Positions 1 through 64,000 of a stretch of DNA of 64,000 nucleotides are shown in pieces. The stretch covers positions 34,057 to 98,056 of IMG/VR virus record IMGVR_UViG_3300023184_000047. One strand, 5' to 3'. How positions within the stretch are numbered: position 1 is the stretch's first letter; every line of letters starts with the position of its first letter. Below the pieces are notes generated by a model that did no database searches, had not been told where the DNA came from, and was given only the letters and a program-made list of their open reading frames with translations. The DNA is from a virus. Taxonomy: Duplodnaviria > Heunggongvirae > Uroviricota > Caudoviricetes. The translations under genes were made by a program, and so were the position numbers.

Positions 1-249
1 AGTTCGTATATTGGATCTTATAATTGTAGTAGTGAATATGAAATTACTATAAAAGATTTAGCTGAATTAATAGCAGAAATCTTAGAGTTTAAAGGTAATA
101 TTGTATATAATACGGATAAACCTGAAGGGCATCCAAGAAAAGGATTTTCTTGTGATAAATTAAAAAAAACCGGGTGGGGAGCATCAACTTCATTAAAAGA
201 AGGTATTCAATTAGCCTATAAATGGTATAAACAAACTTTAACTCAATAA
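1..249 (+). CDS. fcl: GDP-L-fucose synthase (GDP-4-keto-6-deoxymannose epimerase/reductase), C-terminal fragment
   Basis: Frame-1 translation ...NTDKPEGHPRKGFSCDKLKKTGWGASTSLKEGIQLAYKWYKQ* resembles the Fcl C-terminus (KPDGTPRKLLDV..LHQLGW...YQWF). It lies immediately upstream of gmd. Confidence 0.55.
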   Translation, partial: SSYIGSYNCSSEYEITIKDLAELIAEILEFKGNIVYNTDKPEGHPRKGFSCDKLKKTGWGASTSLKEGIQLAYKWYKQTLTQ

Positions 250-250
250 T

Positions 251-1126
251 ATGATAACATATACATTATCTACCTTTAACACATTAAACTACTTAAAACT
301 TGCAATTCATTCAGCTAGAGAAAATGGTTATTATAAAGACGCTCCATTTATTATACATGCTGAAAATTGTACTGATGGTACTGATGAATGGTTAGAAGAA
401 AATAAAGAAAGATATAATTTAGAAGTCTATATTGAAAAAAATGAAACCCCTCGAGGAATAGGTGGAGGAATGAATTTTTGCGCTAGTAAAGTTAAAACCA
501 AATACATTGGGTTTCTATCCTCGGACTTTTATATGTCTCGAAATTGGGATAAAGAATTAGTAGAATTGTGTGAAAATAACCCTCAAGATAAACTATGGAC
601 CTTTTGTTATAGAGTAGAACCAGATATTTTTAATGATCCACATAGCAGACCCGGAGTTATTAAAGTATCAGAAGATACTTTTGGAGAATATTATCATAAC
701 TTTAAAGCTGATTTGTTTGAAGAATGGGCTGATGAATTTACCACATTAAATGATATCCAATACAATCTACCTCAGGGAGTAAGTGGTGTGATCAAAAAAG
801 AAGATTGGGACTATATAGGAGGTAATGATGATAGATTTGCTCCAATGTATTGGGAAGATGCTGATATATTTACTAGGATGTTAAATGAAGGTTTTAAATT
901 TATTACAACAAGTAAAACATTATTATATCATTTTGCCTCCAGAACTAGCAGATTCCCAGATGATAATTTAAAACAAAGACCAGCTCATTTAGCCGAGTAT
1001 GAGCAAAGAAGTTTACGTAGATTTATAGAAAAGTATGGGAAATTACCACAACATGGTCCTTTAGGAGAATATTATCCTATGCCTATTGTAGATGGTTCAC
1101 CAAATAGAATAAACCAAAATAACTAA
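251..1126 (+). CDS. putative glycosyltransferase (hypothetical)
   Basis: 291-aa ORF between fcl and gmd. Only weak GT-A-like N-terminal features; context-based call. Confidence 0.3.
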   Translation: MITYTLSTFNTLNYLKLAIHSARENGYYKDAPFIIHAENCTDGTDEWLEENKERYNLEVYIEKNETPRGIGGGMNFCASKVKTKYIGFLSSDFYMSRNWDKELVELCENNPQDKLWTFCYRVEPDIFNDPHSRPGVIKVSEDTFGEYYHNFKADLFEEWADEFTTLNDIQYNLPQGVSGVIKKEDWDYIGGNDDRFAPMYWEDADIFTRMLNEGFKFITTSKTLLYHFASRTSRFPDDNLKQRPAHLAEYEQRSLRRFIEKYGKLPQHGPLGEYYPMPIVDGSPNRINQNN

Positions 1127-1127
1127 T

Positions 1128-2096
1128 ATGAGTAAAACAGCATTAATAACCGGGATAAACGGAATGGATGGAAGTCACTTAGCAGATTTCCTATTAGAAA
1201 AAGGATATATTGTTTACGGTTTGGAGAGACGCAGCTCAGGTGAAACTAGAGCAAATATTCTTCACCTTCAAGATAGAATAAAATTCATCAAAGGAGACTT
1301 AACAGACCAAAATTCATTGCTTCGAGCTCTTAAAGAATCTCAGCCAGATGAAGTATATAACTTAGCTGCTCAATCCTTTGTAGGTGAAAGTTGGAATACA
1401 CCTGAACAAACTAGTGATGTAACAGGATTAGGAGTACTTAGGATGCTAGAAGCCATTCGTGAATACGGCTCAGATAAAATCAAATTTTATCAAGCATCAT
1501 CTTCAGAAATGTTTGGACGTATGGTTGAAAACCCAGCAAATGAAAACACCCCATTTTATCCTCGTTCACCTTATGGTGTTGCTAAATTATATGGACATTG
1601 GATAACCAAAAACTACAGAGAATCTTATAATATGTTTGCCTGCTCAGGTATATTATTTAACCATGAATCCGAAAGACGTGGTTTGGAATTTGTAACTAGA
1701 AAAATAACTAATGGTGTAGCTAAAATACATTTAGAATTAGCAGATCACATTTCATTAGGTAATTTAGATGCTCAACGTGACTGGGGATATGCTCCTGATT
1801 ATGTTGAAGCAATGTGGTTAATGTTACAGCAAGATACTCCTGATGACTATGTTATTGCTACTAATTGTACTTATTCTATTAAAGATTTCTTAGATGAAGC
1901 CTTTATAGCAATTGGGATTGCAGATTGGGAACCATATGTTAAAATAGATCCCAAATTTATCCGCCCAGCTGAAGTTGATATTCTTAGGGGAAATTGTACA
2001 AAAGCAGAACAAAATTTAAGATGGGCACCCAAAACTAGTTTTAAAGAAATGGTACACTTAATGGTACAAAATGATATAAAATTATTAAGTAAATGA
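1128..2096 (+). CDS. gmd: GDP-mannose 4,6-dehydratase
   Basis: N-terminus ALITGINGMDGSHLADFLLEKGYIVYGLERRSS matches the GMD Rossmann motif [25 protein letters not shown].RRSS. Short-chain dehydrogenase YxxxK present (YGVAKLYGHW). Length 322 aa. Confidence 0.85.
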   Translation: MSKTALITGINGMDGSHLADFLLEKGYIVYGLERRSSGETRANILHLQDRIKFIKGDLTDQNSLLRALKESQPDEVYNLAAQSFVGESWNTPEQTSDVTGLGVLRMLEAIREYGSDKIKFYQASSSEMFGRMVENPANENTPFYPRSPYGVAKLYGHWITKNYRESYNMFACSGILFNHESERRGLEFVTRKITNGVAKIHLELADHISLGNLDAQRDWGYAPDYVEAMWLMLQQDTPDDYVIATNCTYSIKDFLDEAFIAIGIADWEPYVKIDPKFIRPAEVDILRGNCTKAEQNLRWAPKTSFKEMVHLMVQNDIKLLSK

Positions 2097-3145
2097 TATC
2101 ACTAATAATACCTGTTACAACATCTAATTTAAACTATACAAATAATATAGTTCGTAATATTAGAGATTTATACCCTAATGAAGAAGAAGTTGAAATTATT
2201 CTAGAAACTAACGATAATGTCAGTTTGGGAATTAATTACAATAACGCTGTTGCTCGTGCTAAAGGTGAAAAAATAATATTATTACATAACGATATGGTTT
2301 TATCTAAAGGTTTTATAGAAACCATGGATAAACATATAAGTAAACGCACAATAACGACGTATACTCGCATAGAACCTCCCATTTACCCAGATATATATCC
2401 TGGTAAAGTTATTAAAGATTGTGGCTCGGACTTAGGTACATTTGATGAAAACCTATTTAATCAAATTCAATTAGAAGAAAGTTTAATCGATGGGGGTTCT
2501 CAATTATTCTTTGGATGTTATAAAGAAGATTATATTGGGATTGATGGGTATACATTTAAAAAATTTTGTGAAGATGATGATCTTCACTTAAGATATCAAC
2601 TAGCCGGATTCGAACATAAAGTAAGTTCAGCTTATGTTTATCATTTTGTAAGCAAAACATCACGTGTAGGAGACTATAATCATATAGAAAAAAATTCAAA
2701 TCGTGATTTTATTCGTAAATGGGGTTCAAGAAAACCATCTGTAAAATATAATATTGCTTATGTTGTTAAAAATTGTCAATTACCTGTTTTAGATACCTTT
2801 GAATTATTTTGTGATAGAATATATGTAAATGAACGATTATCTATTGGTAGATTGTGGGATTACGTTGAATTAGAACAGGAAAATACTTCATTTGATCTAT
2901 CAAAGAGAGTATATACTATAGAACATAATGATCCAATACTAGAAAACGATATTGTAGTTGAATTTGATTATCTAAAATTTTCTCCTGAAGCTTGGGAAAT
3001 ATTACAACAATTACCTAATATAATTAAAGAAAATGGTGAAGTAGGTACATTTGAGTTGGATATATTTACAATTACTATTAATTCACTGCCTGAATACCAA
3101 AACGATTTAATATTTATATCAAAACAACATAATGAAACCAGTTAG
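2093..3145 (+). CDS. family-2-like glycosyltransferase
   Basis: N-terminal IIPVTTSN...EIILETNDN...ILLHNDMVL pattern is typical of a GT-A fold. Start overlaps the gmd stop (ATGA). Ends with TAG. Confidence 0.45.
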   Translation: MISLIIPVTTSNLNYTNNIVRNIRDLYPNEEEVEIILETNDNVSLGINYNNAVARAKGEKIILLHNDMVLSKGFIETMDKHISKRTITTYTRIEPPIYPDIYPGKVIKDCGSDLGTFDENLFNQIQLEESLIDGGSQLFFGCYKEDYIGIDGYTFKKFCEDDDLHLRYQLAGFEHKVSSAYVYHFVSKTSRVGDYNHIEKNSNRDFIRKWGSRKPSVKYNIAYVVKNCQLPVLDTFELFCDRIYVNERLSIGRLWDYVELEQENTSFDLSKRVYTIEHNDPILENDIVVEFDYLKFSPEAWEILQQLPNIIKENGEVGTFELDIFTITINSLPEYQNDLIFISKQHNETS

Positions 3146-3542
3146 TATATTAGAAGAATTACAATTATTTCTTGAAGCTGAAGGAGCAGCCGACATCACA
3201 CCAGAAGATGCTGCTATAGAATCAGATATGGAAAATCCTAAAACACCTAAATTAAAATTAGATGTAAACCCAAACCCAACTAAAAAAGGTATTAAAGTAC
3301 AATTTATATTACCTAGAGGGTATTCTACAAACCAAAAAGAAGATTTAACTCAAAAATTAAAAACTAAATTAAATGCTGGATTAGCTCCTCATATGTTAAG
3401 TGTAGATGTTGATTTAGATGTTCCTTATGAAAATGTAATTGGATTTTTAATTAGACTAAGCAATATCAAAATGCTAGTTAAATCTGCTCTAGAAGGCGGA
3501 ACAACATCTCCAAATACAGGAGAAAACATACCTCAAGTATAA
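3132..3542 (+). CDS. hypothetical protein
   Basis: ORF co-oriented with neighbours; overlapping start typical of operon packing. Confidence 0.4.
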   Translation: MKPVSILEELQLFLEAEGAADITPEDAAIESDMENPKTPKLKLDVNPNPTKKGIKVQFILPRGYSTNQKEDLTQKLKTKLNAGLAPHMLSVDVDLDVPYENVIGFLIRLSNIKMLVKSALEGGTTSPNTGENIPQV

Positions 3543-3558
3543 TATAAATAAATCAGTT

Positions 3559-3987
3559 ATGGAAGAACAAGACCCACTCAAAAACCTCCAGGCCCAGATG
3601 AAAAAATTAATTGGGACTGAGAGTACTGTTAAGCGTCGTAAAAAAACTAAAGAAGAGGCACAACATGAGATGTTTTTAACTACTATATCGTTATTAGAAC
3701 ATATCCTCAATCGAGGTATAATGTTAGAAAGCGATTATGGTTTTAATACTATTAAATATGATGAACCTTTTTACCAAATTATTGATAGCTTAATATACCT
3801 GCACTTTGATGAAGATGCAGCTGATTTAATCATGTTTTATCTGTATGAGCGAATAAATCCTGATGGAACGCTAAATCCTATTATTGATATAACAGGAGCG
3901 GAAGTTTCTTTGGAGGACGCAGAAGACCTTTGGATATTGGTACAACAAATAACAGAAGAAAACAAAAAACCTGATGCCAGCAGCTAA
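3559..3987 (+). CDS. hypothetical protein
   Basis: ORF, co-oriented, tight spacing. Confidence 0.4.
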   Translation: MEEQDPLKNLQAQMKKLIGTESTVKRRKKTKEEAQHEMFLTTISLLEHILNRGIMLESDYGFNTIKYDEPFYQIIDSLIYLHFDEDAADLIMFYLYERINPDGTLNPIIDITGAEVSLEDAEDLWILVQQITEENKKPDASS

Positions 3988-4630
3988 ACCATTAAGCAAA
4001 GAGGATATATTGCGAGCAATGCGATTTACAAAATCAAATCGTGCGGCCGCCCGTTATTTAGGAGTATCTTACCAACATTATAAACCTTGGGCTAAACAAT
4101 ATAAAATAAATGATGGGGATATAGATACTCCAACATTGTTTGATATTCATAAAAACCAATCAGGTAAAGGTATTCCTAAATTTCTTCCTAATAAACGAAA
4201 AGATCCTAATGTTAAGGGAATAGTTGAAACAGGAACAGGGTGGGAATCGTTTACACCTGAAAAAATTAAATCAAGACTAATAGCCGAGGCATATTTAAAA
4301 GATGAATGTTATCAATGCGGGTTTAATGAACGTAGAGTAACAGATTATAAAACTCCATTATTACTTCATTTTAAAGATGGGAATAAATGTAATTATCTAT
4401 TAGAAAATTTAGATCTTCAATGTTATAATTGCTATTTTCTATATGTAGCAGATCCCTTAACACCAGATCAAGTTAGACATATTGAAGATAACACCGAAGT
4501 AAAAGCAGTAGCTTATGAATGGGATTTAACTCCTGAACAAATAGTTGCTATAAAAGAATCAGGTTTATGGGATGAAGACGATGATGATGAAGATGAGCCC
4601 GGATCTGAATTTATATCTTATATAAAGTAA
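3974..4630 (+). CDS. hypothetical protein with Cys-rich motif and poly-acidic C-terminal tail
   Basis: CYQCGF...CNYL...CYNCYF cysteine cluster. C-terminus DEDDDDEDEPGSEF. Confidence 0.4.
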   Translation: MPAAKPLSKEDILRAMRFTKSNRAAARYLGVSYQHYKPWAKQYKINDGDIDTPTLFDIHKNQSGKGIPKFLPNKRKDPNVKGIVETGTGWESFTPEKIKSRLIAEAYLKDECYQCGFNERRVTDYKTPLLLHFKDGNKCNYLLENLDLQCYNCYFLYVADPLTPDQVRHIEDNTEVKAVAYEWDLTPEQIVAIKESGLWDEDDDDEDEPGSEFISYIK

Positions 4631-4657
4631 ATATTTATAAACAACCAAATAAAGATT

Positions 4658-4870
4658 ATGAACGAAAACAAGTATTACATCGTTAAAGTTGAATTTCAGT
4701 CAATTGACGATAAAGGAAAAACAAAAAGACAAAAATTAGATTATTTAGTAGATGCTGTATCTGTAACAGAAGCAGAAGTTAAAATAACTAGATGGTTAAC
4801 AGATAATGGTGAGCGTAATTTTGAGATCAAAGCAGCAATCGCCTCACCTATTGTAGAAGTAATAGAATAA
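4658..4870 (+). CDS. hypothetical protein
   Basis: ORF, co-oriented. Confidence 0.35.
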   Translation: MNENKYYIVKVEFQSIDDKGKTKRQKLDYLVDAVSVTEAEVKITRWLTDNGERNFEIKAAIASPIVEVIE

Positions 4871-5025
4871 TGAAAGAACCAGAAATTTGCCCAAATTGTG
4901 GAGCTGTATTATCATGTGGTTGTCAAAAAAGAGTAGCTAGTGATGGTTCCTTATGTTGCGATAATTGTATTCAAATCTATGAGCAACACCTTGTAGCAAT
5001 TAAAGTAATAACAACAAATGGCTAA
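4870..5025 (+). CDS. small Zn-ribbon protein (51 aa)
   Basis: Hand-translated MKEPEICPNCGAVLSCGCQKRVASDGSLCCDNCIQIYEQ... with CxxC...CxC...CxxC. Shorter than the ORF-track cutoff. Start overlaps the upstream stop (TAATG). Confidence 0.3.
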   Translation: MKEPEICPNCGAVLSCGCQKRVASDGSLCCDNCIQIYEQHLVAIKVITTNG

Positions 5026-5404
5026 AAAACATAATATATTTACTCCTTTACTTCTCCAAGTAGATAACCCCTCAGATATTTTTAATAACTACAGATTGGA
5101 ATTATCAAAGTCAGCAGTGGAGGCCGTATTGTATTGTGTTAATAATAAATTAACTAATATTGTATTTGTTGAAATCGAAACTGTGCCTTCGTTTTCAACT
5201 TTACAATTAAGAGTTGATCAACAATCTTTCCTAGATATTTTAGATAAAAATTTAGACACTTTAGAGAAATTTGAAGAATATGAATTGTGTGCTAAGATGG
5301 TAAAATTAAAAGAAAAAATTATTAAAGATCAAGCTAAAAAACCTCGTACTCAAAGAAAAAATAGATCTATAGACGATTTAATTAAGACTATAAAAGATCT
5401 ATAA
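5018..5404 (+). CDS. hypothetical protein
   Basis: ORF, co-oriented. Confidence 0.4.
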   Translation: MAKKHNIFTPLLLQVDNPSDIFNNYRLELSKSAVEAVLYCVNNKLTNIVFVEIETVPSFSTLQLRVDQQSFLDILDKNLDTLEKFEEYELCAKMVKLKEKIIKDQAKKPRTQRKNRSIDDLIKTIKDL

Positions 5405-5478
5405 AAAGACTTGGCTGTCTAAAATAAATTTCATACATTTATATTGTTGAATTACCGTTCGTAAAAACAAATAAAATT

Positions 5479-5757
5479 ATGGAACAATTATTAGCATTTA
5501 TTTTAGGGGTAGGTACAGCTCTCATAGTATGGGGAGTTGTGGTAGCGTTTAGAACAGCAAAGCAAGTAAAATTATTACAAGTAAATATAACTGATATTCA
5601 TCAAGTTATAAATCAAAATGAAGAAATGCTCAATCGTAGAATTGATCAGGAAATTAACAGAGTAGATGAAATCTACAGAGACTGCATCAGACATACAGAC
5701 TCTAGAGTAGATAAATTAGAATTAAAGATTACAACAAAAGAAATTTTAAAAGGATAA
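5479..5757 (+). CDS. small membrane protein
   Basis: N-terminal hydrophobic helix LLAFILGVGTALIVWGVVVAF. Flanked by an 11-bp inverted repeat (aattaccgttc / gaacggtaatt). Confidence 0.4.
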   Translation: MEQLLAFILGVGTALIVWGVVVAFRTAKQVKLLQVNITDIHQVINQNEEMLNRRIDQEINRVDEIYRDCIRHTDSRVDKLELKITTKEILKG

Positions 5758-5999
5758 ATTAAATAGAACGGTAATTTAATTTTTCCATAATTTATATATA
5801 TTTATAGACATAAAATAATAAAATGCAAGCACTTCAAAACATACATCAACAACTGAGCATAGCGTCAAGAGCCATTAGTCAATGGTCGGATTCGTTATGT
5901 GGGGATGTCATTGTAGGCTTTACGTATAATAACGAACCGAAAACAACTAAAACCGGGATATGATATAATTAAATTATAACATATAAATTCTAATAAGAA

Positions 6000-6030
6000 C
6001 CCGGATCAAAAAAGATTCGGGTTTTTTTTT
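6000..6030 (+). terminator. rho-independent terminator
   Basis: cccggatc-aaaaaa-gattcggg hairpin (one G.U pair) followed by a T9 run. Confidence 0.6.
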
Positions 6031-6058
6031 AAAATAAATTTGGATACCGTAAAAAGGA

Positions 6059-6078
6059 TTCGTATATTTAAGTATAAT
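6059..6078 (+). promoter_or_regulatory. class-A conserved promoter-like motif TTCGTATATTTAAGTATAAT (drives the tRNA array)
   Basis: Same about 20-nt motif recurs at 8874, 12469, 14369, 14801, 17193, 18049, 21224, 23775, 25802 and 31012. Each sits about 15-30 nt upstream of a gene start and often just after a terminator. Confidence 0.5.
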
Positions 6079-6235
6079 AAAAAGGGGGAGTGGTAAATGG
6101 TAAAGCGCTCAAGGCATTGAGAGATGAGGTTCGAATCCTCCAAGTAGCAGGCATGTGAAAAAATATGGTATTATTGCAGGTTCGAATCCTGTCTGCCCCA
6201 CAACAAGAGTTCATTGACATATTGGATAAGATTAA

Positions 6236-6329
6236 GGAGGATTAAGCCGAAAGATTCTGGGTACCGGCAGCGCACTTGAAATGCGTCGATCATTAAAATG
6301 GTGTATGGGTTCGAATCCTATATCCTCCG
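6236..6329 (+). tRNA. tRNA-Ser(TGA), type II
   Basis: Acceptor ggaggat/atcctcc perfect. Anticodon stem gcgca/tgcgt with loop cTTGAaa. Long variable arm. T-arm atggg-TTCGAAT-cctat. Confidence 0.65.
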
Positions 6330-6335
6330 CAACAT

Positions 6336-6407
6336 TGGCTTATAGTGTAATGGTTAGCACAAAACACTTTGACTGTTTTAGTCTAGGTTCGAGTCCTAGT
6401 AAGCCAA
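6336..6407 (+). tRNA. tRNA-Gln(TTG)
   Basis: Acceptor tggctta/taagcca. D-stem gtgt/gcac. Anticodon stem aaaca/tgttt with loop cTTTGac. T-arm ctagg-TTCGAGT-cctag. Confidence 0.75.
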
Positions 6408-6416
6408 CTTTAATTT

Positions 6417-6490
6417 CTAGTAGCGAAGCCCGGTTTCATGCCTCACTTGGACTGAGGAGTACGTAGGTTCGAATCCTGCCTATTAGACCA
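6417..6490 (+). tRNA. tRNA-Pro(TGG), CCA encoded
   Basis: Anticodon stem cctca/tgagg with loop cTTGGac. T-arm gtagg-TTCGAAT-cctgc. Acceptor ctagtag/ctattag, then A and CCA. D-arm irregular. Confidence 0.5.
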
Positions 6491-6548
6491 CCACAAATAG
6501 AGCCGACGGCCGTGTAAAGGTGCCGCCTATCGTGAATTTCGGCAATAT

Positions 6549-6621
6549 TCCCTTGAAGCTCATGTGGACGGGCACTCCGCTTTTAACGGAGGGGTAGATG
6601 GTTCGAGGCCATCCGGGGGAA
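6549..6621 (+). tRNA. tRNA-Lys(TTT)
   Basis: Acceptor tcccttg/cggggga (two G.U). D-stem gctc/gggc. Anticodon stem ctccg/cggag with loop cTTTTaa. T-arm gatgg-TTCGAGG-ccatc. Confidence 0.7.
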
Positions 6622-6680
6622 CAAACACAGTTTACTTCGGCAACGTTCTGTATGGTGCACATAAAAATCGGAGCCGACCA

Positions 6681-6751
6681 GCCTCGATGGCGTAATGGAA
6701 GCGTATTTGTTTTACATGCAAATGGCAGTGGTTCGATTCCACTTCGAGGTA
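6681..6751 (+). tRNA. tRNA-Val(TAC)
   Basis: Acceptor gcctcga/tcgaggt. Anticodon stem tttgt/gcaaa with loop tTTACat. T-arm agtgg-TTCGATT-ccact. Confidence 0.7.
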
Positions 6752-6759
6752 CAAAAATT

Positions 6760-6840
6760 GGGTAGCAAAAGTCGTTCGGATACGGCAGCCAGACTGTAAA
6801 TTTGGTCCTCACGGGAGTGGTTCGAGTCCACTGCTGCCCA
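6760..6840 (+). tRNA. tRNA-Tyr(GTA), long variable arm
   Basis: Acceptor gggtagc/gctgccc. Anticodon stem ccaga/tttgg with loop cTGTAaa. Variable stem-loop tcc-tcacg-gga. T-arm agtgg-TTCGAGT-ccact. Confidence 0.6.
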
Positions 6841-6943
6841 CAAAGTGTTGACTTCAGGTTCCCAGTAGGGAAGTACACTTAAATAAAACAAGCACGGGGA
6901 AAGTGTCGACTTAAGAAACGGCAAGTACCAACGAAGGGAGTAC

Positions 6944-7016
6944 GGGTCTTTTGTATAGCTGGTGCGTACGCTAGTCTGAAGAACTAGAGGAGCAGGTTCG
7001 ATTCCTGTAGGACCCA
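6944..7016 (+). tRNA. tRNA-Phe(GAA)
   Basis: Acceptor gggtctt/aggaccc. Anticodon stem ctagt/actag with loop cTGAAga. T-arm gcagg-TTCGATT-cctgt. Confidence 0.75.
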
Positions 7017-7029
7017 CTGTATTAACCTT

Positions 7030-7101
7030 GGACTTGTAGCTCAGAGGAAGAGCGTTTGCCTGTTAAGCAAAGGGTCGGGATTTCGAAATTCCCCAAGTCC
7101 G
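7030..7101 (+). tRNA. tRNA-Asn(GTT)
   Basis: Acceptor ggacttg/caagtcc perfect. D-arm tagctcagaggaagagc. Anticodon loop cTGTTaa. Confidence 0.75.
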
Positions 7102-7110
7102 CAATAAATT

Positions 7111-7182
7111 GCTCCTATAGTAGAATGGTTAGCACACATCTCTGATAAGGATGAAATGGAGGTTCAATTCCTTCTAGGAGTA
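7111..7182 (+). tRNA. tRNA-Ile(GAT)
   Basis: Acceptor gctccta/taggagt. Anticodon stem catct/ggatg with loop cTGATaa. T-arm ggagg-TTCAATT-ccttc. Confidence 0.65.
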
Positions 7183-7240
7183 CAAAGTAGAATAAGCTAG
7201 TGTTGGGCCTACAGGAATGATATCTTCCACAACACTCTTT

Positions 7241-7327
7241 GGAGAATAGTCTAATATTGGTTCGTAGTGGCATCCTGCTAAGATGTTCCTGGTAAAACAG
7301 GTGAGAGTTCGATTCTCTTGTTCTCCG
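7241..7327 (+). tRNA. tRNA-Ser(GCT), type II
   Basis: Acceptor ggagaat/gttctcc. Anticodon stem gcatc/gatgt with loop cTGCTaa. Variable arm cctg-gtaaaa-cagg. T-arm gagag-TTCGATT-ctctt. Length 87 nt. Confidence 0.7.
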
Positions 7328-7463
7328 CAAAAAAACCTCCTCACCGTCCTCACAACGCATCTAAGGAATGCAGGAGATGAAAGTACGAACGGGGCACTAG
7401 TGGTAGGACACTTGATCAAAAAATCTATAGTACAACGATAGGGTAAGAGGTTCCCTATCAACT

Positions 7464-7532
7464 ACCGAGTGAGCTTGGGATCAAGGATGGCTCATATCCG
7501 CCCTTAGGTTGGTTCGAATCCAACACTCGGTA
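7464..7532 (+). tRNA. tRNA-Met(CAT) copy 1 (Met, fMet or Ile-lysidine type)
   Basis: Acceptor accgagt/actcggt perfect. Anticodon loop cTCATat. T-arm gttgg-TTCGAAT-ccaac. Compressed D-arm, 69 nt. Confidence 0.5.
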
Positions 7533-7603
7533 CAAAATTAGAAAATGAAGATTAAACCAAACTCATGCCGGATGAGCTTCTTATTGGTTGTCTAATTTTA
7601 CAT

Positions 7604-7677
7604 GGTGATTGTAGCTGAATTGGTAAAGCGTCTGATTGTGGTTCAGGAGATTGTGGGTTCGAGTCCCATCTTTCACA
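7604..7677 (+). tRNA. tRNA-His(GTG) with extra 5' G(-1)
   Basis: Anticodon stem tctga/tcagg with loop tTGTGgt. T-arm gtggg-TTCGAGT-cccat. A G precedes the acceptor, as in His tRNAs. Acceptor gtgattg/ctttcac has two T.T mismatches. Confidence 0.5.
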
Positions 7678-7684
7678 CAAACAC

Positions 7685-7763
7685 ATCCCTGTGGTGAAAT
7701 GGTAAACACGTTTGGTTTAAGCCCAAATGCCTAGGCTTGCTGGTTCGACTCCAGTCAGGGATA
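7685..7763 (+). tRNA. tRNA-Leu(TAA), type II
   Basis: Acceptor atccctg/cagggat perfect. Anticodon stem tttgg/ccaaa with loop tTTAAgc. Variable arm about 11 nt. T-arm gctgg-TTCGACT-ccagt. Confidence 0.7.
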
Positions 7764-7768
7764 CAATT

Positions 7769-7840
7769 GGTCTTATAGTTTAATTGGAAAAACTTATCGC
7801 TACGAACGATAGAACAAAGGTTCGATCCCTTTTAAGACCT
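7769..7840 (+). tRNA. tRNA-Arg(ACG)
   Basis: Acceptor ggtctta/taagacc perfect. D-stem gttt/aaac. Anticodon stem tatcg/cgata with loop cTACGaa. T-arm aaagg-TTCGATC-ccttt. Confidence 0.8.
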
Positions 7841-7845
7841 CAACT

Positions 7846-7917
7846 GCCCTATTAGTTAAACGGATATAACAAATCTCTTCTAAAGATTAATTCTAGGTTC
7901 GATTCCTGGATGGGGTA
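7846..7917 (+). tRNA. tRNA-Arg(TCT)
   Basis: Acceptor gccctat/atggggt. D-stem gtta/taac. Anticodon stem aatct/agatt with loop cTTCTaa. T-arm ctagg-TTCGATT-cctgg. Confidence 0.75.
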
Positions 7918-8015
7918 CAAAAAAATCGTATACCAAAGTTTCCCGTTTAGGATGCAGCTTTAGAGTATTAAGGTGAATAGGCCATTCACAGTAGGTTTAG
8001 CGATATCCTGCAAAT

Positions 8016-8086
8016 GCGTCAGTGGTGCAATGGTAGCATACCGGTCTCCAAAACCGACGATGAGGGTTCGACTCCCTCCTGGCGTG
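8016..8086 (+). tRNA. tRNA-Trp(CCA)
   Basis: Acceptor gcgtcag/ctggcgt. D-stem gtgc/gcat. Anticodon loop cTCCAaa. T-arm gaggg-TTCGACT-ccctc. Confidence 0.65.
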
Positions 8087-8338
8087 CTAAATTATTAATT
8101 ATGAAAAAGAAATTCGATATGCATTAAGTTTATTAACTTAAAATGCATAAAAATGAGAATCAAAAACTATACCAACAAAGAGTATAAGTTAGAAAAAAGA
8201 AAAGAGTATTCAGAATGGGATACCTGGTTTGAAGACTATTGGAGTAAAAAATCCAATATATGGGCCTTCAAGTATAGAGAATACCGTACCTGGAAGTACA
8301 ACAGAAAAACACAATACAAACCTTTAAAATAAGTTATC

Positions 8339-8845
8339 ATGAGTAAGTACCAAAAAACACTGGTAATCGATTCAAGCTTTATGGCAAGAAGCATTATCTC
8401 TACCGAAAGAGCTTTCGTGATTTCGTATAAGGGCAATGCAGAAATAATAGCTGAACACCCAGAAACATTTGGATTAGTAAATCCTAATCTAGAAATTTTT
8501 AAACCTTCAATCATTAGGGTTTACAAATACGTAAAACAAAACATTCAAAAAGTTCCTCTAACAAGAGAAAATGTTTATCGAAGAGATAATTACGAATGTG
8601 TTTATTGTGGATCAAGCCACTTGAAGTCACTAACACTTGATCATGTCATTCCACAATCAAAAGGTGGACAAAATGCTTGGGATAATTTAGTAACAGCATG
8701 TAGAAGATGTAATCATGAAAAAGCAGATTTAACTCTTGAGGAATATGGTAAAGAAATAGTAGAACCAAAAAGACCTCACTATTTTATGCTTATGAAGCAG
8801 TTAACACACATTCCAGTAGAATGGGAAAAGTTTTTACTTTTTTAG
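8339..8845 (+). CDS. HNH homing endonuclease inserted in the tRNA array
   Basis: CVYCGSSHLKSLTLDHVIPQSKGGQNAWDNLVTACRRCNHEK is the canonical HNH/ββα-Me motif with a Cys4 zinc site. A 59-aa ORF sits just upstream (8152..8331). Confidence 0.8.
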   Translation: MSKYQKTLVIDSSFMARSIISTERAFVISYKGNAEIIAEHPETFGLVNPNLEIFKPSIIRVYKYVKQNIQKVPLTRENVYRRDNYECVYCGSSHLKSLTLDHVIPQSKGGQNAWDNLVTACRRCNHEKADLTLEEYGKEIVEPKRPHYFMLMKQLTHIPVEWEKFLLF

Positions 8846-8873
8846 TAAAAAAGTTTGGATATTAAAAAATAAG

Positions 8874-8893
8874 TTCGTATATTTAAGTATAAT
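8874..8893 (+). promoter_or_regulatory. class-A promoter-like motif (second tRNA sub-cluster)
   Basis: aagTTCGTATATTTAAGTATAATtaaag. Confidence 0.45.
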
Positions 8894-9062
8894 TAAAGAG
8901 ATACAAAAATCGGAATTGACCGAGGCATGTGATTAACAGTATTGTACTGACTCGCTTAAGCCCTAAGAGCACTTTAATTTTAAATATAAATCATCTACTA
9001 CATAACACGGCGCCAAATTAATTGTGACATGTACTGTCTGGAAGGTCAGGCTAGGTGAATAG

Positions 9063-9132
9063 GGGCAGGATGGTTATGGAGACCGGCGGGATTGCAAACT
9101 CCGCAGAGTAAGTTCGATTCTTACCTTGCCCT
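9063..9132 (+). tRNA. tRNA-Cys(GCA)-like
   Basis: Acceptor gggcagg/cttgccc. T-arm gtaag-TTCGATT-cttac perfect. Anticodon loop tTGCAaa on a 4-bp stem. D-arm weak. Confidence 0.45.
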
Positions 9133-9227
9133 CTTTTAAGGTTCGACCCTCTACCAAATGTGTTACACCCACAGATGGATACCGAGAGGGAGCTACCGAC
9201 TGATAAGTGACCGCACATGCGGTAAAT

Positions 9228-9340
9228 GGCAAGGTGGCGGAATGGTAAACGCACTGAATAGTTAAACAGAGTGGATAAGTCGCATTATAGTTGAAATACA
9301 CATAAGACCCACGTGCAGGTTCAATTCCTGTCCTTGGCCA
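9228..9340 (+). pseudogene. aberrant 113-nt tRNA-like gene (tRNA with about 40-nt insertion, or pseudo-tRNA)
   Basis: Clean 5' half ggcaagg-tg-gcgg-aatggtaaa-cgc. T-arm gcagg-TTCAATT-cctgt. Acceptor partner ccttggc (6 of 7 paired). No canonical 5-7-5 anticodon arm in the 62 nt between them. Confidence 0.3.
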
Positions 9341-9352
9341 CAAAAATAAATT

Positions 9353-9426
9353 GCTCCGGTGCTGGAACTGGTATACAGGGCGGTCTTAGAAACCGTTTAT
9401 TGAGGGTTCGAATCCCTCCTGGAGTA
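9353..9426 (+). tRNA. tRNA-Leu(TAG) with short variable arm (atypical for Leu)
   Basis: Acceptor gctccgg/ctggagt. Anticodon stem gcggt/accgt with loop cTTAGaa. Variable region only 5 nt. T-arm gaggg-TTCGAAT-ccctc. Confidence 0.55.
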
Positions 9427-9431
9427 CAAAA

Positions 9432-9498
9432 TTACAGTTAGCTTATAGTAAAGCAGCAGGGGCTAACCTGCAGAACGGATACGAAAACCGGCTGTAAT
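9432..9498 (+). tRNA. tRNA-like with CUA (amber-reading) anticodon and degenerate T-arm; possible suppressor or pseudo-tRNA
   Basis: Acceptor ttacagt/gctgtaa (6 bp plus one G.U). D-stem gctt/aagc perfect. Anticodon stem gcagg/cctgc perfect with loop ggCTAac. T-region cgg-atacgaaaa-ccg is non-canonical. Length 67 nt. Confidence 0.35.
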
Positions 9499-9503
9499 TA
9501 AAT

Positions 9504-9576
9504 GCTTCCTTAGCTCAATTGGCAGAGCACTTGTTTTGTAAACAAGAGGTTATCGGATCGTGGCCGGTAGGAAGCT
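9504..9576 (+). tRNA. tRNA-Thr(TGT) with non-canonical T-loop
   Basis: Acceptor gcttcct/aggaagc perfect. D-stem gctc/gagc perfect. Anticodon stem cttgt/acaag perfect with loop tTTGTaa. T-arm atcgg-ATCGTGG-ccggt lacks TTC. Confidence 0.65.
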
Positions 9577-9627
9577 CAAATGGTCTGAGGGAGTCCTTTA
9601 AGGAATAAATAGCCTGTCCCTCTCTAT

Positions 9628-9701
9628 GCAATTATAGTGTTCAACGGCTAGCACGTGGGCCTTCCAAGTCTGAAGTTTCGGTTCGAATCCGAATAATTGC
9701 T
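9628..9701 (+). tRNA. tRNA-Gly(TCC)
   Basis: Acceptor gcaatta/taattgc perfect. D-stem gtgt/gcac. Anticodon loop cTTCCaa (stem with three G.U). T-arm ttcgg-TTCGAAT-ccgaa perfect. Confidence 0.7.
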
Positions 9702-9752
9702 CAAGGGTGTGTGGGAACCCAAGAATATGTGATGAACATATACCCACAATCT

Positions 9753-9824
9753 GCTGCGTTAGTGAAGGGGTTAACACGTATCACTTTCTATGATAAGGCA
9801 CGGGTTCGAATCCCGTACGCAGTA
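9753..9824 (+). tRNA. tRNA-Glu(TTC)
   Basis: Acceptor gctgcgt/acgcagt. Anticodon stem tatca/tgata with loop cTTTCta. T-arm acggg-TTCGAAT-cccgt. Confidence 0.75.
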
Positions 9825-9830
9825 CAATAA

Positions 9831-9902
9831 GGGGCTATAGTGAAATTGGCATCACGATAGATTTGCATTCTGTTATTCCGGGTTCGAATCCCGGTAGCTC
9901 CA
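9831..9902 (+). tRNA. tRNA-Ala(TGC)
   Basis: Acceptor ggggcta/tagctcc (G3.U70 present). D-stem gtga/tcac. Anticodon loop tTTGCat. T-arm ccggg-TTCGAAT-cccgg. Confidence 0.75.
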
Positions 9903-10010
9903 CAAAATTAGGAAGTAAAGACTGAGCAGGACACCGTAAAATGATTCGCAACATTAGAGCTGTTTCTTTTTTTAATATGTGAAAGCGAGATATTAAAACC
10001 TAATTTTTTT

Positions 10011-10082
10011 GGTCTATTCGTTCAACGGCTAGGATACTACCCTGTCACGGTAGGGATGAGAGTTCGATTCTCTCATAGACCG
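10011..10082 (+). tRNA. tRNA-Asp(GTC)
   Basis: Acceptor ggtctat/atagacc perfect. Anticodon stem ctacc/ggtag with loop cTGTCac. T-arm gagag-TTCGATT-ctctc. Confidence 0.75.
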
Positions 10083-10091
10083 CTAATAAAT

Positions 10092-10164
10092 TGCGTTAAA
10101 GTGTAAAGGTTGCATCCTGGTCTCATAAGCCAGGGGGGTGGTTCGAGTCCACGTTACGCTACCA
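10092..10164 (+). tRNA. tRNA-Met(CAT) copy 2, CCA encoded, unpaired 1:72
   Basis: Anticodon stem ctggt/gccag with loop cTCATaa. T-arm ggtgg-TTCGAGT-ccacg. 3' end ...ttacgct-A-CCA. Position 1 (T) does not pair with position 72 (T). Confidence 0.5.
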
Positions 10165-10236
10165 GGCCTTGTAGCTCAAAGGAGGAGCAGTTCGCTCATA
10201 ACGAAAAGGTTGGGATATCATAATTCCCCAAGGCCA
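10165..10236 (+). tRNA. tRNA-Met/Ile(CAT) copy 3 with non-canonical T-loop
   Basis: Acceptor ggccttg/caaggcc perfect. D-stem gctc/gagc. Anticodon loop cTCATaa. T-region ggga-TATCATAAT-tccc lacks TTC. Directly abuts the previous tRNA. Confidence 0.55.
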
Positions 10237-10300
10237 CTAAATTTTATCCATTATGAGGTCAATTCCTTCGTCTCCAATGTAGGTTAGCTATTGCTAACTT

Positions 10301-10534
10301 ATGACTCAGAAATTGAGAATTTGGAGAGTAGTCCCTACCAGTAAGACTGGTGTTCAGGCTCCCACGTTTTTTGTTGAAACAACAGAGAATGGTAGAGAAG
10401 AAGCAGTAGCATCTGCAAACCGCCAAGCAAGACAAAGGTCAGGTTTGGGTAAGTTTAACAATTGGAATTTCGAATTAACCAAAATGAATGTCCGAGTTGA
10501 CAGACATGGAAAGTATATTCGTCATCACCAATAA
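10301..10534 (+). CDS. hypothetical small basic protein
   Basis: 77-aa ORF after the tRNA array. A hairpin (gttagc-tatt-gctaac) sits just before the ATG. Confidence 0.3.
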   Translation: MTQKLRIWRVVPTSKTGVQAPTFFVETTENGREEAVASANRQARQRSGLGKFNNWNFELTKMNVRVDRHGKYIRHHQ

Positions 10535-10603
10535 AAAGTATTTGAAGAAAGGTTTGGATATCTGGATCTTTCTTCGTATATTAAATAAAAAGAAATAAAA
10601 GTT

Positions 10604-10972
10604 ATGGAAAAAGAATTTATTCCTTACGAACAATCACTTGCTTTAAAAGAATTAGGATTTGATGAACCTTGTTTTGCTTTTTATGATGAAAGTTTATACT
10701 TTCCAAATAATAAAAATCAATATGGAACATTTTGTAATCAGCCACTAGATGCACCATCTTGTTCAGCACCACTTTACCAACAAGCATTTAGATGGTTTAG
10801 AGAGAAGTATAAACTAAGTGGTTTGATTGAGATTGGCACACAAGAATATTCTTTTTTTATTTTTAATGAAAGTGAGGATAGTAGAGAAGTGAGTAGTAAT
10901 ATTAATGGTTCTTACGAAGAAGCAGAACTTGAATGTCTTAAAAAATTAATAGAAATAGTAAAAAATAAATAA
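10604..10972 (+). CDS. hypothetical protein
   Basis: ORF, co-oriented. Confidence 0.4.
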   Translation: MEKEFIPYEQSLALKELGFDEPCFAFYDESLYFPNNKNQYGTFCNQPLDAPSCSAPLYQQAFRWFREKYKLSGLIEIGTQEYSFFIFNESEDSREVSSNINGSYEEAELECLKKLIEIVKNK

Positions 10973-10986
10973 TAAAAATCATAGTT

Positions 10987-11898
10987 ATGAAAAATTCATT
11001 AGCATCAAAAGGGTTATCAATGTCTCAAGCAGCTTCAATCTCTAACCTTTGTAACCAAAGAGCAAAAGAGATTTCTAGCCAATTAGACAACATCAACAAT
11101 GTGTCTAAAAAATTAACAATTGGTTCAGAGATTTATACTGAAACTCAAGGGAACCCAATCCCAGAAAACGTAGTACAGTTATTACAAGCAAAAGCAAGAT
11201 TATCTGCTACTCAAGCATTCTTGATGGAGAACATCAAAGCAAAAGATGAACTGATTAACAAAATCAAATACGAAGGATTCAAATATGATGTTGAAGCTCC
11301 AGTACGTCCTGCAGTAATCTCAGAAACACTTCCAACAGAAGTGGATGAGGATTTTGGTTGGGGTACTCTAACTGCAGCCGAATACAACGAATACTTAGAA
11401 GCAGAGGCTTATGCTTCACATATTGGTCAGTTTATTCATAAAAGAGGAACTTTAGACCGTTTAAGAGCAGAACTTCCTACCATTAAAACTTTAGAGTTTA
11501 TGGAAATTGAAGTAGGAAAGAAAACTCCACTTAAAGTAACCATTCACCACACACCTGAGCAATTGCTTGCAATTCATGAAGAATTAGCAGCACTTCATAG
11601 AGGGTATGAGCAAAAAGTGAATTATTTCAAATCAAAAGCAAAGAATACAGTTACTTCTGAGAATGCTAGAGTTCAGAAAGAGAGAGGTGAGATTCAAGCA
11701 AGAGTGAATGCACAAAACTTAGAATTAGCAAATGAGTATAAGTTGGCTTATGATAAGTGGTTAGCAGATCAACGTAAAGCTCAACACGAGTTTGAGGAAA
11801 AACGTCAAGCAAGAATCCAAGAAGCTGTCAATTTAAAAATTAACGTAGCAGAAAGATTCCAGGACGTAGTGGATGAGTTCTTAAATCAATTAAAATAA
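10987..11898 (+). CDS. hypothetical protein (coiled-coil rich)
   Basis: 303-aa ORF. C-terminal half rich in heptad-like charged repeats. Confidence 0.45.
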   Translation: MKNSLASKGLSMSQAASISNLCNQRAKEISSQLDNINNVSKKLTIGSEIYTETQGNPIPENVVQLLQAKARLSATQAFLMENIKAKDELINKIKYEGFKYDVEAPVRPAVISETLPTEVDEDFGWGTLTAAEYNEYLEAEAYASHIGQFIHKRGTLDRLRAELPTIKTLEFMEIEVGKKTPLKVTIHHTPEQLLAIHEELAALHRGYEQKVNYFKSKAKNTVTSENARVQKERGEIQARVNAQNLELANEYKLAYDKWLADQRKAQHEFEEKRQARIQEAVNLKINVAERFQDVVDEFLNQLK

Positions 11899-11899
11899 T

Positions 11900-12094
11900 A
11901 TGAAAATATTAGTTGAGTCTGAGGAACTAAAACAAGAAATACTCGAACAGAGCCAATATATTCATGATTTTTTAATTGATAAGGATGATATTAAAAATCT
12001 AGGTAAGAACTGGATAGTAGGACTAGATTCAGATAAAGCAGGAATATTGATGCATTTGTATATTAATCCTGATCTAATAGAAGTAATAAAATAA
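11900..12094 (+). CDS. hypothetical protein
   Basis: ORF, co-oriented. Confidence 0.35.
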   Translation: MKILVESEELKQEILEQSQYIHDFLIDKDDIKNLGKNWIVGLDSDKAGILMHLYINPDLIEVIK

Positions 12095-12099
12095 TTTGG

Positions 12100-12425
12100 T
12101 ACCAAAGGGCTAAGCACAAGCCGATGCCCTAAGGTTTTATGCTGGGATAGTGGAGTCTTAAATTATAGATACATATAAAAATGACTTTTAATCATTCTAT
12201 GAGACACTTAAATGGCCCCGTGCCATTTAGACAGACACGCTTCCTTACAAACTTTAAAAACTGAGATAGAACTCAACAGCTAGACATGTTACTCCTACTG
12301 GGAGAATAAAAGTGGCTAGCAACTTTGAGACTTAGGTTTTGTCCTTGCCTTTGTGGTAAGGAAGGTCCTTGACCTTGATTTTGCATTTGACCTAGTCTAT
12401 ATGCTTTACATCCCAGCAACAATTT
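12100..12425 (+). ncRNA. candidate structured non-coding RNA (unclassified)
   Basis: About 325-nt ORF-free stretch with locally higher GC. Long-range complement tatgctgggat (12138) with atcccagca (12410). Local hairpins aaatggc-cccgt-gccattt and ccttgcc-tttgt-ggtaagg. Followed by a terminator-like palindrome and a class-A promoter. Confidence 0.25.
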
Positions 12426-12468
12426 TTTTAAAAATAATTACAAAAAGGCTTGCTTACGTAAGTCTTTT

Positions 12469-12489
12469 TTCGTATATTTAAGTATAAAT
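12469..12489 (+). promoter_or_regulatory. class-A promoter-like motif
   Basis: tttttTTCGTATATTTAAGTATAAATttaaaa about 17 nt upstream of the ATG at 12506. Confidence 0.45.
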
Positions 12490-12505
12490 TTAAAACAAAA
12501 AGGTT

Positions 12506-12889
12506 ATGGAAAATTTAATTAAAATTGCAAAGTACGAAAAAACTGAACAAGGGTTTAATCATATTGGGTATGATGAGTATAGAATTACATACGGTAAAGC
12601 TCAAAAGGTTCATCAACTTAGAATCATAGTAAATGGTCAATACACTGAGCATAAAATAAATTTGATTGATGGTTGTAGTGGCTATAAACATGCTCTTCTA
12701 TCTGCAATTAGCGATTATAAAAATTGTCGTTTAAAAAATTACCCAAATCAGAGTGTAAAGAAAACAATAAAACTTGATGTGTTGCAACAAATTTATAGTA
12801 AAAACATTATTGCTAATGTAAAAAACTATTTATTGACAATAAACAAAGAAGAAAAAAGAGATACATTAACAAAATTTGAATTAATATAA
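12506..12889 (+). CDS. hypothetical protein
   Basis: ORF, co-oriented. Confidence 0.4.
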   Translation: MENLIKIAKYEKTEQGFNHIGYDEYRITYGKAQKVHQLRIIVNGQYTEHKINLIDGCSGYKHALLSAISDYKNCRLKNYPNQSVKKTIKLDVLQQIYSKNIIANVKNYLLTINKEEKRDTLTKFELI

Positions 12890-12897
12890 CTAAGGTT

Positions 12898-13548
12898 ATG
12901 AAACTAGTATTAGAAAAAGGACAGCAATTGTTCTTTACATCAGACACACATTACTCACACTCAAACATTTGTAGTGCTACTACAAACTGGTCAGTGAATG
13001 ATGGATATGCTCGTAAGTTTGATTCATTGGAAGATATGAACAACACTCTAGTGAATAACATTAACAACGTGGTTGGTGAAGATGATATCTTAATTCACTT
13101 AGGTGACTGGTCATTTGGAGGATTTGATAAGATTGAAGAATTTAGAAGTCAAATCAACTGTAAAAACATTCACTTAGTACTTGGAAACCACGATCATCAT
13201 ATTGAAAGAAACAAGGAAGATGTTCAAAAACTATTCTCCTCAGTACAACAATACTTGAGATTAGAAGTAAGAAGACCAATCAATAAAGCAACAACTGAGA
13301 AGTTTATTTTCGTGTGTATGCACTATCCAATTGCTTCTCATCACGATATGAATCAAGGTGTAATTCACTTGCATGGTCACGTTCATTTACCGTATCATCT
13401 ACGATTGGCAGAGGGTAAAGCAATGGATGTTGGAGTAGATGGAAATGAATTGGAGCCAATTTCAATGGACCAGGTATTAGGTATTATGGAAATGCAACCA
13501 ATTAAAAAATTAACCTTACCAAAGGACCACCATGAGCGTAGAATATAA
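12898..13548 (+). CDS. calcineurin-like metallophosphoesterase (candidate RNA-end healing phosphatase)
   Basis: Ordered motifs SDTHYSH, LGDWSFGG, LGNHDHH, MHYP and HGHVH match the DxH...GDxxD...GNH[DE]...H...GH signature. Confidence 0.7.
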   Translation: MKLVLEKGQQLFFTSDTHYSHSNICSATTNWSVNDGYARKFDSLEDMNNTLVNNINNVVGEDDILIHLGDWSFGGFDKIEEFRSQINCKNIHLVLGNHDHHIERNKEDVQKLFSSVQQYLRLEVRRPINKATTEKFIFVCMHYPIASHHDMNQGVIHLHGHVHLPYHLRLAEGKAMDVGVDGNELEPISMDQVLGIMEMQPIKKLTLPKDHHERRI

Positions 13549-13680
13549 ATAATTTAAGGTTTTTCATAAAAAGTTGATATTTATATGTATAGCGTCGGAC
13601 CTATATCATATCGAAAAAAATCAATGTAAAGCTTATGGCAAGTAGAGAGTCCGACCTCGAAAGCCTAAGCTTTTTTTATT

Positions 13681-14361
13681 ATGAAAAAGTGTAGTAAATG
13701 TAAGGAGATAAAGTCCTTAAGTGAATTTTATAAAGACAAACATAAGGTAGATGGAATAACTTCTAACTGTAAGATCTGTGTTAAGCAAGGAAGTAGTTTA
13801 TACTATAACCAAAATAAGGAAACAGTTATAGAAAGAACCTCAAAGTACGGTAAGGAGTACATGAAAGCTTATAGAGTACAGAATGTAGAGTATTTCCAAA
13901 ACTATCGTAAATCATACAGAGAATCTAATCCTGACTATCAGAAACAGTACCATCAACAGTACTATGCAGAAAATAAAGAATCTCTAAATGAATATCAAAA
14001 AGAATGGAACAAAATAAATATTCACAGCACTAAATGGAGAAGCCTTCTATCTGAAACAGTAAAAAGATTAGGACAGAGAAAAGAAAGTAGTACATCAAAC
14101 CTACTAAAATACTCAGCCTTAGAATTAAAAGAACATCTAGATTCTTTAGGAATGATTTGGGATTATCATCAAATTGATCACAAAGTACCTGTTACTTGGT
14201 TTAAGGAAGATACACCTCCTCATATTGTAAATGATCTAAGAAACCTACAACCACTCTCTCCCGAAGAAAATCAAATTAAAGGAAACAGATTTAGTAGTAA
14301 CATTTCTGAAGATTATTTAGAATTAATTAAACCTTTTCTTAAAAATAATTTGGAAATATAA
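13681..14361 (+). CDS. HNH-family endonuclease with N-terminal Cys-rich region
   Basis: IDHKVPVTWF...NLQPLSPEENQIKGN is HNH-like. N-terminal CSKC...CKIC. Confidence 0.5.
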   Translation: MKKCSKCKEIKSLSEFYKDKHKVDGITSNCKICVKQGSSLYYNQNKETVIERTSKYGKEYMKAYRVQNVEYFQNYRKSYRESNPDYQKQYHQQYYAENKESLNEYQKEWNKINIHSTKWRSLLSETVKRLGQRKESSTSNLLKYSALELKEHLDSLGMIWDYHQIDHKVPVTWFKEDTPPHIVNDLRNLQPLSPEENQIKGNRFSSNISEDYLELIKPFLKNNLEI

Positions 14362-14368
14362 AAAATAG

Positions 14369-14389
14369 TTCGTATATTTAAGTATAAAT
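14369..14389 (+). promoter_or_regulatory. class-A promoter-like motif
   Basis: TTTGgaaatataaaaaatagTTCGTATATTTAAGTATAAAT: a TTTG lies about 20 nt upstream of the TAtaTTTA element. Confidence 0.45.
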
Positions 14390-14403
14390 TTAAAATAAAA
14401 GTT

Positions 14404-14787
14404 ATGAAGGAATTATTCCTACTTCGTGGATTACCTGGAGCAGGTAAATCAACATTGGCAAAGTCAATTGGAGGTTTCCATATTGAAGCAGATATGTTCT
14501 TTATGGAGGGAGATGAGTATAAATTTGAACCAGACCAATTAAGAGAAGCTCATGCTTGGTGTCGAAATGCAGTAAGTGTTTGGATGGTAAATAATACTGA
14601 AAAAATAGTAGTATCAAATACTTTTACTATGGAATTTGAAATGCAACCATACTTTGATCTAGCAAAAGAATACGGATACAGAGTATATTCTTTGATTGTA
14701 GAGAATAGACATAGAGGAGTAAATGAGCATGGAGTACCAGAAGAAAAATTAGTACAAATGAAAAATAGATTTGAAATTTGCTTGTAG
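14404..14787 (+). CDS. P-loop polynucleotide 5'-kinase-like protein (Pnk kinase-domain homologue)
   Basis: Walker A LRGLPGAGKSTLAKS. Downstream VVSNTF...LAKEYGYRV...NRHRG...VPEEKLVQM parallels the T4 Pnk kinase domain (ISDTNL...AKEYGWKV...RG.KAVP..VL). Ends with TAG. Confidence 0.6.
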   Translation: MKELFLLRGLPGAGKSTLAKSIGGFHIEADMFFMEGDEYKFEPDQLREAHAWCRNAVSVWMVNNTEKIVVSNTFTMEFEMQPYFDLAKEYGYRVYSLIVENRHRGVNEHGVPEEKLVQMKNRFEICL

Positions 14788-14835
14788 AATCAAAATAAAT
14801 TTCGTATATTTAGGTATAAATTTAAAACAAAGGTT

Positions 14836-15357
14836 ATGAAAGAAACATTTGAACAATACTTACAAAGACTAAAAGACAGACGTACAGAAGACGATTACAA
14901 GTACACTGATGAGGATTTTGAAAAGTATAAAGACTATATCTCAGATTGTTGTAAAAATGGAATGAGTGTTTACAAATGTCTTGAGTTGATGTATTTTGCT
15001 GAAAGAGATATGGATGATCAATTATTCAATAGAGAACCTAAACAAGAAACAGAGGTAAGTGATTTTATTAATAAACTAATGTACCGAATTAAAGTACTAA
15101 GAACTGGTATAGAAAATGCTTTAGTTTTAAATGATATTAATGAAGTAAAAAAAATTTTATCCAAGTCCTTAGAGGATGTACCAACAACCTCAGATGGAAA
15201 ATGGCAAAAAGAACAAGACAATACTGCAAATGAGATACTAGAATACATTTTACTAAATGATGATGGTGTTGGAATTGCATTAGGATACAATTCAAGAGAA
15301 ATGATAGAACAGTACTTTAAAACAATAAATTATGAAATCAATCAAAATAGGAAATAA
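14836..15357 (+). CDS. hypothetical protein
   Basis: ORF, preceded by the class-A motif at 14801. Confidence 0.4.
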   Translation: MKETFEQYLQRLKDRRTEDDYKYTDEDFEKYKDYISDCCKNGMSVYKCLELMYFAERDMDDQLFNREPKQETEVSDFINKLMYRIKVLRTGIENALVLNDINEVKKILSKSLEDVPTTSDGKWQKEQDNTANEILEYILLNDDGVGIALGYNSREMIEQYFKTINYEINQNRK

Positions 15358-15616
15358 TACATACGTACATGTTTTTCTTCATAAAATCCAAGTATCATTA
15401 GAAGAGGCAGTTGTTTCAAATGAAACCTGGGGATTTTTAGATTATGAAGAACAGGCAAATAGCTATATTGATGCTTTGGAAGGTCATGAATGTGTAGCAT
15501 TTTTAGAAGAATTACACAAAGTATGTGCTCAAAGAATTGTACAGCACTGGGAGGAATACGCTCCTAGCCAATTAAAAGAAAAACGTAATAAACAATATTT
15601 AAAGTTTAAAAAATAA
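15332..15616 (+). CDS. hypothetical protein
   Basis: ORF, co-oriented. Confidence 0.35.
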   Translation: MKSIKIGNNTYVHVFLHKIQVSLEEAVVSNETWGFLDYEEQANSYIDALEGHECVAFLEELHKVCAQRIVQHWEEYAPSQLKEKRNKQYLKFKK

Positions 15617-15620
15617 GAAA

Positions 15621-15767
15621 ATGGAAAAGTGTCCTAACTGCGATATAGAATTAGAATGGACAGGAGTATCTGACTGCTACTCAGGGGATGTACTAATGAC
15701 AGTTATATGCAAGTACTGTCCAGAATGTTTATACGTAACAGATGAATCTGTAAGACTATCTAAATAA
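15621..15767 (+). CDS. small Zn-ribbon protein (48 aa)
   Basis: Hand-translated MEKCPNCDIELEW...CKYCPEC with two CxxC pairs. Below the ORF-track size cutoff. Confidence 0.3.
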   Translation: MEKCPNCDIELEWTGVSDCYSGDVLMTVICKYCPECLYVTDESVRLSK

Positions 15768-15778
15768 AAAAGAAGAAA

Positions 15779-15997
15779 ATGTCAAATAAGGTAAAATTTA
15801 TCGGCAATGGAGATGAAATTTTTAAAGATGAAATTCATTATACATCACCGGTTGGAAGCGATTACACTTTATGTGGTCTAACACTTGATGGGGATTTTAT
15901 GACTTGTGGTCAATATGAAAAAACAAATAAAAATGTAAATTGTGAAAACTGTCAAGAAATTGTTGATTTTGCAAAAACTGTTAAAAAAACTTGGTAA
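15779..15997 (+). CDS. hypothetical Cys-containing small protein
   Basis: 72-aa ORF with C..C...CENC. Confidence 0.35.
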   Translation: MSNKVKFIGNGDEIFKDEIHYTSPVGSDYTLCGLTLDGDFMTCGQYEKTNKNVNCENCQEIVDFAKTVKKTW

Positions 15998-16021
15998 TTA
16001 AGGAATTTAAAAAAGAAGAAA

Positions 16022-17155
16022 ATGGAAAATAATAATAGTGTTTGCTTTATAGCAAAAATCAACGAAGTAAGAGCAATCGAAGGTGCTGATAACATCGAAC
16101 AAGCAGTTATCGGAGGATGGAATACGATTGTAAAAAAAGGAACACATCAAGCCGGACAACTAGTAATAGTTGCAACTACTGATGCAGTTATCCCTTTAGA
16201 ACTTTCTGACAAGTTCGGTGTAACCTCTTACCTAAGAAAAGGACAAAGAGTTAGAACAGTAAAACTAAGAGGAGTTTATTCTGAATGCTTAGTAATACCA
16301 ATTACTCCAGGACATGAGATTAACTACTCAGAGGGTCAAGACATGATGGGAAAACTTGGTATCGTAAAATACGAACCACCAGTTAAACAAATTCAACTTG
16401 CTTCAGGTAGAAAGATTAAATGGAGAGACAATCAAAACTTCCATATCTATTACAAATTCCCAAACCTTAAAAACGTTGATGGAATGTTTACAGAACAAGA
16501 TACAGTTCAAATCACTAGAAAGATTCACGGAACAAATGCAAGATATGGTATTGTAAAGAAAGGACAATTAACATTCTGGGATAAAGTAAAAAAATTCTTT
16601 AGAATTGCTGATGCTTGGATTGATTATGAATACATTTATGGATCTCATAACTGTGAAAAAGGAAGTGACTCTCAAGGATTTTATTCAACTGATGTTTGGA
16701 GAACAACTGAAGAAAAGTATGGTATCAAACAAAGGCTTTGGAATTATGTGAAACATATGCAAACTCCTGAAACAATCGGAGAAGGAATAATTCTTTACGG
16801 AGAAATTTACGGAGCTGGTATTCAAAAGAACTATGAATATGGTTTAGAAGATATTAAGTTTACAGGATTCGATTTAAAAATAAATGGAGAGTACGTATCT
16901 ACACGTAGAGCAGAGTTCTTAATAGAGGCTGAATGTGAATTAGGACTCCCTCACGTAGAAGTTCTTTACGAAGGACTATGGAATCAAGAAGTTCAAGATA
17001 GCTTTGTATTCAAAAACTTCATTGAAGGAACAAAAGTACCACATGAAGGAATTGTAATCAAACACATCTCAGGTGAAAGAAAGAAAGTAGCAAAGGTAAT
17101 CAATCCAGACTATTTAATCTACGGAGAGAAGAATGATGTAGGAGATTCACATTAA
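16022..17155 (+). CDS. ATP-dependent RNA ligase (Rnl2/DraRnl-like nucleotidyltransferase with N-terminal extension)
   Basis: Motif I KIHGTN (same hexapeptide as the T4 Rnl2 active-site lysine motif). Motif III ILYGEIYG. Motif IV EGIVIK. Motif V KKVAK. About 160-aa N-terminal domain precedes motif I, as in DraRnl-type ligases. Confidence 0.7.
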   Translation: MENNNSVCFIAKINEVRAIEGADNIEQAVIGGWNTIVKKGTHQAGQLVIVATTDAVIPLELSDKFGVTSYLRKGQRVRTVKLRGVYSECLVIPITPGHEINYSEGQDMMGKLGIVKYEPPVKQIQLASGRKIKWRDNQNFHIYYKFPNLKNVDGMFTEQDTVQITRKIHGTNARYGIVKKGQLTFWDKVKKFFRIADAWIDYEYIYGSHNCEKGSDSQGFYSTDVWRTTEEKYGIKQRLWNYVKHMQTPETIGEGIILYGEIYGAGIQKNYEYGLEDIKFTGFDLKINGEYVSTRRAEFLIEAECELGLPHVEVLYEGLWNQEVQDSFVFKNFIEGTKVPHEGIVIKHISGERKKVAKVINPDYLIYGEKNDVGDSH

Positions 17156-17170
17156 AAATAATTGATAAAA

Positions 17171-17196
17171 GGCTTGCTTCGGCAAGCTTTTTTTCG
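17171..17196 (+). terminator. rho-independent terminator
   Basis: ggcttgc-TTCG-gcaagc hairpin plus T7, immediately followed by a class-A motif at 17193. Confidence 0.7.
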
Positions 17197-17227
17197 TATA
17201 TTTAAGTATTATTAAAAACAAAAAGTT

Positions 17228-17422
17228 ATGATACATTTACCATGGGTACTATTTCTAATTGGGAATATAGGATACCAATTATATGTTTATGATCCTGCAT
17301 TCTGGTTCAGGCAAACAAATGATAAAGTCAATGATGATTTCATTATGGTAATGTCTGTCTTTTTATCTTTCATTGGACTTATATCATCGGCAGTGATATA
17401 CAGTAGTATATTAATTAATTAA
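17228..17422 (+). CDS. small membrane protein
   Basis: Two hydrophobic segments. Confidence 0.4.
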   Translation: MIHLPWVLFLIGNIGYQLYVYDPAFWFRQTNDKVNDDFIMVMSVFLSFIGLISSAVIYSSILIN

Positions 17423-17427
17423 AGGTT

Positions 17428-17865
17428 ATGAAAAACAACAACAAAGTAAATGTATTTAGAATTCATCATAAGGATAATATTGAAATAGGACCTTATAGAT
17501 ACTGTAGGGAAACTAAAGATAGAGAATTATGGGAAGTTTTAATAAAAAAAGAACCTTGGTTTAGAGAAAGAAGACACTTAAAAGATAAAATAAATGACAG
17601 GAAGGTAAATAAGTTTGGTATTGCAAGTTACACATTACAAAGACCTGGAGCATATGAAGATCCATTATTAAGGACAAATATACAAAAGACACAAGGGAGA
17701 GGAATTTTATTTTTTGCTTTTCGAGATATGGATCAACTATTTAACTGGTTTGATGATAAAGAAGAATTAAATTTTTTAGAAAGTAAAAATTTTAGAGTAT
17801 CAAAATTAAAAGTAAATAAAAAAGATCTTTTAGAAGGAGATAAACAAGTAATTATTTTACAATAA
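17428..17865 (+). CDS. hypothetical protein
   Basis: ORF, co-oriented. Confidence 0.4.
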   Translation: MKNNNKVNVFRIHHKDNIEIGPYRYCRETKDRELWEVLIKKEPWFRERRHLKDKINDRKVNKFGIASYTLQRPGAYEDPLLRTNIQKTQGRGILFFAFRDMDQLFNWFDDKEELNFLESKNFRVSKLKVNKKDLLEGDKQVIILQ

Positions 17866-18088
17866 AAGTTATGAGAGGAAAAAGAGTTTACTGTGAAGAT
17901 ATATCACCCACTCTAAAATCAATTAGAACGTCTAAGAAACACGGAAAAATAGTGGAGATAAACGGTCTACAGTATGAGTATGTGGGAGATGATATGTTAT
18001 TTTGTTTAAAAACTTTTCGCATAAAAAAGTTGGTTACTTAAAATATTCTTCGTATATTTAGGTATATTAATAATAAAAAATAAAGGTT

Positions 18089-18649
18089 ATGTTTTACAAA
18101 TTCAATCAAGATACTCTTGAATTCCAAAGAGTAAAACCATCCACTTACGTAAAAGGAGGATTATTAATTTTAGTAGTTGCTACTATTGTAGGATTTAGTT
18201 CTTCACCAAGACCTACATTAAAAAATTTAACACCAGAAGAAAAAATAATTGTTGTTAGAGAGTATAATGGATTTACACAAAAAGCTTTGATTGAAAAGAT
18301 CAAATCACTTAATTTTAAATTCCCATACATCATTCTTGCTCAATCAATCCAAGAGACAGGAAATTATAATTCAACTATCTTTCGTGAGAACTCAAACTTA
18401 TTCGGAATGAAGGAAGCAACTATTAGAACCAATCTAGCAAAGGGTACTAATAGAGGACATGCCTATTACGATACTTGGCAAGATTCACTTATCGACTATG
18501 CTCTATACTCAGCAACTTATCTTTCTGATATAAAAACGGAAGGAGAGTATTTTGAATACTTAAGACAGAATTATGCTGAAGATCCAACGTATGTTATTAG
18601 GTTAAAAGCATTGATTAAAAACAATAATTTAAAAGCTAAATTTAATTAG
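18089..18649 (+). CDS. endolysin, glucosaminidase (FlgJ-type) family, with N-terminal signal-anchor
   Basis: ILAQSIQETGNYNSTIFRENSNLFGMK...YYDTWQDSLIDYALY matches the glucosaminidase-domain core (AQAALESGWG...NNLFGIK...DY). N-terminal TM helix GLLILVVATIVGF. Preceded by the class-A motif at 18049. Confidence 0.65.
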   Translation: MFYKFNQDTLEFQRVKPSTYVKGGLLILVVATIVGFSSSPRPTLKNLTPEEKIIVVREYNGFTQKALIEKIKSLNFKFPYIILAQSIQETGNYNSTIFRENSNLFGMKEATIRTNLAKGTNRGHAYYDTWQDSLIDYALYSATYLSDIKTEGEYFEYLRQNYAEDPTYVIRLKALIKNNNLKAKFN

Positions 18650-18651
18650 TT

Positions 18652-19314
18652 ATGGCAACATTAGAATCACAATATAATAAATTCTTATTCTCAAATCCAA
18701 AATCAGGCTTATCATTTAATGAATGGAAAGTATGGCATGGTAGTCAAATCAAACAAGCTCTAATCGATATGATGAAATCAGATGAAGAGTTAGGCTTATA
18801 TGATGATACAGAGATTAACAGGATAGAATTAGTATGTAAAGATTGTAGTGATTCATTAGAAGACTGTACTTGTATTAAAAGCACTATTGACTTTCCTAAA
18901 CAAGAAATTAAATTGGAAGAAGTATTCAATGATGATAAAAAAGAGAATATTAAAAAGTTTATTGATGAAATACAGAATCCATCTGAACCAAATCAAGCAC
19001 TTAAAGATGCATTTGAGAAGTATTCAGAGTATTTAGAGGATTTTGAAAATAAAAATACTTATGAACATGGATTTAAAGATGGTGCTAAATGGCAACAAGA
19101 GCAGTACACTATAGAAGAACAGCATGTTGGACATACTATTGATGAACTTGATAAAGAATATATTAAAGGATTTAATGAAGGTTCAGCTTGGCAACAAGAA
19201 AGAAGTTATAGTGAGGAAGAAGTAATAGTATTTGGAGAGTTTATATTTAAACATAGTCTATTAACGCACGCAAAAGGAGTTAAAAATTTATTTGAACAAT
19301 TTAAAAAGAAATAA
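18652..19314 (+). CDS. hypothetical protein
   Basis: ORF, co-oriented. Confidence 0.4.
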   Translation: MATLESQYNKFLFSNPKSGLSFNEWKVWHGSQIKQALIDMMKSDEELGLYDDTEINRIELVCKDCSDSLEDCTCIKSTIDFPKQEIKLEEVFNDDKKENIKKFIDEIQNPSEPNQALKDAFEKYSEYLEDFENKNTYEHGFKDGAKWQQEQYTIEEQHVGHTIDELDKEYIKGFNEGSAWQQERSYSEEEVIVFGEFIFKHSLLTHAKGVKNLFEQFKKK

Positions 19315-19315
19315 G

Positions 19316-19546
19316 ATGACAGCAGTAGAATGGTTATATAAAAACTTATTAGAAAATCCAATATCAAATCAAGATATAGAGTATAACGAAGCAGTATTTC
19401 ATAATGCTAAAGAAATGGAAAAGCAACAAGGCTATAGTGAGGAAGATGTAAAAAATGCATTCCTTGATGGTTGGCAATTAAGGGATGGAGATTTACCATT
19501 TCCTAAAGCAAAGAAAAAATGGTATGAACAATTTAAAAACAAATAA
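19316..19546 (+). CDS. small paralogous protein, MTAVEWLYKNLLENPISNQDIEY family, copy 1
   Basis: Start moved to the internal ATG (MTAVEW) that follows the conserved junction AAATAAGATG. Ends ...KAKKKWYEQFKNK. Confidence 0.45.
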   Translation: MTAVEWLYKNLLENPISNQDIEYNEAVFHNAKEMEKQQGYSEEDVKNAFLDGWQLRDGDLPFPKAKKKWYEQFKNK

Positions 19547-19550
19547 GATT

Positions 19551-19820
19551 ATGAAAATATTAGAAGAATTAAGTCACAACATTTTTTATAAAATGGGTGA
19601 TTATAGTCAATTAGTAATTGATTTAGTAGAAGAAGTAGAAGACGCTATAACCTACGATGAAGGTATAGATACTTTAAAATCTATAAACTACAATATTATT
19701 AATGTGTTGGAGGTTATAAATATCAATCGTATTGCGGACATAAAAGCTTTAGAATTATTATCTAAATTCATAAATGAAATGGTAGAAAATCAACCACAAT
19801 TAGAATTTAAAAACAAATAA
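19551..19820 (+). CDS. hypothetical small protein
   Basis: ORF-track start at 19485 is an out-of-frame extension over the upstream gene's tail. Real start likely ATGAAAATATTAG after the conserved junction. Confidence 0.4.
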   Translation: MKILEELSHNIFYKMGDYSQLVIDLVEEVEDAITYDEGIDTLKSINYNIINVLEVININRIADIKALELLSKFINEMVENQPQLEFKNK

Positions 19821-19823
19821 GAT

Positions 19824-20063
19824 ATGACAGCAGTAGAATGGTTATTTCAAGAATTAGATAATTATTATCAAATGAAAGGTAACGTCATTAAAAAAGAAAT
19901 TTTAAAACAAGCTAAAGAAATGGAAAAGCATCAACAAGGTTATAGTGAGGAAGAAGTTGAAGAGTTAATATACAACGTATGTGGTACAGTAGCAAGACTA
20001 CAAGGAATTGTGTTAAATGGCAATCACATAAATACTGCTTATAAACAACATAAAAAGAAATAA
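19824..20063 (+). CDS. small paralogous protein, MTAVEWL family, copy 2
   Basis: MTAVEWLFQELDNYYQ...; shares the N-terminus and KEMEKHQQGYSEEEV with copies 1 and 3. Confidence 0.45.
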   Translation: MTAVEWLFQELDNYYQMKGNVIKKEILKQAKEMEKHQQGYSEEEVEELIYNVCGTVARLQGIVLNGNHINTAYKQHKKK

Positions 20064-20064
20064 G

Positions 20065-20271
20065 ATGACAGCAGTAGAATGGTTATACAAAAATTTATTA
20101 GAAAATCCAATATCAAATCAAGATATAGAGTATAATGAAGCAGTATTTCATAATGCTAAAGAAATGGAAAAGCAACAGATTGTAGATGTTTTTGTGGATA
20201 GCAGAATTTTATCTGTAACTAATAATATTAATAGTGGGGAACAATACTACAACGAAACATTTAACAAATAA
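20065..20271 (+). CDS. small paralogous protein, MTAVEWL family, copy 3
   Basis: The first 38 residues are identical to copy 1. Confidence 0.45.
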   Translation: MTAVEWLYKNLLENPISNQDIEYNEAVFHNAKEMEKQQIVDVFVDSRILSVTNNINSGEQYYNETFNK

Positions 20272-20274
20272 GAT

Positions 20275-20583
20275 ATGAAATATCAATTTAGACCTTATGC
20301 AAAAATGCAACCTACTATAGTAACATTAACAGGTAAAGTTTATGAAAAAGGAGAACATCCTTTATACACAGAATATAAAATTATTGAGGTTGTTGATCAA
20401 GAAGGTGAAATACATTATGCTTTTGAAGATGAACTTACTTCAGATGAAGTAAAAGAACAAGAAAGAAGTTATACTGAAGAAGATGTAAAAAATGCTTTCC
20501 TTGATGGTTGGCAATTAAGAGATGGAGATTTACCATTTCCTAAAGCAAAGAAAAAATGGTTTAATGAATTTAAAAAGAAATAA
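20275..20583 (+). CDS. small protein sharing the C-terminal module with copy 1
   Basis: C-terminus EEDVKNAFLDGWQLRDGDLPFPKAKKKWFNEFKKK parallels 19316..19546. Confidence 0.45.
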   Translation: MKYQFRPYAKMQPTIVTLTGKVYEKGEHPLYTEYKIIEVVDQEGEIHYAFEDELTSDEVKEQERSYTEEDVKNAFLDGWQLRDGDLPFPKAKKKWFNEFKKK

Positions 20584-20584
20584 G

Positions 20585-21202
20585 ATGGAAGACTTTTTTG
20601 AAGAATTACAAAACAGACCAAGACCAAATATATTCAGAAGAATATATCTTTGGTGGAAATTTGATGGAAAGCATTACCCCACCTACCTCAAACAAGGAAT
20701 AAAAAACCTATGGTATTGGTTTCCAATTATTTGGAAAGATAGAAATTGGGATGATCACTACATCTTTGAAGTCCTTAAACATAAACTTAAAGCTCAAGCC
20801 AAATACATTGGTGATAGAGATTTTCATACACGAGCACAACTTGATGCCAAGAGAATGAGACTTTGTGTTAAGCTAATTGAAAAAGTTCAAGATGAATCCT
20901 ATCAAATGGAGTATATGGATTATGCAAAAGATAGAGTTTGGTTCACAGATTGCGAAGATAGACCAGGATCTTCTCTTTATAATTCAGAAGAGGTATGGGA
21001 AAAGTATGATGACTTCTTTAAAAAGTACCCTCTTGTTTATAAAAGAGTAATGAAAGGAGAAGGACCATTTACTTTAGACGGTAGAGATGAAGCTGATATA
21101 AAAAGAATTGTAGCAATGAATATTGCCCATGTAAATCAAGAAAGAGTACATAAACTTCTATTTAAAATTTTAGAAGAAAATATTAGAGGATGGTGGGATT
21201 AA
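20585..21202 (+). CDS. hypothetical protein
   Basis: Start set to MEDFFEEL after the conserved junction. ORF-track start 20522 is an out-of-frame upstream extension. Confidence 0.4.
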   Translation: MEDFFEELQNRPRPNIFRRIYLWWKFDGKHYPTYLKQGIKNLWYWFPIIWKDRNWDDHYIFEVLKHKLKAQAKYIGDRDFHTRAQLDAKRMRLCVKLIEKVQDESYQMEYMDYAKDRVWFTDCEDRPGSSLYNSEEVWEKYDDFFKKYPLVYKRVMKGEGPFTLDGRDEADIKRIVAMNIAHVNQERVHKLLFKILEENIRGWWD

Positions 21203-21223
21203 ATTTGGTAAATTAAAATAAAT

Positions 21224-21243
21224 TTCGTATATTTAGATATAAA
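21224..21243 (+). promoter_or_regulatory. class-A promoter-like motif (variant)
   Basis: aaaTTTCGTATATTTAGATATAAAAcaaaag. Confidence 0.4.
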
Positions 21244-21253
21244 ACAAAAGACA

Positions 21254-21616
21254 ATGAAAAAAATATTAATATTATGCTTATGCTTAGCGTTTTTCAATGC
21301 TAATGCTCAAAAGATTACTAAAAAATTTTTAGTAGGTACATGGACATCAGAAACTATTGAAATGGTATTTTCGATAGAGAATAAAAAAGATTTTAAGATC
21401 GAGTGCTATTCTACCTTGACTGGAAGTCATGTAAAAGTTCTAGCTTATCAGTTTGATAAAGGAAGTTTCTATTTAGAGACTTTATACGAACCAAATGATT
21501 GGACTGCACTTGCTAAATTTTTTCTAATTGATGAAAATACTATAGTAGGAGATTATGTATGCGATGCTCCTGGACAGGTGATATATAAAAGAGTTCTTGA
21601 TACTGATAAAAAGTAA
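21254..21616 (+). CDS. secreted or periplasmic small protein
   Basis: Signal peptide MKKILILCLCLAFFNANAQ. Confidence 0.45.
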   Translation: MKKILILCLCLAFFNANAQKITKKFLVGTWTSETIEMVFSIENKKDFKIECYSTLTGSHVKVLAYQFDKGSFYLETLYEPNDWTALAKFFLIDENTIVGDYVCDAPGQVIYKRVLDTDKK

Positions 21617-21621
21617 ATGAA

Positions 21622-22056
21622 ATGAAAAAAAGAATATACTTAGACGATATAAGAACACCTGTATCACCAAACAATGAATGGGTGGAAGGAATACCAGATT
21701 GGACTGTTGTTCGTTCTTATGATGAGTTTGTAGCCAAAGTAACTGAGATTGGACTAGAAAATATTGAATTAATATCATTAGATCACGACTTAGGACCTTC
21801 AGCAATGGCTGAATGGCATTCAAACGTATATCATAATTATGAACTGAATTATGATAATATTCAGGAAAAAACTGGAATGGATTGTACTAAATGGTTAGTT
21901 GAACAATGGCTGGATGGAGCTCCTGTTGTTGATGTTGTAATACATTCTGCAAATGCAGTTGGTAGTGCAAACATGATGGGGTACATAAACAACTACAGAC
22001 ACATTCATAGATTACCTCAGAATTGTGTAAGAGTACAAATAGAACATACAGTATAG
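21622..22056 (+). CDS. hypothetical protein
   Basis: ORF, co-oriented. Confidence 0.4.
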   Translation: MKKRIYLDDIRTPVSPNNEWVEGIPDWTVVRSYDEFVAKVTEIGLENIELISLDHDLGPSAMAEWHSNVYHNYELNYDNIQEKTGMDCTKWLVEQWLDGAPVVDVVIHSANAVGSANMMGYINNYRHIHRLPQNCVRVQIEHTV

Positions 22057-22061
22057 ATTAT

Positions 22062-22352
22062 ATGAAGATTAAAAAATATTTACAAAAAGGAGATAAGGTT
22101 TTAGTATGGTCTTTACAGTCTTTCTCATCAGGAGGATTCTTAAAAGGTGAACCAGCTTTTTTAAGACAATCACAATCTGGAGATAGTGTTATTGTTTGTG
22201 TTACTAGAAATTTTAAAGGACAGTACCTAATTGATAATAGTTATGAGGTTTATAGAGAACAAGTAAAAAAAGTTAAAAGTAAACATTGGGATGCCTCTAA
22301 AGATTTAAAAAAATTAAGAAAAGAGATTATAAAAAATCAAGCAATCCTCTGA
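22062..22352 (+). CDS. hypothetical protein
   Basis: Start moved to the ATG after the upstream stop. ORF-track start at 22023 overlaps the previous gene. Confidence 0.35.
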   Translation: MKIKKYLQKGDKVLVWSLQSFSSGGFLKGEPAFLRQSQSGDSVIVCVTRNFKGQYLIDNSYEVYREQVKKVKSKHWDASKDLKKLRKEIIKNQAIL

Positions 22353-22359
22353 TAAGATT

Positions 22360-22578
22360 ATGACACTAAAAGAAAAGTTTTCTCCTCACGTAAAATATTG
22401 GGATTGTTATAATGATGAGCCATTAAAATATGACCATAATAATAAATGTGTTAAAATAGCAGATGAATTTGCTATTGGATTTGCAGATTGGTTTCATGCA
22501 AATTGTTATGAAGATAAAATAGGATATTACACAGCATCAGAATTATTAGAAACATATAAAAAAGAAAAAGGATTATGA
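22360..22578 (+). CDS. small paralogous protein (ADEFAIGFADWF family) copy 1
   Basis: MTLKEKFSP...KIADEFAIGFADWFH...ELLETYKKEKGL. Confidence 0.45.
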   Translation: MTLKEKFSPHVKYWDCYNDEPLKYDHNNKCVKIADEFAIGFADWFHANCYEDKIGYYTASELLETYKKEKGL

Positions 22579-22814
22579 CATTAATAGAAAAATTTTTACC
22601 TAAAATGTACTGCTATATGGGTAGTGGAATGTTAACTGATTCCTATGATGAAAAAGTAGCTGAAGATAATGCTAAAGAATGCGAACAAATAGCAGATGAA
22701 TTTGCTATTGAATTTGCAGATTGGATTAGAGTTTGTAAACTAAAAGGCAGACCTTATAATTTTGAAAATATAAAAGAACTATTAGAAATTTATAAAGACG
22801 AAAAAGACTTATGA
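22575..22814 (+). CDS. small paralogous protein (ADEFAIEFADWI family) copy 2
   Basis: MTLIEKFLP...QIADEFAIEFADWI...ELLEIYKDEKDL. The next gene also starts MTLKNK. Confidence 0.45.
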   Translation: MTLIEKFLPKMYCYMGSGMLTDSYDEKVAEDNAKECEQIADEFAIEFADWIRVCKLKGRPYNFENIKELLEIYKDEKDL

Positions 22815-23413
22815 CACTAAAAAATAAAATAAAATACTTTATAAAAGATTTAGATTTTCTAAGAGCATATAACTCTCCATTTAAACCACCAAAATTAAAA
22901 TGGTATTGCGGGAAAGTTGCTTTAGGTGTACCTCATTTCTTTCCTAGAAAATGGGTAAAAGCAACTCCAGAAAGAGCTCATCAAGCTACTTTGGATTGCA
23001 TAAAAAGCACTGAAGAGTTTAATAAACGTAATCCTAAATATACTCGTAGTATAAGGCCTTATGATGAAATATTTGCAAATAAAATGAATTGCTCATATGC
23101 TGTTCCTAAAAAAATAGGATTTGATTTTGTACCATTAGGATGGAAAACTAAATGGGATTCATACAGACATGAATGGAATCCAATGATTAGTTTTGTATTC
23201 TTTAAATGGCAAATAGCTGTTAAATTCATTCCAGAACATGATATGCATTACTGGGAGTCTTGGTTGTATTATACAAGAGAAACAAAAGGCACTACAGCAG
23301 AAAGAGTAGCTCAATGTAGAAAAGAAGCACCACAGACTTGGACAAGACATAGTGGTGATAAAAAAGAAACAACAGATTATTACAATTTAATTTTAAAAAA
23401 GAAATGGCTATGA
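22811..23413 (+). CDS. hypothetical protein
   Basis: 200-aa ORF, Trp and Tyr rich. Confidence 0.4.
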   Translation: MTLKNKIKYFIKDLDFLRAYNSPFKPPKLKWYCGKVALGVPHFFPRKWVKATPERAHQATLDCIKSTEEFNKRNPKYTRSIRPYDEIFANKMNCSYAVPKKIGFDFVPLGWKTKWDSYRHEWNPMISFVFFKWQIAVKFIPEHDMHYWESWLYYTRETKGTTAERVAQCRKEAPQTWTRHSGDKKETTDYYNLILKKKWL

Positions 23414-23772
23414 TAGGAGGAGCACAACCAAAAGTATTATTATCTCAAGCAGAGGATGGTACTTTACATTTAGATCAAATGTTTGAACAAATTTACGGTA
23501 AACAACAAGAACATAAATACAAATTAGTAAGAGAAAGAGACGGCCTAACAAAAACATCTGTAGATGTGAAATGGTTAGAGTTTGGTGAAGATGGAAGATA
23601 TAAAGCAGACTTTCCACAAGTAGCAGTTGGAAGAAGTTTACTTATGTCTCCATTTGGTCCTTCATTCACTTGGCAAACAACACCAGTAACTGAAATAGTA
23701 GAACAAAGAGAAGATTATATAAAATTTAATACTGAAAATTCTTCTTACGAATTATTTGTCTTATCAAAATAA
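23404..23772 (+). CDS. hypothetical protein
   Basis: ORF, co-oriented. Confidence 0.4.
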   Translation: MAMIGGAQPKVLLSQAEDGTLHLDQMFEQIYGKQQEHKYKLVRERDGLTKTSVDVKWLEFGEDGRYKADFPQVAVGRSLLMSPFGPSFTWQTTPVTEIVEQREDYIKFNTENSSYELFVLSK

Positions 23773-23809
23773 ATTTCGTATATTTAAGTATAAATAAAAA
23801 GATAAAGTT

Positions 23810-24526
23810 ATGAGACAATTCAAACTAATAAAAGAATACCCAGCATCTCCTAAATTAGGATTTATAGTACTTGAAAGACACTGTGGGATGTATCATAATA
23901 TAGAGACAGGAAATATGTATGGTTCTCAAATGATTGAAAGTCATCCTGAATACTGGGAAGAAGTAGTTGAGAAGGATTATGAAATCCTAATATCAAGAGT
24001 AGTACCACAAGAAATACTTTCAGTAAAACGTCTCTCAGATGGAGAAGTATTTACAGTAGGTGATGAATTCAAAGCTACTATCGGAAGTAGAGATGTTATT
24101 AGAACTATTCAGAGAATAAAAGTTGAAGGAGATATAATAACTATTCATCACGAAAATGGAGATCTTTCTAATCAAAAACACTTTGGTATTTTTCATACTA
24201 TTAAGAAAGTAAAACAACCAATCTTTCTAACACACGATGGAAAGAATATTTATGAAGGAGATAAAGTATGGTACGTAAATAAAGAGAATTTTTACTACGA
24301 TTATATCTTACCATCCTACGATTATATCTTACCATCCCCAGGAATTAAATTCTGTTCTGATATAAATGCATATTTTCTAACAAGAGAAGATGCAGAAGAT
24401 TATATTAAAAGAAACAGACCACGACTGTCAATTGAAGACTGTTTTAAAATTCTTCAAAATCAGTTTCTATATTCAGTAGGGTTTGAAGAATCAATTGAAG
24501 AATATATAAGAAAAAATAATAAATGA
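23810..24526 (+). CDS. hypothetical protein containing a 7-aa tandem duplication
   Basis: A 21-nt unit is directly duplicated at about 24296..24337, giving YDYILPS-YDYILPS. Preceded by the class-A motif at 23775. Confidence 0.4.
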   Translation: MRQFKLIKEYPASPKLGFIVLERHCGMYHNIETGNMYGSQMIESHPEYWEEVVEKDYEILISRVVPQEILSVKRLSDGEVFTVGDEFKATIGSRDVIRTIQRIKVEGDIITIHHENGDLSNQKHFGIFHTIKKVKQPIFLTHDGKNIYEGDKVWYVNKENFYYDYILPSYDYILPSPGIKFCSDINAYFLTREDAEDYIKRNRPRLSIEDCFKILQNQFLYSVGFEESIEEYIRKNNK

Positions 24527-25230
24527 AAACAAGAATAACAGTAATCTCAGATACACATACAAAACATGGATTGATTCCCCTTACAGATTTACCTGGAGGG
24601 GATTTACTAATCCATGCCGGAGACATAATGAATTCAGGATATAATAAAAATGATATCTTAGACTTCTGTACTTGGTTTCATTCACTTGAGCAATATGATA
24701 AAAAAATATTCATAGCAGGTAATCATGATCGTATGTTTGAGAATCATCCTGAAGGAGTAGAGGAGCTATTAAATATATACTTGGATATTGACTATCTTCA
24801 AGATGAAGCATATGATTTATATGACATGGATACTGATGCAAGTACAAAGATTTATGGTTCACCTTGGCAACCGGAATTCTATTCTTGGGCATTCAATCTT
24901 CCTAAAAATGGAATTGAGTTAGCTGCAAAGTGGGAAGCAATTCCTGACAACACAGACATTCTTATTACTCATGGTCCTGCATTTGGTACTTTGGATACAG
25001 TAGCAGGTCGTCCTTGGGATAATTTAGGATGTGAGTTACTAGCACAAAGAATTGAAGTTATTAAACCAAAAATTCATGTATGTGGTCATATCCATAGTGG
25101 TAGAGGCTATGTGTTTAAAAATGGTACACATTTCTTTAATGCAGCAGTATTGGATGAGCAGTACGAGTACACTCAAAAGCCAATGACCTTTGATTGGGAT
25201 AAAGAAAAAAATACAATTGAGTTTATCTAA
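24523..25230 (+). CDS. calcineurin-like metallophosphoesterase (second copy)
   Basis: ISDTHTKHG, IHAGDIMNSG, IAGNHD, ITHGP and CGHIH motifs. Confidence 0.65.
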   Translation: MKTRITVISDTHTKHGLIPLTDLPGGDLLIHAGDIMNSGYNKNDILDFCTWFHSLEQYDKKIFIAGNHDRMFENHPEGVEELLNIYLDIDYLQDEAYDLYDMDTDASTKIYGSPWQPEFYSWAFNLPKNGIELAAKWEAIPDNTDILITHGPAFGTLDTVAGRPWDNLGCELLAQRIEVIKPKIHVCGHIHSGRGYVFKNGTHFFNAAVLDEQYEYTQKPMTFDWDKEKNTIEFI

Positions 25231-25248
25231 TATTTATTGTAAAACAAT

Positions 25249-25770
25249 ATGAGTAAGATGTCAACTTTAATGATTCCTCTTTTAAAGGAAATTCTAATGA
25301 AAGAAGTTGGGGAAGCAAATATTCTCCCACTTCCTTTTACTAGGGCTTTTAAAAATAGGTATAAAGCTTTAGTAGATATTGGAGACTATACTGAGACTAT
25401 TACTGTAGATTTTGAAGATTTACATGATCTGAGTGTATCGGATGCTGAAAGACAATACTACCTGCCTAATTTTTTAGTAGATCTTCCTAGAACTTATAAT
25501 GTAGGGTACGATGTTGGAGGAAGTACAACACAGTTACAGAAAGCTGATATAAAAACTTTATTAACCATACTATCAACTGTAACTGCAATTGTAAAAGATT
25601 TTATAGCATCTGAAGATCCAAATGCACTTTATACAGAAGCTACAGAGAAACAGGAAGGAAAGATTCAAAAATCCAATCTATACAAAGCATACATTCTTCA
25701 GCAACTAAAAACAATTCCAGGATATCAAGCTGAATCTAGGAGAGAAGGAGAATTAATTTTTAAAAAATAA
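25249..25770 (+). CDS. hypothetical protein
   Basis: ORF, co-oriented. Confidence 0.4.
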   Translation: MSKMSTLMIPLLKEILMKEVGEANILPLPFTRAFKNRYKALVDIGDYTETITVDFEDLHDLSVSDAERQYYLPNFLVDLPRTYNVGYDVGGSTTQLQKADIKTLLTILSTVTAIVKDFIASEDPNALYTEATEKQEGKIQKSNLYKAYILQQLKTIPGYQAESRREGELIFKK

Positions 25771-25779
25771 TTAACAAAA

Positions 25780-25805
25780 AGCTTGCTTCGGTGAGCTTTT
25801 TTTCG
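25780..25805 (+). terminator. rho-independent terminator
   Basis: agcttgc-TTCG-gtgagct hairpin plus T8, directly followed by a class-A motif at 25802. Confidence 0.55.
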
Positions 25806-25836
25806 TATATTTAAGTATAAATCAAAAATAAAAGTT

Positions 25837-26181
25837 ATGTTTTCAAAATTATTCAAATACAAACCAACCGAGCAAGAACAACAATTTATAGATATTGTTA
25901 CAAAACTCTTAGAACATCCTAAAACATCTTTAAGGATGACACCGCTTACAGATAAGTATTTTCTTATCAATGAGCAGAAACATTATTATATTTTACTTCA
26001 GAATAGCGGAATTCAGTTAACAAATACTAAATTCTCTTTTTGTAAATCAATTCATCCAAAAGCATATGATATGGTTATAAAAAATATTCATGCACATATA
26101 GAAGTAAACAGACAGATTCTAGAGGATAAACTGTTTAAGAACGAAACAACTATGCTGGATACAGTATTAAATAATTTATAA
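25837..26181 (+). CDS. hypothetical protein
   Basis: ORF, co-oriented. Confidence 0.4.
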   Translation: MFSKLFKYKPTEQEQQFIDIVTKLLEHPKTSLRMTPLTDKYFLINEQKHYYILLQNSGIQLTNTKFSFCKSIHPKAYDMVIKNIHAHIEVNRQILEDKLFKNETTMLDTVLNNL

Positions 26182-26182
26182 A

Positions 26183-26413
26183 ATGGGGCAAATAATAAAC
26201 GAATACCTAGCATCAGCCGTTGTAAATGGTAATGAAATTAGATTAGTAACAAGAGATAGTAGATACTTTATTCATTGGGGTGAAGAAGGTATGATAAAAG
26301 CAGTACAGGAATTACTGACAGTAGAAGGAAATCCCGCAAAAGAACCGGAAGCCATCAGACAATTCTTAGAAGCAACAGAAGCAGCACAATATTTAAAATT
26401 TCATGAACAATAA
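26183..26413 (+). CDS. hypothetical protein
   Basis: ORF. Confidence 0.35.
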   Translation: MGQIINEYLASAVVNGNEIRLVTRDSRYFIHWGEEGMIKAVQELLTVEGNPAKEPEAIRQFLEATEAAQYLKFHEQ

Positions 26414-26625
26414 TGGCATCACTAACAGACAACAAGTACGATGTATACAATTGGATTACTAAAGTAATTGATTCTTGTAATAATTACCATCACTTCAGAG
26501 CTGCGGGTAACCTTATAACAAACTTTGATAAGGCATATGATGATTGGCAATTGACAGGAAAGTTAAGAGGTTATTCAAGTGACAAGTACTATACTACAAA
26601 AGATAAACAATTACTAAAAGGATAA
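26413..26625 (+). CDS. hypothetical protein
   Basis: ORF. Confidence 0.35.
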   Translation: MASLTDNKYDVYNWITKVIDSCNNYHHFRAAGNLITNFDKAYDDWQLTGKLRGYSSDKYYTTKDKQLLKG

Positions 26626-26847
26626 ATTATGAAAAAGGATTACACAAAAGCAATTATATGGACTACATTATGTGTTATTACAGTAATGATTTGGTCTTTA
26701 ATTTATTATTTATTTAATTATTAATCATGGAAAAAGAAAAAAAAGTAAAAGAACAAAAACCATTTTGGGAATTAGGATTAAACCCTATAACTATGTGGGA
26801 ACCAGTTAGAGATAATTATCTAGATACTCAAAACAAAACCAAAAAAT

Positions 26848-27072
26848 ATGTCCAAAATTCAGAAGATTGATATGAATGATACGATAAAAGACTTATTTGA
26901 TCTGAAAAATAGACAAATAAACAAACTACAAGAAGACTTGCATCAAGCTCAAAATCAAATAACTCAATTAGAGACTTATATATTTGAGCTATGTGATAAA
27001 GAATGTCCTAGTAGTTATAAGGATGTGATTAAAAAGGAAGTATTTAAACATTTAAAAATATACAATGGATAG
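26848..27072 (+). CDS. hypothetical protein
   Basis: ORF. Confidence 0.35.
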   Translation: MSKIQKIDMNDTIKDLFDLKNRQINKLQEDLHQAQNQITQLETYIFELCDKECPSSYKDVIKKEVFKHLKIYNG

Positions 27073-27274
27073 TATAGTAAGAAGTGTTATAGATAAATTC
27101 ATAAACAGAGCTGAATTTGGAAAGAAAAAATATGGTACTGATTTAGATCGTACTGATTTAGATTTGGAAGCATATTTAGAACATGCTTTAGAGGAACATA
27201 TGGATGCTATTCTGTATTTAACCAAAGCATTAAAATTAGAAAGAGAAAAAAAAGAGCAAGAAAAGCTTGGTTAA
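27065..27274 (+). CDS. hypothetical protein
   Basis: ORF. Confidence 0.35.
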   Translation: MDSIVRSVIDKFINRAEFGKKKYGTDLDRTDLDLEAYLEHALEEHMDAILYLTKALKLEREKKEQEKLG

Positions 27275-27284
27275 TGGATTCTTC

Positions 27285-27311
27285 CATCGTAATTTTATAG
27301 CATAATTTAAA
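27285..27311 (+). promoter_or_regulatory. class-B conserved promoter-like motif TCGTAATTTTATAGCATAATTTAAAA
   Basis: ggattcttccaTCGTAATTTTATAGCATAATTTAAAA is nearly identical over about 36 nt to 35741..35778. Related copies at 5431, 29105, 37030, 37631, 38055, 38973, 39281, 39654, 40579 and 40891. Confidence 0.45.
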
Positions 27312-27323
27312 ACATTAAAGGTT

Positions 27324-28115
27324 ATGAAAATCACAAATCAAAGAATTCCCATGGTACTTCCAGAAGTACAGGCAGTTTGCCCAAGTGCGTTCACAACAAC
27401 TGTAGCGCCTCATTTATCATCAAATTATACTCACATTCCTACTTCACAGGTAGTAATGGATATGATTGAATTAGGTTGGACACCGGTTAGTGCCCAAGAA
27501 GTCAGATCCCGTAAATCAGCAGGATTTCAAAAACACATCATTCGATTCCAAAATCAAAACATTACCATTAATGGTGCTAATGATGATAACGTGTTTCCTG
27601 AATTACTGTTAACTAATTCACACGATGGTAAAAATGCATTTCATTTACGAGTAGGATTATATAGAACAGTATGTTCTAATGGTCTAGTAGTTGCGGATGC
27701 TGAATTTAGTAATGTAGCAATTCGTCACTCGGGTTATACATTTGAAGAATTACGTGCTCAAGTATTGGCAATGATTGAAACATTACCTAACTTAGTAAAC
27801 AAAATCAATACATTTAGAGACATTTCATTGTCAGATGAGCAACAAATCGAATTTGCTTTAAGAGCTGCTCAATTAAGATGGAAAAGTCAAGACGTAACAA
27901 TAAATCCAGATGATCTATTATTAGCAGAGCGCAATTTAGATATGGGTTCAGATTTATGGGCTGTATTTAATAGAGTACAAGAGAAGTTAGTAAACGGTGG
28001 TATCAACTATAACAATGGTAGAAAAACACGTAAAGTACGAGCTTTAAGAAACTTCACCGCAGATATGCATTTCAATGGTGAATTATGGGAACTAGCAGAA
28101 GAATATATTAACTAA
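27324..28115 (+). CDS. hypothetical protein
   Basis: 263-aa ORF. Confidence 0.45.
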   Translation: MKITNQRIPMVLPEVQAVCPSAFTTTVAPHLSSNYTHIPTSQVVMDMIELGWTPVSAQEVRSRKSAGFQKHIIRFQNQNITINGANDDNVFPELLLTNSHDGKNAFHLRVGLYRTVCSNGLVVADAEFSNVAIRHSGYTFEELRAQVLAMIETLPNLVNKINTFRDISLSDEQQIEFALRAAQLRWKSQDVTINPDDLLLAERNLDMGSDLWAVFNRVQEKLVNGGINYNNGRKTRKVRALRNFTADMHFNGELWELAEEYIN

Positions 28116-28128
28116 AATAAAAATAAAC

Positions 28129-28377
28129 ATGGATATTTACGATCAATTATTAGAGATTCATTTGCAATTAGAGCATGATGAAATGTGGTTAACTGTTATT
28201 GAAGGTTACTTCGAAGAACATGAAGTAGACAATATGGATGACCTTGTAGACAAATTAGCTGAAGCTGAAATTGAAGGCACAGTTTATACTTTAATTAATG
28301 AAGGTGAAGACCTATTATCATTAAAGGATGCTGATGAATTGTGGTCTAATGATGATGACAGTTATGATGATTATTAA
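28129..28377 (+). CDS. small highly acidic protein (candidate DNA-mimic or anti-restriction protein)
   Basis: 82 aa, more than 35% Asp+Glu. C-terminus SNDDDSYDDY. Confidence 0.45.
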   Translation: MDIYDQLLEIHLQLEHDEMWLTVIEGYFEEHEVDNMDDLVDKLAEAEIEGTVYTLINEGEDLLSLKDADELWSNDDDSYDDY

Positions 28378-28395
28378 ATAATTAAGTAAAACATT

Positions 28396-28465
28396 AGCCA
28401 ATTGGTGTACTGGCGTACGCACCCGATCGTAAGGGCAAGGGTTGGTTCGATTCCAACATTGGCTT
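28396..28465 (+). tRNA. orphan tRNA-like gene with irregular anticodon arm
   Basis: Acceptor agccaat/attggct perfect. D-stem gtgt/acgc. T-arm gttgg-TTCGATT-ccaac perfect. Anticodon region ccc-gatcgtaa-ggg gives a 3-bp stem with an 8-nt loop; identity unclear (CGT or TCG). Confidence 0.4.
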
Positions 28466-28484
28466 CAAATAAAAACAATAAGTT

Positions 28485-29081
28485 ATGGCATTTATAAGAA
28501 AAGCAGCATTTAATTATGTAGAGTTAAAAGGGTTGCAACGTTATGTAAAAGATACTAAAGGCTTTATAGCTGGAGGGTGTTTTAAAGATCTATTTCAAGG
28601 TAAAAAAACTCGAGATGTTGATGTGTTCTTTGAAAACGAAGAAGATTATAACAACGCTGTAGAACTTTACAAAACTAAATCTAACTTCAAAGAGATATAT
28701 TCGAATGATAACTGTACTGGGTATAGGGATATTAAACGAAATATAGGAGTTGAACTAATCAAATCCATATTTGGAACCCCAGAAACAGTAATATCTCAAT
28801 TTGATTTTACAATAGTAAAAGCTGCCTATTTCAACCCACCGTCGGAAGAACAAGATATTCAATTCATATACCATTCTGATTTCTTTGAGCATTTAATGCT
28901 TAAGCGACTTGTTATAGATGATGGTATGCCTAAAGCTGTAGCAACATTAAATAGAACGTGGAAGTATGCTAAGTATGGGTTTGGGTTATGTAGAGAAAGT
29001 AAAATTAAATTAACCAATGAGGTTATAGAAAAAGGTGTAGTTGAAGATATTAATGGAGATTTATACTTTGGGTTTGATTAA
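28485..29081 (+). CDS. hypothetical protein
   Basis: 198-aa ORF. Confidence 0.45.
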   Translation: MAFIRKAAFNYVELKGLQRYVKDTKGFIAGGCFKDLFQGKKTRDVDVFFENEEDYNNAVELYKTKSNFKEIYSNDNCTGYRDIKRNIGVELIKSIFGTPETVISQFDFTIVKAAYFNPPSEEQDIQFIYHSDFFEHLMLKRLVIDDGMPKAVATLNRTWKYAKYGFGLCRESKIKLTNEVIEKGVVEDINGDLYFGFD

Positions 29082-29139
29082 TTTGGCTACTCGAATTCCC
29101 TTTCATACATTTATACAATAATTTAAAACAATAAAGGTT

Positions 29140-29442
29140 ATGGATAAACAAATCAAATCAGCAGCATATACACTTATATTCCTGTTAATATATTATTGGG
29201 CATCAAAAGGTATAGTCAAGTTGCTATTCAAAACAGATAATGAATATAGATTTGATGGTCGAGTCAAATTTATTAATTATTCTCTTGTACTATTTTCATT
29301 GTTCTACATTATAGGAATATATCACATAGTAGGACCATATCATACAGAAAGCTTTTATAAATACTTTGTAATACTCAATTTTATTTATTTAGCTGTAGGT
29401 AATTTATTTAATTCATTAATAATAAATAACTTTAAAAATTAA
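29140..29442 (+). CDS. membrane protein
   Basis: Three hydrophobic helices. Class-B-like motif upstream (29105). Confidence 0.45.
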   Translation: MDKQIKSAAYTLIFLLIYYWASKGIVKLLFKTDNEYRFDGRVKFINYSLVLFSLFYIIGIYHIVGPYHTESFYKYFVILNFIYLAVGNLFNSLIINNFKN

Positions 29443-29446
29443 TATC

Positions 29447-29725
29447 ATGATGAAACGTATCCAAATTGAATCAACATTAGCTAAAATAGCAAATGTAGTG
29501 TTTGAAACTAAAGATTTCAAATTAGCACAACAGACAGCAATTGATCATTTAACTGAAAGTAGTATTAAAGAATCTGATAAGTTAAAGATGATTAATGAAA
29601 TCTCTAAAGCTAAAAATCTACAACGTTTACAAACGTATTGTGCTAATGCTTTATTAAAGTATGAAGGGTTAGGTATAAGTAAACCACAACCAAACAAAAC
29701 AGAATCAGATGATAACGAAATATAA
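29447..29725 (+). CDS. hypothetical protein
   Basis: ORF. Confidence 0.35.
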   Translation: MMKRIQIESTLAKIANVVFETKDFKLAQQTAIDHLTESSIKESDKLKMINEISKAKNLQRLQTYCANALLKYEGLGISKPQPNKTESDDNEI

Positions 29726-29862
29726 AACTTTAGAAAAAGCTGTTTCCCATCAGTTAGATGAAGAAGTAGAACAACATCTTCAAGCAGGTTGGAAACTACA
29801 TGGTAATCAATATTACAATGGGTTCCGTTATATACAAGTAGTAATTTTATAAAAAATAAAAA

Positions 29863-30159
29863 ATGGAAAAATTAGTTTTGATTTTACTATTAGGTTTAGG
29901 AATGGCTTCATGCACAAATACTCCTACCGAGGTAAAGAATCCCAAAGAAGTAACAACAGTGGAGCTTCAGCAATTGGCAAGCATTGATTCAACTACTTAT
30001 AAGGTAGTTGAAAAGGATGATACAGTGTACGTAATGTCTATTAAGGACAATACGGTGGTAAAGAAAATAAATAATGATAGTGGAATTCGAGATACACTAG
30101 TTATAATAATACTAGTACTGTTTATAATAATATGGTTAATTATAATATTTAAAGACTAA
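29863..30159 (+). CDS. putative lipoprotein with C-terminal TM anchor
   Basis: N-terminal LLLGLGMASC lipobox-like. C-terminal LVIIILVLFIIIWLIIIF. Confidence 0.45.
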   Translation: MEKLVLILLLGLGMASCTNTPTEVKNPKEVTTVELQQLASIDSTTYKVVEKDDTVYVMSIKDNTVVKKINNDSGIRDTLVIIILVLFIIIWLIIIFKD

Positions 30160-30163
30160 TAAG

Positions 30164-30367
30164 ATGGAAAAATTAGGATTAGTATTAGGAGCATTTGGGT
30201 TAATATTATTGACAGCAATAATTATGGCTTGGCCAACACAACTACTTTGGAACTACTCACTTGTAGGAGCTGTAAATGGAATTAATTCAATTGGATTTTG
30301 GCAAGCATTAGGAATTAATTTCTTGTTTGGAATATTATTTAAAAATTCAAGTTCAAATAGTAAGTAA
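30164..30367 (+). CDS. small membrane protein
   Basis: Two TM helices. Confidence 0.4.
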   Translation: MEKLGLVLGAFGLILLTAIIMAWPTQLLWNYSLVGAVNGINSIGFWQALGINFLFGILFKNSSSNSK

Positions 30368-30368
30368 G

Positions 30369-30647
30369 ATGAAGACAACAACAATTTTAAAGACAATTGG
30401 ATTTTTTATAGGATGGTTATTATCCTTCCAATTGATAGGTGTGGGGACACATTTAATGAGTCAACCAAGTAACATATCATTCACATTTGGAATGCTAGTT
30501 ACAGTGTTAACATTTGGAACTATATTTTATTTCGCTTGGAACACAGGCGGATATATGGCTAAACTGTTAAGAGAATATACAGAGAGTAAAGAAGTTAAAC
30601 AAGAAGTAGAAGAAGAAGTTAAACAAGATAAACAAGAAGAATTATGA
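30369..30647 (+). CDS. small membrane protein
   Basis: Start moved to MKTTTILKT. TM helices, then an acidic KQEVEEEVKQDKQEEL tail. Confidence 0.4.
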   Translation: MKTTTILKTIGFFIGWLLSFQLIGVGTHLMSQPSNISFTFGMLVTVLTFGTIFYFAWNTGGYMAKLLREYTESKEVKQEVEEEVKQDKQEEL

Positions 30648-31003
30648 TATTGTTAATAGTTTTGCTAATAATAGCATTAATTATATTCTCAATAGTAATA
30701 GGAGTATTTTTAATGGAGAATGACGGTATAGTGAATGATCAACTTATAACAGAGTATTTAGATAATATAGGGAGTAATTTTTCAATTTATCATTCTGAAT
30801 ATAATCATAGTTTAAATCCTAACTACCCAGCGAAGGTGAGAAGAACCATTTATAAATCTCCTCAAGTAATTAGATTAGTTTTCCCATATTATATAGAGTA
30901 TGTAGGAGCAATTCCAACCTGGAGTAAATCAAAACCTAGGCTTGACGCAATGTTTGGTACAGGAGTAAAGACTGATTGGAGGAGAGAAAAGTTAGGTTTG
31001 TAG
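30644..31003 (+). CDS. membrane protein
   Basis: N-terminal TM segment ILLIVLLIIALIIFSIVIGVFL. Confidence 0.4.
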   Translation: MILLIVLLIIALIIFSIVIGVFLMENDGIVNDQLITEYLDNIGSNFSIYHSEYNHSLNPNYPAKVRRTIYKSPQVIRLVFPYYIEYVGAIPTWSKSKPRLDAMFGTGVKTDWRREKLGL

Positions 31004-31011
31004 AAATAAAT

Positions 31012-31031
31012 TTCGTATATTTAAGTATTAT
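31012..31031 (+). promoter_or_regulatory. class-A promoter-like motif
   Basis: aaaTTTCGTATATTTAAGTATTATTaattt. Confidence 0.45.
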
Positions 31032-31051
31032 TAATTTAAAATAAAAGATTT

Positions 31052-31543
31052 ATGAATTACACAGAATTATTTTATTGGCTCACAGTAGCCGATAATGCAA
31101 GAGTTATGTTTAAAGTAGGGTTAATTATCTTTACAGGTGTGGTAGTTATTTCAACAGCAGTTAATTTTGTCTGTAGAGGTAATGGTGAGGATGAAGCAGC
31201 AGTGCAGGCTAGGAAATGGATGTGGTGGTCTTATCCGTTTGCATTTTTATTCTGGAGTTTATTTATATTTACTCCAAGTAAGAAAGATGCATTACTAATT
31301 GTAGCAGGAGGACAGACAATGAATTTCTTAACAACAGATAAAAGTGCTAAACAAATTCCGCATGAATTATCTACATTTATTGTGACAGAATTAAAAAATA
31401 TGGCATCTGAAGCTAAAGTTGATTTGAATATTAAGGATCAAAAAGAAAAAATATTAGACGAAGCAAAAAATATGTCAGCTAAAGAGTTGATGGACAAAAT
31501 GAAGGTGGACACTACCTTCGCAAAAATAGTGTTAGACAAATAA
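31052..31543 (+). CDS. membrane protein
   Basis: Two or three N-terminal TM helices. Confidence 0.4.
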   Translation: MNYTELFYWLTVADNARVMFKVGLIIFTGVVVISTAVNFVCRGNGEDEAAVQARKWMWWSYPFAFLFWSLFIFTPSKKDALLIVAGGQTMNFLTTDKSAKQIPHELSTFIVTELKNMASEAKVDLNIKDQKEKILDEAKNMSAKELMDKMKVDTTFAKIVLDK

Positions 31544-31579
31544 AAATAAACAATTAAATTAATTTAAACAAAAGTAGTT

Positions 31580-32437
31580 ATGAACAGAATTTTAGTAGGA
31601 TTAGCATTAGTATTGTTAACATTAGGATTAGCAGGATCATGTAAAATTGCCGATTCGGCAGAAGTAGCATTAGTAGTAGATCAAATTGGAACCAATAAAG
31701 GAGTTCCCAACATTGAAATGGCAAGTGGATTTATTTTCTATTTCCCACCAACACAGGATGTATTTATGTATCCAACATCAGTACAACATAAGGTGTGGAC
31801 AGCATCAATAGATGAAGATTCACCAACAGATGAACATATTGATGTAACATCAGCGGATGGAGCCACATTTGGGTTAGATGTATCTATTAATTTACAGTTA
31901 CAAAGAGCAAGAGCAGCTGAGTTATTTATTAAGTATAGAGTTGATATGGAAGATCTAATTAATTCAAGAGTAAGAACAATAGTTAGAAAAGAATTATTAG
32001 ACAATGCAGTTAGTTTCGCTTCAGATAGTTTATTACAACATAGAAACATATATGAAGGTAATGTAACAAAATCTTTAACAGCTTCTTTAGAGAAGGAAGG
32101 ATTTACATTAAATAACATTGCAATACTTAAAATGCAATTACCAGCCTCATATAAAGCAGCCATTGAAAGAAAGATTGCAGTATTACAAGAAACAGCAACC
32201 ATTATCTCTCAAACAAAGCAAGCTGAACAAACAGCATTGAAGAAAGTAGCATTAGCTAAAGGTAATTTTGAAGCAGCACAATATGATGCTAAAACAAAAG
32301 AAATCTTATCTCAGCCTAAGTTATTAGAACTGTATAGAGCAGAGACAGAGAGAATAAGAGCTACAAATGGTACATCAGAGTATGGATCTAATAACGTATT
32401 CGGTTCAGCATCCGGAATATTATTAAATAGAAACTAG
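31580..32437 (+). CDS. SPFH/band-7 (stomatin/prohibitin/HflC-like) domain membrane protein
   Basis: N-terminal anchor, then the segment YKAAIERKIAVLQETATIISQTKQAEQTALKKVALAKGNFEAAQYDAKTKEILSQ that is typical of the SPFH coiled-coil region. Confidence 0.45.
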   Translation: MNRILVGLALVLLTLGLAGSCKIADSAEVALVVDQIGTNKGVPNIEMASGFIFYFPPTQDVFMYPTSVQHKVWTASIDEDSPTDEHIDVTSADGATFGLDVSINLQLQRARAAELFIKYRVDMEDLINSRVRTIVRKELLDNAVSFASDSLLQHRNIYEGNVTKSLTASLEKEGFTLNNIAILKMQLPASYKAAIERKIAVLQETATIISQTKQAEQTALKKVALAKGNFEAAQYDAKTKEILSQPKLLELYRAETERIRATNGTSEYGSNNVFGSASGILLNRN

Positions 32438-32457
32438 AAATAAAATATTTGATTGAA

Positions 32458-32482
32458 GGCTTGCTAACGCGAGCCTTTTTTC
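32458..32482 (+). terminator. rho-independent terminator
   Basis: ggcttgc-taac-gcgagcc hairpin plus T6. Confidence 0.55.
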
Positions 32483-32505
32483 ATATCTTTATAAAAAAGT
32501 TAAAT

Positions 32506-32709
32506 ATGGCAGGATTATTTGATATGATGGATGATGCTATCGCACACGAATTAGGAGTTGATCTTTATACTTACATTAAGATAATAGATCATAAATGTAC
32601 TGACGAAGAAGCAAACTTTATTATTCTAACTATTATGGAGGAAGATGTTGATAATTTAGAAAAAGCAAAACAAATTTTTAATAAGTATTTAGATGAACAA
32701 CCTAGATAA
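32506..32709 (+). CDS. hypothetical small acidic protein
   Basis: Start set at MAGLFDMMDD. Stop overlaps the thyA start. Confidence 0.35.
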   Translation: MAGLFDMMDDAIAHELGVDLYTYIKIIDHKCTDEEANFIILTIMEEDVDNLEKAKQIFNKYLDEQPR

Positions 32710-33766
32710 ACAATACACAGACCTTCTTCAAGACATTCTTGACAACGGAACCCCTAAATCTGACCGTACTGGAACTGGTACAATCTCAGTATTCGGAAGA
32801 CAAATACGTCACAATATGAAAGATGGTTTTCCTTTACTTACAACTAAGAAAATGCCATTTAAAACAATCGTAACAGAACTACTTTGGTTCTTACGAGGTG
32901 ATACCAACATTAAGTATTTAGTTGATAATAATTGTCATATTTGGGATGGTGATGCTTATAAGAATTATGTAAATAAAACAAATGAAGATATTTTTAAATC
33001 TGATATAACCCTACCACCTTCTTATTATCCAATAGATAAAGATAAATTCATTAACAAAATCAAAACAGATGATGAGTTTGCTAAGAAGTGGGGTGAGTTA
33101 GGTCCAATTTATGGTAAGCAATGGAGAAAATGGGATATAAAACCTACTATAAATTCAGAAACAGGTGAATTCTTACTTGGGAATATGTGGGTAGACCAAA
33201 TCCAAAACCTAATCAACGACCTTAAAACAAATCCAGACTCAAGACGATTGATGGTAAATGCTTGGAATGTTGGAGAATTAGACCAAATGGTTCTTCCACC
33301 TTGTCATTATGGATTTCAAGTTTATACAAGAGAGTTGAGCGTAGTAGAACGTATGGAATATTATGGTAAACATTATATGAAAGATAACCAGGCAAAATCG
33401 TATGATGAATTACTTAAAGTTGATTACGACAAGTTAAACATTCCAACCAGAGCAATCTCTTTAATGTGGAATCAACGTTCAGTAGATACATTTTTGGGTT
33501 TACCATTCAACATTGCTTCTTATGGATTATTACTAATGATGTTAGCTGATGAAGTTAATATGGTTCCTGACCAATTGATTGGTAGCTTAGGAGATGTTCA
33601 TTTATATTCAAATCATATTGAACAAGCCAAAGAGCAAATCGAAAGAGAAGGATTTGATTTACCAAAAGTTCATGTTAGGGATGGAATGTATTGTTCCTCA
33701 ATACAAGATATCTTACTACTGGATTATCAATCACATCCAGCAATTAAAGCACCATTAAGTAATTAA
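32693..33766 (+). CDS. thyA: thymidylate synthase (ThyA) with about 40-aa internal insertion
   Basis: DRTGTGTISVFG, FPLLTTKK and LLWFLRGDTN motifs. Catalytic LPPCHYGFQVY. SVDTFLGLPFNIASYGLLLMMLA. An extra segment VVERMEYYGKHYMKDNQAKSYDELLKVDYDKLNIPTRAI lies between the conserved blocks. Confidence 0.85.
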   Translation: MNNLDKQYTDLLQDILDNGTPKSDRTGTGTISVFGRQIRHNMKDGFPLLTTKKMPFKTIVTELLWFLRGDTNIKYLVDNNCHIWDGDAYKNYVNKTNEDIFKSDITLPPSYYPIDKDKFINKIKTDDEFAKKWGELGPIYGKQWRKWDIKPTINSETGEFLLGNMWVDQIQNLINDLKTNPDSRRLMVNAWNVGELDQMVLPPCHYGFQVYTRELSVVERMEYYGKHYMKDNQAKSYDELLKVDYDKLNIPTRAISLMWNQRSVDTFLGLPFNIASYGLLLMMLADEVNMVPDQLIGSLGDVHLYSNHIEQAKEQIEREGFDLPKVHVRDGMYCSSIQDILLLDYQSHPAIKAPLSN

Positions 33767-33767
33767 T

Positions 33768-34106
33768 ATGAATTTTATAACAGGATTGCTATATGGAATA
33801 CTAGCACAGATATTTACCTTCATACAATTACAAGGACAGTTTAGATGGGAGTGGGCAAAGTCTCATCCATTCATGATGTCTCTTATGGGTGTTCCTATTT
33901 CACTTTTATATTTAGGATCAGTAAAACATTTAGTATCACATTTTGAAGGTCAGCTTTGGCCTTCACGTCTATTGGGATTTGCTATAGGGGCAATAGTATT
34001 TACCATAATGTCTTGGATGTGGTTCAGAGAGCCTTTATCTTTAAAAACTTTAATCTGCCTAGCATTAGCACTTTGTATAATGGGTATACAGCTTTTTATG
34101 AAATGA
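33768..34106 (+). CDS. membrane protein
   Basis: Four predicted TM helices. Confidence 0.45.
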   Translation: MNFITGLLYGILAQIFTFIQLQGQFRWEWAKSHPFMMSLMGVPISLLYLGSVKHLVSHFEGQLWPSRLLGFAIGAIVFTIMSWMWFREPLSLKTLICLALALCIMGIQLFMK

Positions 34107-34414
34107 TGAACAAAGAAGAGAGGTTACAGGTATTAAAAGATGCTCATCAAAAATATGTTGATTGGTGGATGCCAATAGATGTTGCAGCAGGATCTATTAT
34201 GGGAGCTATGTGTCGTCATAGGTTCTATGAATCTCTCCTAACTTATGAAGGAGGATGGGGAGGAGTAGAGGGTCAACGAATTGACAATTGGTGGAACGGG
34301 TGGTTAGGCGAGTACATTTCAATTGCAGATAAGACTAAAATGAAACAATTTATATTGAAATTGGTAATAGAACACTATAAAGGAATAGTAGATTTAAACA
34401 AAAAAGATGAGTAA
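34103..34414 (+). CDS. hypothetical protein
   Basis: Start moved to the in-frame ATG that overlaps the upstream stop (ATGATGA). The ORF-track start at 33956 would overlap the membrane protein gene. Confidence 0.4.
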   Translation: MMNKEERLQVLKDAHQKYVDWWMPIDVAAGSIMGAMCRHRFYESLLTYEGGWGGVEGQRIDNWWNGWLGEYISIADKTKMKQFILKLVIEHYKGIVDLNKKDE

Positions 34415-34883
34415 ACTAGAAACATGTCATCACTGCGGTGAACAAAAAGAGAATTGCTATCACGGATACTTAGCAATGTGTATTCCTATTCCTGAAGCAG
34501 AAGAAAAAATTGAGAAGTGGAATTTGATTGATGCTTATAAGAATTATAAAAAGGCTTTTAATGAAGGGAAGGTTGGCGGTTTATCACCAATGATGAAAGG
34601 AGTACCTGACAGGATTATTCCAGAAGAACTTTTTATAGAAATGATTAAAAATTGTAATGAACTAGGTTCAGAAGAGTTCTCAAAAAAATGGTTTACTAGA
34701 ACTTGGTGGAAGAATTTAGAAAGAGAAGATCTTACTGAAGAAGAAATGAAAGAACTAGATGACTTAACAACATATGATCAATTACTAAACACAGTTGGAC
34801 GAGGAGTACAATGTGATGATTGTGGAAGAAAAGAATCAGAACTCTATAGAAAATACTATCCGGAACAATATAAGTCCGAATAA
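34407..34883 (+). CDS. hypothetical protein
   Basis: ORF. Confidence 0.4.
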   Translation: MSKLETCHHCGEQKENCYHGYLAMCIPIPEAEEKIEKWNLIDAYKNYKKAFNEGKVGGLSPMMKGVPDRIIPEELFIEMIKNCNELGSEEFSKKWFTRTWWKNLEREDLTEEEMKELDDLTTYDQLLNTVGRGVQCDDCGRKESELYRKYYPEQYKSE

Positions 34884-35121
34884 AATATAAATAAAGCATA
34901 CCATACACAACACCAATACAAACATACGTATATATGAGAAAGTTATATTACAAACTAGTTCAATTCATAGGTTATACAATTGAAATTATTGATACCATAG
35001 ATTCTACAACGTGGGAGACTACTAAACGGACTCACATTGTGGTATACAAGTATTATGGTAGGTTTAAACACGATAATAGTGTTAAAATGAGAATGATTTG
35101 GAAATATAAAATAAGATAGAT

Positions 35122-35499
35122 ATGAAAATAGCAGTAATAGCACATGATGGTAAGAAAGCAGATATGGTAGCTTTCATAATGAAAAGACTAGATTTCTTTA
35201 GTAGGGTAGAAATAATTGCTACAGGTACTACAGGAAAACATATTGAACATGCCGGACTAAAAGTACAATGCTTAAAGTCAGGACCATTAGGAGGTGATGC
35301 ACAAATTGCCTCTATGATAGCAGATGGAGAGGTTAATGGTGTTATATTCTTCATTGACCCTTTAGATGTTCTACCACACCAAGTAGATGTAAATATGTTA
35401 CTTAGAATTTGTAATGTATATAACACTCCATTAGCAACCAATTACAAGACAGCAATATATGTCATAAATGGATTAGAAACTAAATTGAATAAAAAATGA
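35122..35499 (+). CDS. mgsA: methylglyoxal synthase-like protein
   Basis: AVIAHDGKK...ATGTTGKHI...SGPLGGDAQIASMI...VIFFIDPLDVLPHQVDV...NTPLATN aligns block-for-block with E. coli MgsA (ALVAHD.K, ATGTTG, SGPMGGDQQ, FFWDPL..PHDPDV, NIPVATN). Length 125 aa. Confidence 0.75.
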   Translation: MKIAVIAHDGKKADMVAFIMKRLDFFSRVEIIATGTTGKHIEHAGLKVQCLKSGPLGGDAQIASMIADGEVNGVIFFIDPLDVLPHQVDVNMLLRICNVYNTPLATNYKTAIYVINGLETKLNKK

Positions 35500-35729
35500 C
35501 AGTAGCACAATTAATAGAAGCTCTAAGTAAGATAGAAGACCAAGAGGCATGGGTAATGGTAAAAGGGTATGAAGGAGGATATGATGATGTAATGACTATA
35601 AATCCAACACCTATAGAGATAGCCTTAGATGTAAATAAAGAATGGTACTTTGGTAACCATGAAAGAGCAGAAATGTTGATATATGACGACAGGAAAGACT
35701 ATCAAATAGTAAAAGCAATTATACTTTAG
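35496..35729 (+). CDS. hypothetical protein
   Basis: ORF. Confidence 0.35.
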   Translation: MTVAQLIEALSKIEDQEAWVMVKGYEGGYDDVMTINPTPIEIALDVNKEWYFGNHERAEMLIYDDRKDYQIVKAIIL

Positions 35730-35749
35730 GTTGGTTTATAGGATTATCA

Positions 35750-35778
35750 TTCGTAATTTTATAGCATAATTTAAAAAA
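35750..35778 (+). promoter_or_regulatory. class-B promoter-like motif
   Basis: ggattatcatTCGTAATTTTATAGCATAATTTAAAAaataaaaaGTTATG. Confidence 0.45.
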
Positions 35779-35787
35779 TAAAAAGTT

Positions 35788-36015
35788 ATGTCAGATGTAA
35801 TCAAAATTAATAAATGTTATGAGGTAGTTGATAACTGGGGAAATACAGAACAGTACAAAGATGCTAAGTTATATAAGTTACTAATTACTCCGGAAGATTG
35901 GTCAGATGACCAAACATTCATCTCAGACGAAGGAAGTTATGATATTGATGATTTAATAGGTAAAAAAGTTCAAGTAGGTACTTTTATTTTTACAGTTCAA
36001 GAAGAAAATAATTAA
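35788..36015 (+). CDS. hypothetical protein
   Basis: ORF. Confidence 0.4.
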   Translation: MSDVIKINKCYEVVDNWGNTEQYKDAKLYKLLITPEDWSDDQTFISDEGSYDIDDLIGKKVQVGTFIFTVQEENN

Positions 36016-36051
36016 TAAAAATTTTGAACAATTCAATAAATAAAACAAGAA

Positions 36052-36294
36052 ATGAATACTCAGACAAATAAACGGGCGATAGAAACAATAGGGTATAAGG
36101 GTAAGACATATGAAATAGATGTTCCGATGAGAGACCTATGTGAAGCACCACACCAAGACAATAAATGGCAACGTGAGCAAATAGAATTCGCTATACAACA
36201 ACAGGACTGGAATACGGTGAATAATAGAATAATAAACGGATTGAGGTTTATGTGGATGTGGGAGTTAGATGAGAATGGGAATAGAATAGAATAG
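36052..36294 (+). CDS. hypothetical protein
   Basis: ORF. Confidence 0.4.
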   Translation: MNTQTNKRAIETIGYKGKTYEIDVPMRDLCEAPHQDNKWQREQIEFAIQQQDWNTVNNRIINGLRFMWMWELDENGNRIE

Positions 36295-37080
36295 GGTTTT
36301 TTTGTAAGCAACCAACATTATTAAATGTTTTTTTGTTTAACGCATTGTTTTTTTTTGTTGCACAACACCATGTATAATTGGAGTTCATTGAAATTATCGC
36401 GTATTTTTGCGCAATAAACGCGGTTTTTTTTGTTGCTCAAGCAAAGTAGTAACGGTTGTAGAACAAGACGCAAGTATATTAAACGGTATGTGTAGTATTG
36501 TTTTTTTTGTAGCAAATACGCTATAGTATGTGACATGATGTGAGGTAATGGGTATTGTCGTTTGTTGTGTAGGGGAAAAGATCCGCCCCGCCCCGTCCCG
36601 TCTCCTTGAAAACCTAAACGTATATACAACAAAACATAACGTTACGATAGAGCTTCTCGATGGTTGGTATGCGTTTTTGTTATGATTTGACTCCTTTCAC
36701 CCGCGGAAGTCTTGTTTTTGTTGCGTTTCGATAGAGCTTCTCGATGGTTATTGATTTTTTCGATAGAGAAATTTGGTTACTGCAACTTTTTTTTGTACAT
36801 TATAAAAACTTAAAAAATATTTTATGCCTATTATCGTACTGTTTCCCGTTTATGGATTGCTTTTTGGAATACATTATGTCTCACCCGACATAGATGAAAA
36901 TTTTGATGTTGACGACGACGTCCATATGCTTCAAGTCGCACTGGGGTTTTTTGGTTTATCCATTATGTGGTAATTGTTTTTTTTGTTCATAACTTTTTTT
37001 GTTAAAAATTTGGTTACGTTATTTTTGTGTCGTAATTTTATAGCAGAGTTAAAAAATAATTAATTAACATTAAATTTAAA
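36295..37080. promoter_or_regulatory. about 0.8-kb repeat-rich non-coding region (candidate replication origin or regulatory hub)
   Basis: At least 12 copies of G/C-TTTTTTT(T)GT-NNC. Direct repeats of TTCGATAGAGCTTCTCGATGGTT at 36636 and 36727, with a partial third at 36758. GC box CCGCCCCGCCCCGTCCCGTCTCC at about 36583. Only a 49-aa ORF (36824..36973). Ends with a class-B motif. Confidence 0.4.
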
Positions 37081-37084
37081 GGTT

Positions 37085-37408
37085 ATGACACGTAATGAAA
37101 TCATTGCACAAGTAAAAGAAATGGGTATTAAAACAGAACGCCCAGCACATCAAATGAAAACAGAGGCGCTACAAGCACTCTTAACCCCACAAACAGAGGT
37201 TTCTAAAGCCCGTGGACGAAAAATTAATTTGGGTAGTGCCCGTCAAGCTAGATTAGCTGCTCAAGCAGCTCGTGCTCTAGAAGGACCGATTAAGAAAGGT
37301 CGTCGTCCAAATGTTACAAGCGCTCGTCAACAAAGACTAGCTGCTATTGAAGCACGTAAAGCGAATGGTGAAATCATTAAACGAGGAAGACCAGCTCTAG
37401 CAATCTAG
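37085..37408 (+). CDS. small basic DNA-binding protein with AT-hook-like GRP motifs
   Basis: KARGRKINLGSARQARLAA...KKGRRPNVTSARQQRLAA...KRGRPA has repeated RGR and GRP cores in a duplicated about 30-aa unit. Ends with TAG. Confidence 0.4.
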   Translation: MTRNEIIAQVKEMGIKTERPAHQMKTEALQALLTPQTEVSKARGRKINLGSARQARLAAQAARALEGPIKKGRRPNVTSARQQRLAAIEARKANGEIIKRGRPALAI

Positions 37409-37433
37409 GCCCCATGAGCCCCAGAAAGAAATT

Positions 37434-37463
37434 GACCCGACAGAAATGTCGGGTCTTTTTTTT
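37434..37463 (+). terminator. rho-independent terminator
   Basis: gacccgaca-gaaa-tgtcgggtc (9 bp) plus T9. Confidence 0.75.
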
Positions 37464-37689
37464 GTCGTACATAATATTTTTGTTCACAAATATTCATAAG
37501 TAATTTCTGTCTTACTAGGATACATCAGATATTTTTCGTACCTTTACCCCAATTTTAAGATTGAAAAAAAAACACATACCAAAACAAGACGAAAATGAAT
37601 TAAAAAAGACTTGGTTGATAGGAATAAGGGTCGTAATTTTATGCCTGAGTTAAAAACAACAATTAACAATTAAATTTTAAATTAAGGTT

Positions 37690-38007
37690 ATGAAAAAACA
37701 AGACGTATTAAACCGTGTATTGAATTCTGAGAGTTCTATTTTTAGCAAAGACGACGTTGTTCGTTTGATTGAGTCTCTGGACGAGACAAAAAACATTACC
37801 GTAACAGATATTGGAGCGGCTCTAGATGCTGCGATGGATGTTCTTACCCGCATGGGAGATGATTTGCTAGATGTTAGCACGGCTGAGTTTGATTTGAATG
37901 GAAATGAAATTCAATTAGTAGCTGTAGACGTAGATTTGGATTGCATTAGAGAACAAATGGAAGATAAATTGATGCCGTTAGGCGAAGCCGATCCAAATAT
38001 TAATTAA
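37690..38007 (+). CDS. small acidic protein
   Basis: 105 aa, Asp and Glu rich. Class-B motif upstream at 37631. Confidence 0.4.
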   Translation: MKKQDVLNRVLNSESSIFSKDDVVRLIESLDETKNITVTDIGAALDAAMDVLTRMGDDLLDVSTAEFDLNGNEIQLVAVDVDLDCIREQMEDKLMPLGEADPNIN

Positions 38008-38011
38008 AATT

Positions 38012-38034
38012 AAAGCGCTTTGGCGCTTTTTTTG
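38012..38034 (+). terminator. rho-independent terminator (conserved AAAGCGCTTyGGCGCTTTTTTTG)
   Basis: agcgc-tttg-gcgct plus T7. Same sequence recurs at 38292 and 39228. Confidence 0.7.
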
Positions 38035-38097
38035 TTTGGGCGAGATATGTTTTGTATCTTTATAGCAGATTTTAAAACAACAATTAAAAATTAAATT

Positions 38098-38289
38098 ATG
38101 GAAACAATTAATGAAATTAGAAGTTATTTTTCTACCAATTATGGTTATGTAGATCTGGACCAGTTACCAGATAGTTTTATTCTAGAGTTTATGTCTAGAG
38201 ATTATTTAGGGAGGTTATCATTTGAGGTAAAAATGGATTGCCTTTATGATTATATTTTGTCACAAGATTTATGTGACGTAGAAGAATAA
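38098..38289 (+). CDS. hypothetical small protein
   Basis: ORF bracketed by a class-B motif and the terminator. Confidence 0.4.
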   Translation: METINEIRSYFSTNYGYVDLDQLPDSFILEFMSRDYLGRLSFEVKMDCLYDYILSQDLCDVEE

Positions 38290-38291
38290 AT

Positions 38292-38340
38292 AAAGCGCTT
38301 CGGCGCTTTTTTTGTCCCAACGTGGTTGGGACTTTTTTTT
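38292..38340 (+). terminator. tandem terminators
   Basis: agcgc-ttcg-gcgct plus T7, then cccaac-gtgg-ttggg plus T9. Confidence 0.7.
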
Positions 38341-38376
38341 GTCGTACATTTATGCCCTAATTTTAAATTAAATAAA

Positions 38377-38937
38377 ATGAAAACATTAGTTATACACCCT
38401 CAAGACAGATCAACTGACTTCCTCCGCCCGATCTATGCCGACCTAGACGACGTTACTCTAGTGACTGAAGGTTGGTCCCAGAACCAGATCCGGGAGGCTA
38501 TCCAGACCCACGATCAGGTGATGATGATGGGCCACGGGAGCCCAAGCGGATTATTTGCCGTGGGGCAGTTCCCTACTAATAACCCTTACTCCAGTCATGT
38601 AATTGGAGCTAGCATGGTGTGGGAGTTGAGCCAGAAGGACAATAATATTTTTATCTGGTGTAATGCCGACCAGTTTGTTAACAGACATGGGCTCAAGGGT
38701 TTCTACAGCGGGATGTTTGTCTCGGAGGTGGGTGAGGCTTTTTATTGCGGTGTCAAGACATTTGATCAAGCCTCAGTAGACGAATCGAACGACACTTTTG
38801 CCCGTCAGTTAGGGGAGTGCCTTGGGGCCACGCGCGCGCCAGAGGAGATATTTGACCATATAAGAGGTCAGTATGGCCTACTAGCCGAAACAAACGCGAT
38901 TGTAGAATATAATCATCAACGTCTTTATTTAAAATAA
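38377..38937 (+). CDS. hypothetical protein with atypically GC-rich coding sequence
   Basis: Start set at MKTLVIHPQDRS. Codons are visibly GC-richer (for example ccgggaggctatccagacccacgatcaggtg) than the rest of the window. Confidence 0.45.
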   Translation: MKTLVIHPQDRSTDFLRPIYADLDDVTLVTEGWSQNQIREAIQTHDQVMMMGHGSPSGLFAVGQFPTNNPYSSHVIGASMVWELSQKDNNIFIWCNADQFVNRHGLKGFYSGMFVSEVGEAFYCGVKTFDQASVDESNDTFARQLGECLGATRAPEEIFDHIRGQYGLLAETNAIVEYNHQRLYLK

Positions 38938-39011
38938 TTGTAATTTTATTTTGTTACGTTATAATTTGTTATTATCTTTATATCAAAGTTAAACATTTAA
39001 AAATTAAAGTT

Positions 39012-39224
39012 ATGGTAAAAATCGAAAATTTTATTAACGAAAACTTAAACGAGTTTAATCAGTTAGAAAACAGCGAAGTTAAAGAGTACAACACAAACGA
39101 AATCGATAAAGATATTGTCGACTATTTAAAAGATAGTTTTAGACAAAGATACGATTATAAAGATATTTGTGTTTATTACGTAGAAGATTATAGTCAAGTG
39201 TGGGTCGAAAATATGGCTTCATAA
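39012..39224 (+). CDS. hypothetical small protein
   Basis: ORF with a class-B motif at 38973 and a terminator at 39228. Confidence 0.4.
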   Translation: MVKIENFINENLNEFNQLENSEVKEYNTNEIDKDIVDYLKDSFRQRYDYKDICVYYVEDYSQVWVENMAS

Positions 39225-39227
39225 ATT

Positions 39228-39249
39228 AAAGCGCTTCGGCGCTTTTTTT
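39228..39249 (+). terminator. rho-independent terminator (third copy of the conserved sequence)
   Basis: aaagcgcttcggcgctttttttg. Confidence 0.7.
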
Positions 39250-39317
39250 GTCTTTATTTGGTTACCCGAATTTTTATTCATACATTTATATCAAAGTTAA
39301 ACATTTAAAATTAAATC

Positions 39318-39620
39318 ATGAGTGAAAATCAAACCCCAGACAGAGACGAAAATGTATTAGAAGATTGTTTGTTTCAATTAACAGTAAAAGATGGTGTAAC
39401 GGCCCTTAAAGTAGAAGGTACATTAGGAAGTGTCTCAGAAGCGCTAGCCAATGCTGCCGTACAAAGTCCTCAACTGGAGGAGGTACTTAAAATGGTTACT
39501 TACATGTTGTTCCAACACCATATGTCCCAACAAGAAGACCCATTATCAGATGAAGATGAAGTGTCAGTTGAGGCTAGTGAGGTATTAAAAGATTTATTTG
39601 GTAAAATGGGTCAAGCTTAA
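39318..39620 (+). CDS. small acidic protein
   Basis: 100 aa, Glu and Asp rich. Class-B motif at 39281. Confidence 0.4.
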   Translation: MSENQTPDRDENVLEDCLFQLTVKDGVTALKVEGTLGSVSEALANAAVQSPQLEEVLKMVTYMLFQHHMSQQEDPLSDEDEVSVEASEVLKDLFGKMGQA

Positions 39621-39692
39621 TTAAATAGATTTGGTGGAGCGAAAGTTCCACCGTATCTTTATCTTAAAGTTCAACAGTTAATAAATTAAATT

Positions 39693-40085
39693 ATGTCAAC
39701 AAGATCACATATTGGAATACTTAAGGAAGATAAAACGGTTTTTTTTGTGTACTGTCATTTTGATGGTTACCCTACAGGCGTAGGTAGAATATTAAGAGAA
39801 TACTATGATAGACCTGAGCGTGTAATTAAATTACTTTCTTTGGGTAACATAAGTTCATTATCTAAAACAATTGAATCTACATTTTTTTATGGACGCGATG
39901 GTGGAGAGCCAAACCAAGAACAAATACAGGAGACCTACGATGAGTTCCTCCCAAGCGTTGGTTTTGAGGACTCAGGAATAGACTACAAATACTTATTTGA
40001 TGAATACACTGAAGAGTGGTCTTGTTACAACAGACAAGGCGACCTAGTTGAAATACCTACTGATGATCTAGACATAATCAGGTAG
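39693..40085 (+). CDS. hypothetical protein
   Basis: ORF. Confidence 0.4.
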   Translation: MSTRSHIGILKEDKTVFFVYCHFDGYPTGVGRILREYYDRPERVIKLLSLGNISSLSKTIESTFFYGRDGGEPNQEQIQETYDEFLPSVGFEDSGIDYKYLFDEYTEEWSCYNRQGDLVEIPTDDLDIIR

Positions 40086-40155
40086 TTATGCTTTAATTTT
40101 TTAATGTTGTTTGGATCGGCTTATCAGAAATGGTAAGCCGTTTCTATTTATTACC

Positions 40156-40365
40156 ATGAGACGTAAGGCATTTATAGTGTTTTTGATCATATGGATCGCG
40201 GAGAACCTGTCTATCCCATTCTGGGTGGTTGGGCATGTCCATCTTACAATGAACATCTATGAGGACATTTATGAGCTAATTGCCTCATTTGGGATGAACA
40301 TTATAGTGGCTCTGGGATTCTGGTTGGGGTGGAAGAACCATTTAAAGGAAATAAATAACAAGTAA
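40156..40365 (+). CDS. small membrane protein
   Basis: Start set at MRRKAFIVFLIIWI. Two TM helices. Confidence 0.35.
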   Translation: MRRKAFIVFLIIWIAENLSIPFWVVGHVHLTMNIYEDIYELIASFGMNIIVALGFWLGWKNHLKEINNK

Positions 40366-40620
40366 ACTAAATAATACCATGAGTGAAAGAAGACAAGCAA
40401 TTACATTAGTGTGGAACGAATTTATCAGGACATTTATGCCTAAACTGGACAAGCTAGACACACCGGCTGAGAGGGTAGTGTGTGCTCGTCTCCTGAAAGC
40501 AGCCCTCGAAGACTATATCGAACGAAACGATAAGTAATATTTTTTTTATGTAATATATTTGGTTATATAAATTATATTTCGTAATTTTATATCAAAGTTA
40601 AACATTAAAAAACAAACATT

Positions 40621-40788
40621 ATGTCAACATTAAAATTTTCAGATGGAGAAGAATTCGATTTAAGCGGAATATTAAGAATGGAAGAACGAGCAGATGGATG
40701 GTACGTATTAGGGAACAATAGAATGATTCCCGTAGCGGATGAGGAAGATGCTTTATTAACAATTGAGAAACTAACTTCACTTAGATAG
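40621..40788 (+). CDS. hypothetical small protein (55 aa)
   Basis: Hand-read MSTLKFSDGEEFDLSGILRMEERADGWYVLGNNRMIPVADEEDALLTIEKLTSLR, preceded by a class-B motif at 40579. Confidence 0.3.
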   Translation: MSTLKFSDGEEFDLSGILRMEERADGWYVLGNNRMIPVADEEDALLTIEKLTSLR

Positions 40789-41102
40789 TTTTATTTTATT
40801 TTAACACCCTTGAGCCTCATTTTCAATTATGGATTTGAGGCTCATTTATATAAAAACATTTTATATTTGATTTGGTTTATAGATTTATTATTCGTAATTT
40901 TATATCAAAGTTAAATAACAAACCCAATTAAACCAAATATAAAAAATGAATACAATAATACAAATAATAGAGCAAGATGGTTTCTACTGGTTCGAATATA
41001 ATACCAGAACAATAACCCTAATCAGTTTCTCATTGAGCGACTTAATAAAACGTATAGTACAATTAAACCCAACGTTAAACTAACACACGTACGTTAAATA
41101 CT

Positions 41103-41400
41103 AAACAAACAACAACAACTAACATGAGGCGGCCAAAAGGTCGCCTTCATTAATTTAAACACATGTATGCGCGCGTGCGACAAAAAGAATAGCGGGAACG
41201 GGCCTGCGACAAAAACTCTGGTCGGAGTCCCGGGTCTGGAAAAAAAAGAAGGGGGGTCGATCCGCTAGCGCGGCGCGCGCGGGGCGACGGCGAAATGGCC
41301 CCACGGTAATTGCGGTCCATCGACGGCGCGCGGTTGGTGCGCCCGAAGGCCCCGTATCTACAGATAAACGACAAAACCCCGGCCCCGCGCCTCATATATA
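41103..41400. other. about 300-bp GC-rich island (roughly 65% GC) flanked by an 8-bp inverted repeat
   Basis: Intergenic. Starts cATGAGGCGgcc and ends ggccccgCGCCTCATat. Inside are GC blocks separated by A-runs (tgcgacaaaaa twice, ggaaaaaaaag). Abrupt composition switch relative to flanks. Confidence 0.5.
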
Positions 41401-41596
41401 CAAATATACCGCAAAATTATGTTTAATTTTGACTCCCACAAAATCATTATAGCCCATTTCACCACAAAATCCGAGGGAGTAAACTCCTTCTTTTTACAAA
41501 TTTCTTTTCAAAACCAAAACGTATATACGAGAACGTGGATTATAAAAAGATTATTCGTATATTCAATACGTTATTATCGTATTAAAGTATTTAAAG

Positions 41597-42079
41597 ATGA
41601 TGAAAGACAAATTTAAACGTATATCAATAGAGGAGGCTCAAGAGCACTATTATCTAAAACCAGAAGGAATATCTTGTACTATCGCTAATGCATACACGTT
41701 AATGCCTGTTGAGGAACAAGATGGTTGGGAGGAAGTTCACTATTGGATTAAGAAAATATCGTTTAATGCTAAATTAGCTATTGATGAAGGGTATATCTAT
41801 ATTTTAGAGAATAAGAATCAACCGGGTATTTGTAAAATTGGATATACGGATCGTACGCCTCAAGAGCGAGTTAGGGAAATAAATGGTGCTACAGGTGTAA
41901 TTGTTCCGTGGTATATATCGAATGCTTTTCCGTGTAAATCACCTTTAGCTATAGAGCGTTTAGTTCATAGCGCTTTAAGTGATTATTGGGTGAATAAAGA
42001 AGGGTTCGCCGTTACTTTACCTCTCGCCGAACGTACTGTACTTAGTATTATTGTTGAAAATAGCGCAGGTATAGCGTAA
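41597..42079 (+). CDS. T5orf172 / GIY-YIG-like domain protein
   Basis: YIYILENKNQPGICKIGYTDRTPQERVREINGATGV matches the T5orf172-type GIY-YIG core (vYil.n....KIGiT....Rl.eln). Confidence 0.5.
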   Translation: MMKDKFKRISIEEAQEHYYLKPEGISCTIANAYTLMPVEEQDGWEEVHYWIKKISFNAKLAIDEGYIYILENKNQPGICKIGYTDRTPQERVREINGATGVIVPWYISNAFPCKSPLAIERLVHSALSDYWVNKEGFAVTLPLAERTVLSIIVENSAGIA

Positions 42080-42136
42080 ATTTTACCCGGTCTCACACAT
42101 TTATATTATTCCAGTATATTTATTATAAAATCAATT

Positions 42137-42412
42137 ATGGCAGAATATCTATTACAAGACAAAGATAAAGCAGCATTTATTAATCGTATGAATAAGGTTT
42201 TATCTCAAATCGGATCTGGATTTGGAGTAGATCAAAGTAGCTTTGTTGACGTACCTGAGACTGAAGATGATGATAAATGTATATTCATAGCAGGAAGTGA
42301 TGTTGAGGAAAAGGTTCTTGACTCACTAATTGATAAAAAGGCGTTTACATATAAGGTAAAGAAAATTGATGTAAATGAAATATTGAGAGAAATTAAACAA
42401 CAACTTAAATAA
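42137..42412 (+). CDS. hypothetical protein
   Basis: ORF. Confidence 0.4.
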   Translation: MAEYLLQDKDKAAFINRMNKVLSQIGSGFGVDQSSFVDVPETEDDDKCIFIAGSDVEEKVLDSLIDKKAFTYKVKKIDVNEILREIKQQLK

Positions 42413-42423
42413 CAATAAATAAA

Positions 42424-42882
42424 ATGAACGACTTTAATTTAAAAAAGTTCTTAACAGAGAACAAATTGACTCGCAATTCTAGATTATTGAATGAAAATCA
42501 AACTTCTGATTTTTTAAATCAACATAAGAATGAGATTATTGATGCCATAGGAGCTAATGTTTCTTGGATAACTCCTAAAGATATAAGTAATGCTAAAAAA
42601 TATTATTTTTTTAATGAAGACACCCCCGGAATTACCACTTGGTATGCTCTTACATTAAATGATGATACAATGCCTGATTTTAGGGGTTATACTGATCCTA
42701 GATATTTAGGGGGTTTTGCTGATATTTACTTAGCTCCAAATGAAGATGATTTTATTAGACAATTTAAACACGATTTTGACATACCTGAAGATGAAGAATT
42801 ACCTGAGGATGATGAGATCCCAACAATTGATTCTATTGATGTAGCAGGAAAAACTTTATATTATTCTAATGTAGTAATGTAA
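42424..42882 (+). CDS. hypothetical protein
   Basis: ORF. Confidence 0.4.
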   Translation: MNDFNLKKFLTENKLTRNSRLLNENQTSDFLNQHKNEIIDAIGANVSWITPKDISNAKKYYFFNEDTPGITTWYALTLNDDTMPDFRGYTDPRYLGGFADIYLAPNEDDFIRQFKHDFDIPEDEELPEDDEIPTIDSIDVAGKTLYYSNVVM

Positions 42883-42935
42883 GAATAATTATAATAGAAA
42901 ATAAAGTTCCTCCCTTTGCGTAGTCCGCATTGGCT

Positions 42936-42964
42936 GACCCGCCCTTAAAAAGGCGGGTTTCTTT
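42936..42964 (+). terminator. rho-independent terminator
   Basis: acccgccc-ttaaaaa-ggcgggt plus a T-rich tail. Confidence 0.6.
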
Positions 42965-43091
42965 ATGTTTCCGCATACTTGTATATATGTATGTATTGAT
43001 GATGTGATTGGAGCGCCTGCTTGAAGATAATTCGGAGGAGACTTGGCTGCCCCAACCCCATTTCGTATGTTGAATCAAAACTAGAAAAATT

Positions 43092-43277
43092 ATGAAATAC
43101 AAAGAACAAGCCCTTAGAAAAATTGAAAAAATCGACCATAAAGTTGCTGCTTTAGAGAGCACTATTAGTCGTAGTGAAGACATGAGCGTTATTGCTAATG
43201 CATTTAGAGAAATGAGAGAAGCAGTATCTAGCCTAAGAGATACTATCTCTATCGAAAACGATGAAATGAATTATTAA
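43092..43277 (+). CDS. hypothetical small coiled-coil protein
   Basis: ORF. Confidence 0.35.
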   Translation: MKYKEQALRKIEKIDHKVAALESTISRSEDMSVIANAFREMREAVSSLRDTISIENDEMNY

Positions 43278-43280
43278 TTT

Positions 43281-43562
43281 ATGATTACCTTTATTGTTAT
43301 ATTAATCCTCTTAGTAGGTGTATTAGGTTATACTTCCTATAATTTATTTAAAAAAGTAGAGAAACTAGAGAAAATGGTTGATGGTCAAGACCAATATATT
43401 AAACAATTTTCTGATACTGTTGATTTTACTAATAAAAGATTGGGGGAAATTGATGACAAAGGGACATTTCAATCTGATGATGAGATAGGATGGTTTTTTG
43501 AAAGTATAAAAACCCTTCAAAATGAATTAAATGACTTCAACCTTAATGGAATTAGAAAATAA
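43281..43562 (+). CDS. small membrane-anchored protein
   Basis: N-terminal TM helix ITFIVILILLVGVLGY. Confidence 0.4.
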   Translation: MITFIVILILLVGVLGYTSYNLFKKVEKLEKMVDGQDQYIKQFSDTVDFTNKRLGEIDDKGTFQSDDEIGWFFESIKTLQNELNDFNLNGIRK

Positions 43563-44301
43563 AACCCTAGTTATTGAATTAACCAAATCTGGTCAACCTC
43601 GTAAACGTAAACCTAAAACATCCAATACTTACTTTACTGAAGATACTCAGAATGCTATTATAGAATATGTAGCCTCACAGAATCAGGATTTTAGAGATAA
43701 AATATATCGTGAACGGATAGAATATGGGTTTTTTAAATTGACTCAAAATATTATTCATACGTTTAAATTTTATTATACTGATGGTGAATCTGTAGAAGAT
43801 GTACAACAGGAAGTAATTGCTTTTTTACTTGAAAAATTAAAATTATATAAGCCTGAGAAAGGTAAAGCGTATTCGTATTTTGGAACTATAGCTAAACGTT
43901 ATTTAATTCTTAAGAATAAGAAAAATTATCAAAAGCTTCAAGACAAAGGTGATTTGATTGAGGTAGATGAGGATAAAACTATTAGAGAAGAAATCATAAA
44001 TGATTATTACGGTAAAGATTATAGCGTAAGTGAGTTTATGAGTTTGTATATCAAATATGTTGATAAGAATTTGAGTAAATTGTTCCCTAAAGACATTGAT
44101 GCTCAAACAGCAAACGCTATTGTTGAATTGTTTCGTAAGTGTGAGTCGTTAGATATATTTAATAAGAAGGCACTTTACATATATATTCGTGAGATAGTTG
44201 ATGTTGATACACCTCAAATTACTAAAATTATTAAGAAACTAAAAATCACGTACGTTGAATTATATAATCAATATTATTCTAGTGGATATATACGGGTATA
44301 A
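43531..44301 (+). CDS. hypothetical protein, possible sigma-factor-like late transcription regulator
   Basis: Segment QQEVIAFLLEKLKLYKPEKGKAYSYFGTIAKRYLI is weakly reminiscent of sigma region 2. Lies immediately upstream of the structural module. Confidence 0.25.
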   Translation: MTSTLMELENKTLVIELTKSGQPRKRKPKTSNTYFTEDTQNAIIEYVASQNQDFRDKIYRERIEYGFFKLTQNIIHTFKFYYTDGESVEDVQQEVIAFLLEKLKLYKPEKGKAYSYFGTIAKRYLILKNKKNYQKLQDKGDLIEVDEDKTIREEIINDYYGKDYSVSEFMSLYIKYVDKNLSKLFPKDIDAQTANAIVELFRKCESLDIFNKKALYIYIREIVDVDTPQITKIIKKLKITYVELYNQYYSSGYIRV

Positions 44302-44338
44302 AGTTTTATAACTTTTATATTTATAACCAAAAATAATT

Positions 44339-44695
44339 ATGGATTTTGATCAAGTAATGTGGGGTAATAAGAAATTTTCTGATTTGCTCAAAGACATTTA
44401 TAATAACTCAAAGGAAAAGGAAAAGCAAATTAAAGAACTGATTGAGACATTAAAACCATTGGTTACTAATTCTCAATCGGCTCTTATGATTGTTCCTTTA
44501 ATTGCCGAGCATCTTAACATAAGTGTCAAAAATGACGACCAATTAATTAAATTGGCCAGTATAGTACAACGTGCTATGAATACTTCTTCCTCAGATGAAG
44601 CGGCCCATATGATTTTAAGTGAAGCAGAAAAACAACAATTATTCTCAGCTGTAAGTGAAATCGGAGGTACTATTAACGGATCTAAAGCAGAATAA
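44339..44695 (+). CDS. hypothetical protein
   Basis: ORF. Confidence 0.4.
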   Translation: MDFDQVMWGNKKFSDLLKDIYNNSKEKEKQIKELIETLKPLVTNSQSALMIVPLIAEHLNISVKNDDQLIKLASIVQRAMNTSSSDEAAHMILSEAEKQQLFSAVSEIGGTINGSKAE

Positions 44696-44697
44696 CT

Positions 44698-45897
44698 ATG
44701 AGAATAAGAGATGGTTTATCTCCTATCACTGCTAATATAGGAAATAATAATTACCAAGTTCCTCAAGGGTATAAAGTTGGTAAGGTTTATGCTGTGATGT
44801 TAAGTCCATCTAGTGTTCCTAAAAAAATATGGGAACAAAATGGTAGTTGGAGTGGTATTGGTACTATTATTTATCAAGAATATAGAGAAGATACTGAGAT
44901 CCCCTTGGTAGATTTAACTGATGAGTTTTTAAATACACTTCCTACTGCCCTTCCCTTATATCCTAGTCAAAAATATTTTCCTTTACCTGGTGAAATAGTA
45001 TTATTGATGGATTTACCATCGGCACCATCTCCTGTAACTGATAAGACTAATGAGACATACTATTTAAGTCCTATTAATGCTTGGAATAGTCCTCAATTTA
45101 ATGGATTGTTTATAGAAGAAGATAAAAATATACTTTATAATTCATTTATTGAAGATGGAAATTTTAGAGGTTTACAAACATTTGAAGGAGATTATTTACT
45201 AGAAGGCAGATTTGGAAATTCAGTTCGTTTTGGAAGTACTAATAAATCAGGGAATGAAGATTTATCTCCATGGTCTACTAATCCTGTTGAATTACAGAGT
45301 AACCCCATTATTCTTCTCTCTAACCAGCATAACTATAAACTTCCTGGCTCAGAATTAAATGTTGAGAATATTAATTTAGATGGTTCATCTATTTACTTAA
45401 CCTCAAACCAGTCAATACCTTTAAATATTGGTAATGTTGTTTTAAGTAGTATTACTAGTCCTACTAACTTAGCTGATTATACTAAACCACAAGTTGTTAT
45501 AAATGCTGATAGAACTGTAATTTCTTCTAAATCTGATGAGATATTGATGTTTGGTAAAACAGGTATTGAATTGTATTCTCAAGGTCCTGTCTATTTACAA
45601 AGCGCTAATGTTGGGTTAACAATGCAAGATAATCAAATATATTTAGGCCCATATAATAATAATACATCAAGTCCCCAACCTTTGATTTTAGGAACTCAAC
45701 TTCAAGAATGGCTTAATGATTTAACAGTAGCTCTAAGTAATTTTGCTAGTGTTTTAGGTCCAACATTTTCTCAACCAGAAGGAACTTTACTTGAATCCGT
45801 TAATTCAGCTGCTAGTGCTCTTCAAGATTCCGTAGCTAAATTAAATGAAAAATTAATGAATGAAAGTCTAATATCTAAAGTAACATATACAATATAA
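44698..45897 (+). CDS. virion structural protein (baseplate or tail associated)
   Basis: 399-aa, Ser/Asn/Thr-rich ORF at the head of a tightly packed module with abutting stop and start codons. Confidence 0.45.
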   Translation: MRIRDGLSPITANIGNNNYQVPQGYKVGKVYAVMLSPSSVPKKIWEQNGSWSGIGTIIYQEYREDTEIPLVDLTDEFLNTLPTALPLYPSQKYFPLPGEIVLLMDLPSAPSPVTDKTNETYYLSPINAWNSPQFNGLFIEEDKNILYNSFIEDGNFRGLQTFEGDYLLEGRFGNSVRFGSTNKSGNEDLSPWSTNPVELQSNPIILLSNQHNYKLPGSELNVENINLDGSSIYLTSNQSIPLNIGNVVLSSITSPTNLADYTKPQVVINADRTVISSKSDEILMFGKTGIELYSQGPVYLQSANVGLTMQDNQIYLGPYNNNTSSPQPLILGTQLQEWLNDLTVALSNFASVLGPTFSQPEGTLLESVNSAASALQDSVAKLNEKLMNESLISKVTYTI

Positions 45898-47210
45898 TGG
45901 CCGAAACCACTACTAAAGATAAGATAAAAGCAGCTAAAAAAGCGTTAGATGAAGTTAAAAAAATTAAAGAAGATGCTCAAACACAGTATGCTAAAACTGA
46001 GGCTTCATATAATAAAGCTAAAGCTACTGTTTTATCTGTTCAATCATTAGCGGCCGGTGCTGTTGATGGTGCTACGGGAGCTATTAGTAGTCTTGCTACT
46101 ACGGTTACCGCTGCTGGTATTACCGGGGATAATAATATTAGTTCTTTGTCATCTGAAGAAAGAGCTAAGACAGTACAGAAATATAAAGATGAGGCTAAAA
46201 AATTAGAAAGAAAAGCTCAACAAGAATTAGAAAAAGCTCAAAAAGCTTTAGAAGGTGCTAAAAAACGTATTATTGTTATACAAGAACAACTTAATGTTTT
46301 ATTTACTAAACGAACATTAAAGGAAAAAGCAACAGCTAATAAAGCACTTTCTAAATCAAAAATAAAAACAGCTAATAAAAAAATAAAATCAAATAAAGCT
46401 AAATTAAAAGCTGGATTAAAAAAAGTAATTAAAGCATCAGGACCTATAGCTATTGTATTTACTTTTAGCCGAATATTGAACTCTTACGTCACCCGATTAT
46501 CTAACACAGTAGCTCAGTTAAGTACATTAGTAGATAAAACTAATGAAATAATACAAGCAGCTACAACTAAAACAGATATTCAAAAAGCAAAAGTAACACG
46601 AAATGCTGCTTTAGCTACTTTAAAAGCTGCTGAGAGTCAGGTGAATGGGTTTAAAAGAATTCTTAGGACTATGAGTAGAGTAGTTAGAACAATTACTTTA
46701 TTAATAAACATAGCAGCTGCCTTACCTACATCGCCTTACCAAATATCTCCCCTTGCAGTAAAAGCTACTCGATTAATAGCTAAATTTAATCCTGTATTAT
46801 TATCTGTAAGTATTTTGTTGCAAGTATCTCAAGCTACATTAGATAGTTTTATCTCTACTATTGCCTATGAACGTTCTAGATTACTTCCTTTAAATAATGT
46901 TTTAGAACAAGCTGATATCAAGGATTTAACCCCAGAGGAAGTACGTAATTTGTTGGTTACAAGTAATGAAGGGCTAGGACCTGTATTTGGAGAAGATGGT
47001 AATTTAGTTATATATAATGGATTTACTTTTTCTATTGTAGAAGAAGATGATCCTAAATTTATTGTTGCAGGAAATAAACGTAGATATGCTGTTGCCTTAG
47101 ATAGAAGTGGATTTGTAGTATTACAATCTACTCCATCATTTACATTAGATCCTAATGTACTTATTGAAGAATTAAAATTAGAAATTAATAAACGAAATCT
47201 TGAAGCTTAA
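45897..47210 (+). CDS. virion structural protein with coiled-coil N-terminal half and hydrophobic core
   Basis: Lys and Ala-rich heptads (KAAKKALDEVKKIKEDAQ...) followed by a hydrophobic stretch. Confidence 0.4.
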   Translation: MAETTTKDKIKAAKKALDEVKKIKEDAQTQYAKTEASYNKAKATVLSVQSLAAGAVDGATGAISSLATTVTAAGITGDNNISSLSSEERAKTVQKYKDEAKKLERKAQQELEKAQKALEGAKKRIIVIQEQLNVLFTKRTLKEKATANKALSKSKIKTANKKIKSNKAKLKAGLKKVIKASGPIAIVFTFSRILNSYVTRLSNTVAQLSTLVDKTNEIIQAATTKTDIQKAKVTRNAALATLKAAESQVNGFKRILRTMSRVVRTITLLINIAAALPTSPYQISPLAVKATRLIAKFNPVLLSVSILLQVSQATLDSFISTIAYERSRLLPLNNVLEQADIKDLTPEEVRNLLVTSNEGLGPVFGEDGNLVIYNGFTFSIVEEDDPKFIVAGNKRRYAVALDRSGFVVLQSTPSFTLDPNVLIEELKLEINKRNLEA

Positions 47211-47221
47211 TATTTATAGAC

Positions 47222-47596
47222 ATGAAAACAAATGAATTAAAAACCCTTATTAAAGAAGCCGTAAGAGAAGTTCTTAAGGAAGAATTAGCAGAATTAGGTA
47301 AACAAAAAATTAATGAATCCTTATCAATAGGATCTCCTTATCATCAACCTAAATCTAACTCAAATCCTGAGGCTTGGCCTACTATGAACTTTAACTCTAG
47401 TAACATTAATCCGGCTGTTAGTAAAGAAACATTACGACAAACCCTAATGGGTCAAATGGGTATTGAAGCTCCCCCAGCAGCTCCTCCTACAACATTTGCT
47501 GAAAAACAAAGTGTATATTCGGATCTATTGGCGCAAGTAGCAAGCGATATGAGAAATAACCCAGCTGAAATAAATAATTTTAGAAGTATTCAATAA
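47222..47596 (+). CDS. hypothetical structural-module protein
   Basis: ORF. Confidence 0.4.
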   Translation: MKTNELKTLIKEAVREVLKEELAELGKQKINESLSIGSPYHQPKSNSNPEAWPTMNFNSSNINPAVSKETLRQTLMGQMGIEAPPAAPPTTFAEKQSVYSDLLAQVASDMRNNPAEINNFRSIQ

Positions 47597-48006
47597 TGGC
47601 TTATATAAGAAGTAATAGAGTTGATCCGAGAGATTTTCAAATTAATACTGCTATAGGAGTTGCTTTGCCTTTTAATGCTCCTGGGGTTTTTAACAGTGTG
47701 TATTCTACTCAAGATCAAATCAAATACAATCTTATAAATTTAGTATTAACATCTAAAGGGGAAAGAGTTGAAAATCCTAATTTTGGTACAATTTTAAAAC
47801 AACAATTATTTGAACCTATTTCTGAACAAACAATTCCTCTTATTAGAAGTAGTATAACTAATGCTGTTGCTCAATACTTACCTGAAATTGCTATAGATGC
47901 TATTGATATAGTACCTTATGCTGATGAGAATACGTTAGTAGTAACGATAAAATATAGGATTTTACTTTCTGCTCAACCTGATAGTGTAATAATTAACTTA
48001 GTATAA
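47596..48006 (+). CDS. baseplate wedge protein, gp25/GPW-like
   Basis: 136 aa. Motif INLVLTSKGERVENPNFG is characteristic of gp25/GPW lysozyme-like baseplate proteins. Followed by the J-like gene. Confidence 0.55.
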   Translation: MAYIRSNRVDPRDFQINTAIGVALPFNAPGVFNSVYSTQDQIKYNLINLVLTSKGERVENPNFGTILKQQLFEPISEQTIPLIRSSITNAVAQYLPEIAIDAIDIVPYADENTLVVTIKYRILLSAQPDSVIINLV

Positions 48007-49817
48007 TGACTCAAAATAAAAACATATCTTATCTAAATAAGAATTTTCTTCAATATAAAGCATCTCTTATTGAGTTTGCTAAAAATTATTTTCCAAACAC
48101 GTACACTGACTTCTCAGAAGCTTCACCTGGTACGATGTTTATTGAAATGTCTTCATATGTTGGAGATGTTTTGTCATTCTATACAGATACTCAAATACAA
48201 GAAAATTTTGTATTAACGGCTAAGGAAAAAGAAAATTTATTAAATATGGCATATTCTTTAGGATATCGTCCTAAATCGTCATATGCCTCTGTTACTACTG
48301 TTGATTTTTATCAAAGAGTTCCTATATTGAATGGTGCCCCTAATCTAGATTATGCATTAATAATCCCAGAAAATACTCAGTTACAATCTAATTCAACTCA
48401 AACTAACTTTTTAACTATTAAAAAGGTTGATTTTACAGACACTGGTTCTGTAAGTATTAGCTTGTATGATGGTAATAATTACTTATTTAAAAAATCAGTA
48501 CCAGCTATTTCAGCTACTCTACAAAGCACTGATTTTAGTTTTGGGGCCCCAATAAAATTCAACTCAGTTGAAATAAATGATCCTAATTTCCTTCAAATAC
48601 TTCAAGTTACAGGAAGTGATAGTAGTCAGTGGTATGAAGTACCTTATTTAGCTCAATCTAATGTTATAAATAAAACTACCAATACTGGCCCTTCGGCTAA
48701 TCAAGTACCTTATCTTTTAAGTTATTTAGAAACTCCTGATAGGTTTGTATCTAGAATTAGAACAGATGATGTGATAGAATTACAATTTGGTTCTGGTATG
48801 TATGTAAATACACCAGATAATGTAATTATACCTACGCCCGATAATATTCAATTAGGTCTAGTACCATCTGTTGATACTTCTGATTTGGTTAATGACTATA
48901 ATCAAGCAGCTGTATTTTACACAAAACAATATGGTACAGTACCTTCAAATATAACTTTAAATGTTCAATATCTTTCAGGTGGAGGAGTTGGTGCTAATGT
49001 ATCTGCTAATGACATTACTATAATTGCTTCTAATGCTGGTATAAATGCTAGTAACCCAGCATATACTAATGCTTCTTTAGCGACTTTACTGGTGAATAAC
49101 GCGATACCTGCTACAGGTGGTAGAGGTGGCGATACAGTAGAAGAAATACGTTTAAACACGCTAAATGCATTTTCAGCACAATTGAGATCGGTAACTAAAG
49201 ATGATTATATGAATCGTGCTTTAAGTATGCCCTCAGATTTTGGTACCATAGCTAAAGTATATGTTGAACAAGCTACTGCATTATCTGTAAATACAGGTAA
49301 TGATCCTTTGATTGATAATAACCCATTAGCATTATCTATGTATGTGTTAGCCTATAATGATAGTAAAAAATTGGTTAACGCAACTACTGATTTAAAAACC
49401 AATTTAAAAGGGTATTTAGAACCATTTAGAATGGTTACAGATGCTATTATTATTAAGGATGCTTATTACATTAATCTAGGTTTAAGTTTTGATATAACAA
49501 TTATACCAGGATTAAGTAATAATCAAATATTAACAGATTGTATAGCTGCTCTTACTAATTATTTTAATATAGATAAATGGCAGATTAATCAACCTATTAT
49601 ACTTTCTGATGTTAATTCTATTTTATTACAAATAAAAGGGGTACAATCAGTAGTAAAAATTGGGTTTACAAATAAATCAGGAGGTAATTATTCTCCATAT
49701 AGTTATGATGTTGATGGTGCTTTTAGAAGTGGAATTTTATATCCTTCTTTAGACCCGGCGGTATTTGAAATAAGATACCCTGATTTAGATATACAAGGTA
49801 GAGTTGTAACTTTTTAA
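48006..49817 (+). CDS. baseplate J-like / gp6-like protein
   Basis: 603-aa ORF immediately after the gp25-like gene, which is the canonical W-J order. Confidence 0.4.
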   Translation: MTQNKNISYLNKNFLQYKASLIEFAKNYFPNTYTDFSEASPGTMFIEMSSYVGDVLSFYTDTQIQENFVLTAKEKENLLNMAYSLGYRPKSSYASVTTVDFYQRVPILNGAPNLDYALIIPENTQLQSNSTQTNFLTIKKVDFTDTGSVSISLYDGNNYLFKKSVPAISATLQSTDFSFGAPIKFNSVEINDPNFLQILQVTGSDSSQWYEVPYLAQSNVINKTTNTGPSANQVPYLLSYLETPDRFVSRIRTDDVIELQFGSGMYVNTPDNVIIPTPDNIQLGLVPSVDTSDLVNDYNQAAVFYTKQYGTVPSNITLNVQYLSGGGVGANVSANDITIIASNAGINASNPAYTNASLATLLVNNAIPATGGRGGDTVEEIRLNTLNAFSAQLRSVTKDDYMNRALSMPSDFGTIAKVYVEQATALSVNTGNDPLIDNNPLALSMYVLAYNDSKKLVNATTDLKTNLKGYLEPFRMVTDAIIIKDAYYINLGLSFDITIIPGLSNNQILTDCIAALTNYFNIDKWQINQPIILSDVNSILLQIKGVQSVVKIGFTNKSGGNYSPYSYDVDGAFRSGILYPSLDPAVFEIRYPDLDIQGRVVTF

Positions 49818-49850
49818 TAACTCTATATTTATAGTAAATAAATAATATAA

Positions 49851-50987
49851 ATGGCCATTTATAAAATCTTTCCCGAAAAGGATACAACTATTTACTCTGA
49901 ATTTCCCGATATCAATACGGGATTAGATTCTATATTAGAGATAAAAAATGTTAATTCTACTTTATCTAGTAATGCTCAAGTAGCTAGAACATTAATTCAA
50001 TTTCCCTCTGATAAGATGTTAGAGGTTTCTGATTTAATTTACAATACAAATACCTTACCTGTTGAGGGGCCTGTGCCTCCTTCATCTATTATTGGGATGT
50101 ATAGTGCTTCTTTAAAGTTATTTTTAGCAGATGCTACTAATCTTCCTGATGATTATACTTTATATTGTTATGCTACTTCACAATCATGGCAAGCAGGTAC
50201 AGGAAAATATTTATATGATCCTGCTTATACACAAGATTGTAATTGGTATAATAGAAATAATAGTGAAGCATGGCCTACTTCTAGTTTCTTTACTGATACT
50301 ACAGCCTCATTTAATTCAGATACCCCTGGAGGTGGTGTTTGGTGGACTACATATTTGGGGTCTCAATCGTTTGTAATAAACACTACTAAAGATACCAATA
50401 TTAATGTTACATATATTGTAGAAACATTTAATACCCCTGGTTTTTTAGAGAATAATGGATTTATATTAAAATTTAATGATCAATATGAATTTAATACTTC
50501 ATCATCTTATTCATTAAAATTCTTTTCTAAAGATACTCACACGATATATCTTCCACAACTTGAATTTGGTTGGGATGATAGTGTATATATTACTGGGTCT
50601 TTAACTGTATTAGATGATCAAAACATAGCGGTTACATTAGGTAATAATGCAGGTTTTTATAGCGTAAACGATGTATGCCAATTCAGAGTAAATGCACGGC
50701 CTATTTATCCTCCAAGACAATTTACTACAGTATCTGTATTTACTTTAAATAGTGCTTTACCTTCATCTTCTTATTATGCTATCCAAGATTTAGACACAGA
50801 AGAATATGTTGTGAATTTTAGTGAAGAACATACCAAAATAAGTTGTGATACCGCAGGGAACTTTTTTACGTTGTATACAGCTGGATTCCAGCCTGAGAGA
50901 TATTACAAAGTATTAATTAAATCTGCATTTAGTAATGGCTCATCTATTATATATGATAACGATTATATTTTTAAAATAAACAAATAA
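49851..50987 (+). CDS. virion structural protein
   Basis: 378-aa ORF in the structural module. Confidence 0.4.
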   Translation: MAIYKIFPEKDTTIYSEFPDINTGLDSILEIKNVNSTLSSNAQVARTLIQFPSDKMLEVSDLIYNTNTLPVEGPVPPSSIIGMYSASLKLFLADATNLPDDYTLYCYATSQSWQAGTGKYLYDPAYTQDCNWYNRNNSEAWPTSSFFTDTTASFNSDTPGGGVWWTTYLGSQSFVINTTKDTNINVTYIVETFNTPGFLENNGFILKFNDQYEFNTSSSYSLKFFSKDTHTIYLPQLEFGWDDSVYITGSLTVLDDQNIAVTLGNNAGFYSVNDVCQFRVNARPIYPPRQFTTVSVFTLNSALPSSSYYAIQDLDTEEYVVNFSEEHTKISCDTAGNFFTLYTAGFQPERYYKVLIKSAFSNGSSIIYDNDYIFKINK

Positions 50988-51337
50988 TGTCAGAAATAAT
51001 TCCTGTTCAAAATTTAATTTATAATAAAGGCACATTTACTAAAGTTATTAATACTCAATTTAGTGAATTAACCTCACCTCCTCCTATCATTCCTGAGACT
51101 ACAGTAGAGGCTTTTTTTGAGTTATATGATGAATTATTTTCTATTATACCTACTGAAGGTGATATAAATTCACATAGAGCTATTTTATTAAGAGAAGCTG
51201 AATATTTGAATGTACAATTATCAGATGATGTAGAGGTACAGGCCTTATTACAAGAAATTACAGATTTAAGACAGCAATTGTTAGAAGCTGAGGTAAATGC
51301 TACTACAGATTTAGCTCAAAATAATTTAAACGTATAA
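50987..51337 (+). CDS. hypothetical structural-module protein
   Basis: ORF. Confidence 0.35.
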   Translation: MSEIIPVQNLIYNKGTFTKVINTQFSELTSPPPIIPETTVEAFFELYDELFSIIPTEGDINSHRAILLREAEYLNVQLSDDVEVQALLQEITDLRQQLLEAEVNATTDLAQNNLNV

Positions 51338-51355
51338 TAAAACAAATAACTGTTA

Positions 51356-54300
51356 ATGACAGATAACATAAAAATAGTAGGACAAGTTCTAGATACAAGC
51401 CGAGTAAATCGTTACGATATACAGGATGAACAATTACTTCTTCCTATTGTACAACAAGAAACATTTGGAAAACTAGAAGACTATGTTGAATATTTTGTAT
51501 TTGATTTAGGCGGAAACGTATTAAATTCAGATTATAACTATACTTCATATAAATTACCTTCAAATTACGGTTATTCCCAAAGTTATCTTCCTACTTTAGA
51601 AATAGATCCTATTCAAGATATTGAAAATTTAGGATACGAATCTGGTGAAGTTACTTCTAGATACAATTTCTTTAGAAAAGTATCTGGAGAACCTTTTAGT
51701 ACTCAACTTTTTATATCTCAAATATCATCAGATAGAACCGAATTAAAAATAGGTTCCACTGAGTTAAATGATATTACTTTGATAGATATTGCTAGTAATT
51801 TTGCTGACAGGCAATTAGCTGTTCCTTATTATTACTATGTTATACTTAATTTTGGTAATAATAATCAAGTAGTAGCTGTTAATATATTAAGTGAAGTAAA
51901 TGCTAATGGGGACGCGAGTTTATTATTGAAACTTTACGAACCACTTCCTGCTAATATTTCTTTAAAAGATACATTTTGGATTGTAGAAGAGATAATTAAT
52001 CCTTATATTTATGACCTTAGTTTAAATAAATTAATTACTCCTTTACCTCAACCATATTTAAAGGGACCTAACTTTGGCATTGATTTAGAGTTTAAAAATG
52101 TAGTACCTACCCAATATAGCAATTTAACTCAATTAGTTACTTCATTTACTGGGTCTTCATACCAAGCTACTTTAAATTCACTTACTAATCAAGAAGTAAA
52201 TATAAATATAGATTACAGTTTACTTAATGATTTTGTTCATTACAGCTCTGCTGAAAATAGGGTGAATAATTTTATCTATAAGATTGGAGAAATTGAAGGA
52301 TACCAATATGAAATAAAAACATTTTCTCCATTAACAGCAAGTAATGCATCTTTAATAAATCAAGTAAATAAAGCAAGTTCAAGTTTAAACGCTACTATTG
52401 CTGGATTTGATGGGTTTGAGTCGTACTTATACTATACTTCTAGTTCATTAACCTCTTCTATAGTACAATATAATTTAGAAACGGGTTCATATTTAGCATA
52501 CAACATTGCACCTTATCCTAAATCTAATAGTACTAAACCATATGTTTTATATACTTCATCATCTACTACTGTTACAAATTGGTATAATGATACTATTGAA
52601 GTAGCTACTGCTTATGATATAGAAAATAAAGACATATTAATTAATACTATACCCTCCTACATAACGGAAGACCCAGATAATTATTTACCATATATTGTAT
52701 TTGTTAATATGATAGGTCAATATTTTGATAATATTTGGGTTTATATTGATAAAATAACAGATGTATGGGATAATAATAATAATATAAACGAAGGTATATC
52801 TCAAGATTTAGTATACGATTGGTTAAGATCATTTGGAATGAAGTTATATAATTCCCAAGGTGATCAAAACGTATTAAACTATAATGTAGGTGGATTTAGT
52901 GGTAGTGTTGATTTTAATGGTAATTATTCACCATCAAGTAGTTTTTTAAATAATATCCCTAGAAAAGAATTAGTACTAGATACTTATAAAAGACTTTATC
53001 ACAATTTACCTTACTTATTTAAAGGAAAAGGTGCTCATGGTGGTTTACAAGGATTAATTACACTATTTGGTATTACGGGTTCAATTCTTCCTATTAAAGA
53101 ATACGGTGGTACAAATGACTACCAAGACTTAACAGGATATTCTTTAGATAAAATATCATTAGGTTCAAATAATCTTACAGGAAGTATATTATCTCCTATA
53201 AAACGATTTGAAACACCTACAACATCATCTAGAGAAGTTAGAAGTCAAGATCTACATTTTATTGATGTATCTTTTTCTCCTCAGACCCAGATTGATAGTG
53301 AAGTATCAGCTTCTATTACAGCTGTAAATCCTAACTGGGTTATTGACAATTATATTGGTTACCCAGAGGCACTTTATTTAGATACATATCCTTCATTATC
53401 TTATCAACGAGATTATTGGTTTGGACAGACATTTACACACCCAAATGCTGGATTTGATTATGGTGGTTTTATTAGATTAATACAATTTTTTGACAATTCA
53501 TTGTTTAAAATGGTTAAAGATTTTACTCCGGCTAGAGGGAATACCTGGACTGGAGTATCTATCAAATCACCAGTATTAGAAAGACCTAAAGTACCTGAGG
53601 CCCGACCTGTATTTACTAACTTTCCTGATTTAGAAGGGGAAGTTACAGGGGCTGCTCTTATCCCAGTATATGATCCTTATTACTTTAAATTAGCAGGAGA
53701 TAGAGAACCTTATTATACAGGTAATATTACTGGTTCATTTATTGATACTTATGCTTATTTTGAAGAAACTAATAGGAACCCATATTTAGTAAATAATACA
53801 GTTGGGTATGTACCACCAGGATTTGTTAGTGGCAATACTGATTTTATTTTAGATTATACTGCACCAGCATATGAAAATTTCTTTGTTAATTCTGATTTTA
53901 ATGCATTACAAAATAATGAATTTGTAAGTTTAACTTCTCAATATAGAAAGAAATTGGTTCCTATATTATCCACAGATTCTTTAGGAAGAGTGTTTACATC
54001 ATATTCAACAACAGCATCGGTTCAACTTCAAGATTCATACTTAAGTGATACAGCATATGTTAATTCAAGATATAATGGTGTTCAACTTTATGGAAGATTT
54101 ATTAATACTTGGGTAACTGGAGATAATTCATATGGACAAACCCCAGTAATTAATCTTAATACTAAAAAAATTGCGTTATTTACAGAAGTAGTAAAAAGTA
54201 TATTACCTTACAAGTCAGATGTTAAACTAAAATATCTAGTTGATGGGTCAGGTAGTTTTACCGAATTGAATCAAAGAAATAGAAATTGGCATGAAGTACA

Positions 54301-55978
54301 AAATACTTTTAAAGCAGGATTATTTTCAAATATCTCATTATTTAACTCACAACAATATTCAAATCAGGCTCCAACAAATGGTAATAAAGTTATATATGAA
54401 AGCGGATATTCTTATTTCCCTACTTTCTATTCTTTTGGTTCTGAATCAATGAATTGGACTAGCGAGTCATTATTTAATTTAATAGCTGGGGGGAATGCTG
54501 CTCTTATAGATAGATTTTTTACTGTATATCCATCAGGAGGATTTTTAATCCCAGGTGGGACAAACTCTACAACACAATATGTTTCTTCAAGTTACTTAGG
54601 AACAGGAAAGAAACATGAAGTATGGAATATGTTTAATTTAACAGGTTCTAATACCAACTATGGTTTATTTTTTAGTACGGGATCAAGTCCAGGAAATGGT
54701 AATATTTTAACTTCTTCATATTACACTTTATCAGCTGAGGGGAATTACAATATAACGTACAATTTTACTATACGAACAGAAGGAGTATTAGATTCCCAAT
54801 TTACAGCTAGTATGCAAATGTGGAAAAGTAGCTCAGCAGGTATAAGTAGTTTTGATACTAATACTCAAACAGCTTTAATGCGAAATAATTATTATAATGG
54901 ATATTTAATTAACTTTGCTGAGGCCGTAGTTTATTCGCGCCTTCCTAATCAAGATAAGACTCTTAATGTTAGTTATACATTATACACTTACGATGGAGTT
55001 AATAATTCCGTACCTATAAGCTCACAAGTTATAACAACTACAACTAATGTGTATAGAGCTTATCGAGTAACAATACCTGCACTTTCTCAGGGTGCTAATA
55101 ATCCTGATTTTGGAAATGAGGGAAATAATGGAGTTGTACCTGGTGGGGTTACACAAATTAATCCAGATCAAGATGTAGTTCTAGGTACAGTATGGGTAAG
55201 ATCTCCATTAAACCCGAATCTTGCTACTACTCTTAAATACGAACTTATATCTCCTCCATATTCTGGTCCACAACCAGTAGATTTAACATTTAATAGGAAC
55301 TTTGTGATAAATGTTGATAATGCAGACTATTCAATAAATGATAAAATAGGATTTAGATTATTTATAGAATCTAATGCTGGTATAGTAACATCGTCTGTTT
55401 TAACAACTAATGATAGTATATTACAAGCTATTCCTTCTAATAACTCTTTATTAGTTACTACATCGTCAATATGTGTAGATCAAGCAGCTAATTCATTTTA
55501 TTTATCTACACAATTATCTCCATTTTTTAGTAATAATTATATATTTAATCCTTTAGATACAGTAATATCTTCATCATATGCTGATTTGTACTTAGAATAT
55601 GGTAACATTCAATACCCATTTGCTATACAAGAAAATGATAAAATTATTGTTCAAGTAGTAGATGAAAACGGTCCATTTTTAGAATATACTGTTAATAATG
55701 TTATTTATGCGGGTAACGGAAGTGTTTATATAAGCACTAAAGAAGATATTAGTGGTTATTTTGGAGATCTTTGTAATAAGTATTATAAAATTGTTTTTTT
55801 AAAACGTGTAAATGATGAAACTAATTTAATAGTAAATCTAGTTAAACCTGCTGGGAAAACATCTTATGGGTTTACTATACCTGAAAATATAGCTTCAAGT
55901 GTTTTAAATAATATAGATGCTATAACATATAATACTAAACAACAATTAATAGATGCAGGAATTACTTTAACCCAATAA
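51356..55978 (+). CDS. large (1540 aa) tail fibre or baseplate protein
   Basis: Single uninterrupted ORF, Asn/Ser/Thr/Tyr rich, typical of fibre or baseplate wedge proteins. Confidence 0.5.
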   Translation: MTDNIKIVGQVLDTSRVNRYDIQDEQLLLPIVQQETFGKLEDYVEYFVFDLGGNVLNSDYNYTSYKLPSNYGYSQSYLPTLEIDPIQDIENLGYESGEVTSRYNFFRKVSGEPFSTQLFISQISSDRTELKIGSTELNDITLIDIASNFADRQLAVPYYYYVILNFGNNNQVVAVNILSEVNANGDASLLLKLYEPLPANISLKDTFWIVEEIINPYIYDLSLNKLITPLPQPYLKGPNFGIDLEFKNVVPTQYSNLTQLVTSFTGSSYQATLNSLTNQEVNINIDYSLLNDFVHYSSAENRVNNFIYKIGEIEGYQYEIKTFSPLTASNASLINQVNKASSSLNATIAGFDGFESYLYYTSSSLTSSIVQYNLETGSYLAYNIAPYPKSNSTKPYVLYTSSSTTVTNWYNDTIEVATAYDIENKDILINTIPSYITEDPDNYLPYIVFVNMIGQYFDNIWVYIDKITDVWDNNNNINEGISQDLVYDWLRSFGMKLYNSQGDQNVLNYNVGGFSGSVDFNGNYSPSSSFLNNIPRKELVLDTYKRLYHNLPYLFKGKGAHGGLQGLITLFGITGSILPIKEYGGTNDYQDLTGYSLDKISLGSNNLTGSILSPIKRFETPTTSSREVRSQDLHFIDVSFSPQTQIDSEVSASITAVNPNWVIDNYIGYPEALYLDTYPSLSYQRDYWFGQTFTHPNAGFDYGGFIRLIQFFDNSLFKMVKDFTPARGNTWTGVSIKSPVLERPKVPEARPVFTNFPDLEGEVTGAALIPVYDPYYFKLAGDREPYYTGNITGSFIDTYAYFEETNRNPYLVNNTVGYVPPGFVSGNTDFILDYTAPAYENFFVNSDFNALQNNEFVSLTSQYRKKLVPILSTDSLGRVFTSYSTTASVQLQDSYLSDTAYVNSRYNGVQLYGRFINTWVTGDNSYGQTPVINLNTKKIALFTEVVKSILPYKSDVKLKYLVDGSGSFTELNQRNRNWHEVQNTFKAGLFSNISLFNSQQYSNQAPTNGNKVIYESGYSYFPTFYSFGSESMNWTSESLFNLIAGGNAALIDRFFTVYPSGGFLIPGGTNSTTQYVSSSYLGTGKKHEVWNMFNLTGSNTNYGLFFSTGSSPGNGNILTSSYYTLSAEGNYNITYNFTIRTEGVLDSQFTASMQMWKSSSAGISSFDTNTQTALMRNNYYNGYLINFAEAVVYSRLPNQDKTLNVSYTLYTYDGVNNSVPISSQVITTTTNVYRAYRVTIPALSQGANNPDFGNEGNNGVVPGGVTQINPDQDVVLGTVWVRSPLNPNLATTLKYELISPPYSGPQPVDLTFNRNFVINVDNADYSINDKIGFRLFIESNAGIVTSSVLTTNDSILQAIPSNNSLLVTTSSICVDQAANSFYLSTQLSPFFSNNYIFNPLDTVISSSYADLYLEYGNIQYPFAIQENDKIIVQVVDENGPFLEYTVNNVIYAGNGSVYISTKEDISGYFGDLCNKYYKIVFLKRVNDETNLIVNLVKPAGKTSYGFTIPENIASSVLNNIDAITYNTKQQLIDAGITLTQ

Positions 55979-56024
55979 AAAACATAAAATACAAATATTT
56001 ATAAACAAAATAATTAATTAATAA

Positions 56025-56687
56025 ATGGCTATATTAAATAACAATACTGTAACAATTGATGCAGTTTTAACAGCTAAAGGTAGAGAATTACTAGCTAGAA
56101 ACGATGGTTCGTTCAGAATTACACAATTTTCTTTGGCAGACGACGAAGTAGATTATACATTATATAATCCAGCGCAGCCATCCGGTTCTGCATTTTATGG
56201 ACAAGCAATTGAAGCTATGCCTGTAATGGAAGCATTTCCAGATGATACGCAAATTATGATTTATAAATTAGTAACACTACCTAGAGGTACAGCTAAATTA
56301 CCTGTAATTAATGTTGGATACAACAGTATTTCATTAACACAAGGATCTACTTTAACAATTACTCCTCAAACATTAAATTATTTAGGAGCTACTAGTACAT
56401 TTGAAGCTAATGGATATGCTGTTACTATTGCTGATGTTAGATATTTATCTACATTCTCATCAACGGGTGTTCCTGGTTCCGAGACTACTCCAACAGGTGT
56501 TACCTCAACAGTAGGTTCACAATTAAGCCAAACTATTATTGGTACTTCGTTTACATTAACTGGTACTACTATTAATACATTATTTGGTTCTAATGCAAAT
56601 CAGATTACAACTACTTTAACAGTGTTAGGTAGAGATTCAGGAGCTAGAATAACTATTCCATTAACAATTACAAAATCAAATTCATAA
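56025..56687 (+). CDS. virion structural protein
   Basis: ORF. Confidence 0.4.
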   Translation: MAILNNNTVTIDAVLTAKGRELLARNDGSFRITQFSLADDEVDYTLYNPAQPSGSAFYGQAIEAMPVMEAFPDDTQIMIYKLVTLPRGTAKLPVINVGYNSISLTQGSTLTITPQTLNYLGATSTFEANGYAVTIADVRYLSTFSSTGVPGSETTPTGVTSTVGSQLSQTIIGTSFTLTGTTINTLFGSNANQITTTLTVLGRDSGARITIPLTITKSNS

Positions 56688-56693
56688 TAATAT

Positions 56694-57716
56694 ATGTCAT
56701 TCGTAAGATATAATCCCGACGATTCAGTAGTAAGTACAGAAACAGTAGTAAGACCAATGTGGAGTGGCGACACTAATACCTTAACTACTTTTTATACTTC
56801 TAGTGTAATTACTAGTTCATTCTATATAAACGTATATGCTAACTACCCAGGAGCATTAAATGTTACTACAGAATCAGTTCAAATGGCCATTCAATATGGA
56901 AACAAATATGGTAGCGGTTCAGCATATATCAATTCAGCTGTAACTACTGTATTACCTGATGGTTCATCTTTAACTCCTTCTAGAGTTGTTTATGGGCAAT
57001 ACAGAACATTATTATTAGGGACTGAAAGTGGGAGTTTTAGTTTTGGGAATGATAATCCAAATGGTGTTTATATTATAAATGTTGCTAGAAATAGGTATAA
57101 AGAACATCTTCAACCTGGTTCTATGACATTAAAACTAAAAAATGGTGCCGCTGAAGTTGTTTTAACAGATAATAGTCAAATCACTTCTACTACTAATTAT
57201 ACAACAGCTGGTACTTTATATTATACTTTAATTTCAGGTAGTGCAGGGGCTGCTGCTACCGCTGCTGTTTCTGCCTCTATTTATGGTTATATGTACCCAG
57301 ATAGTGATATCATTATCTTAAATCCTACAGCTTTAAGTAAATCAGTATCTGAGGGGGGGATAGCATTTGCACCAGCTGTAAGTGCTCCAGGTACAAATAA
57401 CAATATACAACAAGGTTTTTATCAAATAATGTCAGCTAGTGCTAATTTTTCTCTACAATCAGCTGAGAATGTATCTGCTCATTATTTCTTTACAAGAGTA
57501 AAAAATCAAGATTTTAATTATACTACTAATCCTTCTATTATAGATGCTAATGGTAATTTAATTTATACTACACTAATTAATAATCCTCAAACATTTATTA
57601 CTACTGTTGGTTTATATAATGATAATAATGAATTATTAGCCGTAGCTAAATTAAGTAGACCTCTAGTGAAAGACTTTACTAAAGAAGCCCTTATAAAAGT
57701 AAAATTAGACTATTAA
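56694..57716 (+). CDS. virion structural protein with conserved C-terminal TTVGLYNDNNELLAVAKL domain
   Basis: C-terminal about 45 aa are paralogous to the C-terminus of 62029..62376. Confidence 0.4.
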   Translation: MSFVRYNPDDSVVSTETVVRPMWSGDTNTLTTFYTSSVITSSFYINVYANYPGALNVTTESVQMAIQYGNKYGSGSAYINSAVTTVLPDGSSLTPSRVVYGQYRTLLLGTESGSFSFGNDNPNGVYIINVARNRYKEHLQPGSMTLKLKNGAAEVVLTDNSQITSTTNYTTAGTLYYTLISGSAGAAATAAVSASIYGYMYPDSDIIILNPTALSKSVSEGGIAFAPAVSAPGTNNNIQQGFYQIMSASANFSLQSAENVSAHYFFTRVKNQDFNYTTNPSIIDANGNLIYTTLINNPQTFITTVGLYNDNNELLAVAKLSRPLVKDFTKEALIKVKLDY

Positions 57717-57737
57717 TCTAAATAATAATGTTACTAC

Positions 57738-58973
57738 ATGGGATCATTCAAACAGTTAAAATCATCGGATGTTATAACAGTACCTATTATTGCCAATAAA
57801 ACTTGGAATTTTAACTATTGCCCTCTTCCCTATGATGATCCTTATATCTCAGTATATAATGGAACAAATTATACTAATTCTTTTAACCCGGGGAATGAGC
57901 CTATAACTAATACACATTATGATAGGCTTACTTATAGACAAATTAACCAATTATTTTATCATAGATACTCAGGAAGTTTAAATACAGCATCTTTAGCTTC
58001 TTCTATCCATTATTTATCGGCTAGTAGTCAACATCCGTCTGCTTCGTTTTTTAACTTTAATAATGACCCTGCTTTTATTTCATATTTTCCTACAGGAGCT
58101 AATGAAACTATTAGAGTAATTCAAATATCTCCTAATGCATATGGTAATAAGGTTTTACCGTATTCATTTCAAATGTCGTCATCAAATTATAATTTTTACG
58201 ATGATGGTAAAGGAAATGTTTATGATAATTTATATTATCCCTCACCTATCCATGTTGGAAATATATTTTATTCTGAAGGTACAGTTGTAATTACAAATCA
58301 AGAATACCAGAATGCTTTTGTTTTACCGGCGGTTGCTTATGATGATGTTTATGATATAGTAAGAAGTGACTACCCAAATCCAGCTACATTCTCATTCTAC
58401 CCATTAACAAATGATGATTTAAGAGGAAATACATTAGTAAATAATTCAATTCAAATATTTGGGGGTAATGTTAGTTTTTTTAAAACAGGTTCAAACAACT
58501 CAGTATCATTATCTTTTTCAGGTTTAGGTGTAGGAACATATCAAACATTTTATTCATTTTTTACTACAGGCTCTTATTGTGCTCCTTTAATGAGTGGTAC
58601 GGGTAGTATTACTGTTAATGTAACGGACCCAGAATGTGAATTTGAAATTGGGATTTACATTCCACCTCCATATCCACCATCATTATCTGTTACACCATCA
58701 TTAACACCAACCAATACGGTTACACCAACAAAAACACCAACTCCATCACCAACTAGAACGGTTACGCCAAGTGTAACGCCAAGTAGAACACCAACAAAAA
58801 CACCAACACCAAGTGTAACTCCATCGTTTTCACCAACTAGAACAGTTACACCGAGTATAACACCGAGTATAACACCGTCTATTACTCCAAGTACTATGAA
58901 TTCAAAACAGTTTCAAAATGAAGATTACTTTGAGTTCCAAAATGGAGATTTTTATCAATTTCAATTTCAATAA
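57738..58973 (+). CDS. fibre-like protein with Pro/Thr-rich linker
   Basis: Linker TPTKTPTPSPTRTVTPSVTPSRTPTKTPTPSVTPSFSPTRTVTPSITPSITPSITPS near the C-terminus. Confidence 0.4.
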   Translation: MGSFKQLKSSDVITVPIIANKTWNFNYCPLPYDDPYISVYNGTNYTNSFNPGNEPITNTHYDRLTYRQINQLFYHRYSGSLNTASLASSIHYLSASSQHPSASFFNFNNDPAFISYFPTGANETIRVIQISPNAYGNKVLPYSFQMSSSNYNFYDDGKGNVYDNLYYPSPIHVGNIFYSEGTVVITNQEYQNAFVLPAVAYDDVYDIVRSDYPNPATFSFYPLTNDDLRGNTLVNNSIQIFGGNVSFFKTGSNNSVSLSFSGLGVGTYQTFYSFFTTGSYCAPLMSGTGSITVNVTDPECEFEIGIYIPPPYPPSLSVTPSLTPTNTVTPTKTPTPSPTRTVTPSVTPSRTPTKTPTPSVTPSFSPTRTVTPSITPSITPSITPSTMNSKQFQNEDYFEFQNGDFYQFQFQ

Positions 58974-58984
58974 ATTAAAATAAA

Positions 58985-60913
58985 ATGAACGCTAAATTAA
59001 CAAGTATTTCAAGTAGCTTTCCATATAGTGGAAGTTTAATACATATAGTAAATCCTAATAACACCGCACAAGATCCGTCAGGTTCATCTTTTAAAACATC
59101 TTTATTGTTAGTAGAAAATTCTTTTCTAACAGCAAGTAGTAATACTGAGGTTATTTTTAATAGTGGTAGTAGATTTAAAAGTACAGGATCATTTACTTTT
59201 AATTATCAAAATCAAAGTTTACTGCAAGGACTTGCAGTTACAGCAAGCGGATTATATTCACACGCTCAAGGATTTAATACAATAGCATCAGGAAACTATT
59301 CACATACTGAAGGATGGCTAACAACAGCATCAGGTTCTTATTCACATGCTGAAGGACGCCAAACAGTAGCATCAGGATTTGCTTCACATGCTGAAGGATT
59401 AAGCACAATAGCATCAGGATCTTATTCACATGCAGAAGGATATAATACTTTAGCAAGAGGATCTTATTCACATGCTGAAGGTTCCGAAACTGTAGTAATT
59501 GGTACTTTTTCACATGCAGAAGGAAGTGGTTCAATATCATCAGGACTTGCTTCACATGCTGAAGGATTTGGAACAAATGCACTAGGAGCTTATTCACATG
59601 CTGAAGGGTCTAACACAATAGCATCAGGATCTTATTCCCATGCTGAAGGATACTTTGCAACAGCATCAGGATCATATTCACACGCAGAAGGATTATTCTC
59701 AACTGCATCAGGTGATTATTCACATGCAGAAGGAGCTAGTACACAAGCAATAGGAGTAGCTTCACATGCAGAAGGTGGAGCAACAGTAGCATCCGGAGAA
59801 GGATCACATGCAGAAGGAGATACTACAACAGCAACAGGAAACTACTCACATGCAGAAGGAATAACCACACTAGCATCAGGAGAATCTTCACATGCCGAAG
59901 GAGATACAGCAGTTGCATCAGGATACGGTTCACATGCTGAAGGAGTTAATACAACAGCAACAGGATATGCTTCACATGCAGAAGGATACTATACATTAGC
60001 ATCAGGATATGCTTCACATGCTGAAGGATCTGAAACTATAGCATCAGGAATATACTCACATGCAGAAGGATACGCCTTTCAAGGTAGTGAAACCGATCAA
60101 TTTACAAAGGCAACAGGATATGGAGCACATGCTGAAGGTCAAGGTACTTGGGCAAAAGGAGCTGGATCACACGCAGAGGGTACTTCTACAGATAATGGAA
60201 TAGATACAGACTATGTACTAATAGCATCAGGTTCTTATTCACATGCTGAAGGAGCAAGTACAATATCTGAAGGAATATTTTCACATGCTGAAGGATTCCT
60301 TACAAGAACAATAGGTATTGCTTCACATGCAGAAGGATACACTACTATAGCATCCGGAACTTATTCACATGCAGAAGGAGATGGAACTACAGCATCAGGA
60401 TATGCTTCACATGCTGAAGGAATACGAGTAAGAGCATTAGGATCAGGTTCACATGCTGAAGGATCTGGTGCAATAGCATCAGGAAACTTTTCACATGCTG
60501 AAGGTTCCGAAACTACAGCAATTGGTACTTATTCACATACTGAAGGATATGGTACATTAGCATCAGGACTTGCTTCACATGCTGAAGGATTTAATACAGT
60601 AGCATCCGGCTCATATCAACACGTACAAGGTCAATACAACATATCATCATCAGCACAATCTGCTTTTATAGTAGGTAACGGTACAGGAAATGGTAGTAGA
60701 TCAAATTTAATCTTTGCATCAGGTTCTCAAGTACAGATAACAGGTTCGTTAATGGTAAATGATATATTAACACTTACTCCAAGAACAACCACACCAGCAG
60801 GAGCAACAACCGGTAGTATAATAATGTCAGGAAGCTCAGGAGCAAATATAAACCTATATGTTTATACAGGAGCAGGAGCAGCTAATGGATGGGCAAAAAT
60901 AACAGCAGTATAA
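58985..60913 (+). CDS. fibre or adhesin-like protein with about 32 tandem 13-residue YSHAEG repeats
   Basis: Residues about 95-540 are 13-14-aa units of the form x-A-S-G-x-Y/A-S-H-A-E-G-x-x-T (39-nt DNA period). Resembles beta-helix or hep_Hag/YadA-head-like repeats. Confidence 0.5.
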   Translation: MNAKLTSISSSFPYSGSLIHIVNPNNTAQDPSGSSFKTSLLLVENSFLTASSNTEVIFNSGSRFKSTGSFTFNYQNQSLLQGLAVTASGLYSHAQGFNTIASGNYSHTEGWLTTASGSYSHAEGRQTVASGFASHAEGLSTIASGSYSHAEGYNTLARGSYSHAEGSETVVIGTFSHAEGSGSISSGLASHAEGFGTNALGAYSHAEGSNTIASGSYSHAEGYFATASGSYSHAEGLFSTASGDYSHAEGASTQAIGVASHAEGGATVASGEGSHAEGDTTTATGNYSHAEGITTLASGESSHAEGDTAVASGYGSHAEGVNTTATGYASHAEGYYTLASGYASHAEGSETIASGIYSHAEGYAFQGSETDQFTKATGYGAHAEGQGTWAKGAGSHAEGTSTDNGIDTDYVLIASGSYSHAEGASTISEGIFSHAEGFLTRTIGIASHAEGYTTIASGTYSHAEGDGTTASGYASHAEGIRVRALGSGSHAEGSGAIASGNFSHAEGSETTAIGTYSHTEGYGTLASGLASHAEGFNTVASGSYQHVQGQYNISSSAQSAFIVGNGTGNGSRSNLIFASGSQVQITGSLMVNDILTLTPRTTTPAGATTGSIIMSGSSGANINLYVYTGAGAANGWAKITAV

Positions 60914-60929
60914 AAGTAAATTAAACAAT

Positions 60930-61250
60930 ATGACAACAACTTGGCAAATTATTGATTTAAAAAGTCAAATAGCAGACGGATTAGTTACTAAAATAACATA
61001 CAAATGTAAAGTTAAATTAGAAAATGATAGTAATCAAACAATAGGAGAAATAACTGTAACAGGAGATCCAACATTACCAAATTTTATACCTTTTTCTGAT
61101 TTAACAGAAGAAACAGTTATAGAATGGGTGAAATCATCTTTAGGAGAAGAGCAAGTAACAACTATTGAAACTAAACTACAAAACAGAGTATCTGCTCGTA
61201 AAGCAGCAAGAGAAGCTGAAACAGAACAAAACGGTCTTCCTTGGATCTAA
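60930..61250 (+). CDS. hypothetical structural-module protein
   Basis: ORF. Confidence 0.4.
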   Translation: MTTTWQIIDLKSQIADGLVTKITYKCKVKLENDSNQTIGEITVTGDPTLPNFIPFSDLTEETVIEWVKSSLGEEQVTTIETKLQNRVSARKAAREAETEQNGLPWI

Positions 61251-61275
61251 TAAACAAAGTAATTAAAAATAAAAT

Positions 61276-62013
61276 ATGCCAACATACGTAGTATTATACA
61301 CTCAAGGAAATTCCAATGGCCCCTTTGATATTTATCTCTCAGGAAGTTCTGGTTTAACATTATATGCTTCTAACATACCTAAATATGAATTAGTTAATGG
61401 ATATGTAGTGACATTTTCTGATGGGATACCTTCATCATCTATAGATGTATTTGATGTAGCTTATGGTTGCTTTACTGATCAAAATGTCCCATTTCCTTCA
61501 GTATCACCATCTATTACTCCTTCAATTTCTATAACTCCAACAAGAACACCATCAATAACTGTATCGCCTTCTAGAACACCATCAGTAACAAGAACACCAT
61601 CCGTTACTCCTAGTGTAACCCCACCACCTTCAATAACACCAACATCTACTCCGAGTGTAACACCATCTAAATCTATTGGAACTTCATTAACTCCAACTCC
61701 AACACCAACTATATCTTTAACACCATCACCTAGTCCTATACCTGTTTATAGCAATTTTGGAATAACAGAGGGACAATCATCCGCTTATTTAGCTTGTTAT
61801 GAATTTAATCAAAACGGATTTAGTGGGGGTGAATGTTATACTACAAGTCCTCCTGCCATTGGAGTAACAGTATTTAACAGTGGTTATGTACCAATAACAG
61901 GAGGTAATTATTGGCATGCTATTGGAAATTGGGCAAGTAATTCTCCTACTGCCTATCGAATTAACGATAGTGGAGTAATAACAGATACTGCTTATCCTCT
62001 TTGTATTTTATAA
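61276..62013 (+). CDS. fibre-associated protein with Pro/Thr/Ser-rich linker
   Basis: Central SVSPSITPSISITPTRTPSITVSPSRTPSVTRTPSVTPSVTPPPSITPTSTPSVTPS linker, paralogous to that in 57738..58973. Confidence 0.4.
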   Translation: MPTYVVLYTQGNSNGPFDIYLSGSSGLTLYASNIPKYELVNGYVVTFSDGIPSSSIDVFDVAYGCFTDQNVPFPSVSPSITPSISITPTRTPSITVSPSRTPSVTRTPSVTPSVTPPPSITPTSTPSVTPSKSIGTSLTPTPTPTISLTPSPSPIPVYSNFGITEGQSSAYLACYEFNQNGFSGGECYTTSPPAIGVTVFNSGYVPITGGNYWHAIGNWASNSPTAYRINDSGVITDTAYPLCIL

Positions 62014-62028
62014 AAAAATTTATTTAAC

Positions 62029-62376
62029 ATGCCATTTTCACCACCACCAAGTTTTAATATAACCTTTCAGAACGAAGTAACTATTTATCAACAAAATGTG
62101 ATTTGTCATGTTAAGGATAATGAATTTAATCTTTCATACAATCCAACATTGTTAAAAAACAACTTACAATCAGGAAGTAATTTTATGTCTCAATCATTAA
62201 ATACTCCTTTACCTCAAGTTAAAGATTTTGCAACAGCATCATATTTTGAACCTTATGTTACAACTATAGGTTTATACAATGAAGATAATACCCTATTAGC
62301 AGTAGCTAAATTAGGACAACCATTACCACTATCACAAAATACAGACATGACGTTTGTAATTAGATACGATAAATAA
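62029..62376 (+). CDS. small structural protein sharing the C-terminal TTIGLYNEDNTLLAVAKL domain
   Basis: See 56694..57716. Confidence 0.4.
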   Translation: MPFSPPPSFNITFQNEVTIYQQNVICHVKDNEFNLSYNPTLLKNNLQSGSNFMSQSLNTPLPQVKDFATASYFEPYVTTIGLYNEDNTLLAVAKLGQPLPLSQNTDMTFVIRYDK

Positions 62377-62390
62377 AAAAATAAATTGTT

Positions 62391-62819
62391 ATGAATAAAT
62401 GGATATGCGGGGAAGAATTTAACCCCGAAGACTACACAGGTTTTGTTTACAAAATTACAAACCTTACAAATGGAAAATTCTATATTGGGAAGAAATCATT
62501 CTTCCATAATACTAATGTTAAATTAGGTAAAAAAGAATTAGCCGCACTACCCACAGCTCGTGGTAAAAAACCCTCAACCAAATTAGTTATTAAAGAAAGT
62601 AACTGGGAAGAATATTGGGGTTCAAATAAAGAATTACTACAAGACGTTAAAGAATTGGGACCAGAACACTTTGAATGCCTTATCTTACGTTTATGTAAAA
62701 CTAAAAAACAACTTACCTACTTTGAAGTACATTACCAATGTACCAGCGATTGCTTATTAGGCGCTAATTCATACAATGACAATATATTAGCCAAGTTCTT
62801 CCGTCGAGATTTTACTTAA
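62391..62819 (+). CDS. GIY-YIG family endonuclease
   Basis: GFVYKITNLTNGKFYIGKK is the canonical GIY-(10-11)-YIG motif. 142 aa. Confidence 0.5.
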   Translation: MNKWICGEEFNPEDYTGFVYKITNLTNGKFYIGKKSFFHNTNVKLGKKELAALPTARGKKPSTKLVIKESNWEEYWGSNKELLQDVKELGPEHFECLILRLCKTKKQLTYFEVHYQCTSDCLLGANSYNDNILAKFFRRDFT

Positions 62820-62883
62820 TATCGCTTGGATCCCTCAGAGATTTTTATTAACTTAACCCTACAGGTTTGATAAAAAAGTAAAA

Positions 62884-63843
62884 ATGGAGATAAAAGAAGA
62901 GGGAATAAGGGAGAAAATGTTACTAACGTTGATAGAATCGGTATTAGGAAAGGGGCGGTCTACTGCTCGTAACAACGCCGCATTTAACTGTCCGTTTTGC
63001 CACCATTCTAAACCGAAGCTAGAACTACAAATACGCACTAATGATAAAAAGGAAAACCCTTGGCATTGTTGGTCGTGTGATGAAAAGGGTAAAACCGTGT
63101 CTTCATTGTTTAAAAAATTAAAGGCACCACAACATAAAATTCAAGACCTATATTCATTAATTAAACCGGGTACTAAACAAGAAACGGTTGTTAATGCACT
63201 CTCTTTACCTAAGGAATTTATTCCTCTTTCTTGCGCTAGTCAAATAGATAACATTTCGGCTATTGAAGCAAAACACGCAATTAAATTTTTAAAGCAACGT
63301 GGTATCACGGAGAATGATATTTTAAAATATAACATTGGGTTTTGCGCTAACGGCAATTTTGCCCATCGTGTTGTAGTTCCCTCTTATGATGAACATGGAA
63401 ACCTAAATTATTTTAGCACTCGAACATATCGTAAAGATGAACCACAAAAATATAAAAATCCACCTGCTGGGAGGAATATTATAGGTTGGGAATATTATAT
63501 AAATTGGAATGTTCCACTTATTTTAGTTGAAGGTATATTTGACGCTTTAACTATTAAACGTAATGTAATTCCTTTATTTGGTAAATCAATCTCAGAAGAA
63601 CTAATGAAAAAGATTGTTGGTTCTCAAGTGCAAAAGGTATATATTGCCCTAGATAATGATGCTTTAAAAGACGCAATTAAACATTGTGAAAAATTATTGT
63701 CATATGGTAAAGAAGTATACTTAGTAGAATTGGACGGCAAGGACGCTAATGAAATCGGTTTCACCCATTTCTTAGACATACTTGAACAAACCCAGCCTCT
63801 TACATTCTCGACATTAATCAGTAAAAAAATAGAATTAATATGA
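62884..63843 (+). CDS. DNA primase (Zn-ribbon plus Toprim)
   Basis: N-terminal CPFCHHSKPKLEL...WHCWSCDEKG Cys4 zinc ribbon. ILVEGIFDALTI is a Toprim glutamate motif. D-x-D at ALDNDA. Confidence 0.6.
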   Translation: MEIKEEGIREKMLLTLIESVLGKGRSTARNNAAFNCPFCHHSKPKLELQIRTNDKKENPWHCWSCDEKGKTVSSLFKKLKAPQHKIQDLYSLIKPGTKQETVVNALSLPKEFIPLSCASQIDNISAIEAKHAIKFLKQRGITENDILKYNIGFCANGNFAHRVVVPSYDEHGNLNYFSTRTYRKDEPQKYKNPPAGRNIIGWEYYINWNVPLILVEGIFDALTIKRNVIPLFGKSISEELMKKIVGSQVQKVYIALDNDALKDAIKHCEKLLSYGKEVYLVELDGKDANEIGFTHFLDILEQTQPLTFSTLISKKIELI

Positions 63844-64000
63844 TAGACAAAAATGCAAATGTTATCAAGGATCCTAAGATCAAACGTATTGTAGAATACA
63901 GTGCTGATAACAAACAAATTAACGTTTTAGATCAGCGTTTTTACAGACGTGATGGAAAATACTACCCTTCTGTATCCAGCATCCTTAATTACTTTCCTAA
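63840..64000 (+). CDS. hypothetical protein, N-terminal fragment (runs off window)
   Basis: ATG overlaps the primase stop (TATGA). MIDKNANVIKDPKIKRIVEYSADNKQINVLDQRFYRRDGKYYPSVSSILNYFP... Confidence 0.35.
   Translation, partial: MIDKNANVIKDPKIKRIVEYSADNKQINVLDQRFYRRDGKYYPSVSSILNYFP

What the first reader, a model, noticed from the sequence alone, without database searches (positions are those of the whole stretch)
1..3145. Phage-encoded GDP-L-fucose biosynthesis (gmd plus fcl) with two glycosyltransferase-like genes
A clear GDP-mannose 4,6-dehydratase and the C-terminus of a GDP-fucose synthase bracket a 291-aa protein, and a GT-A-like glycosyltransferase follows, all co-oriented with overlapping stops and starts. 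Virus-encoded GDP-fucose pathways are known from giant chloroviruses but are uncommon in tailed phages. The module could fucosylate virion proteins or remodel host surface polysaccharide, for example to block superinfection.
Basis: partly seen in the sequence, partly recalled or inferred. Interest (0 to 1): 0.65.

Follow-up and report, generated by a model that had tools for sequence, protein, structure and literature searches.

The report
Phage fucose pathway inside glycan island
The region holds real phage genes for making GDP-fucose plus two sugar-transferring enzymes, but it is only the last quarter of a roughly 12-kb sugar-chain assembly island found throughout an abundant group of aquatic phages, a kind of feature already known from cyanophages and giant viruses, and what the sugar chain is attached to is still unknown.

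Summary

These genes are the last quarter of a roughly 12.3-kb, 15-gene island on one strand. The island holds five glycosyltransferases and several sugar-tailoring enzymes. All are predicted soluble, and there is no flippase, polymerase or priming transferase. The phage is an uncultured myovirus related to Flavobacterium phage immuto.

The glycosyltransferase frame is conserved in immuto (59-62% identity) and in a Microcystis phage (38-54%). The sugar-making cassettes are swapped between close relatives. Some have a ColD-like dehydratase in place of Fcl, and some lack gmd and fcl altogether.

The enzymology is solid, but the acceptor is only inferred. Conservation in phages of two host phyla, and the absence of glycosylated nucleosides in immuto DNA, favour a phage-made acceptor such as a virion protein. 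Host envelope remodelling remains a serious rival.

Paired gmd and fcl with glycosyltransferases are already documented in cyanomyoviruses and chloroviruses. This is a new member of a known kind and of moderate interest.

The parts
1..249 (+). 3' end (82 codons plus stop) of fcl, the GDP-L-fucose synthase gene (GDP-4-keto-6-deoxymannose 3,5-epimerase/4-reductase). The full gene is 308 aa and starts 678 bases upstream of the window.
   Evidence: NF047922 gives E 1.2e-18 on the fragment. The fragment is 96% identical to the C-terminus of the full-length ortholog in L001. The full gene was recovered from L018, which is 100% identical to the window, and scores 388.9 bits. The catalytic residues are conserved. 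dN/dS is 0.08-0.12.
251..1126 (+). 291-aa soluble GT-A (family GT2) glycosyltransferase. It is a candidate fucosyl- or other deoxyhexosyl-transferase.
1128..2096 (+). gmd, a 322-aa GDP-mannose 4,6-dehydratase.
   Evidence: TIGR01472 scores 434.1 bits against a cutoff of 415. P. aeruginosa Gmd 1rpn scores 395 bits over the full length. The motifs TGINGMDG, SSE, YGVAK and NHESERRG are present. dN/dS is 0.07-0.19.
2093..3145 (+). 350-aa two-domain protein. The N-terminal ~210 aa form a GT-A glycosyltransferase domain paralogous to ORF 251-1126. The C-terminal ~135-aa alpha/beta domain has unknown function. This is the last gene of the island and the ortholog of immuto gp169.
3132..4630 (+). Right-hand flank, not part of the glycan module. 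It holds two small conserved ORFs (136 and 142 aa, unknown function) and an HNH-endonuclease-like ORF (218 aa). These follow the island in nearly all relatives and in immuto, and so mark its 3' boundary.
   Evidence: Synteny clusters 11, 12 and 13. Identities to immuto are 39%, 27% and 50%. The 218-aa ORF matches PHROG HNH endonuclease families.

Best explanation
**What it is (shown by sequence, structure prediction and comparison).** Window 1-3145 is the 3' quarter of a ~12.3-kb, 15-gene, single-strand glycan-assembly island in an uncultured Immutovirus-like myovirus. The gene order is:
- GT-B glycosyltransferase (480 aa)
- GT-B-like glycosyltransferase (432 aa)
- Zn-ribbon protein
- GT2 glycosyltransferase (204 aa)
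- nucleotidyltransferase
- short DegT-like protein
- methyltransferase
- NeuD/PglB/VioB-type sugar N-acetyltransferase
- three proteins of unknown function
- Fcl
- GT-A (291 aa)
- Gmd
- GT-A (350 aa)

**How the window's part most likely works (from established pathway knowledge).** Gmd dehydrates host GDP-D-mannose to GDP-4-keto-6-deoxy-D-mannose. Fcl epimerises C3 and C5 and reduces C4 to give GDP-L-fucose.

**What is inferred.**
- One of the two adjacent paralogous GT-A enzymes transfers the fucose. This rests on adjacency only.
- The five soluble transferases together build a fucose-containing hetero-oligosaccharide in the cytoplasm of the infected cell.
- The three conserved 5' transferases probably lay down a common stem.
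- The swappable 3' cassettes (Fcl, or a ColD-like dehydratase with a methyltransferase, or neither) probably vary the outer sugars.
- The acceptor is most likely a phage-made molecule, most plausibly a virion protein, as in chloroviruses and some mycobacteriophages.

**Confidence.** About 0.9 for the enzymology and island architecture, and about 0.45 for the virion-protein acceptor. The figure given is for the whole statement.
For: **Enzyme identities.**

**The window's own upstream DNA.** L018 is 100% identical to the window over 13,145 bases. The NeuD-type acetyltransferase scores 161.8 bits against a cutoff of 160.8.

**GT-A folds.**

**Functional constraint.** All four genes are under purifying selection, with dN/dS 0.06-0.30 against 6-15 relatives. 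Their GC content (28-34%) matches the phage.

**Solubility.** No island protein has a hydrophobic 19-residue segment above 1.4 on the Kyte-Doolittle scale. No Wzx, Wzy, ABC-transporter or priming-transferase family was found.

**Lineage-wide conservation.**
- The island is syntenic in 17 IMG/VR contigs and in cultured Flavobacterium phage immuto, gp181-gp169.
- The frame transferases are 59-62% identical to immuto, compared with 42% for the baseplate wedge protein.
- They are 38-54% identical in Microcystis phage Mel-JY01, and the first one is 28% identical in Rhodothermus phage RM378.
- Conservation in phages of Bacteroidota and Cyanobacteria, while host surface glycans differ, argues for a phage-intrinsic acceptor.

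**Cassette swapping.** The break falls exactly at the gene junction, window position ~245.

**DNA as acceptor is disfavoured.**
- Immuto virion DNA shows only dA, dC, dT and formyl-dPreQ1 (PMC10516641).
- The window's ThyA homolog keeps the Asp169 and Asn177 equivalents, so it is a canonical thymidylate synthase (criteria from PMC13326640).

**Precedents for virus-encoded soluble glycosylation of capsids.** PBCV-1 GMD and GMER (PMC5408694) and Che8-type mycobacteriophages (PMC11256854).
Against: - No direct evidence identifies the acceptor.
- The island is not next to the structural genes. The baseplate and tail genes lie ~45 kb downstream in the window. In Mel-JY01 and RM378 the conserved transferase pair sits among replication genes. 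That placement differs from what I recall for the mycobacteriophages with glycosylated virions, and it would also suit a DNA-directed function.
- Fcl scores below NCBIfam's own equivalog cutoff (388.9 against 500).
- Neither GT-A has a canonical DxD motif. Each has a single invariant Asp at that position (D92 and D67).
- Donor specificity cannot be read from the fold.
- Relatives L016 and L017 keep both GT-A genes but lack gmd and fcl. These transferases therefore do not strictly depend on a phage-made GDP-fucose supply.
- Soluble transferases are also normal in bacterial O-antigen clusters, so solubility alone does not exclude a host lipid-linked acceptor.
Confidence: 0.45

Rival explanations
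1. Host envelope remodelling. The phage transferases act at the cytoplasmic face on the host's undecaprenyl-linked O-antigen, capsule or glycoprotein precursors. Host flippases and ligases then export the altered, fucosylated glycan. This would change the cell surface during infection, block superinfection, or stop progeny from adsorbing to debris.
For: - This is the standard reading of gmd/fcl/glycosyltransferase clusters in cyanomyoviruses and pelagimyophages (PMC9602691; PMC7029224).
- The gene set resembles a bacterial O-antigen or colanic-acid cluster: gmd, fcl, GT2s, a PglD/NeuD-type acetyltransferase and DegT-like genes.
- The GT2-204 protein weakly matches a PHROG labelled GtrB-like O-antigen conversion (E 4e-4).
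- Cassette swapping resembles O-antigen diversification.
Against: - The island has no priming phosphoglycosyltransferase, flippase, polymerase or ligase, and no membrane protein at all.
- The three frame transferases are conserved at 38-62% identity in phages infecting Flavobacterium and Microcystis. Those hosts' surface glycans should differ, and a host-specific acceptor would not favour such conservation.
- The closest cellular Gmd proteins are at most 65% identical, and none of the top 80 is from Bacteroidota. The genes are old residents of the phage, not recent host-derived additions.
Confidence: 0.3
2. DNA hypermodification. The transferases glycosylate a hydroxylated base in phage DNA, as in T4, RB69, DLP3 and the 5hmC-glycan clusters. 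This would protect the DNA against host nucleases.
For: - Phage DNA glycosyltransferases can have GT-A or GT-B folds and can be paired with sugar epimerases (10.1101/2023.12.21.572611; PMC13326640).
- In Mel-JY01 and RM378 the conserved transferase pair lies among replication genes.
- The island's Methyltransf_24 protein hits a PHROG labelled DNA methyltransferase (E 1.6e-12).
- The window contains a thymidylate synthase homolog.
Against: - The ThyA homolog keeps the Asp169 and Asn177 equivalents. It is therefore neither a 5hodCMP synthase (D169N) nor dCMP-specific (criteria).
- No TET/JBP dioxygenase or DNA cytosine methyltransferase domain was found in the island genes scanned or in 44 other window ORFs.
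- Virion DNA of immuto, which carries the syntenic island, gave only dA, dC, dT and formyl-dPreQ1.
- No example I found among known DNA glycosylation clusters uses five transferases plus amino-sugar and acetyl-sugar tailoring.
Confidence: 0.07
3. Another acceptor or role. The island might make a free or lipid-bound oligosaccharide, glycosylate a host cytoplasmic protein to take over the cell, or simply top up host nucleotide-sugar pools.
For: - The acceptor is unknown.
- The C-terminal domain of the 350-aa protein and three island proteins have no recognisable family.
- GT2-204 weakly resembles the peptide S-glycosyltransferase SunS (E 3e-4).
Against: - Five transferases conserved as a syntenic block imply an ordered oligosaccharide rather than pool supplementation.
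- No export or lipid-handling genes are present.
Confidence: 0.15

Closest known systems
gmd-fcl 'LPS / cell-wall' auxiliary gene clusters of T4-like cyanomyoviruses (P-SSM2, S-SKS1, S-CAM7, S-SCSM1 ORF121-135)
   Same: Both are tailed aquatic myoviruses that carry Gmd and Fcl (46-55% identical to the window's proteins) together with several glycosyltransferases in a variable region. In both cases the function is untested.
   Different: In cyanophages gmd and fcl are directly adjacent. Here a GT-A gene separates them, and the order is fcl-GT-gmd. The phage backbone is unrelated: Immutovirus-like, not T4-like. Here the transferase frame is a conserved lineage feature rather than a sporadic island.
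Flavobacterium phage vB_FspM_immuto island gp181-gp169 (NC_055915, 49.2-60.0 kb)
   Same: The frame is syntenic. GT-480, GT-432 and GT2-204 are 59-62% identical. The DegT-like and NeuD-like genes are 89% and 80% identical. The terminal GT-A is 42% identical. The same downstream flank is present.
   Different: Immuto has no gmd or fcl. Instead it has a full-length aminotransferase, a mannosyltransferase-like gene and a 283-aa sugar epimerase. It lacks the extra 291-aa GT-A.
Chlorovirus PBCV-1 GMD/GMER with virus-encoded capsid glycosylation
   Same: A virus-encoded GDP-fucose pathway is combined with soluble, cytoplasmic, virus-encoded glycosyltransferases. The recombinant enzymes are shown to be active, and the capsid glycans contain fucose (PMC5408694).
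   Different: PBCV-1 is a eukaryotic giant virus, and its glycan on the capsid protein is proven. Here the acceptor is unknown.
Mycobacteriophage virion glycosylation (Che8-type, cluster F1)
   Same: These are tailed phages that glycosylate capsid proteins with phage-encoded GT-A-type transferases. The Che8 glycosyltransferase is a structural match to the 350-aa protein in BFVD (E 1.4e-7; PMC11256854).
   Different: Those phages carry only two or three transferases and, as far as I recall, no nucleotide-sugar synthesis genes. Here there are five transferases plus sugar synthesis genes, far from the structural module.
Bacterial O-antigen / colanic acid clusters (gmd, fcl/wcaG, GT2 transferases)
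   Different: The island has no priming transferase, flippase, polymerase or transporter. The closest cellular Gmd is only 65% identical.
Phage DNA glycosylation gene clusters (T4, RB69/DLP3 arabinosyl-5hoC, 5hmC glycans)
   Same: Both combine phage-encoded transferases with sugar-nucleotide enzymes.
   Different: No enzyme that makes a hydroxylated base is present in the window. The ThyA homolog is canonical. DNA of the cultured relative immuto carries no glycosylated nucleoside.

Membership tests
GDP-mannose 4,6-dehydratase (TIGR01472 / PF16363) | Full-length match above the curated equivalog cutoff | tested here: met
   434.1 bits against a cutoff of 415, covering residues 3-319 on profile positions 1-341 of 342. 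PF16363 gives E 1.8e-130.
GDP-mannose 4,6-dehydratase (TIGR01472 / PF16363) | NADP-binding GxxGxxG motif, catalytic Ser/Thr-x-Glu, YxxxK, and the NHES..RG loop | tested here: met
   TGINGMDG, SSE (Ser in place of the usual Thr), YGVAK and NHESERRG all align to P. aeruginosa Gmd 1rpn.
GDP-mannose 4,6-dehydratase (TIGR01472 / PF16363) | Converts GDP-mannose to GDP-4-keto-6-deoxymannose | not testable with these tools
   This needs an enzyme assay.
GDP-L-fucose synthase Fcl/GMER (NF047922) | Full-length match above the curated equivalog cutoff | tested here: not met
   The full 308-aa protein from L018 scores 388.9 bits against a cutoff of 500. The match is end to end (residues 4-305 on positions 2-304 of 308), and the next family scores only 99.8 bits.
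GDP-L-fucose synthase Fcl/GMER (NF047922) | SDR triad Ser107-Tyr136-Lys140 plus the epimerisation pair Cys109 and His179 (E. coli numbering, from my knowledge of the E. coli enzyme) | tested here: met
   All five align in the L001 ortholog against 1bws. The same motifs, SSGC, NEHYSIAK and ENSHV, are present in the window genome's own protein. These residues lie upstream of the window.
GDP-L-fucose synthase Fcl/GMER (NF047922) | The closest characterised relatives are Fcl enzymes, and a Gmd partner is present | tested here: met
   The top 18 PDB sequences are all GDP-fucose synthases (302.7 down to 145.9 bits). GDP-mannose 3,5-epimerase follows at 108 bits. Gmd lies 880 bases downstream.
GT-A glycosyltransferase, family GT2 (PF00535) | Pfam match above the gathering score | tested here: met
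   ORF 251-1126 scores 54.1 against 23.3. ORF 2093-3145 scores 23.4 against 23.3, which is marginal.
GT-A glycosyltransferase, family GT2 (PF00535) | GT-A fold | tested here: met
GT-A glycosyltransferase, family GT2 (PF00535) | DxD metal-binding motif | tested here: inconclusive
   Each protein has a single invariant Asp at the expected place (SSD92 and HND67). An invariant acidic motif lies further on (E202-D203-A-D205 and D161-D162-D163). A metal-independent GT-A fucosyltransferase, WrtF, is known (PMC12595478).
GT-A glycosyltransferase, family GT2 (PF00535) | Uses GDP-fucose as donor | not testable with these tools
   Inferred from adjacency only. L016 and L017 keep both transferases but lack gmd and fcl.
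Wzx/Wzy- or ABC-dependent O-antigen / capsule cluster | Priming phosphoglycosyltransferase, flippase, polymerase or transporter (multi-pass membrane proteins) | tested here: not met
   No island protein has a transmembrane-like segment; the maximum 19-residue hydropathy is 1.36. No such family appears in the Pfam or NCBIfam scans.
Phage DNA glycosylation cluster | An enzyme that makes a hydroxylated base: a ThyA homolog with D169N or N177D, or a TET/5mYOX dioxygenase with a methyltransferase | tested here: not met
   The ThyA homolog at 32693-33766 keeps the Asp and Asn equivalents. No TET or DNA methylase domain was found in the island genes scanned or in 44 further window ORFs. About 100 kb of the genome lies outside the window and was not seen.
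Phage DNA glycosylation cluster | Glycosylated nucleosides in virion DNA | not testable with these tools
   For this phage it cannot be tested here. For the cultured relative immuto, which has the syntenic island, the literature reports only dA, dC, dT and fdPreQ1 (PMC10516641).
Virus-encoded virion glycosylation (chlorovirus / mycobacteriophage type) | Virus-encoded soluble transferases, with or without nucleotide-sugar enzymes | tested here: met
   Five soluble transferases plus Gmd, Fcl, an acetyltransferase, a nucleotidyltransferase and a methyltransferase.
Virus-encoded virion glycosylation (chlorovirus / mycobacteriophage type) | Glycan covalently attached to capsid or tail proteins | not testable with these tools
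   This needs virion glycoproteomics.

The most novel reading that the evidence does not exclude
An abundant lineage of aquatic myoviruses, related to Flavobacterium phage immuto, coats its own virions with a self-made oligosaccharide. Three core transferases, conserved in phages of two host phyla, would build the stem. The outer sugars (L-fucose here, a ColD-derived dideoxy or amino sugar in sister strains) would be exchanged as gene cassettes between phages. That would give a strain-variable 'phage serotype' used for host recognition or for evading host or grazer recognition. It would be a tailed-phage counterpart of the clade-specific glycan coats of giant viruses.
Probability: 0.3. Interest if true: 0.7.

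Novelty: new member of a known kind. Interest (0 to 1): 0.4.

Why it matters
What lytic aquatic phages do with their many sugar-biosynthesis genes has been an open question since the first cyanophage genomes. The usual answer, host LPS remodelling, has not been tested.

This lineage offers a tractable case for three reasons:
- The island is conserved, its limits are clear, and its cassettes vary between near-identical genomes.
- A cultured relative, Flavobacterium phage immuto, carries the same frame.
- Immuto DNA chemistry is already known, which removes one of the three possible acceptors.

Showing where the glycan goes would settle whether such genes are 'auxiliary metabolic genes' for the host or part of the virion. 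It would also affect how phage glycosyltransferases are annotated in metagenomes, where these two GT-A families alone have about 1,900 and 3,500 members.

Tried and rejected
- **Near-identical reference phage.** Megablast of window 1-6000 against 50,697 phage records found nothing. The phage is known only from metagenomes.
- **Generic epimerase instead of Fcl.** Rejected after the full gene was recovered.
- **DNA glycosylation.** I examined this seriously because of two recent papers. It is disfavoured by the canonical ThyA active site, by the absence of TET or DNA methylase domains in 44 further window ORFs and by the immuto nucleoside data. The PHROG label 'DNA methyltransferase' on the Methyltransf_24 protein was judged too loose to count.
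- **Complete O-antigen-type pathway.** Rejected because no membrane proteins are present.
- **Recent capture of gmd from the host.** Not supported. The best cellular matches are at most 65% identical and are scattered over many phyla, with no Bacteroidota in the top 80. GC content is fully phage-like.
- **7-deazaguanine genes in the window, as in immuto.** I looked for them and found none in the ORFs scanned. They may lie outside the window.
- **Not attempted.** Promoter and terminator scans, RNA family searches, and host prediction by CRISPR spacers.


Full report

Yes. Four co-oriented reading frames fill window 1-3145.
- The 322-aa product of 1128-2096 matches the curated gmd equivalog TIGR01472 above its cutoff (434.1 against 415 bits) and Pfam GDP_Man_Dehyd at E 1.8e-130.
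- It aligns over its full length to Pseudomonas aeruginosa Gmd (1rpn, 395 bits). The nucleotide-binding glycines, the Ser-x-Glu and YxxxK catalytic residues and the NHES..RG loop are all in place.
- The 82-residue fragment at 1-249 has GDP-L-fucose synthase as its best NCBIfam match, covering profile positions 233-304 of 308 (E 1.2e-18).
- ORF 251-1126 is a clear family-2 glycosyltransferase (54.1 bits against 23.3). ORF 2093-3145 only just reaches that cutoff (23.4 against 23.3).
- The genes are tightly packed: one-base spacers at two junctions, an ATGA overlap at the third and a 14-base overlap at the fourth.

**2. The missing part of fcl and what lies upstream**

A protein identical to ORF 2093-3145 exists in public assemblies.
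- Its longest contig fetched (ENA ERZ27247968, 94,613 bp, locus L018) is 100% identical to window 1-13145. Window position 1 equals L018 position 7909. L018 therefore shows the window's own upstream DNA.
- The fcl gene is complete there at 308 aa. It matches the Fcl model end to end at 388.9 bits. That is below NCBIfam's strict cutoff of 500, but the next family reaches only 99.8 bits.
- For the ortholog in L001 (94% identical overall, 96% in the window's fragment), the 18 best solved relatives are all GDP-fucose synthases. E. coli 1bws scores 302 bits.
- The equivalents of Ser107, Cys109, Tyr136, Lys140 and His179 are conserved.

**3. The two transferases**

- AlphaFold2 models built on 61 and 84 homologs are confident, with pLDDT 92 and 91.
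- The two are paralogs, with 29% identity and E 1e-10.
- The 350-aa protein carries an extra C-terminal alpha/beta domain of about 135 residues that matched nothing informative.
- Neither has a canonical DxD motif. Each has one invariant Asp at that position and an invariant acidic cluster further on.
- The fold does not reveal donor or acceptor.
- All four genes are under purifying selection against 6-15 relatives, with dN/dS 0.06-0.30.

**4. The real unit is larger**

Upstream of fcl, L018 and the related contigs carry eleven more co-oriented genes:
- a GT-B transferase of 480 aa
- a second GT-B-like protein of 432 aa
- a Zn-ribbon protein
- a 204-aa GT2 transferase
- a nucleotidyltransferase
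- a short DegT-like protein
- a Methyltransf_24 methyltransferase
- a NeuD/PglB/VioB-type sugar N-acetyltransferase (161.8 against a cutoff of 160.8)
- three proteins without a useful family

Together with the window's genes this makes 15 genes and about 12.3 kb. The window holds only the last 3.1 kb. No island protein has a membrane-spanning segment. No flippase, polymerase, transporter or priming transferase was detected.

**5. Which phage, and how widespread**

- The window has 22 tRNA genes, baseplate and tail-fibre-like genes and a primase.
- No phage record is close at the DNA level.
- Seventeen IMG/VR contigs carry the 291-aa transferase at 49-93% identity.
- The two GT-A families have 1,859 and 3,550 members in the metagenome protein collection, including Tara Oceans samples.

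**6. Conserved frame, swapped cassettes**

A gene-cluster map of 18 genomes shows a constant frame. It runs GT-480, GT-432, Zn-ribbon, GT2-204, a variable middle, then unk-225, DUF707, unk-290, then GT-A-291, Gmd, GT-A-350 and the downstream flank.
- The slot before GT-A-291 holds Fcl in the window genome and seven others.
- In L002 and L005-L007 it holds a 387-aa PLP/PMP enzyme. That enzyme is closest to the GDP-4-keto-6-deoxymannose 3-dehydratase ColD (208 bits, against 122 for perosamine synthase). It has His where aminotransferases have the catalytic Lys. The significance of that His is from my knowledge of ColD.
- L005-L007 also have an extra methyltransferase between gmd and the last transferase.
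- The DNA alignment to the window breaks exactly at the fcl stop codon.
- L016 and L017 lack gmd and fcl altogether.
- Cultured phage immuto has the same frame (gp181-gp169) without gmd or fcl.
- Identities to immuto are 59-62% for the three frame transferases and 42% for the terminal GT-A. They reach 80-89% for the acetyltransferase and the DegT-like gene. That is far above the 42% of a structural protein and suggests recent exchange of tailoring cassettes between phage genera.
- Mel-JY01 keeps GT-480, GT-432, GT2-204 and unk-225 at 30-54% identity. Rhodothermus phage RM378 keeps GT-480 at 28%.

**7. Mechanism**

The first steps rest on sequence plus established pathway knowledge. Gmd converts GDP-D-mannose, presumably from the host, to GDP-4-keto-6-deoxy-D-mannose. 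Fcl converts that to GDP-L-fucose.

The rest is inference. One of the adjacent GT-A paralogs would add the fucose. The five soluble transferases would together assemble a hetero-oligosaccharide that also draws on an N-acetylated amino sugar made by the middle cassette.

The acceptor has three candidates.
- **DNA is disfavoured.** The window's ThyA homolog keeps the Asp169 and Asn177 equivalents, so it is a canonical thymidylate synthase, not a 5-hydroxy-dCMP synthase (diagnostic residues from PMC13326640). No TET/JBP or DNA methylase domains were found in 44 other window ORFs. Immuto virion DNA contains only dA, dC, dT and formyl-dPreQ1 (PMC10516641).
- **Host envelope glycans are possible.** This is the usual interpretation in cyanophages and pelagimyophages (PMC9602691; PMC7029224). 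It fits poorly with a transferase frame conserved across phages of Bacteroidota and Cyanobacteria and with the lack of any membrane component.
- **A phage-made acceptor, most plausibly a virion protein, fits best.** It matches the soluble enzymes, the lineage-wide conservation and the precedents in PBCV-1 (PMC5408694) and Che8-type mycobacteriophages (PMC11256854). No evidence here is direct. The island also lies far from the structural genes, and in Mel-JY01 and RM378 it lies among replication genes.

I put about 0.45 on a virion protein, 0.3 on host envelope remodelling, 0.07 on DNA and 0.15 on something else.

**8. Comparison with what is known, and novelty**

- Fcl homologs occur in 79 of 50,697 phage records. 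Nearly all are T4-like cyanophages in which gmd is adjacent.
- Gmd-like genes were hit in 269 records.
- S-SCSM1 has gmd, fcl, fucosyltransferases and five more transferases in one block.

A tailed-phage GDP-fucose module with transferases is therefore rare in proportion but already described. New here are the phage lineage, the fcl-GT-gmd arrangement and the recognition that the module is one interchangeable cassette of a conserved island.

I class it as a new member of a known kind and score interest at 0.4. It is not surprising to a specialist. It is useful because a cultured relative makes the long-open acceptor question directly testable.

Noticed in passing
window 6249-10083 (and 28396-28466): There is an array of 22 tRNA genes covering 19 amino acids (Ser, Leu and Arg twice; no tRNA-Met was called), all on the + strand. 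Local GC is 39-44%, against about 30% elsewhere. An HNH endonuclease ORF (8339-8845) sits inside the array. ARAGORN also calls an odd tRNA-like element with a two-base anticodon at 28396-28466.
   Followed up: no
window 16022-17155, 24523-25230 and unmapped ORFs between 8 and 44.7 kb: The window carries RNA-repair-type genes: an RNA ligase with an OB-fold domain, a metallophosphatase, and hits to cREC_REC (cyclic-phosphate processing) and AAA_33 kinase domains. Next to a large tRNA array, this suggests a tRNA repair system against host anticodon nucleases.
   Followed up: no
window 32693-33766: The thymidylate synthase homolog has canonical active-site residues. It also has an insertion of about 40 residues (between residues 214 and 256) that aligns to no solved thymidylate synthase.
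   Followed up: partly
L002, L005, L006, L007 at about 8836-9999; L005-L007 also at 11845-12414: Sister genomes replace fcl with a ColD-like PMP-dependent dehydratase (His at the catalytic Lys position). L005-L007 also insert a 189-aa methyltransferase between gmd and the last transferase. No Fcl/ColC-like reductase is visible there, so the final sugar in those strains is unclear.
   Followed up: partly
L018 3131-3781 and 4394-4969, compared with L020 11929-13142 (immuto gp172, gp171): The short DegT-like protein (216 aa, only the N-terminal part of an aminotransferase) and the NeuD-type acetyltransferase are 89% and 80% identical to those of phage immuto. Structural and frame proteins are only 42-62% identical. 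This points to recent lateral exchange of this cassette. The truncated DegT-like gene is conserved as such, so it is probably not a pseudogene.
   Followed up: partly
L021 (Microcystis phage Mel-JY01, 83.4-89.7 kb) and L022 (Rhodothermus phage RM378, 9.2-11.9 kb): The GT-480/GT-432 pair is conserved in phages of other host phyla. There it lies among DNA replication genes: family B polymerase, clamp loader and PD-(D/E)XK nuclease in Mel-JY01; a polymerase I-like gene, ribonucleotide reductase and helicase in RM378.
   Followed up: partly
window 51356-55978: A 1,540-aa ORF in the baseplate and tail region has no PHROG match at all. The neighbouring 642-aa ORF (58985-60913) matches an uncharacterised PHROG in seven repeated stretches and weakly matches tail-fibre families.
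   Followed up: no
window ORFs between 10 and 44.7 kb (not mapped individually): Single hits to a sigma-70 region 2 domain, an SPFH/Band 7 domain, an MGS-like domain and a T5orf172 domain. Of 34 ORFs scanned in that call, only 11 Pfam families were matched in total, so most of this part of the genome is uncharacterised.
   Followed up: no

Follow-up and report, generated by a model that had tools for sequence, protein, structure and literature searches.

tRNA gene content of the array

Why would a phage encode tRNAs for every amino acid, and what does an endonuclease gene do among them? We addressed this question in a 64,000-nucleotide stretch (referred to here as the window) of the IMG/VR record IMGVR_UViG_3300023184_000047, which belongs to an uncultivated phage whose nearest cultured relative is Flavobacterium phage immuto. 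The tRNA array spans positions 6237-10236 of the window, and all of its genes, as well as the other features described below, are on the + strand.

ARAGORN called 22 tRNA genes between 6249 and 10083. Upstream of the nuclease gene, these were (Rfam scores in bits) class II tRNA-Ser(UGA) (6237-6329; 30.7), tRNA-Gln(UUG) (6336-6408; 68.7), tRNA-Pro(UGG) (6414-6490; 33.8), tRNA-Lys(UUU) (6549-6622; 40.1 in a permissive Rfam run), tRNA-Val(UAC) (6681-6752; 62.4), class II tRNA-Tyr(GUA) (6760-6841; conserved in 18 loci), tRNA-Phe(GAA) (6944-7017; 56.9), tRNA-Asn(GUU) (7030-7102; 60.6), tRNA-Ile(GAU) (7111-7183; 58.7), class II tRNA-Ser(GCU) (7241-7328), tRNA-His(GUG) (7605-7678; 62.4), tRNA-Leu(UAA) (7685-7764; 57.5), tRNA-Arg(ACG) (7769-7841; 62.5), tRNA-Arg(UCU) (7846-7918; 59.1), and tRNA-Trp(CCA) (8016-8087; 61.4). 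Downstream of it were tRNA-Cys(GCA) (9063-9133; 33.6), tRNA-Leu(UAG) (9353-9427; 57.3), tRNA-Thr(UGU) (9504-9577; 57.2), tRNA-Gly(UCC) (9628-9702; 48.7), tRNA-Glu(UUC) (9753-9825; 64.3), tRNA-Ala(UGC) (9831-9903; 63.5), and tRNA-Asp(GUC) (10011-10083; 56.4). Three intervals detected with Rfam model RF00005 had no ARAGORN call (10092-10161 and 10165-10236, both with the anticodon CAT, and 9228-9339).

The covariance-model scan did not place most of the intervals below threshold, given that 22 reached or exceeded the RF00005 gathering score, tRNA-Lys scored 40.1 bits, and the class II tRNA-Tyr and tRNA-Ser(GCU) were called solely by ARAGORN. Scores near the threshold were obtained for tRNA-Pro, tRNA-Cys, tRNA-Ser(UGA), and the first CAT gene (Met1, 31.6 bits). 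The array contains 23 different anticodons. As originally predicted, it covers all 20 amino acids, Ser, Leu, and Arg are served by two tRNAs each, and CAT occurs as the anticodon of three genes. The predicted total of 27 tRNA-like genes was also reproduced (i.e., 24 canonical tRNAs, a degenerate gene at 9228-9339, a tRNA(CAU) at 7463-7533, and a cloverleaf at 9428-9503), but two or three of these are not ordinary tRNAs. An RNA ligase gene and two metallophosphoesterase genes are located 3 to 15 kb downstream of the array.

The terminator and the promoter motif predicted in front of the array are both real. An intrinsic terminator (5995-6035; 13-bp hairpin followed by a U run) ends the upstream gene, and its hairpin (5995-6026; -17.3 kcal/mol; z, -5.04) was matched in stability by none of 200 shuffled sequences. 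The promoter motif that follows (6039-6078) consists of TTTG, 17 nt, and TCGTATATTTAAGTATAAT, a layout that we take to resemble the Bacteroidota -33/-7 consensus. The second promoter, predicted after the nuclease gene, was recovered as an identical motif with the same spacing (8854-8893). The exact TCGTATATTTAAGTATAAT sequence occurs at 6060 and 8875; the window has 11 copies of it where 0.14 are expected, every one on the + strand. Between the first promoter and the first tRNA lies a conserved leader motif, CATTGACATATTGGATAAG (6202-6236), which was at least 80% covered in 44 loci (median identity, 93.8%) and which also follows promoters in relatives.

A noncanonical tRNA(CAU) and structured spacer RNAs

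What was unexpected in the array was a tRNA(CAU) of unusual build and four spacer RNAs supported by covariation, none of which matched an Rfam model. The tRNA(CAU) at 7463-7533 has an 8-bp acceptor stem, a small D arm, an 8-bp anticodon stem, a 2-nt variable region, and a 5-bp T stem. It remained below threshold in Rfam (best model, tRNA-Sec; 26.4 bits versus a gathering score of 47) and was called by ARAGORN in mitochondrial mode only, as Met(cat). In an alignment of 25 variants, 94.4% of positions were paired and 16 of 25 pairs showed compensatory changes, a result reached by 0 of 500 shuffles; this covariation supports its identification as a noncanonical tRNA. The other two CAT genes count among the canonical tRNAs. 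The initiator-like tRNA(CAU) (10092-10164; 31.6 bits with the Rfam alignment) encodes its CCA end and has a U1.U72 mismatch that was invariant in 14 variants. In the last gene (10165-10236; 46.1 bits), a tRNA(CAU) for elongator Met or Ile2 and a paralogue of tRNA-Asn, the acceptor stem is regular and the T loop is unusual.

Two further regions resemble tRNAs that have decayed. The class II tRNA-like gene at 9228-9339 (Rfam, 31.4 bits) has an anticodon loop and a variable region that are both larger than normal, and its 5' end is homologous to the tRNA-Ser of immuto. Its fold was no better than those of shuffled sequences, and a single homologous locus was found; it is probably a pseudo-tRNA. 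The leader at 6084-6201 (26.7 bits with the Rfam tRNA model, below the gathering score) contains two T-arm motifs, its ends can pair like an acceptor stem, and it has homologues in five loci (73 to 80% identity). This region is probably a disrupted tRNA.

The four spacer RNAs are designated elements A to D. Element A (9428-9503) is a tRNA-derived cloverleaf (fold z, -4.34) that was 96.5% paired among 26 variants, with compensatory changes in 9 of 20 pairs (0 of 500 shuffles), and its covariance model weakly matched true tRNA-Asn and tRNA-Thr. We rejected it as a tRNA because its "anticodon" arm (arm 2) is hypervariable; it has no anticodon and no T-loop consensus. Element B (9134-9227), shared with immuto (88.5% DNA match), was 99.7% paired among 19 variants, with five compensatory pairs (0 of 500 shuffles). 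Element C (9703-9752), a conserved hairpin with an internal loop (29 loci; 91% identity), is the weakest of the four, with two compensatory pairs among seven variants. Element D (7329-7462) forms the 5' leader of the noncanonical tRNA(CAU) and folds into five helices, one of them pseudoknotted. Among its 21 variants, 99.1% of alignment cells were paired, versus 27 to 51% in slid control alignments, and seven pairs showed compensatory changes (0 of 500 shuffles); no match was found in cultured phages.

The HNH endonuclease gene

The HNH gene predicted at 8339-8845 was confirmed as an open reading frame (ORF) of 168 aa matching Pfam HNH_5 (6.7e-16) and HNH (6.3e-15) as well as phrog_16726. The catalytic core comprises residues 83 to 137, and the closest solved relatives are the HNH domains of IscB and Cas9. 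Directly upstream is a Lys/Trp/Tyr-rich ORF of 59 aa (8153-8332), which had no match in Pfam and whose homologues in relatives (45 to 95% identity) always adjoin the HNH gene. This small ORF is preceded by a conserved spacer bearing a hairpin (8088-8152; at least 80% covered in 24 loci; 91% identity; z, -2.75).

The association of the nuclease with tRNAs extends beyond this clade. In a second phage lineage, 40 of 41 loci have a homologue with 40 to 46% identity beside the tRNA array, and the homologue of Myxococcus phage Mx1 lies between two tRNA-Leu genes. At 31 to 35% identity, some homologues (PA5oct and Gordonia phage Forza) are located away from tRNAs.

The nuclease was originally described as a homing endonuclease, and this description held in part. 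Its alleles move between diverged backbones. Between the related loci L001 and L034, the HNH proteins are 100% identical, versus 70% for the flanking 303-aa protein (p303), and a nucleotide patch of 97% identity coincides exactly with the HNH ORF between flanks of 71 to 76%. Large discordances of this kind between the identities of nuclease and backbone recur. The transfer fits gene conversion of the homing type, with cleavage by the enzyme being putative. Sporadic mobile behavior, however, was not observed. The gene follows tRNA-Arg(UCU) or tRNA-Trp in 40 of 41 related contexts and is intact everywhere, with no disrupted copy seen, which departs from the classical pattern of gain, decay, and loss. 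Purifying selection acts on the gene (dN/dS, 0.11; flanking 303-aa protein, 0.18), its motif residues are invariant, and it thus behaves as a long-term resident.

These same features could mean that the nuclease has been domesticated and is no longer mobile, serving the phage by recombining the array or amplifying segments of it, by degrading host DNA, or in some other DNA transaction, and that the exchange of alleles is ordinary mosaicism. Locus L003 retains the HNH gene with only two tRNAs left, other patches of high identity occur in the L001/L034 comparison, and SegB exemplifies an adaptive role for a nuclease residing in a tRNA array (PMC13096335). We nevertheless regard domestication as possible but rather doubtful: ordinary mosaicism has to contend with a patch that respects the ORF boundaries and with the recurrence of the discordance, and arrays lacking the HNH gene exist in more distant relatives (L054 and L055) and could be targets.

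Decoding capacity and codon usage

In keeping with the near-complete set originally proposed, the array is complete with respect to amino acids and nearly so with respect to codons. It is a nonredundant set of one tRNA per codon box, with which 59 of 61 sense codons can be read by Watson-Crick pairing, wobble, or four-way reading by U34 (the last being modification dependent). The two codons left are AUA (492 of 16,140 codons) and CGG (6 codons), and AUA would also be read if, as we assume, one of the CAU tRNAs is modified with lysidine.

Flavobacterium is an AT-rich genus, and the phage genes are AT rich as well (GC3, 0.19). The classical account of phage tRNAs (reviewed in PMC10264068) is that of codon compensation, in which the host pool serves AT-rich codon usage badly and phage tRNAs supplement scarce isoacceptors. 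The U34 and G34 anticodons do fit the preferred A/U-ending codons, and 10 of the 21 top codons have a Watson-Crick reader in the set. The set is, however, complete and nonredundant rather than enriched for particular codons, and it includes tRNAs for rare codons. Moreover, relatives with a 77 to 88% identical flanking protein have zero, one, or two tRNAs in the same interval while matching in GC (0.30 to 0.33) and GC3; across relatives at the same GC, the count ranges from 0 to 25. Immuto infects Flavobacterium yet has only four tRNAs at the corresponding location. We thus consider codon compensation unlikely. Given the relatives that match in GC and GC3 but have 0 to 2 tRNAs, the original suggestion that such an array implies a strong codon-usage mismatch does not follow, and for the same reason the array is accessory and not dictated by phage codon usage alone. 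Host tRNA depletion, the other reason suggested, is plausible.

It is highly improbable that the array is a selfish or decaying passenger (i.e., a tRNA island hitchhiking with the nuclease and eroding, with little benefit to the phage), since, although relatives often lack single tRNAs, several have the whole array deleted, and the window contains the degenerate genes at 6084-6201 and 9228-9339, gene order is kept over dozens of IMG/VR contigs, the tRNA genes are 90 to 99% identical between backbones with 60 to 90% identical proteins, the stems of the array RNAs carry compensatory changes, and exactly one tRNA per codon box is not an expected product of random accretion.

A probable accessory translation module with a resident nuclease

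For the observed gene content, conservation, and covariation, and for the fixed site, selection, and allele transfer of the HNH gene, the likely explanation as a whole is that the array is the accessory translation module of a T4-like, immuto-related myovirus, a minimal decoder with a resident HNH nuclease that spreads itself and tRNAs. The two promoter copies would drive polycistronic transcripts, which RNase P and the 3' end-processing enzymes of the host would cut into 24 canonical tRNAs, the noncanonical tRNA(CAU), and several stable RNAs of other kinds. The decoder would use one U34 tRNA per four-codon box and one G34 or U34 tRNA per two-codon box, with CGN read by ACG, and the three CAU species would probably be the initiator, the elongator Met, and the AUA reader. 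Translation of the AT-rich phage genes could then proceed with little reliance on the tRNAs of the host. The benefit is most likely conditional, as an insurance against host tRNA loss (by tRNA-cleaving defenses or shut-off) or unsuitable pools. The free-standing nuclease, resident at one array site throughout the clade, would most likely act on DNA at or near the tRNA genes of coinfecting relatives. It would thereby promote gene conversion or recombination, keeping and spreading itself and the adjacent tRNAs, like SegB in T4/T6.

Comparison with known systems

The type of module is already known, with T4 SegB and the T5 tRNA region as precedents. The T4 cluster likewise contains small stable non-tRNA RNAs (species 1 and 2 RNAs), although it has 8 tRNAs, versus 25 in the present array. 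SegB homes in the T4 tRNA cluster and recognizes the TpsiC motif (PMC2330249). Amplification of tRNA-Tyr by SegB acts against Septu, and links between SegB and tRNAs are widespread (PMC13096335). As here, a nuclease gene lies among the clustered tRNAs of a T4-like myovirus (PMC2330249, PMC13096335) and is inherited with adjacent tRNAs at a locus whose tRNA content varies among relatives. In contrast, SegB is a GIY-YIG enzyme that is missing from the close relatives T2L, RB1, and RB3, whereas nearly all full arrays of the present clade carry the HNH gene, with cleavage by its product being putative.

The tRNA region of T5 contains about two dozen tRNAs, with HNH-type endonuclease genes scattered among them. 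By description, it resembles the present array in its large tRNA set for most amino acids and its internal HNH-family ORFs, but T5 has several endonuclease genes instead of one at a fixed site, and the host phylum and promoters differ. A report cited in PMC13096335 has T5 tRNAs countering tRNA-targeting defenses.

Arrays of 20 to 30 tRNAs are also found in other large lytic myoviruses; Shigella phage Sf14, for example, has 26 tRNAs for 19 amino acids (PMC12482277). Whether such arrays compensate for codon usage or replace cleaved host tRNAs is debated (PMC12482277, PMC10264068), and an antidefense model has been proposed (PMC10264068). Unlike these, the present set is strictly one per codon box for all 20 amino acids, and its order is conserved in an uncultivated clade while the array is lost in close relatives.

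Known noncanonical tRNA builds include tRNA-Sec, tRNA-Pyl, mitochondrial tRNA-Ser(UCN) (PMC7609411), and allo-tRNAs (PMC5389517). The tRNA(CAU) at 7463-7533 shares the 8-bp acceptor and 5-bp T stem with bacterial tRNA-Sec. Like tRNA-Pyl and mitochondrial tRNA-Ser(UCN), it has a lengthened anticodon stem, a very short variable region, a 3- to 5-nt D loop, and 0 to 1 nt separating the D stem from the acceptor stem. It differs in its anticodon (CAU versus UCA/CUA), its 8-bp rather than 6-bp anticodon stem, and its lack of a long variable arm, and it is unlike the allo-tRNAs, which have 8/4 or 9/3 branches and long variable arms (PMC5389517).

Finally, elements A to D recall GOLLD and ROOL, large structured phage RNAs often located near tRNA islands (PMC12286853). 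Both groups are structured noncoding RNAs in or beside phage tRNA arrays, with elements A to D being far shorter (50 to 134 nt versus 500 to 800 nt).

Phage relatives and variation of the array

The window has a GC content of 30%, with all genes on one strand, and encodes a baseplate wedge protein, a thymidylate synthase, and an RNA ligase. Colinearity with Flavobacterium phage vB_FspM_immuto (immuto), its nearest cultured relative, extends over nine proteins (42 to 87% identity); immuto has only four tRNAs at the array locus. The 303-amino-acid (aa) protein encoded downstream of the array (p303), used here as a backbone marker, had no match in cultured phages (tblastn), and the relation to immuto rests on the other proteins. 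Searches of IMG/VR with p303 and the HNH protein encoded inside the array yielded about 120 related contigs (L numbers denote related loci).

Gene order was conserved across these contigs, as Ser, Gln, Pro, Lys, Val, Tyr, Phe, Asn, Ile, Ser, tRNA(CAU), His, Leu, Arg, Arg, and (Trp), followed by a small open reading frame (ORF), HNH, Cys, Leu, Thr, Gly, Glu, Ala, Asp, Met, Met, a 77-aa ORF, and p303. The array of the window is among the fullest versions. Where both flanking genes were present in relatives, the interval between them measured 0.6 to 8.2 kb and held 0, 0, 1, 1, 2, 11, or 17 to 25 tRNAs. With dozens of contigs sharing one backbone and carrying 0 to 25 tRNAs, the clade forms a natural deletion series, with immuto as a cultured entry point.

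The original prediction that the tRNA set implies a strong codon usage mismatch is not supported by this series, in which relatives with the same GC and GC3 hold 0 to 25 tRNAs. The GC content of the downstream 8 kb (0.30 to 0.33) and the GC3 of p303 (0.21 to 0.29) were independent of tRNA number (Spearman coefficients, 0.22 and -0.17; not significant). That codon usage is the same with and without the array argues against an obligate codon usage need and for a conditional benefit.

Several contigs deviate from the common layout. Five (L019, L021, L029, L031, and L048) carry an extra tRNA between tRNA-Val and tRNA-Tyr, a slot that is empty in the window, and its anticodon varies by contig (Pro[tgg], Pro[cgg], Phe[aaa], Ser[tga], or Ile[tat] by ARAGORN). 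Among more distant relatives, L050, L058, L060, and L062 contain ARAGORN "Stop(tta)" tRNAs with an ochre suppressor anticodon, and an uncalled tRNA-like sequence in L116 (10204 to 10282) has a 7-nt loop, AUUCAAA, giving the anticodon UCA; stop codon suppression may occur in parts of the phage group, though not in the window. Three contigs of 208 to 435 kb (L040, L056, and L059) encode a p303 homolog (63 to 64% identity) with tRNAs on both sides (26 to 34 within 21 kb), indicating that the module also occurs in much larger genomes or bins; the HNH homolog is absent from all three.

Outside the array, two family 2 glycosyltransferase-like ORFs and a GDP-mannose 4,6-dehydratase at 251 to 3145, upstream of it, are phage-carried genes of sugar nucleotide metabolism. 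The region from 36000 to 42000 has a GC content of 0.35 to 0.36 (about 0.30 elsewhere), lacks + strand ORFs of at least 50 aa at 36294 to 37085 and 40788 to 41419, and gave no Rfam match at gathering score. A 160-aa ORF at 41597 to 42079 (+ strand) has a T5orf172/MUG113 domain (GIY-YIG related) and is a second nuclease-like, possibly mobile gene.

tRNA inventory and decoding capacity

ARAGORN called 22 tRNA genes at 6249 to 10083, all on the + strand. The Rfam tRNA model (RF00005) likewise gave 22 intervals at gathering score within the array region; three of its intervals had no ARAGORN call (10092 to 10161 and 10165 to 10236, both CAT, and a 112-nt interval at 9228 to 9339), and a permissive Rfam run added tRNA-Lys (40.1 bits). 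Genes were counted as tRNAs if they scored at least 29 bits (the RF00005 gathering score) or if ARAGORN called them and a 3-nt anticodon could be assigned in a 7-nt loop; the two sources combined gave 24 canonical genes. tRNA-Ser(UGA), which ARAGORN positioned at 6249 to 6330, was placed at 6237 to 6329 because of the acceptor pairing GGAGGAT/ATCCTCC and the Rfam match.

The isotypes agree with the original prediction, as ARAGORN and Rfam recovered all 20 amino acids, two genes each for Ser, Leu, and Arg, and the CAT genes; with 22 Rfam intervals at gathering score, it is not the case that most of the predicted intervals lie below the covariance model threshold. The predicted count of 27 held only in part. 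The 24 canonical tRNAs and a noncanonical tRNA(CAU) at 7463 to 7533 stand, but 9228 to 9339 is degenerate, and 9428 to 9503, which probably entered that hand count, folds as a cloverleaf and is not a tRNA.

The sequence at 9228 to 9339 (31.4 bits by Rfam) has good acceptor, D, and T arms, no assignable anticodon ("anticodon" loop of 10 nt, variable region of 40 nt), and a fold no better than that of shuffled sequence. It has one homolog among about 160 related loci, and its 5' end shares homology with the immuto tRNA-Ser(UGA), which follows the same upstream element there. We read it as a degenerate tRNA; a suppressor tRNA reading based on its UUAA was rejected because the loop has 10 nt. Another tRNA-like sequence, with two T-arm motifs (26.7 bits by Rfam), lies at 6084 to 6201, between the promoter and the first tRNA. 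Lowering the ARAGORN thresholds produced tRNA-Leu(cag) at 6111 to 6201, tRNA-Tyr(ata) at 9261 to 9339, an "intron-containing" Gln, and Arg(tcg) on the minus strand, all of which were dismissed as forced-cloverleaf artifacts; what ARAGORN calls Leu(cag) in L001 and L032 is an element other than that at 6111 to 6201. The window uses the standard code, with 58 TAA, 10 TAG, and 8 TGA stops.

Across 6237 to 10237, the discriminator is followed by C-A-A(A), not CCA, in 18 to 19 of 26 tRNA or tRNA-like genes, a conserved trailer that may signal processing; CCA is encoded only by 10092 to 10161 among the array genes. The CAA trailer recurs in an orphan tRNA-like gene at 28396 to 28465 (+ strand), 18 kb from the array, which ARAGORN reported as unassignable and which scored 30.2 bits with the Rfam tRNA model when the region was scanned alone. 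Its acceptor, D, and T arms are good, and its 3-bp anticodon stem and 8-nt loop make the anticodon not assignable.

On the assumption of Watson-Crick and standard wobble pairing, with U34 reading four ways, 59 of the 61 sense codons fall within reach of the 23 different anticodons; among the 16,140 codons of 76 window ORFs (GC3, 0.19), AUA (492 codons; 3%) and CGG (6 codons) are left unread. The array thus has one tRNA per codon box, without redundancy except for three CAU species. Because AUA is common in the window ORFs, one CAU tRNA is expected to be a lysidine-modified Ile2. A mismatch at 1:72 is the hallmark of bacterial initiator tRNAs; the gene at 10092 to 10161 has a U1·U72 mismatch that is invariant in 14 variants, and its anticodon stem covaries. 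The gene at 10165 to 10236, a paralog of the array tRNA-Asn, has a regular acceptor stem.

A noncanonical tRNA(CAU)

The third CAU gene, at 7463 to 7533, is represented by 25 distinct variants that occupy the slot between tRNA-His and the spacer RNA termed Element D in related loci. In these variants, an 8-bp acceptor stem (97.5% paired) is followed by a connector of 0 or 1 nt and a 4-bp D stem with a 3- to 5-nt loop. The anticodon stem has 8 bp, with compensatory changes at all eight pairs, an invariant loop, CUCAUA(A/U), and then a variable region of 2 nt; the 5-bp T stem is 100% paired (compensatory changes in four of five pairs), and the TψC sequence is missing from one subgroup. This covariation points to a real but noncanonical tRNA, which departs from the canonical 7/5 cloverleaf (7-bp acceptor stem, 2-nt connector, 5-bp anticodon stem, and variable region of 4 to 5 nt or long).

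The top Rfam match was tRNA-Sec (RF01852; 26.4 bits; gathering score, 47), which is the best alignment because the acceptor stem is long; no RF00005 match was reported at an E value of ≤10, lower-scoring overlapping matches of the same clan being suppressed. An identity as tRNA-Sec, defined by 47 bits, a UCA anticodon, a long variable arm, and a 6-bp D stem, is contradicted by the score, the CAU anticodon, the 2-nt variable region, and the 4-bp D stem. The 8/5 branch is nevertheless that of bacterial tRNA-Sec, and in lacking a connector and having a tiny D loop, a long anticodon stem, and a short variable region, the RNA resembles tRNA-Pyl and mitochondrial tRNA-Ser(UCN) (PMC7609411). In a limited literature search, reviews of noncanonical tRNAs did not combine such an architecture with a CAU anticodon. 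The gene may define a previously undescribed architectural class of tRNA(CAU), with tRNA-Sec arm lengths and a Met/Ile2 anticodon loop, in which the 4-bp D stem would stack directly on the 8-bp anticodon stem. A tRNA combining tRNA-Sec-like dimensions with a CAU anticodon would be of interest for translation initiation, AUA decoding, and orthogonal tRNA design.

Structured RNAs in the array spacers

Most array spacers had no detectable homolog in relatives, and four were conserved to the same degree as the tRNAs (Elements A to D). RNAalifold folded Element A (9428 to 9503; 30 distinct variants) into a cloverleaf: the outer stem has 8 bp, the next arm has 4 bp, the third arm varies in length (5 to 9 bp) and sequence, and the last arm has 3 bp. 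Paired states accounted for 96.5% of cells, and 9 of 20 pairs had compensatory changes; none of 500 shuffles reached the observed values, and slid partners paired in 23 to 48%. Its spacing follows tRNA proportions (2 nt, 4-bp arm, 1 nt, 5-bp arm, 4 nt), and its covariance model weakly matched genuine tRNA-Asn and tRNA-Thr. We read Element A as a tRNA-derived RNA that has lost its anticodon and T-loop consensus but is selected for shape. A suppressor tRNA based on CUA in one of its loops was rejected because that arm is hypervariable. Element A has a single copy in the window and is confined to the immuto-related clade; a pattern scan of IMG/VR yielded mainly chance matches, and the covariance model confirmed only 12 of 100 loci.

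Of the five helices of Element D (7329 to 7462), which always lies directly 5' of the noncanonical tRNA(CAU), one is a long-range closing helix and one a crossing helix; 99.1% of cells were paired, with seven compensatory pairs. An HDV-like ribozyme, compared by eye, was rejected because the strand order differs.

Element B (9134 to 9227) had 99.7% of cells paired and five compensatory pairs. A stretch of immuto (L160; MW353175) upstream of tRNA-Ser matches it at 88.5% identity and is annotated as the end of a 51-aa coding sequence (immuto26A_33; 5914 to 6069). A protein-coding function is unlikely, as the ORF start is missing in the window and in most relatives and the substitutions compensate in the RNA yet alter amino acids. 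This covariation pattern suggests that the 3' half of immuto26A_33 is an RNA element rather than coding sequence. Element C (9703 to 9752) is a hairpin with two compensatory pairs in seven variants, the weakest support of the four.

No credible Rfam 15 match to the four elements was found (cmscan of 5800 to 10500; E value, ≤10). The subthreshold overlaps were at chance level: YrlA with Element A (9395 to 9457; 19.1 bits; gathering score, 69; E value, 1.9), SpF41 with Element C (9623 to 9734; 21.7 bits; gathering score, 52; E value, 5), and, on the opposite strand, Plastid-psbl-rps4 with Element D (7278 to 7327; 17.7 bits; gathering score, 68; E value, 4.8). A blastn search of 50,697 cultured phage records gave no match to Element A or D.

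We tentatively propose, at somewhat less than even confidence, that the array is more than a tRNA set and combines a new tRNA(CAU) class with at least three new families of structured RNA, all functional parts of the module. The three families would be the cloverleaf with a hypervariable arm, the pseudoknotted leader of about 120 nt of the odd tRNA, and the 94-nt element shared with immuto. Such parts might serve as a dedicated initiator or AUA reader bypassing host factors, as processing scaffolds, or as decoys for tRNA-binding host defenses. For RNA biology, the tRNA(CAU) and the spacer RNAs supported by covariation offer concrete new candidates.

Transcription signals

The predicted terminator before the array was confirmed: a 13-bp hairpin followed by a U run (5995 to 6035) forms a strong intrinsic terminator by folding, although a consensus terminator scanner missed the hairpin (5995 to 6026). 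A 19-nt motif, TCGTATATTTAAGTATAAT, occurs in 11 copies in the window (0.14 expected), all on the + strand between 6 and 31 kb. The two predicted promoters are real repeated motifs, with exact copies at 6060 and 8875 and TTTG at an equal distance upstream of each. This layout fits the -33/-7 promoter type of Bacteroidota, and we infer promoter activity for the motif copies. No terminator was found between tRNA-Trp and the HNH gene, which is therefore probably cotranscribed with the upstream tRNAs. In many relatives, a leader motif, CATTGA(C/A)ATATTGGATAA (6202 to 6236 in the window), lies between the promoter motif and the first tRNA of a transcription unit; it is also present where the promoter sits between Cys and Leu(UAG).

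The HNH nuclease gene

An HNH gene at 8339 to 8845 had been predicted, and this was borne out by matches to Pfam HNH_5 (58.4 bits; cutoff, 27.5), HNH (55.5 bits; cutoff, 21.4), and HNH_4 and to PHROG 16726. Membership in the HNH superfamily (PF01844/PF14279) was judged by the ββα-metal core, the motifs CxxC … DH … N … CxxC-N, and a Pfam score above the cutoff; C87, C90, D101, H102, N116, C121, C124, and N125 were invariant in 46 homologs and 27 loci. Among solved structures, the HNH domains of IscB and Cas9 are closest, and the N-terminal 80 residues were assigned to no family. An AlphaFold2 model (46 close homologs) was poor (mean pLDDT, 57.5; <50 for residues 24 to 72).

The predicted role as a homing endonuclease was partly supported, by signs of allele transfer. 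The HNH proteins of L001 and L034 are identical (100%), with p303 only 70% identical; those of L021 and L044 are 93% identical (p303, 62%), and L042 and L044 show the reverse (HNH, 80%; p303, 95%). HNH alleles thus do not track the backbone. Between L001 and L034, a patch of 97.2% nucleotide identity (L001 positions 7479 to 8045) covers the ORF (7494 to 7997), with flanks at 71 to 76%, and is apparently the footprint of gene conversion centered on the nuclease gene. Horizontal transfer or a conversion tract centered on the gene, one of the marks of the homing class, was therefore observed.

The gene nonetheless occupies the same slot in 40 of 41 related contexts. Among 43 distinct contexts, its nearest upstream tRNA was Arg(UCU) in 25 and Trp in 15, and its nearest downstream tRNA was Cys in 31. 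It is missing only together with most of the array (L004 to L007, L012, L025, and L035) or from distant arrays (L054 and L055), and it is retained in L003 (two tRNAs remaining) and L039 (Lys-to-Trp block deleted). No disrupted copy was found, and the median dN/dS was 0.11 (0.18 for p303). The gene appears to be a long-term resident; sporadic occurrence would be expected of a homing gene that had invaded recently.

In an unrelated phage lineage, an HNH homolog (40 to 46% identical) has a tRNA array of divergent orientation next to it at 40 of 41 loci. Homologs also lie between two tRNA-Leu genes in Myxococcus phage Mx1 and <2 kb from tRNAs in Synechococcus phage S-CRM01, whereas those of PA5oct and Gordonia phage Forza are not near tRNAs; the link between the HNH gene and tRNA arrays is thus recurrent, not universal.

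Comparison with known systems

Downstream of the array lie an RNA ligase (16022 to 17155; Pfam RNA_ligase plus PHA02142 OB-fold; phrog_968) and two calcineurin-like metallophosphoesterases (12898 to 13548 and 24523 to 25230), which could constitute an RNA end-healing and sealing (tRNA repair) set. In one model, phage tRNAs replace host tRNAs cut by defense nucleases (PMC10264068, PMC13096335), and the completeness of the tRNA set and the nearby ligase and metallophosphoesterases would fit it. The array is a well-sampled example for asking whether phage tRNA arrays serve codon matching or insurance against tRNA-targeting defenses, and it bears as well on whether array-resident nucleases are selfish or useful.

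By analogy, the module may work like the tRNA cluster of T4/T6 with SegB, a free-standing array-resident nuclease that recognizes a tRNA gene motif, drives the inheritance of neighboring tRNAs, and can amplify them under defense pressure (PMC2330249, PMC13096335). The window nuclease is like SegB in position but not in family, because its catalytic domain is HNH; Pfam and PHROGs matched HNH families only, with no GIY-YIG. The module also resembles the tRNA region of T5, which contains HNH genes. Large, nearly complete phage tRNA sets are already known (e.g., PMC12482277). The original prediction thus stands as to what was seen, holds in part as to its interpretation, and is ordinary in kind. 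Rising above the routine are the strict one-per-box design, the series from 0 to 25 tRNAs, the undescribed RNAs, and a nuclease that combines a fixed site with allele transfer.

Follow-up and report, generated by a model that had tools for sequence, protein, structure and literature searches.

Within a 64,000-nucleotide stretch of viral DNA (hereafter the window), a Flavobacterium-type phage carries separate genes for a calcineurin-like metallophosphoesterase (PE), a P-loop kinase (KIN), and an ATP-dependent RNA ligase (LIG) near a 25-tRNA array, which raises the question of whether the three act together in RNA repair, and on which RNA. Phages classically answer host defenses that cleave tRNA with RNA heal-and-seal repair, and many recently discovered defenses target tRNA. 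We think it fairly probable that the cassette is a phage RNA heal-and-seal module, most likely for tRNAs cut by host tRNases.

Layout of the cassette and its tRNA array

PE (12898-13548, 216 aa), KIN (14404-14787, 127 aa), and LIG (16022-17155, 377 aa) all lie on the plus strand, as an earlier note on this sequence had placed them, and gene calling done independently on a public metagenome contig of 94.6 kb yields the same ORFs. The stop codon of o127 (12506-12889, plus strand), which codes for a conserved protein of 127 aa, is 8 bp from the PE start. From o127 through LIG the genes are flanked by terminator/promoter elements, with no terminator inside. Upstream, the boundary consists of a terminator-like hairpin with its T-run and, after it, the promoter-like motif TTTTCGTATATTT (12442-12480, plus strand); downstream, an intrinsic-terminator hairpin (GCTTGC-TTCG-GCAAGC and a T-run) precedes the promoter-like motif (17166-17205, plus strand). 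An internal copy of the motif, ATTTCGTATATTT, is present without a hairpin at 14799-14811 (plus strand); a search with a Bacteroidetes-type promoter consensus was uninformative.

Further plus-strand ORFs are interleaved with the three genes, including the HNH nuclease and the two Zn-ribbon mini-proteins that the note had described. An HNH/endonuclease VII-like ORF (13681-14361; phrog_1035, 1.3e-17) lies between PE and KIN, and four small ORFs (14836-15997; 173, 94, 48, and 72 aa), two of them Cys-rich (15621-15767 and 15779-15997), lie between KIN and LIG. The first is probably a mobile homing endonuclease outside the pathway, because its position is empty in relatives, and the four small ORFs, which are sporadic among relatives, are by sequence comparison variable filler. 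We rejected a functional role for the HNH and Zn-ribbon ORFs, since nearly all of the ~150 related loci lack them where they stand here.

The tRNA array (6249-10236, plus strand) contains 22 tRNAs identified by ARAGORN within 6249-10083 and three matches found by Rfam only (9228-9339, 10092-10161, and 10165-10236), giving about 25 tRNAs where 27 had been counted before; it is interrupted by an HNH ORF (8339-8845) and does include the expected tRNA-Lys(UUU), at 6549-6622. The repair genes had been described as immediately downstream, but the array ends 2.27 kb from o127 and 2.66 kb from PE; in some relatives it is only 70-94 bp upstream of the module. Linkage to the array would also be expected if the enzymes mature the phage's own tRNAs by splicing or end repair, without countering a host nuclease, and the match at 9228-9339, an atypical 112-nt tRNA-like element with ~40 extra nucleotides, is the type of feature that such processing might explain. 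We regard this as highly improbable: in bacteria and phages, processing by RNases P, E, and Z leaves 5'-P/3'-OH ends that need no healing, a Pfam survey of 67 window ORFs found no splicing endonuclease, and the cassette is also present in loci without nearby tRNAs. ARAGORN with introns allowed finds no intron-containing tRNA, and with its poor anticodon stem the 112-nt element was rejected as a splicing substrate.

The three enzyme families

The three proteins match the Pfam families expected of a phosphoesterase, a Pnk-type kinase, and an RNA ligase, the identities first proposed for them, and their catalytic motifs are intact. PE matches Metallophos (E 6.5e-5, above cutoff), and D16, H18, G69-D70, G96-N97-H98, H142, and G160-H161-x-H163 do not vary across 11 diverse members, in agreement with the DxH, GD, GNH[DE], H, and GHxH motifs of the binuclear metal center in the calcineurin-like superfamily. 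The sole PDB match of the family profile at E <=0.1 is 1XM7 (aq_1665), PE's only solved relative and a protein without known function. As this search gives 1XM7 only, PE was rejected as a homologue of the CthPnkp or lambda phosphatase domains, and its sequence relationship to the Pnkp/lambda branch is detectable only at the superfamily level. Both the missing CthPnkp/lambda match and the function-less relative count against a repair module; PE is nonetheless a candidate end-healing enzyme for 2',3'-cyclic phosphates or 3'-phosphates.

KIN matches AAA_33 (E 8.9e-10) and is a minimal kinase of the polynucleotide-kinase clade. Its GxxxxGK[ST] P-loop (G9-x-P-G12-x-G14-K15-S-T17) is invariant, as is D30 in an 'EAD' motif, which aligns with Asp35, the catalytic general base of T4 Pnk. 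The invariant R102-H103 ('ENRH') falls in the segment of T4 Arg126, the lid arginine that touches the ATP phosphates, in a gapped, low-confidence HMM alignment and in a part of the model with pLDDT 61-76. KIN has no counterpart of T4 Arg38, which binds the 3'-phosphate of the acceptor nucleotide; Phe33 takes its place (F or H across the family), and this counts against the repair-module reading, although a different residue may do the same job. Polynucleotide kinases are nevertheless the nearest relatives of KIN by fold and sequence, with the T4 Pnk kinase closest by sequence profile and predicted fold, and the KIN profile also matches the CthPnkp kinase domain and Pnkp1. On this profile and fold ranking we rejected a dNMP kinase or a zeta toxin, the identities against which the earlier note had cautioned, and KIN is a candidate RNA 5'-OH kinase.

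LIG matches RNA_ligase (E 9.5e-17) and had been described as an Rnl2/DraRnl-type enzyme, with an OB-like N-terminal domain as a point to check. The domain is present (PHA02142/PF21189, residues 10-94, Pfam E 8.5e-15), and motifs I (K167-I-H-G), III (G260-E261), IV (F280..F283-D284), and V (E342-G343..K358) are all invariant in the family alignment, but the protein is assigned to Rnl5, not to Rnl2 proper. NgrRnl is matched over its full length by the family profile (E 5.5e-46): for the OB domain the match covers residues 5-178 of NgrRnl, motif I falls on K170, with Lys167 as the predicted nucleophile in LIG, and the alignment extends to residue 336 of 340 (profile position 378 of 388). LIG thus resembles DraRnl (DR_B0094) and NgrRnl in having an N-terminal OB domain and a nucleotidyltransferase domain with no C-terminal domain, and differs from both in its motif I, which is KIHG as in T4 Rnl2 where they have KLDG, and in a ~35-aa insertion after that motif. 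Because it scores 85.7 bits against TIGR02306, below the curated cutoff of 151.15, LIG is no equivalog by the NCBI criterion and is classed from sequence as a divergent Rnl5 subclade; the low score also counts against the repair-module reading.

DraRnl and NgrRnl seal 3'-OH(RNA)/5'-PO4 nicks in duplexes in a Mn2+-dependent manner (PMC5397189, PMC4408790), and the characterized Rnl5 enzymes are feeble on single-stranded RNA, with loop breaks the domain of Rnl1 and Rnl4 (PMC4408790). This preference counts against tRNA repair, and the module could instead mend duplex nicks in phage DNA or RNA:DNA hybrids, substrates that would carry ribonucleotide 3'-OH ends and 3'-phosphate/5'-OH damage, much as has been proposed for DraRnl in the radiation resistance of Deinococcus. 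T4-type Pnk enzymes act on DNA ends too, and in Pseudomonas, Escherichia coli, and Aeromonas phages the cassette is 1-3 kb from a DNA ligase gene. Rnl5 enzymes also work when the 5'-phosphate strand and the template are DNA, and they help to restore DNA integrity after irradiation (PMC5397189, PMC4408790).

Conserved linkage and exchange of parts

Among 33 dereplicated loci selected by KIN, with partners sought within 4 kb, a ligase is near KIN in 28 (20 Rnl5 and 8 Rnl1), PE in 24, cRec (described below) in 11, and HAD_PNKP and a CCA-adding enzyme in 4 each; 32 of the 33 have at least one partner, and by co-occurrence statistics the grouping far exceeds chance. The linkage is conserved and modular. 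tRNAs are upstream of the module in 60 of 113 loci, with at least 10 tRNAs in 38 of the 60; where the gene order is KIN-o127-LIG the arrays are downstream, and arrays thus adjoin the module in both gene orders. This recurrent adjacency, the swaps with Rnl1, a loop/tRNA-repair ligase, and the presence of a CCA-adding enzyme and cRec as neighbors argue against duplex nicks as the substrate, which we consider improbable.

The phosphatase position is also exchanged. HAD_PNKP and PE alternate in the slot just 5' of KIN and never occur together; four relatives (L135, L129, L093, and L132) have a separate HAD_PNKP gene there, with a gap of 7 bp between tblastn matches or 4 bp by ORF coordinates. PE, KIN, and LIG are spaced by 3-9 bp in the tightest relatives, and in many loci 4-5 bp separate the PE stop from the KIN start. 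Ligases of the T4-Rnl1 family have members of the PE and KIN families on either side in phages of Pseudomonas, E. coli, and Aeromonas, and PE-Rnl1-KIN cassettes of this kind turn up in three cultured phage groups that are unrelated to one another. Moreover, KIN and PE match separate regions of phrog_8238, a phage family of fused 737-aa kinase-PE-ligase proteins.

It could be argued that KIN and LIG alone form the repair pair, and that PE lies nearby with a separate role, such as hydrolysis of cyclic or other signaling nucleotides or general nucleotide metabolism. PE is missing within 4 kb in 9 of the 33 KIN loci, its closest solved structure is the uncharacterized 1XM7, and its family is the wider one (1086 phage records vs 670 for KIN), with members in phages of Enterococcus, Bacillus, and Streptomyces, three hosts not listed for KIN. 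Phage immuto has an 87%-identical PE adjoining its tRNAs, with the terminator element of 17166-17205 directly 3' of the gene; tblastn of 12-81 kb found no KIN or LIG orthologue, and sensitive blastn matched only the 49-bp terminator element, the remaining ~90 kb being covered by blastn and collection-wide tblastn. This solitary occurrence and the broader family count against PE as part of a repair module. The short PE-KIN spacing, the mutually exclusive use of PE and HAD_PNKP (24 and 4 loci, respectively, with no overlap), the recurrent PE-Rnl1-KIN cassettes, and the match to the phosphoesterase segment of the fused family all weigh on the other side, and we view a separate role for PE as rather unlikely.

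The earlier observation is confirmed in part, and its three-gene set left out two likely components, cRec and o127. A cyclic-phosphate-processing receiver-domain protein, cRec (21622-22056, plus strand) matches PF20274 (75.8 bits vs a cutoff of 27, E 4.3e-21), is preceded by its own copy of the cassette's promoter-like motif at 21222, and is a candidate for opening 2',3'-cyclic phosphates, its enzymatic activity being a prediction from the literature (PMC7824862). Because o127 is placed between KIN and LIG in other phages, it is a candidate accessory component; it has no Pfam or PHROGs match, and a Foldseek search of its AF2 model (pLDDT 72.6) against the PDB returned nothing below E 0.5. Like o127, an uncharacterized family of ~200 aa, X200, travels with the module.

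A proposed pathway and its relation to known systems

[quoted passage not shown] PE would heal the 3' end to a 3'-OH, alone or after cRec opens the cyclic phosphate, and KIN would phosphorylate the 5'-OH from an NTP; LIG, adenylylated at Lys167, would then pass AMP to the 5'-phosphate and join it to the 3'-OH, while the stems of the broken tRNA hold it together. The module would mend tRNAs and the adjacent 25-tRNA array would replace them, in complementary roles. We infer the enzymatic activities, the substrate, and the counter-defense role, and we judge the RNA-repair and counter-defense reading offered in the earlier note to be supported. Counting against it, no anticodon nuclease is known for the host of this phage.

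T4 mends PrrC-cut tRNA-Lys with Rnl1 (Amitsur 1987, cited in PMC4408790), and there is precedent for the concept of phage RNA-repair sets (PMC7824862). T4 Pnkp and Rnl1 share with the cassette 3' healing, 5' phosphorylation, and ATP-dependent sealing, and the likeness extends to close relatives of the cassette that carry an Rnl1-family ligase or a HAD_PNKP phosphatase. The parts differ: the T4 phosphatase is a DxDxT HAD enzyme whereas PE is a binuclear metallophosphoesterase, the T4 kinase is a domain of a bifunctional enzyme whereas KIN is a free-standing 127 aa, and the T4 ligase is Rnl1 whereas LIG is an Rnl5 of the nick-sealing type with an N-terminal OB domain; no homologue of the T4-type 3'-phosphatase HAD_PNKP was found in the window. 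Clostridium thermocellum Pnkp and Pnkp1-Rnl-Hen1 likewise combine a P-loop kinase, a calcineurin-type metallophosphoesterase, and an ATP-dependent ligase. Bacterial Pnkp, however, is a single polypeptide with an Rnl4 ligase, whereas the cassette has three separate ORFs, as the note had maintained, an Rnl5 ligase, and a PE of the aq_1665-like branch with no detectable CthPnkp/lambda match. Of the 27 Pfam families matched by the 67 window ORFs, the 25 listed include no methyltransferase family, Hen1-type or other.

Heal-and-seal counter-defense is already known; it is the parts of this cassette that are unusual. Comparative genomics of phage RNA repair has reportedly also been done by Burroughs and Aravind in 2016. 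The jumbo-phage survey of Iyer et al. (2021, Viruses 13:63), in its available portions, describes phage tRNA arrays supplemented by ATP-dependent RNA ligases, Pnks, and phosphoesterases; those portions do not mention a cassette of an aq_1665-like PE, a 127-aa kinase, and Rnl5 or Rnl1, the PE/HAD and Rnl5/Rnl1 swaps, o127, or X200. Our literature search found no experimental work on this cassette, which supplies as candidate enzymes a very small stand-alone Pnk and an uncharacterized phosphoesterase family.

The pathway is modular, with one small kinase that pairs with ligases of either of two families and with phosphatases of two types that are unrelated to each other. Its slots would be 3' healing by PE, HAD_PNKP, or cRec, 5' healing by the 127-aa Pnk, sealing by Rnl5 or Rnl1, and an optional CCA-adding enzyme. 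We speculate, tentatively, that Rnl5 in these phages is a true tRNA-repair ligase interchangeable with Rnl1, and that o127 and X200 are new specificity or assembly factors; if so, Rnl5 ligases, described so far as lacking a known natural substrate, would gain their first physiological one. The context of a tRNA array, a CCA-adding enzyme, and cRec makes a tRNA-repair role of Rnl5 directly testable. In the case of DraRnl the operon partner is a DEDDh-like protein (PMC5397189); LIG instead keeps company with a kinase, a phosphoesterase, and an array of tRNAs.

Phosphoesterase, kinase and ligase genes downstream of a tRNA array

We located three ORFs on the + strand, inside a co-directional gene run, at the positions where the earlier note had placed a set of RNA repair genes: a metallophosphoesterase (PE, 12898-13548; 216 aa), a kinase (KIN, 14404-14787; 127 aa), and an RNA ligase (LIG, 16022-17155; 377 aa). 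An identical ligase is present on a public 94.6-kb metagenome contig, where independent gene calls give the same ORF set. In Pfam searches, PE matches Metallophos (E 6.5e-5, exceeding the curated cutoff), KIN matches AAA_33 (E 8.9e-10), and LIG matches both RNA_ligase (9.5e-17) and the PHA02142 N-terminal OB domain (8.5e-15). The PHROGs matches are 'phosphoesterase' for PE (3e-42), 'ATPase' (3e-40) and polynucleotide kinase (2e-7) for KIN, and 'RNA ligase' for LIG (3e-54); KIN and PE also match separate regions of phrog_8238, a 737-aa fused phage 'RNA ligase' family.

Every binuclear-metal motif of PE is invariant in its family alignment, as is a family-specific C-terminal DHH. A PDB profile search identified a sole solved relative, the uncharacterised Aquifex aq_1665 (1XM7; 4.9e-12), and detected no link to the phosphatase domain of CthPnkp or to lambda phosphatase. 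A second, unrelated metallophosphoesterase lies at 24523-25230 (Pfam Metallophos 1e-11; 70% identical to gp232 of Flavobacterium phage immuto) and is conserved downstream of the module, at a distance of a few kb, in many related loci.

LIG matches the Naegleria gruberi RNA ligase (NgrRnl) at 9e-12 in a single-sequence search and at 5.5e-46 with a profile of seven family members, which covers both the OB and nucleotidyltransferase domains and aligns motif I to the NgrRnl nucleophile. Because of this match over both domains, and because residues K167, E261, D284, and K358 are invariant in the family alignment, LIG is, by its sequence, an Rnl5-class ligase. The Pfam and NgrRnl profile matches also place an OB domain in the N-terminal 160 aa, a fold that the earlier note had raised. 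LIG is divergent within Rnl5, scoring under the TIGR02306 cutoff and having an Rnl2-like KIHG as motif I.

The tRNA array contains 22 tRNAs predicted by ARAGORN, including the anticipated tRNA-Lys(UUU) (6549-6622), and three further Rfam hits, one of them atypical, so we count about 25 tRNAs rather than the 27 first reported. Nor is the array immediately upstream of the module, as had been thought, since it ends 2.3-2.7 kb before it; among relatives, large tRNA arrays adjoin the module in both gene orders, in some at 70-94 bp from PE. A 112-nt tRNA-like element (9228-9339), whose acceptor, D, and T arms are all good, carries ~40 extra nt in the anticodon/variable region and is not accepted by ARAGORN, even with introns allowed. 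Distant from the main array, ARAGORN reports a lone 'tRNA-???' with a two-base anticodon (28396-28466).

The module and its partners in related loci

In a ligase-centred set of 80 IMG/VR loci (65-85% identity), the kinase is present in 69 and the phosphoesterase in 43, and the three genes are often just 3-9 bp apart. To avoid the bias of selecting by ligase, we then counted kinase-selected loci only, dereplicated at 90% kinase identity and with 4 kb or more of sequence on both sides, giving 33 loci. Of these, 28 have the kinase and an RNA ligase no more than 4 kb apart (20 Rnl5 and eight T4-Rnl1 family), and 24 have a PE-family phosphoesterase. A T4-type HAD_PNKP phosphatase (E about 1e-30) is found in four, directly upstream of the kinase (a gap of 7 bp between tblastn matches, or 4 bp by ORF coordinates), and none of the 33 has both phosphatases. 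Other partners are cRec (11/33) and a CCA-adding-type nucleotidyltransferase (4/33), and all but one of the loci (32/33) have at least one of these five. Gene orders include HAD_PNKP-KIN-CCA-Rnl5 in locus L132, and, in L122 (8436-9524; 9586-10317), KIN, next to it a canonical Rnl5 that has KLDGSS as motif I and is 32% identical to LIG, and then a PolyA_pol-head nucleotidyltransferase of the CCA-adding type.

Rnl1-family ligases are flanked by the PE and KIN families in Pseudomonas phage Amme-3, E. coli phage PaulScherrer, and Aeromonas phage 2L372X (29-34% identity for PE and 45-48% for KIN), and the PaulScherrer KIN homologue is annotated as 'polynucleotide kinase'. The nearest cultured phage, immuto, has an 87%-identical PE directly behind its tRNA genes, followed at once by an endolysin; no kinase or ligase orthologue was detectable by blastn of its genome or by tblastn, run directly on its 12-81 kb stretch and otherwise as a collection-wide search.

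The window's cRec gene (PF20274, 'cyclic-phosphate processing receiver'; 4.3e-21) is at 21622-22056, 4.5 kb past the ligase gene, and its homologues adjoin module genes elsewhere, as PE-cRec-KIN-LIG in L079 and KIN-cRec in L102. A 127-aa ORF, o127 (12506-12889), stops 8 bp ahead of PE and accompanies the module in three gene orders; 13 loci have it between kinase and Rnl5 ligase, and Rnl1-type loci have it behind the kinase. Its family is small and phage-only (169 proteins), and Pfam, PHROG, and PDB fold searches gave no match; an AF2 model (pLDDT 72.6) predicts four long beta strands and three helices. A family of ~200-aa ORFs starting MINN[IL][ED] (X200; L135:9013-9624, L129:8457-9074, L122:10314-10913) occurs no farther than 4 kb from the kinase in 8/33 loci, has no Pfam match, and is absent from the window.

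A predicted RNA repair pathway

Family assignments and gene linkage, from which we infer all of the activities and the substrate, are best explained by a heal-and-seal RNA repair pathway. PE would make the 3'-OH, possibly once cRec has opened a cyclic phosphate, KIN would make the 5'-phosphate, and LIG would seal the break. The substrates are likely tRNAs cut by host tRNases, and repair would complement the replacement tRNAs supplied by the array. Two caveats apply. The main one, for tRNA repair, is the preference of the characterised Rnl5 enzymes for nicks in duplexes and their weak action on single-stranded RNA, whereas the mending of loops is credited to Rnl1 and Rnl4; which substrates Rnl5 has in nature is stated to be unknown (PMC4408790, PMC5397189). 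Second, the PE family is wider than the kinase family and can stand alone.

The cassette shares its repair logic with T4 Pnkp/Rnl1 and bacterial Pnkp/Hen1, but falls outside both because it lacks their defining features: its genes are separate and its ligase is Rnl5, its phosphatase belongs to a different superfamily from that of T4 and a different branch from that of bacterial Pnkp, and, unlike the latter system, it shows no Hen1 among the 25 of 27 Pfam families listed for 67 window ORFs. Passages of a comparative genomics study already describe phage tRNA arrays with ATP-dependent RNA ligases, polynucleotide kinases, and phosphoesterases, as well as operons of cRec with a ligase and, occasionally, calcineurin-like phosphatases (PMC7824862); our literature search found no experimental work on the cassette. 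It offers clean modular swaps (PE/HAD and Rnl5/Rnl1), a physiological setting in which Rnl5 could be tested, and two uncharacterised proteins that travel with the module.

Putative promoters, insertions and neighbouring genes

The o127-to-ligase stretch is bounded upstream (12442-12480, + strand) and downstream (17166-17205, + strand) by a GC hairpin and T-run, located at 12442 and 17172, each followed by the motif TTCGTATATTT, and we found no terminator-like site between them. This motif is probably a phage promoter element, since it has eight copies on the + strand (12467, 14799, 17191, 18047, 21222, 23773, 25800, and 31010) against 0.7 expected, each with an ORF starting 30-40 nt downstream of it. 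The copy at 14799 falls inside the module and that at 21222 precedes the cRec unit; immuto keeps the 17152-17200 copy at 88%, directly behind its own phosphoesterase gene.

PE is split from KIN by an endonuclease-VII-like HNH gene (13681-14361), and this gene and four small ORFs within the module are, on comparison with relatives, insertions, because they are almost never at the same positions in about 150 related loci. The HNH gene and a second HNH endonuclease ORF within the tRNA array (8339-8845; PF14279/PF01844, about 1e-15) look like homing-endonuclease insertions.

At 251-3145 and elsewhere, a Pfam survey of 67 window ORFs also identified glycosyltransferases, one of them the first ORF (251-1126), along with a GDP-mannose 4,6-dehydratase and an epimerase, a thymidylate synthase, an SPFH/Band 7 protein, and a SegE-like GIY-YIG endonuclease.
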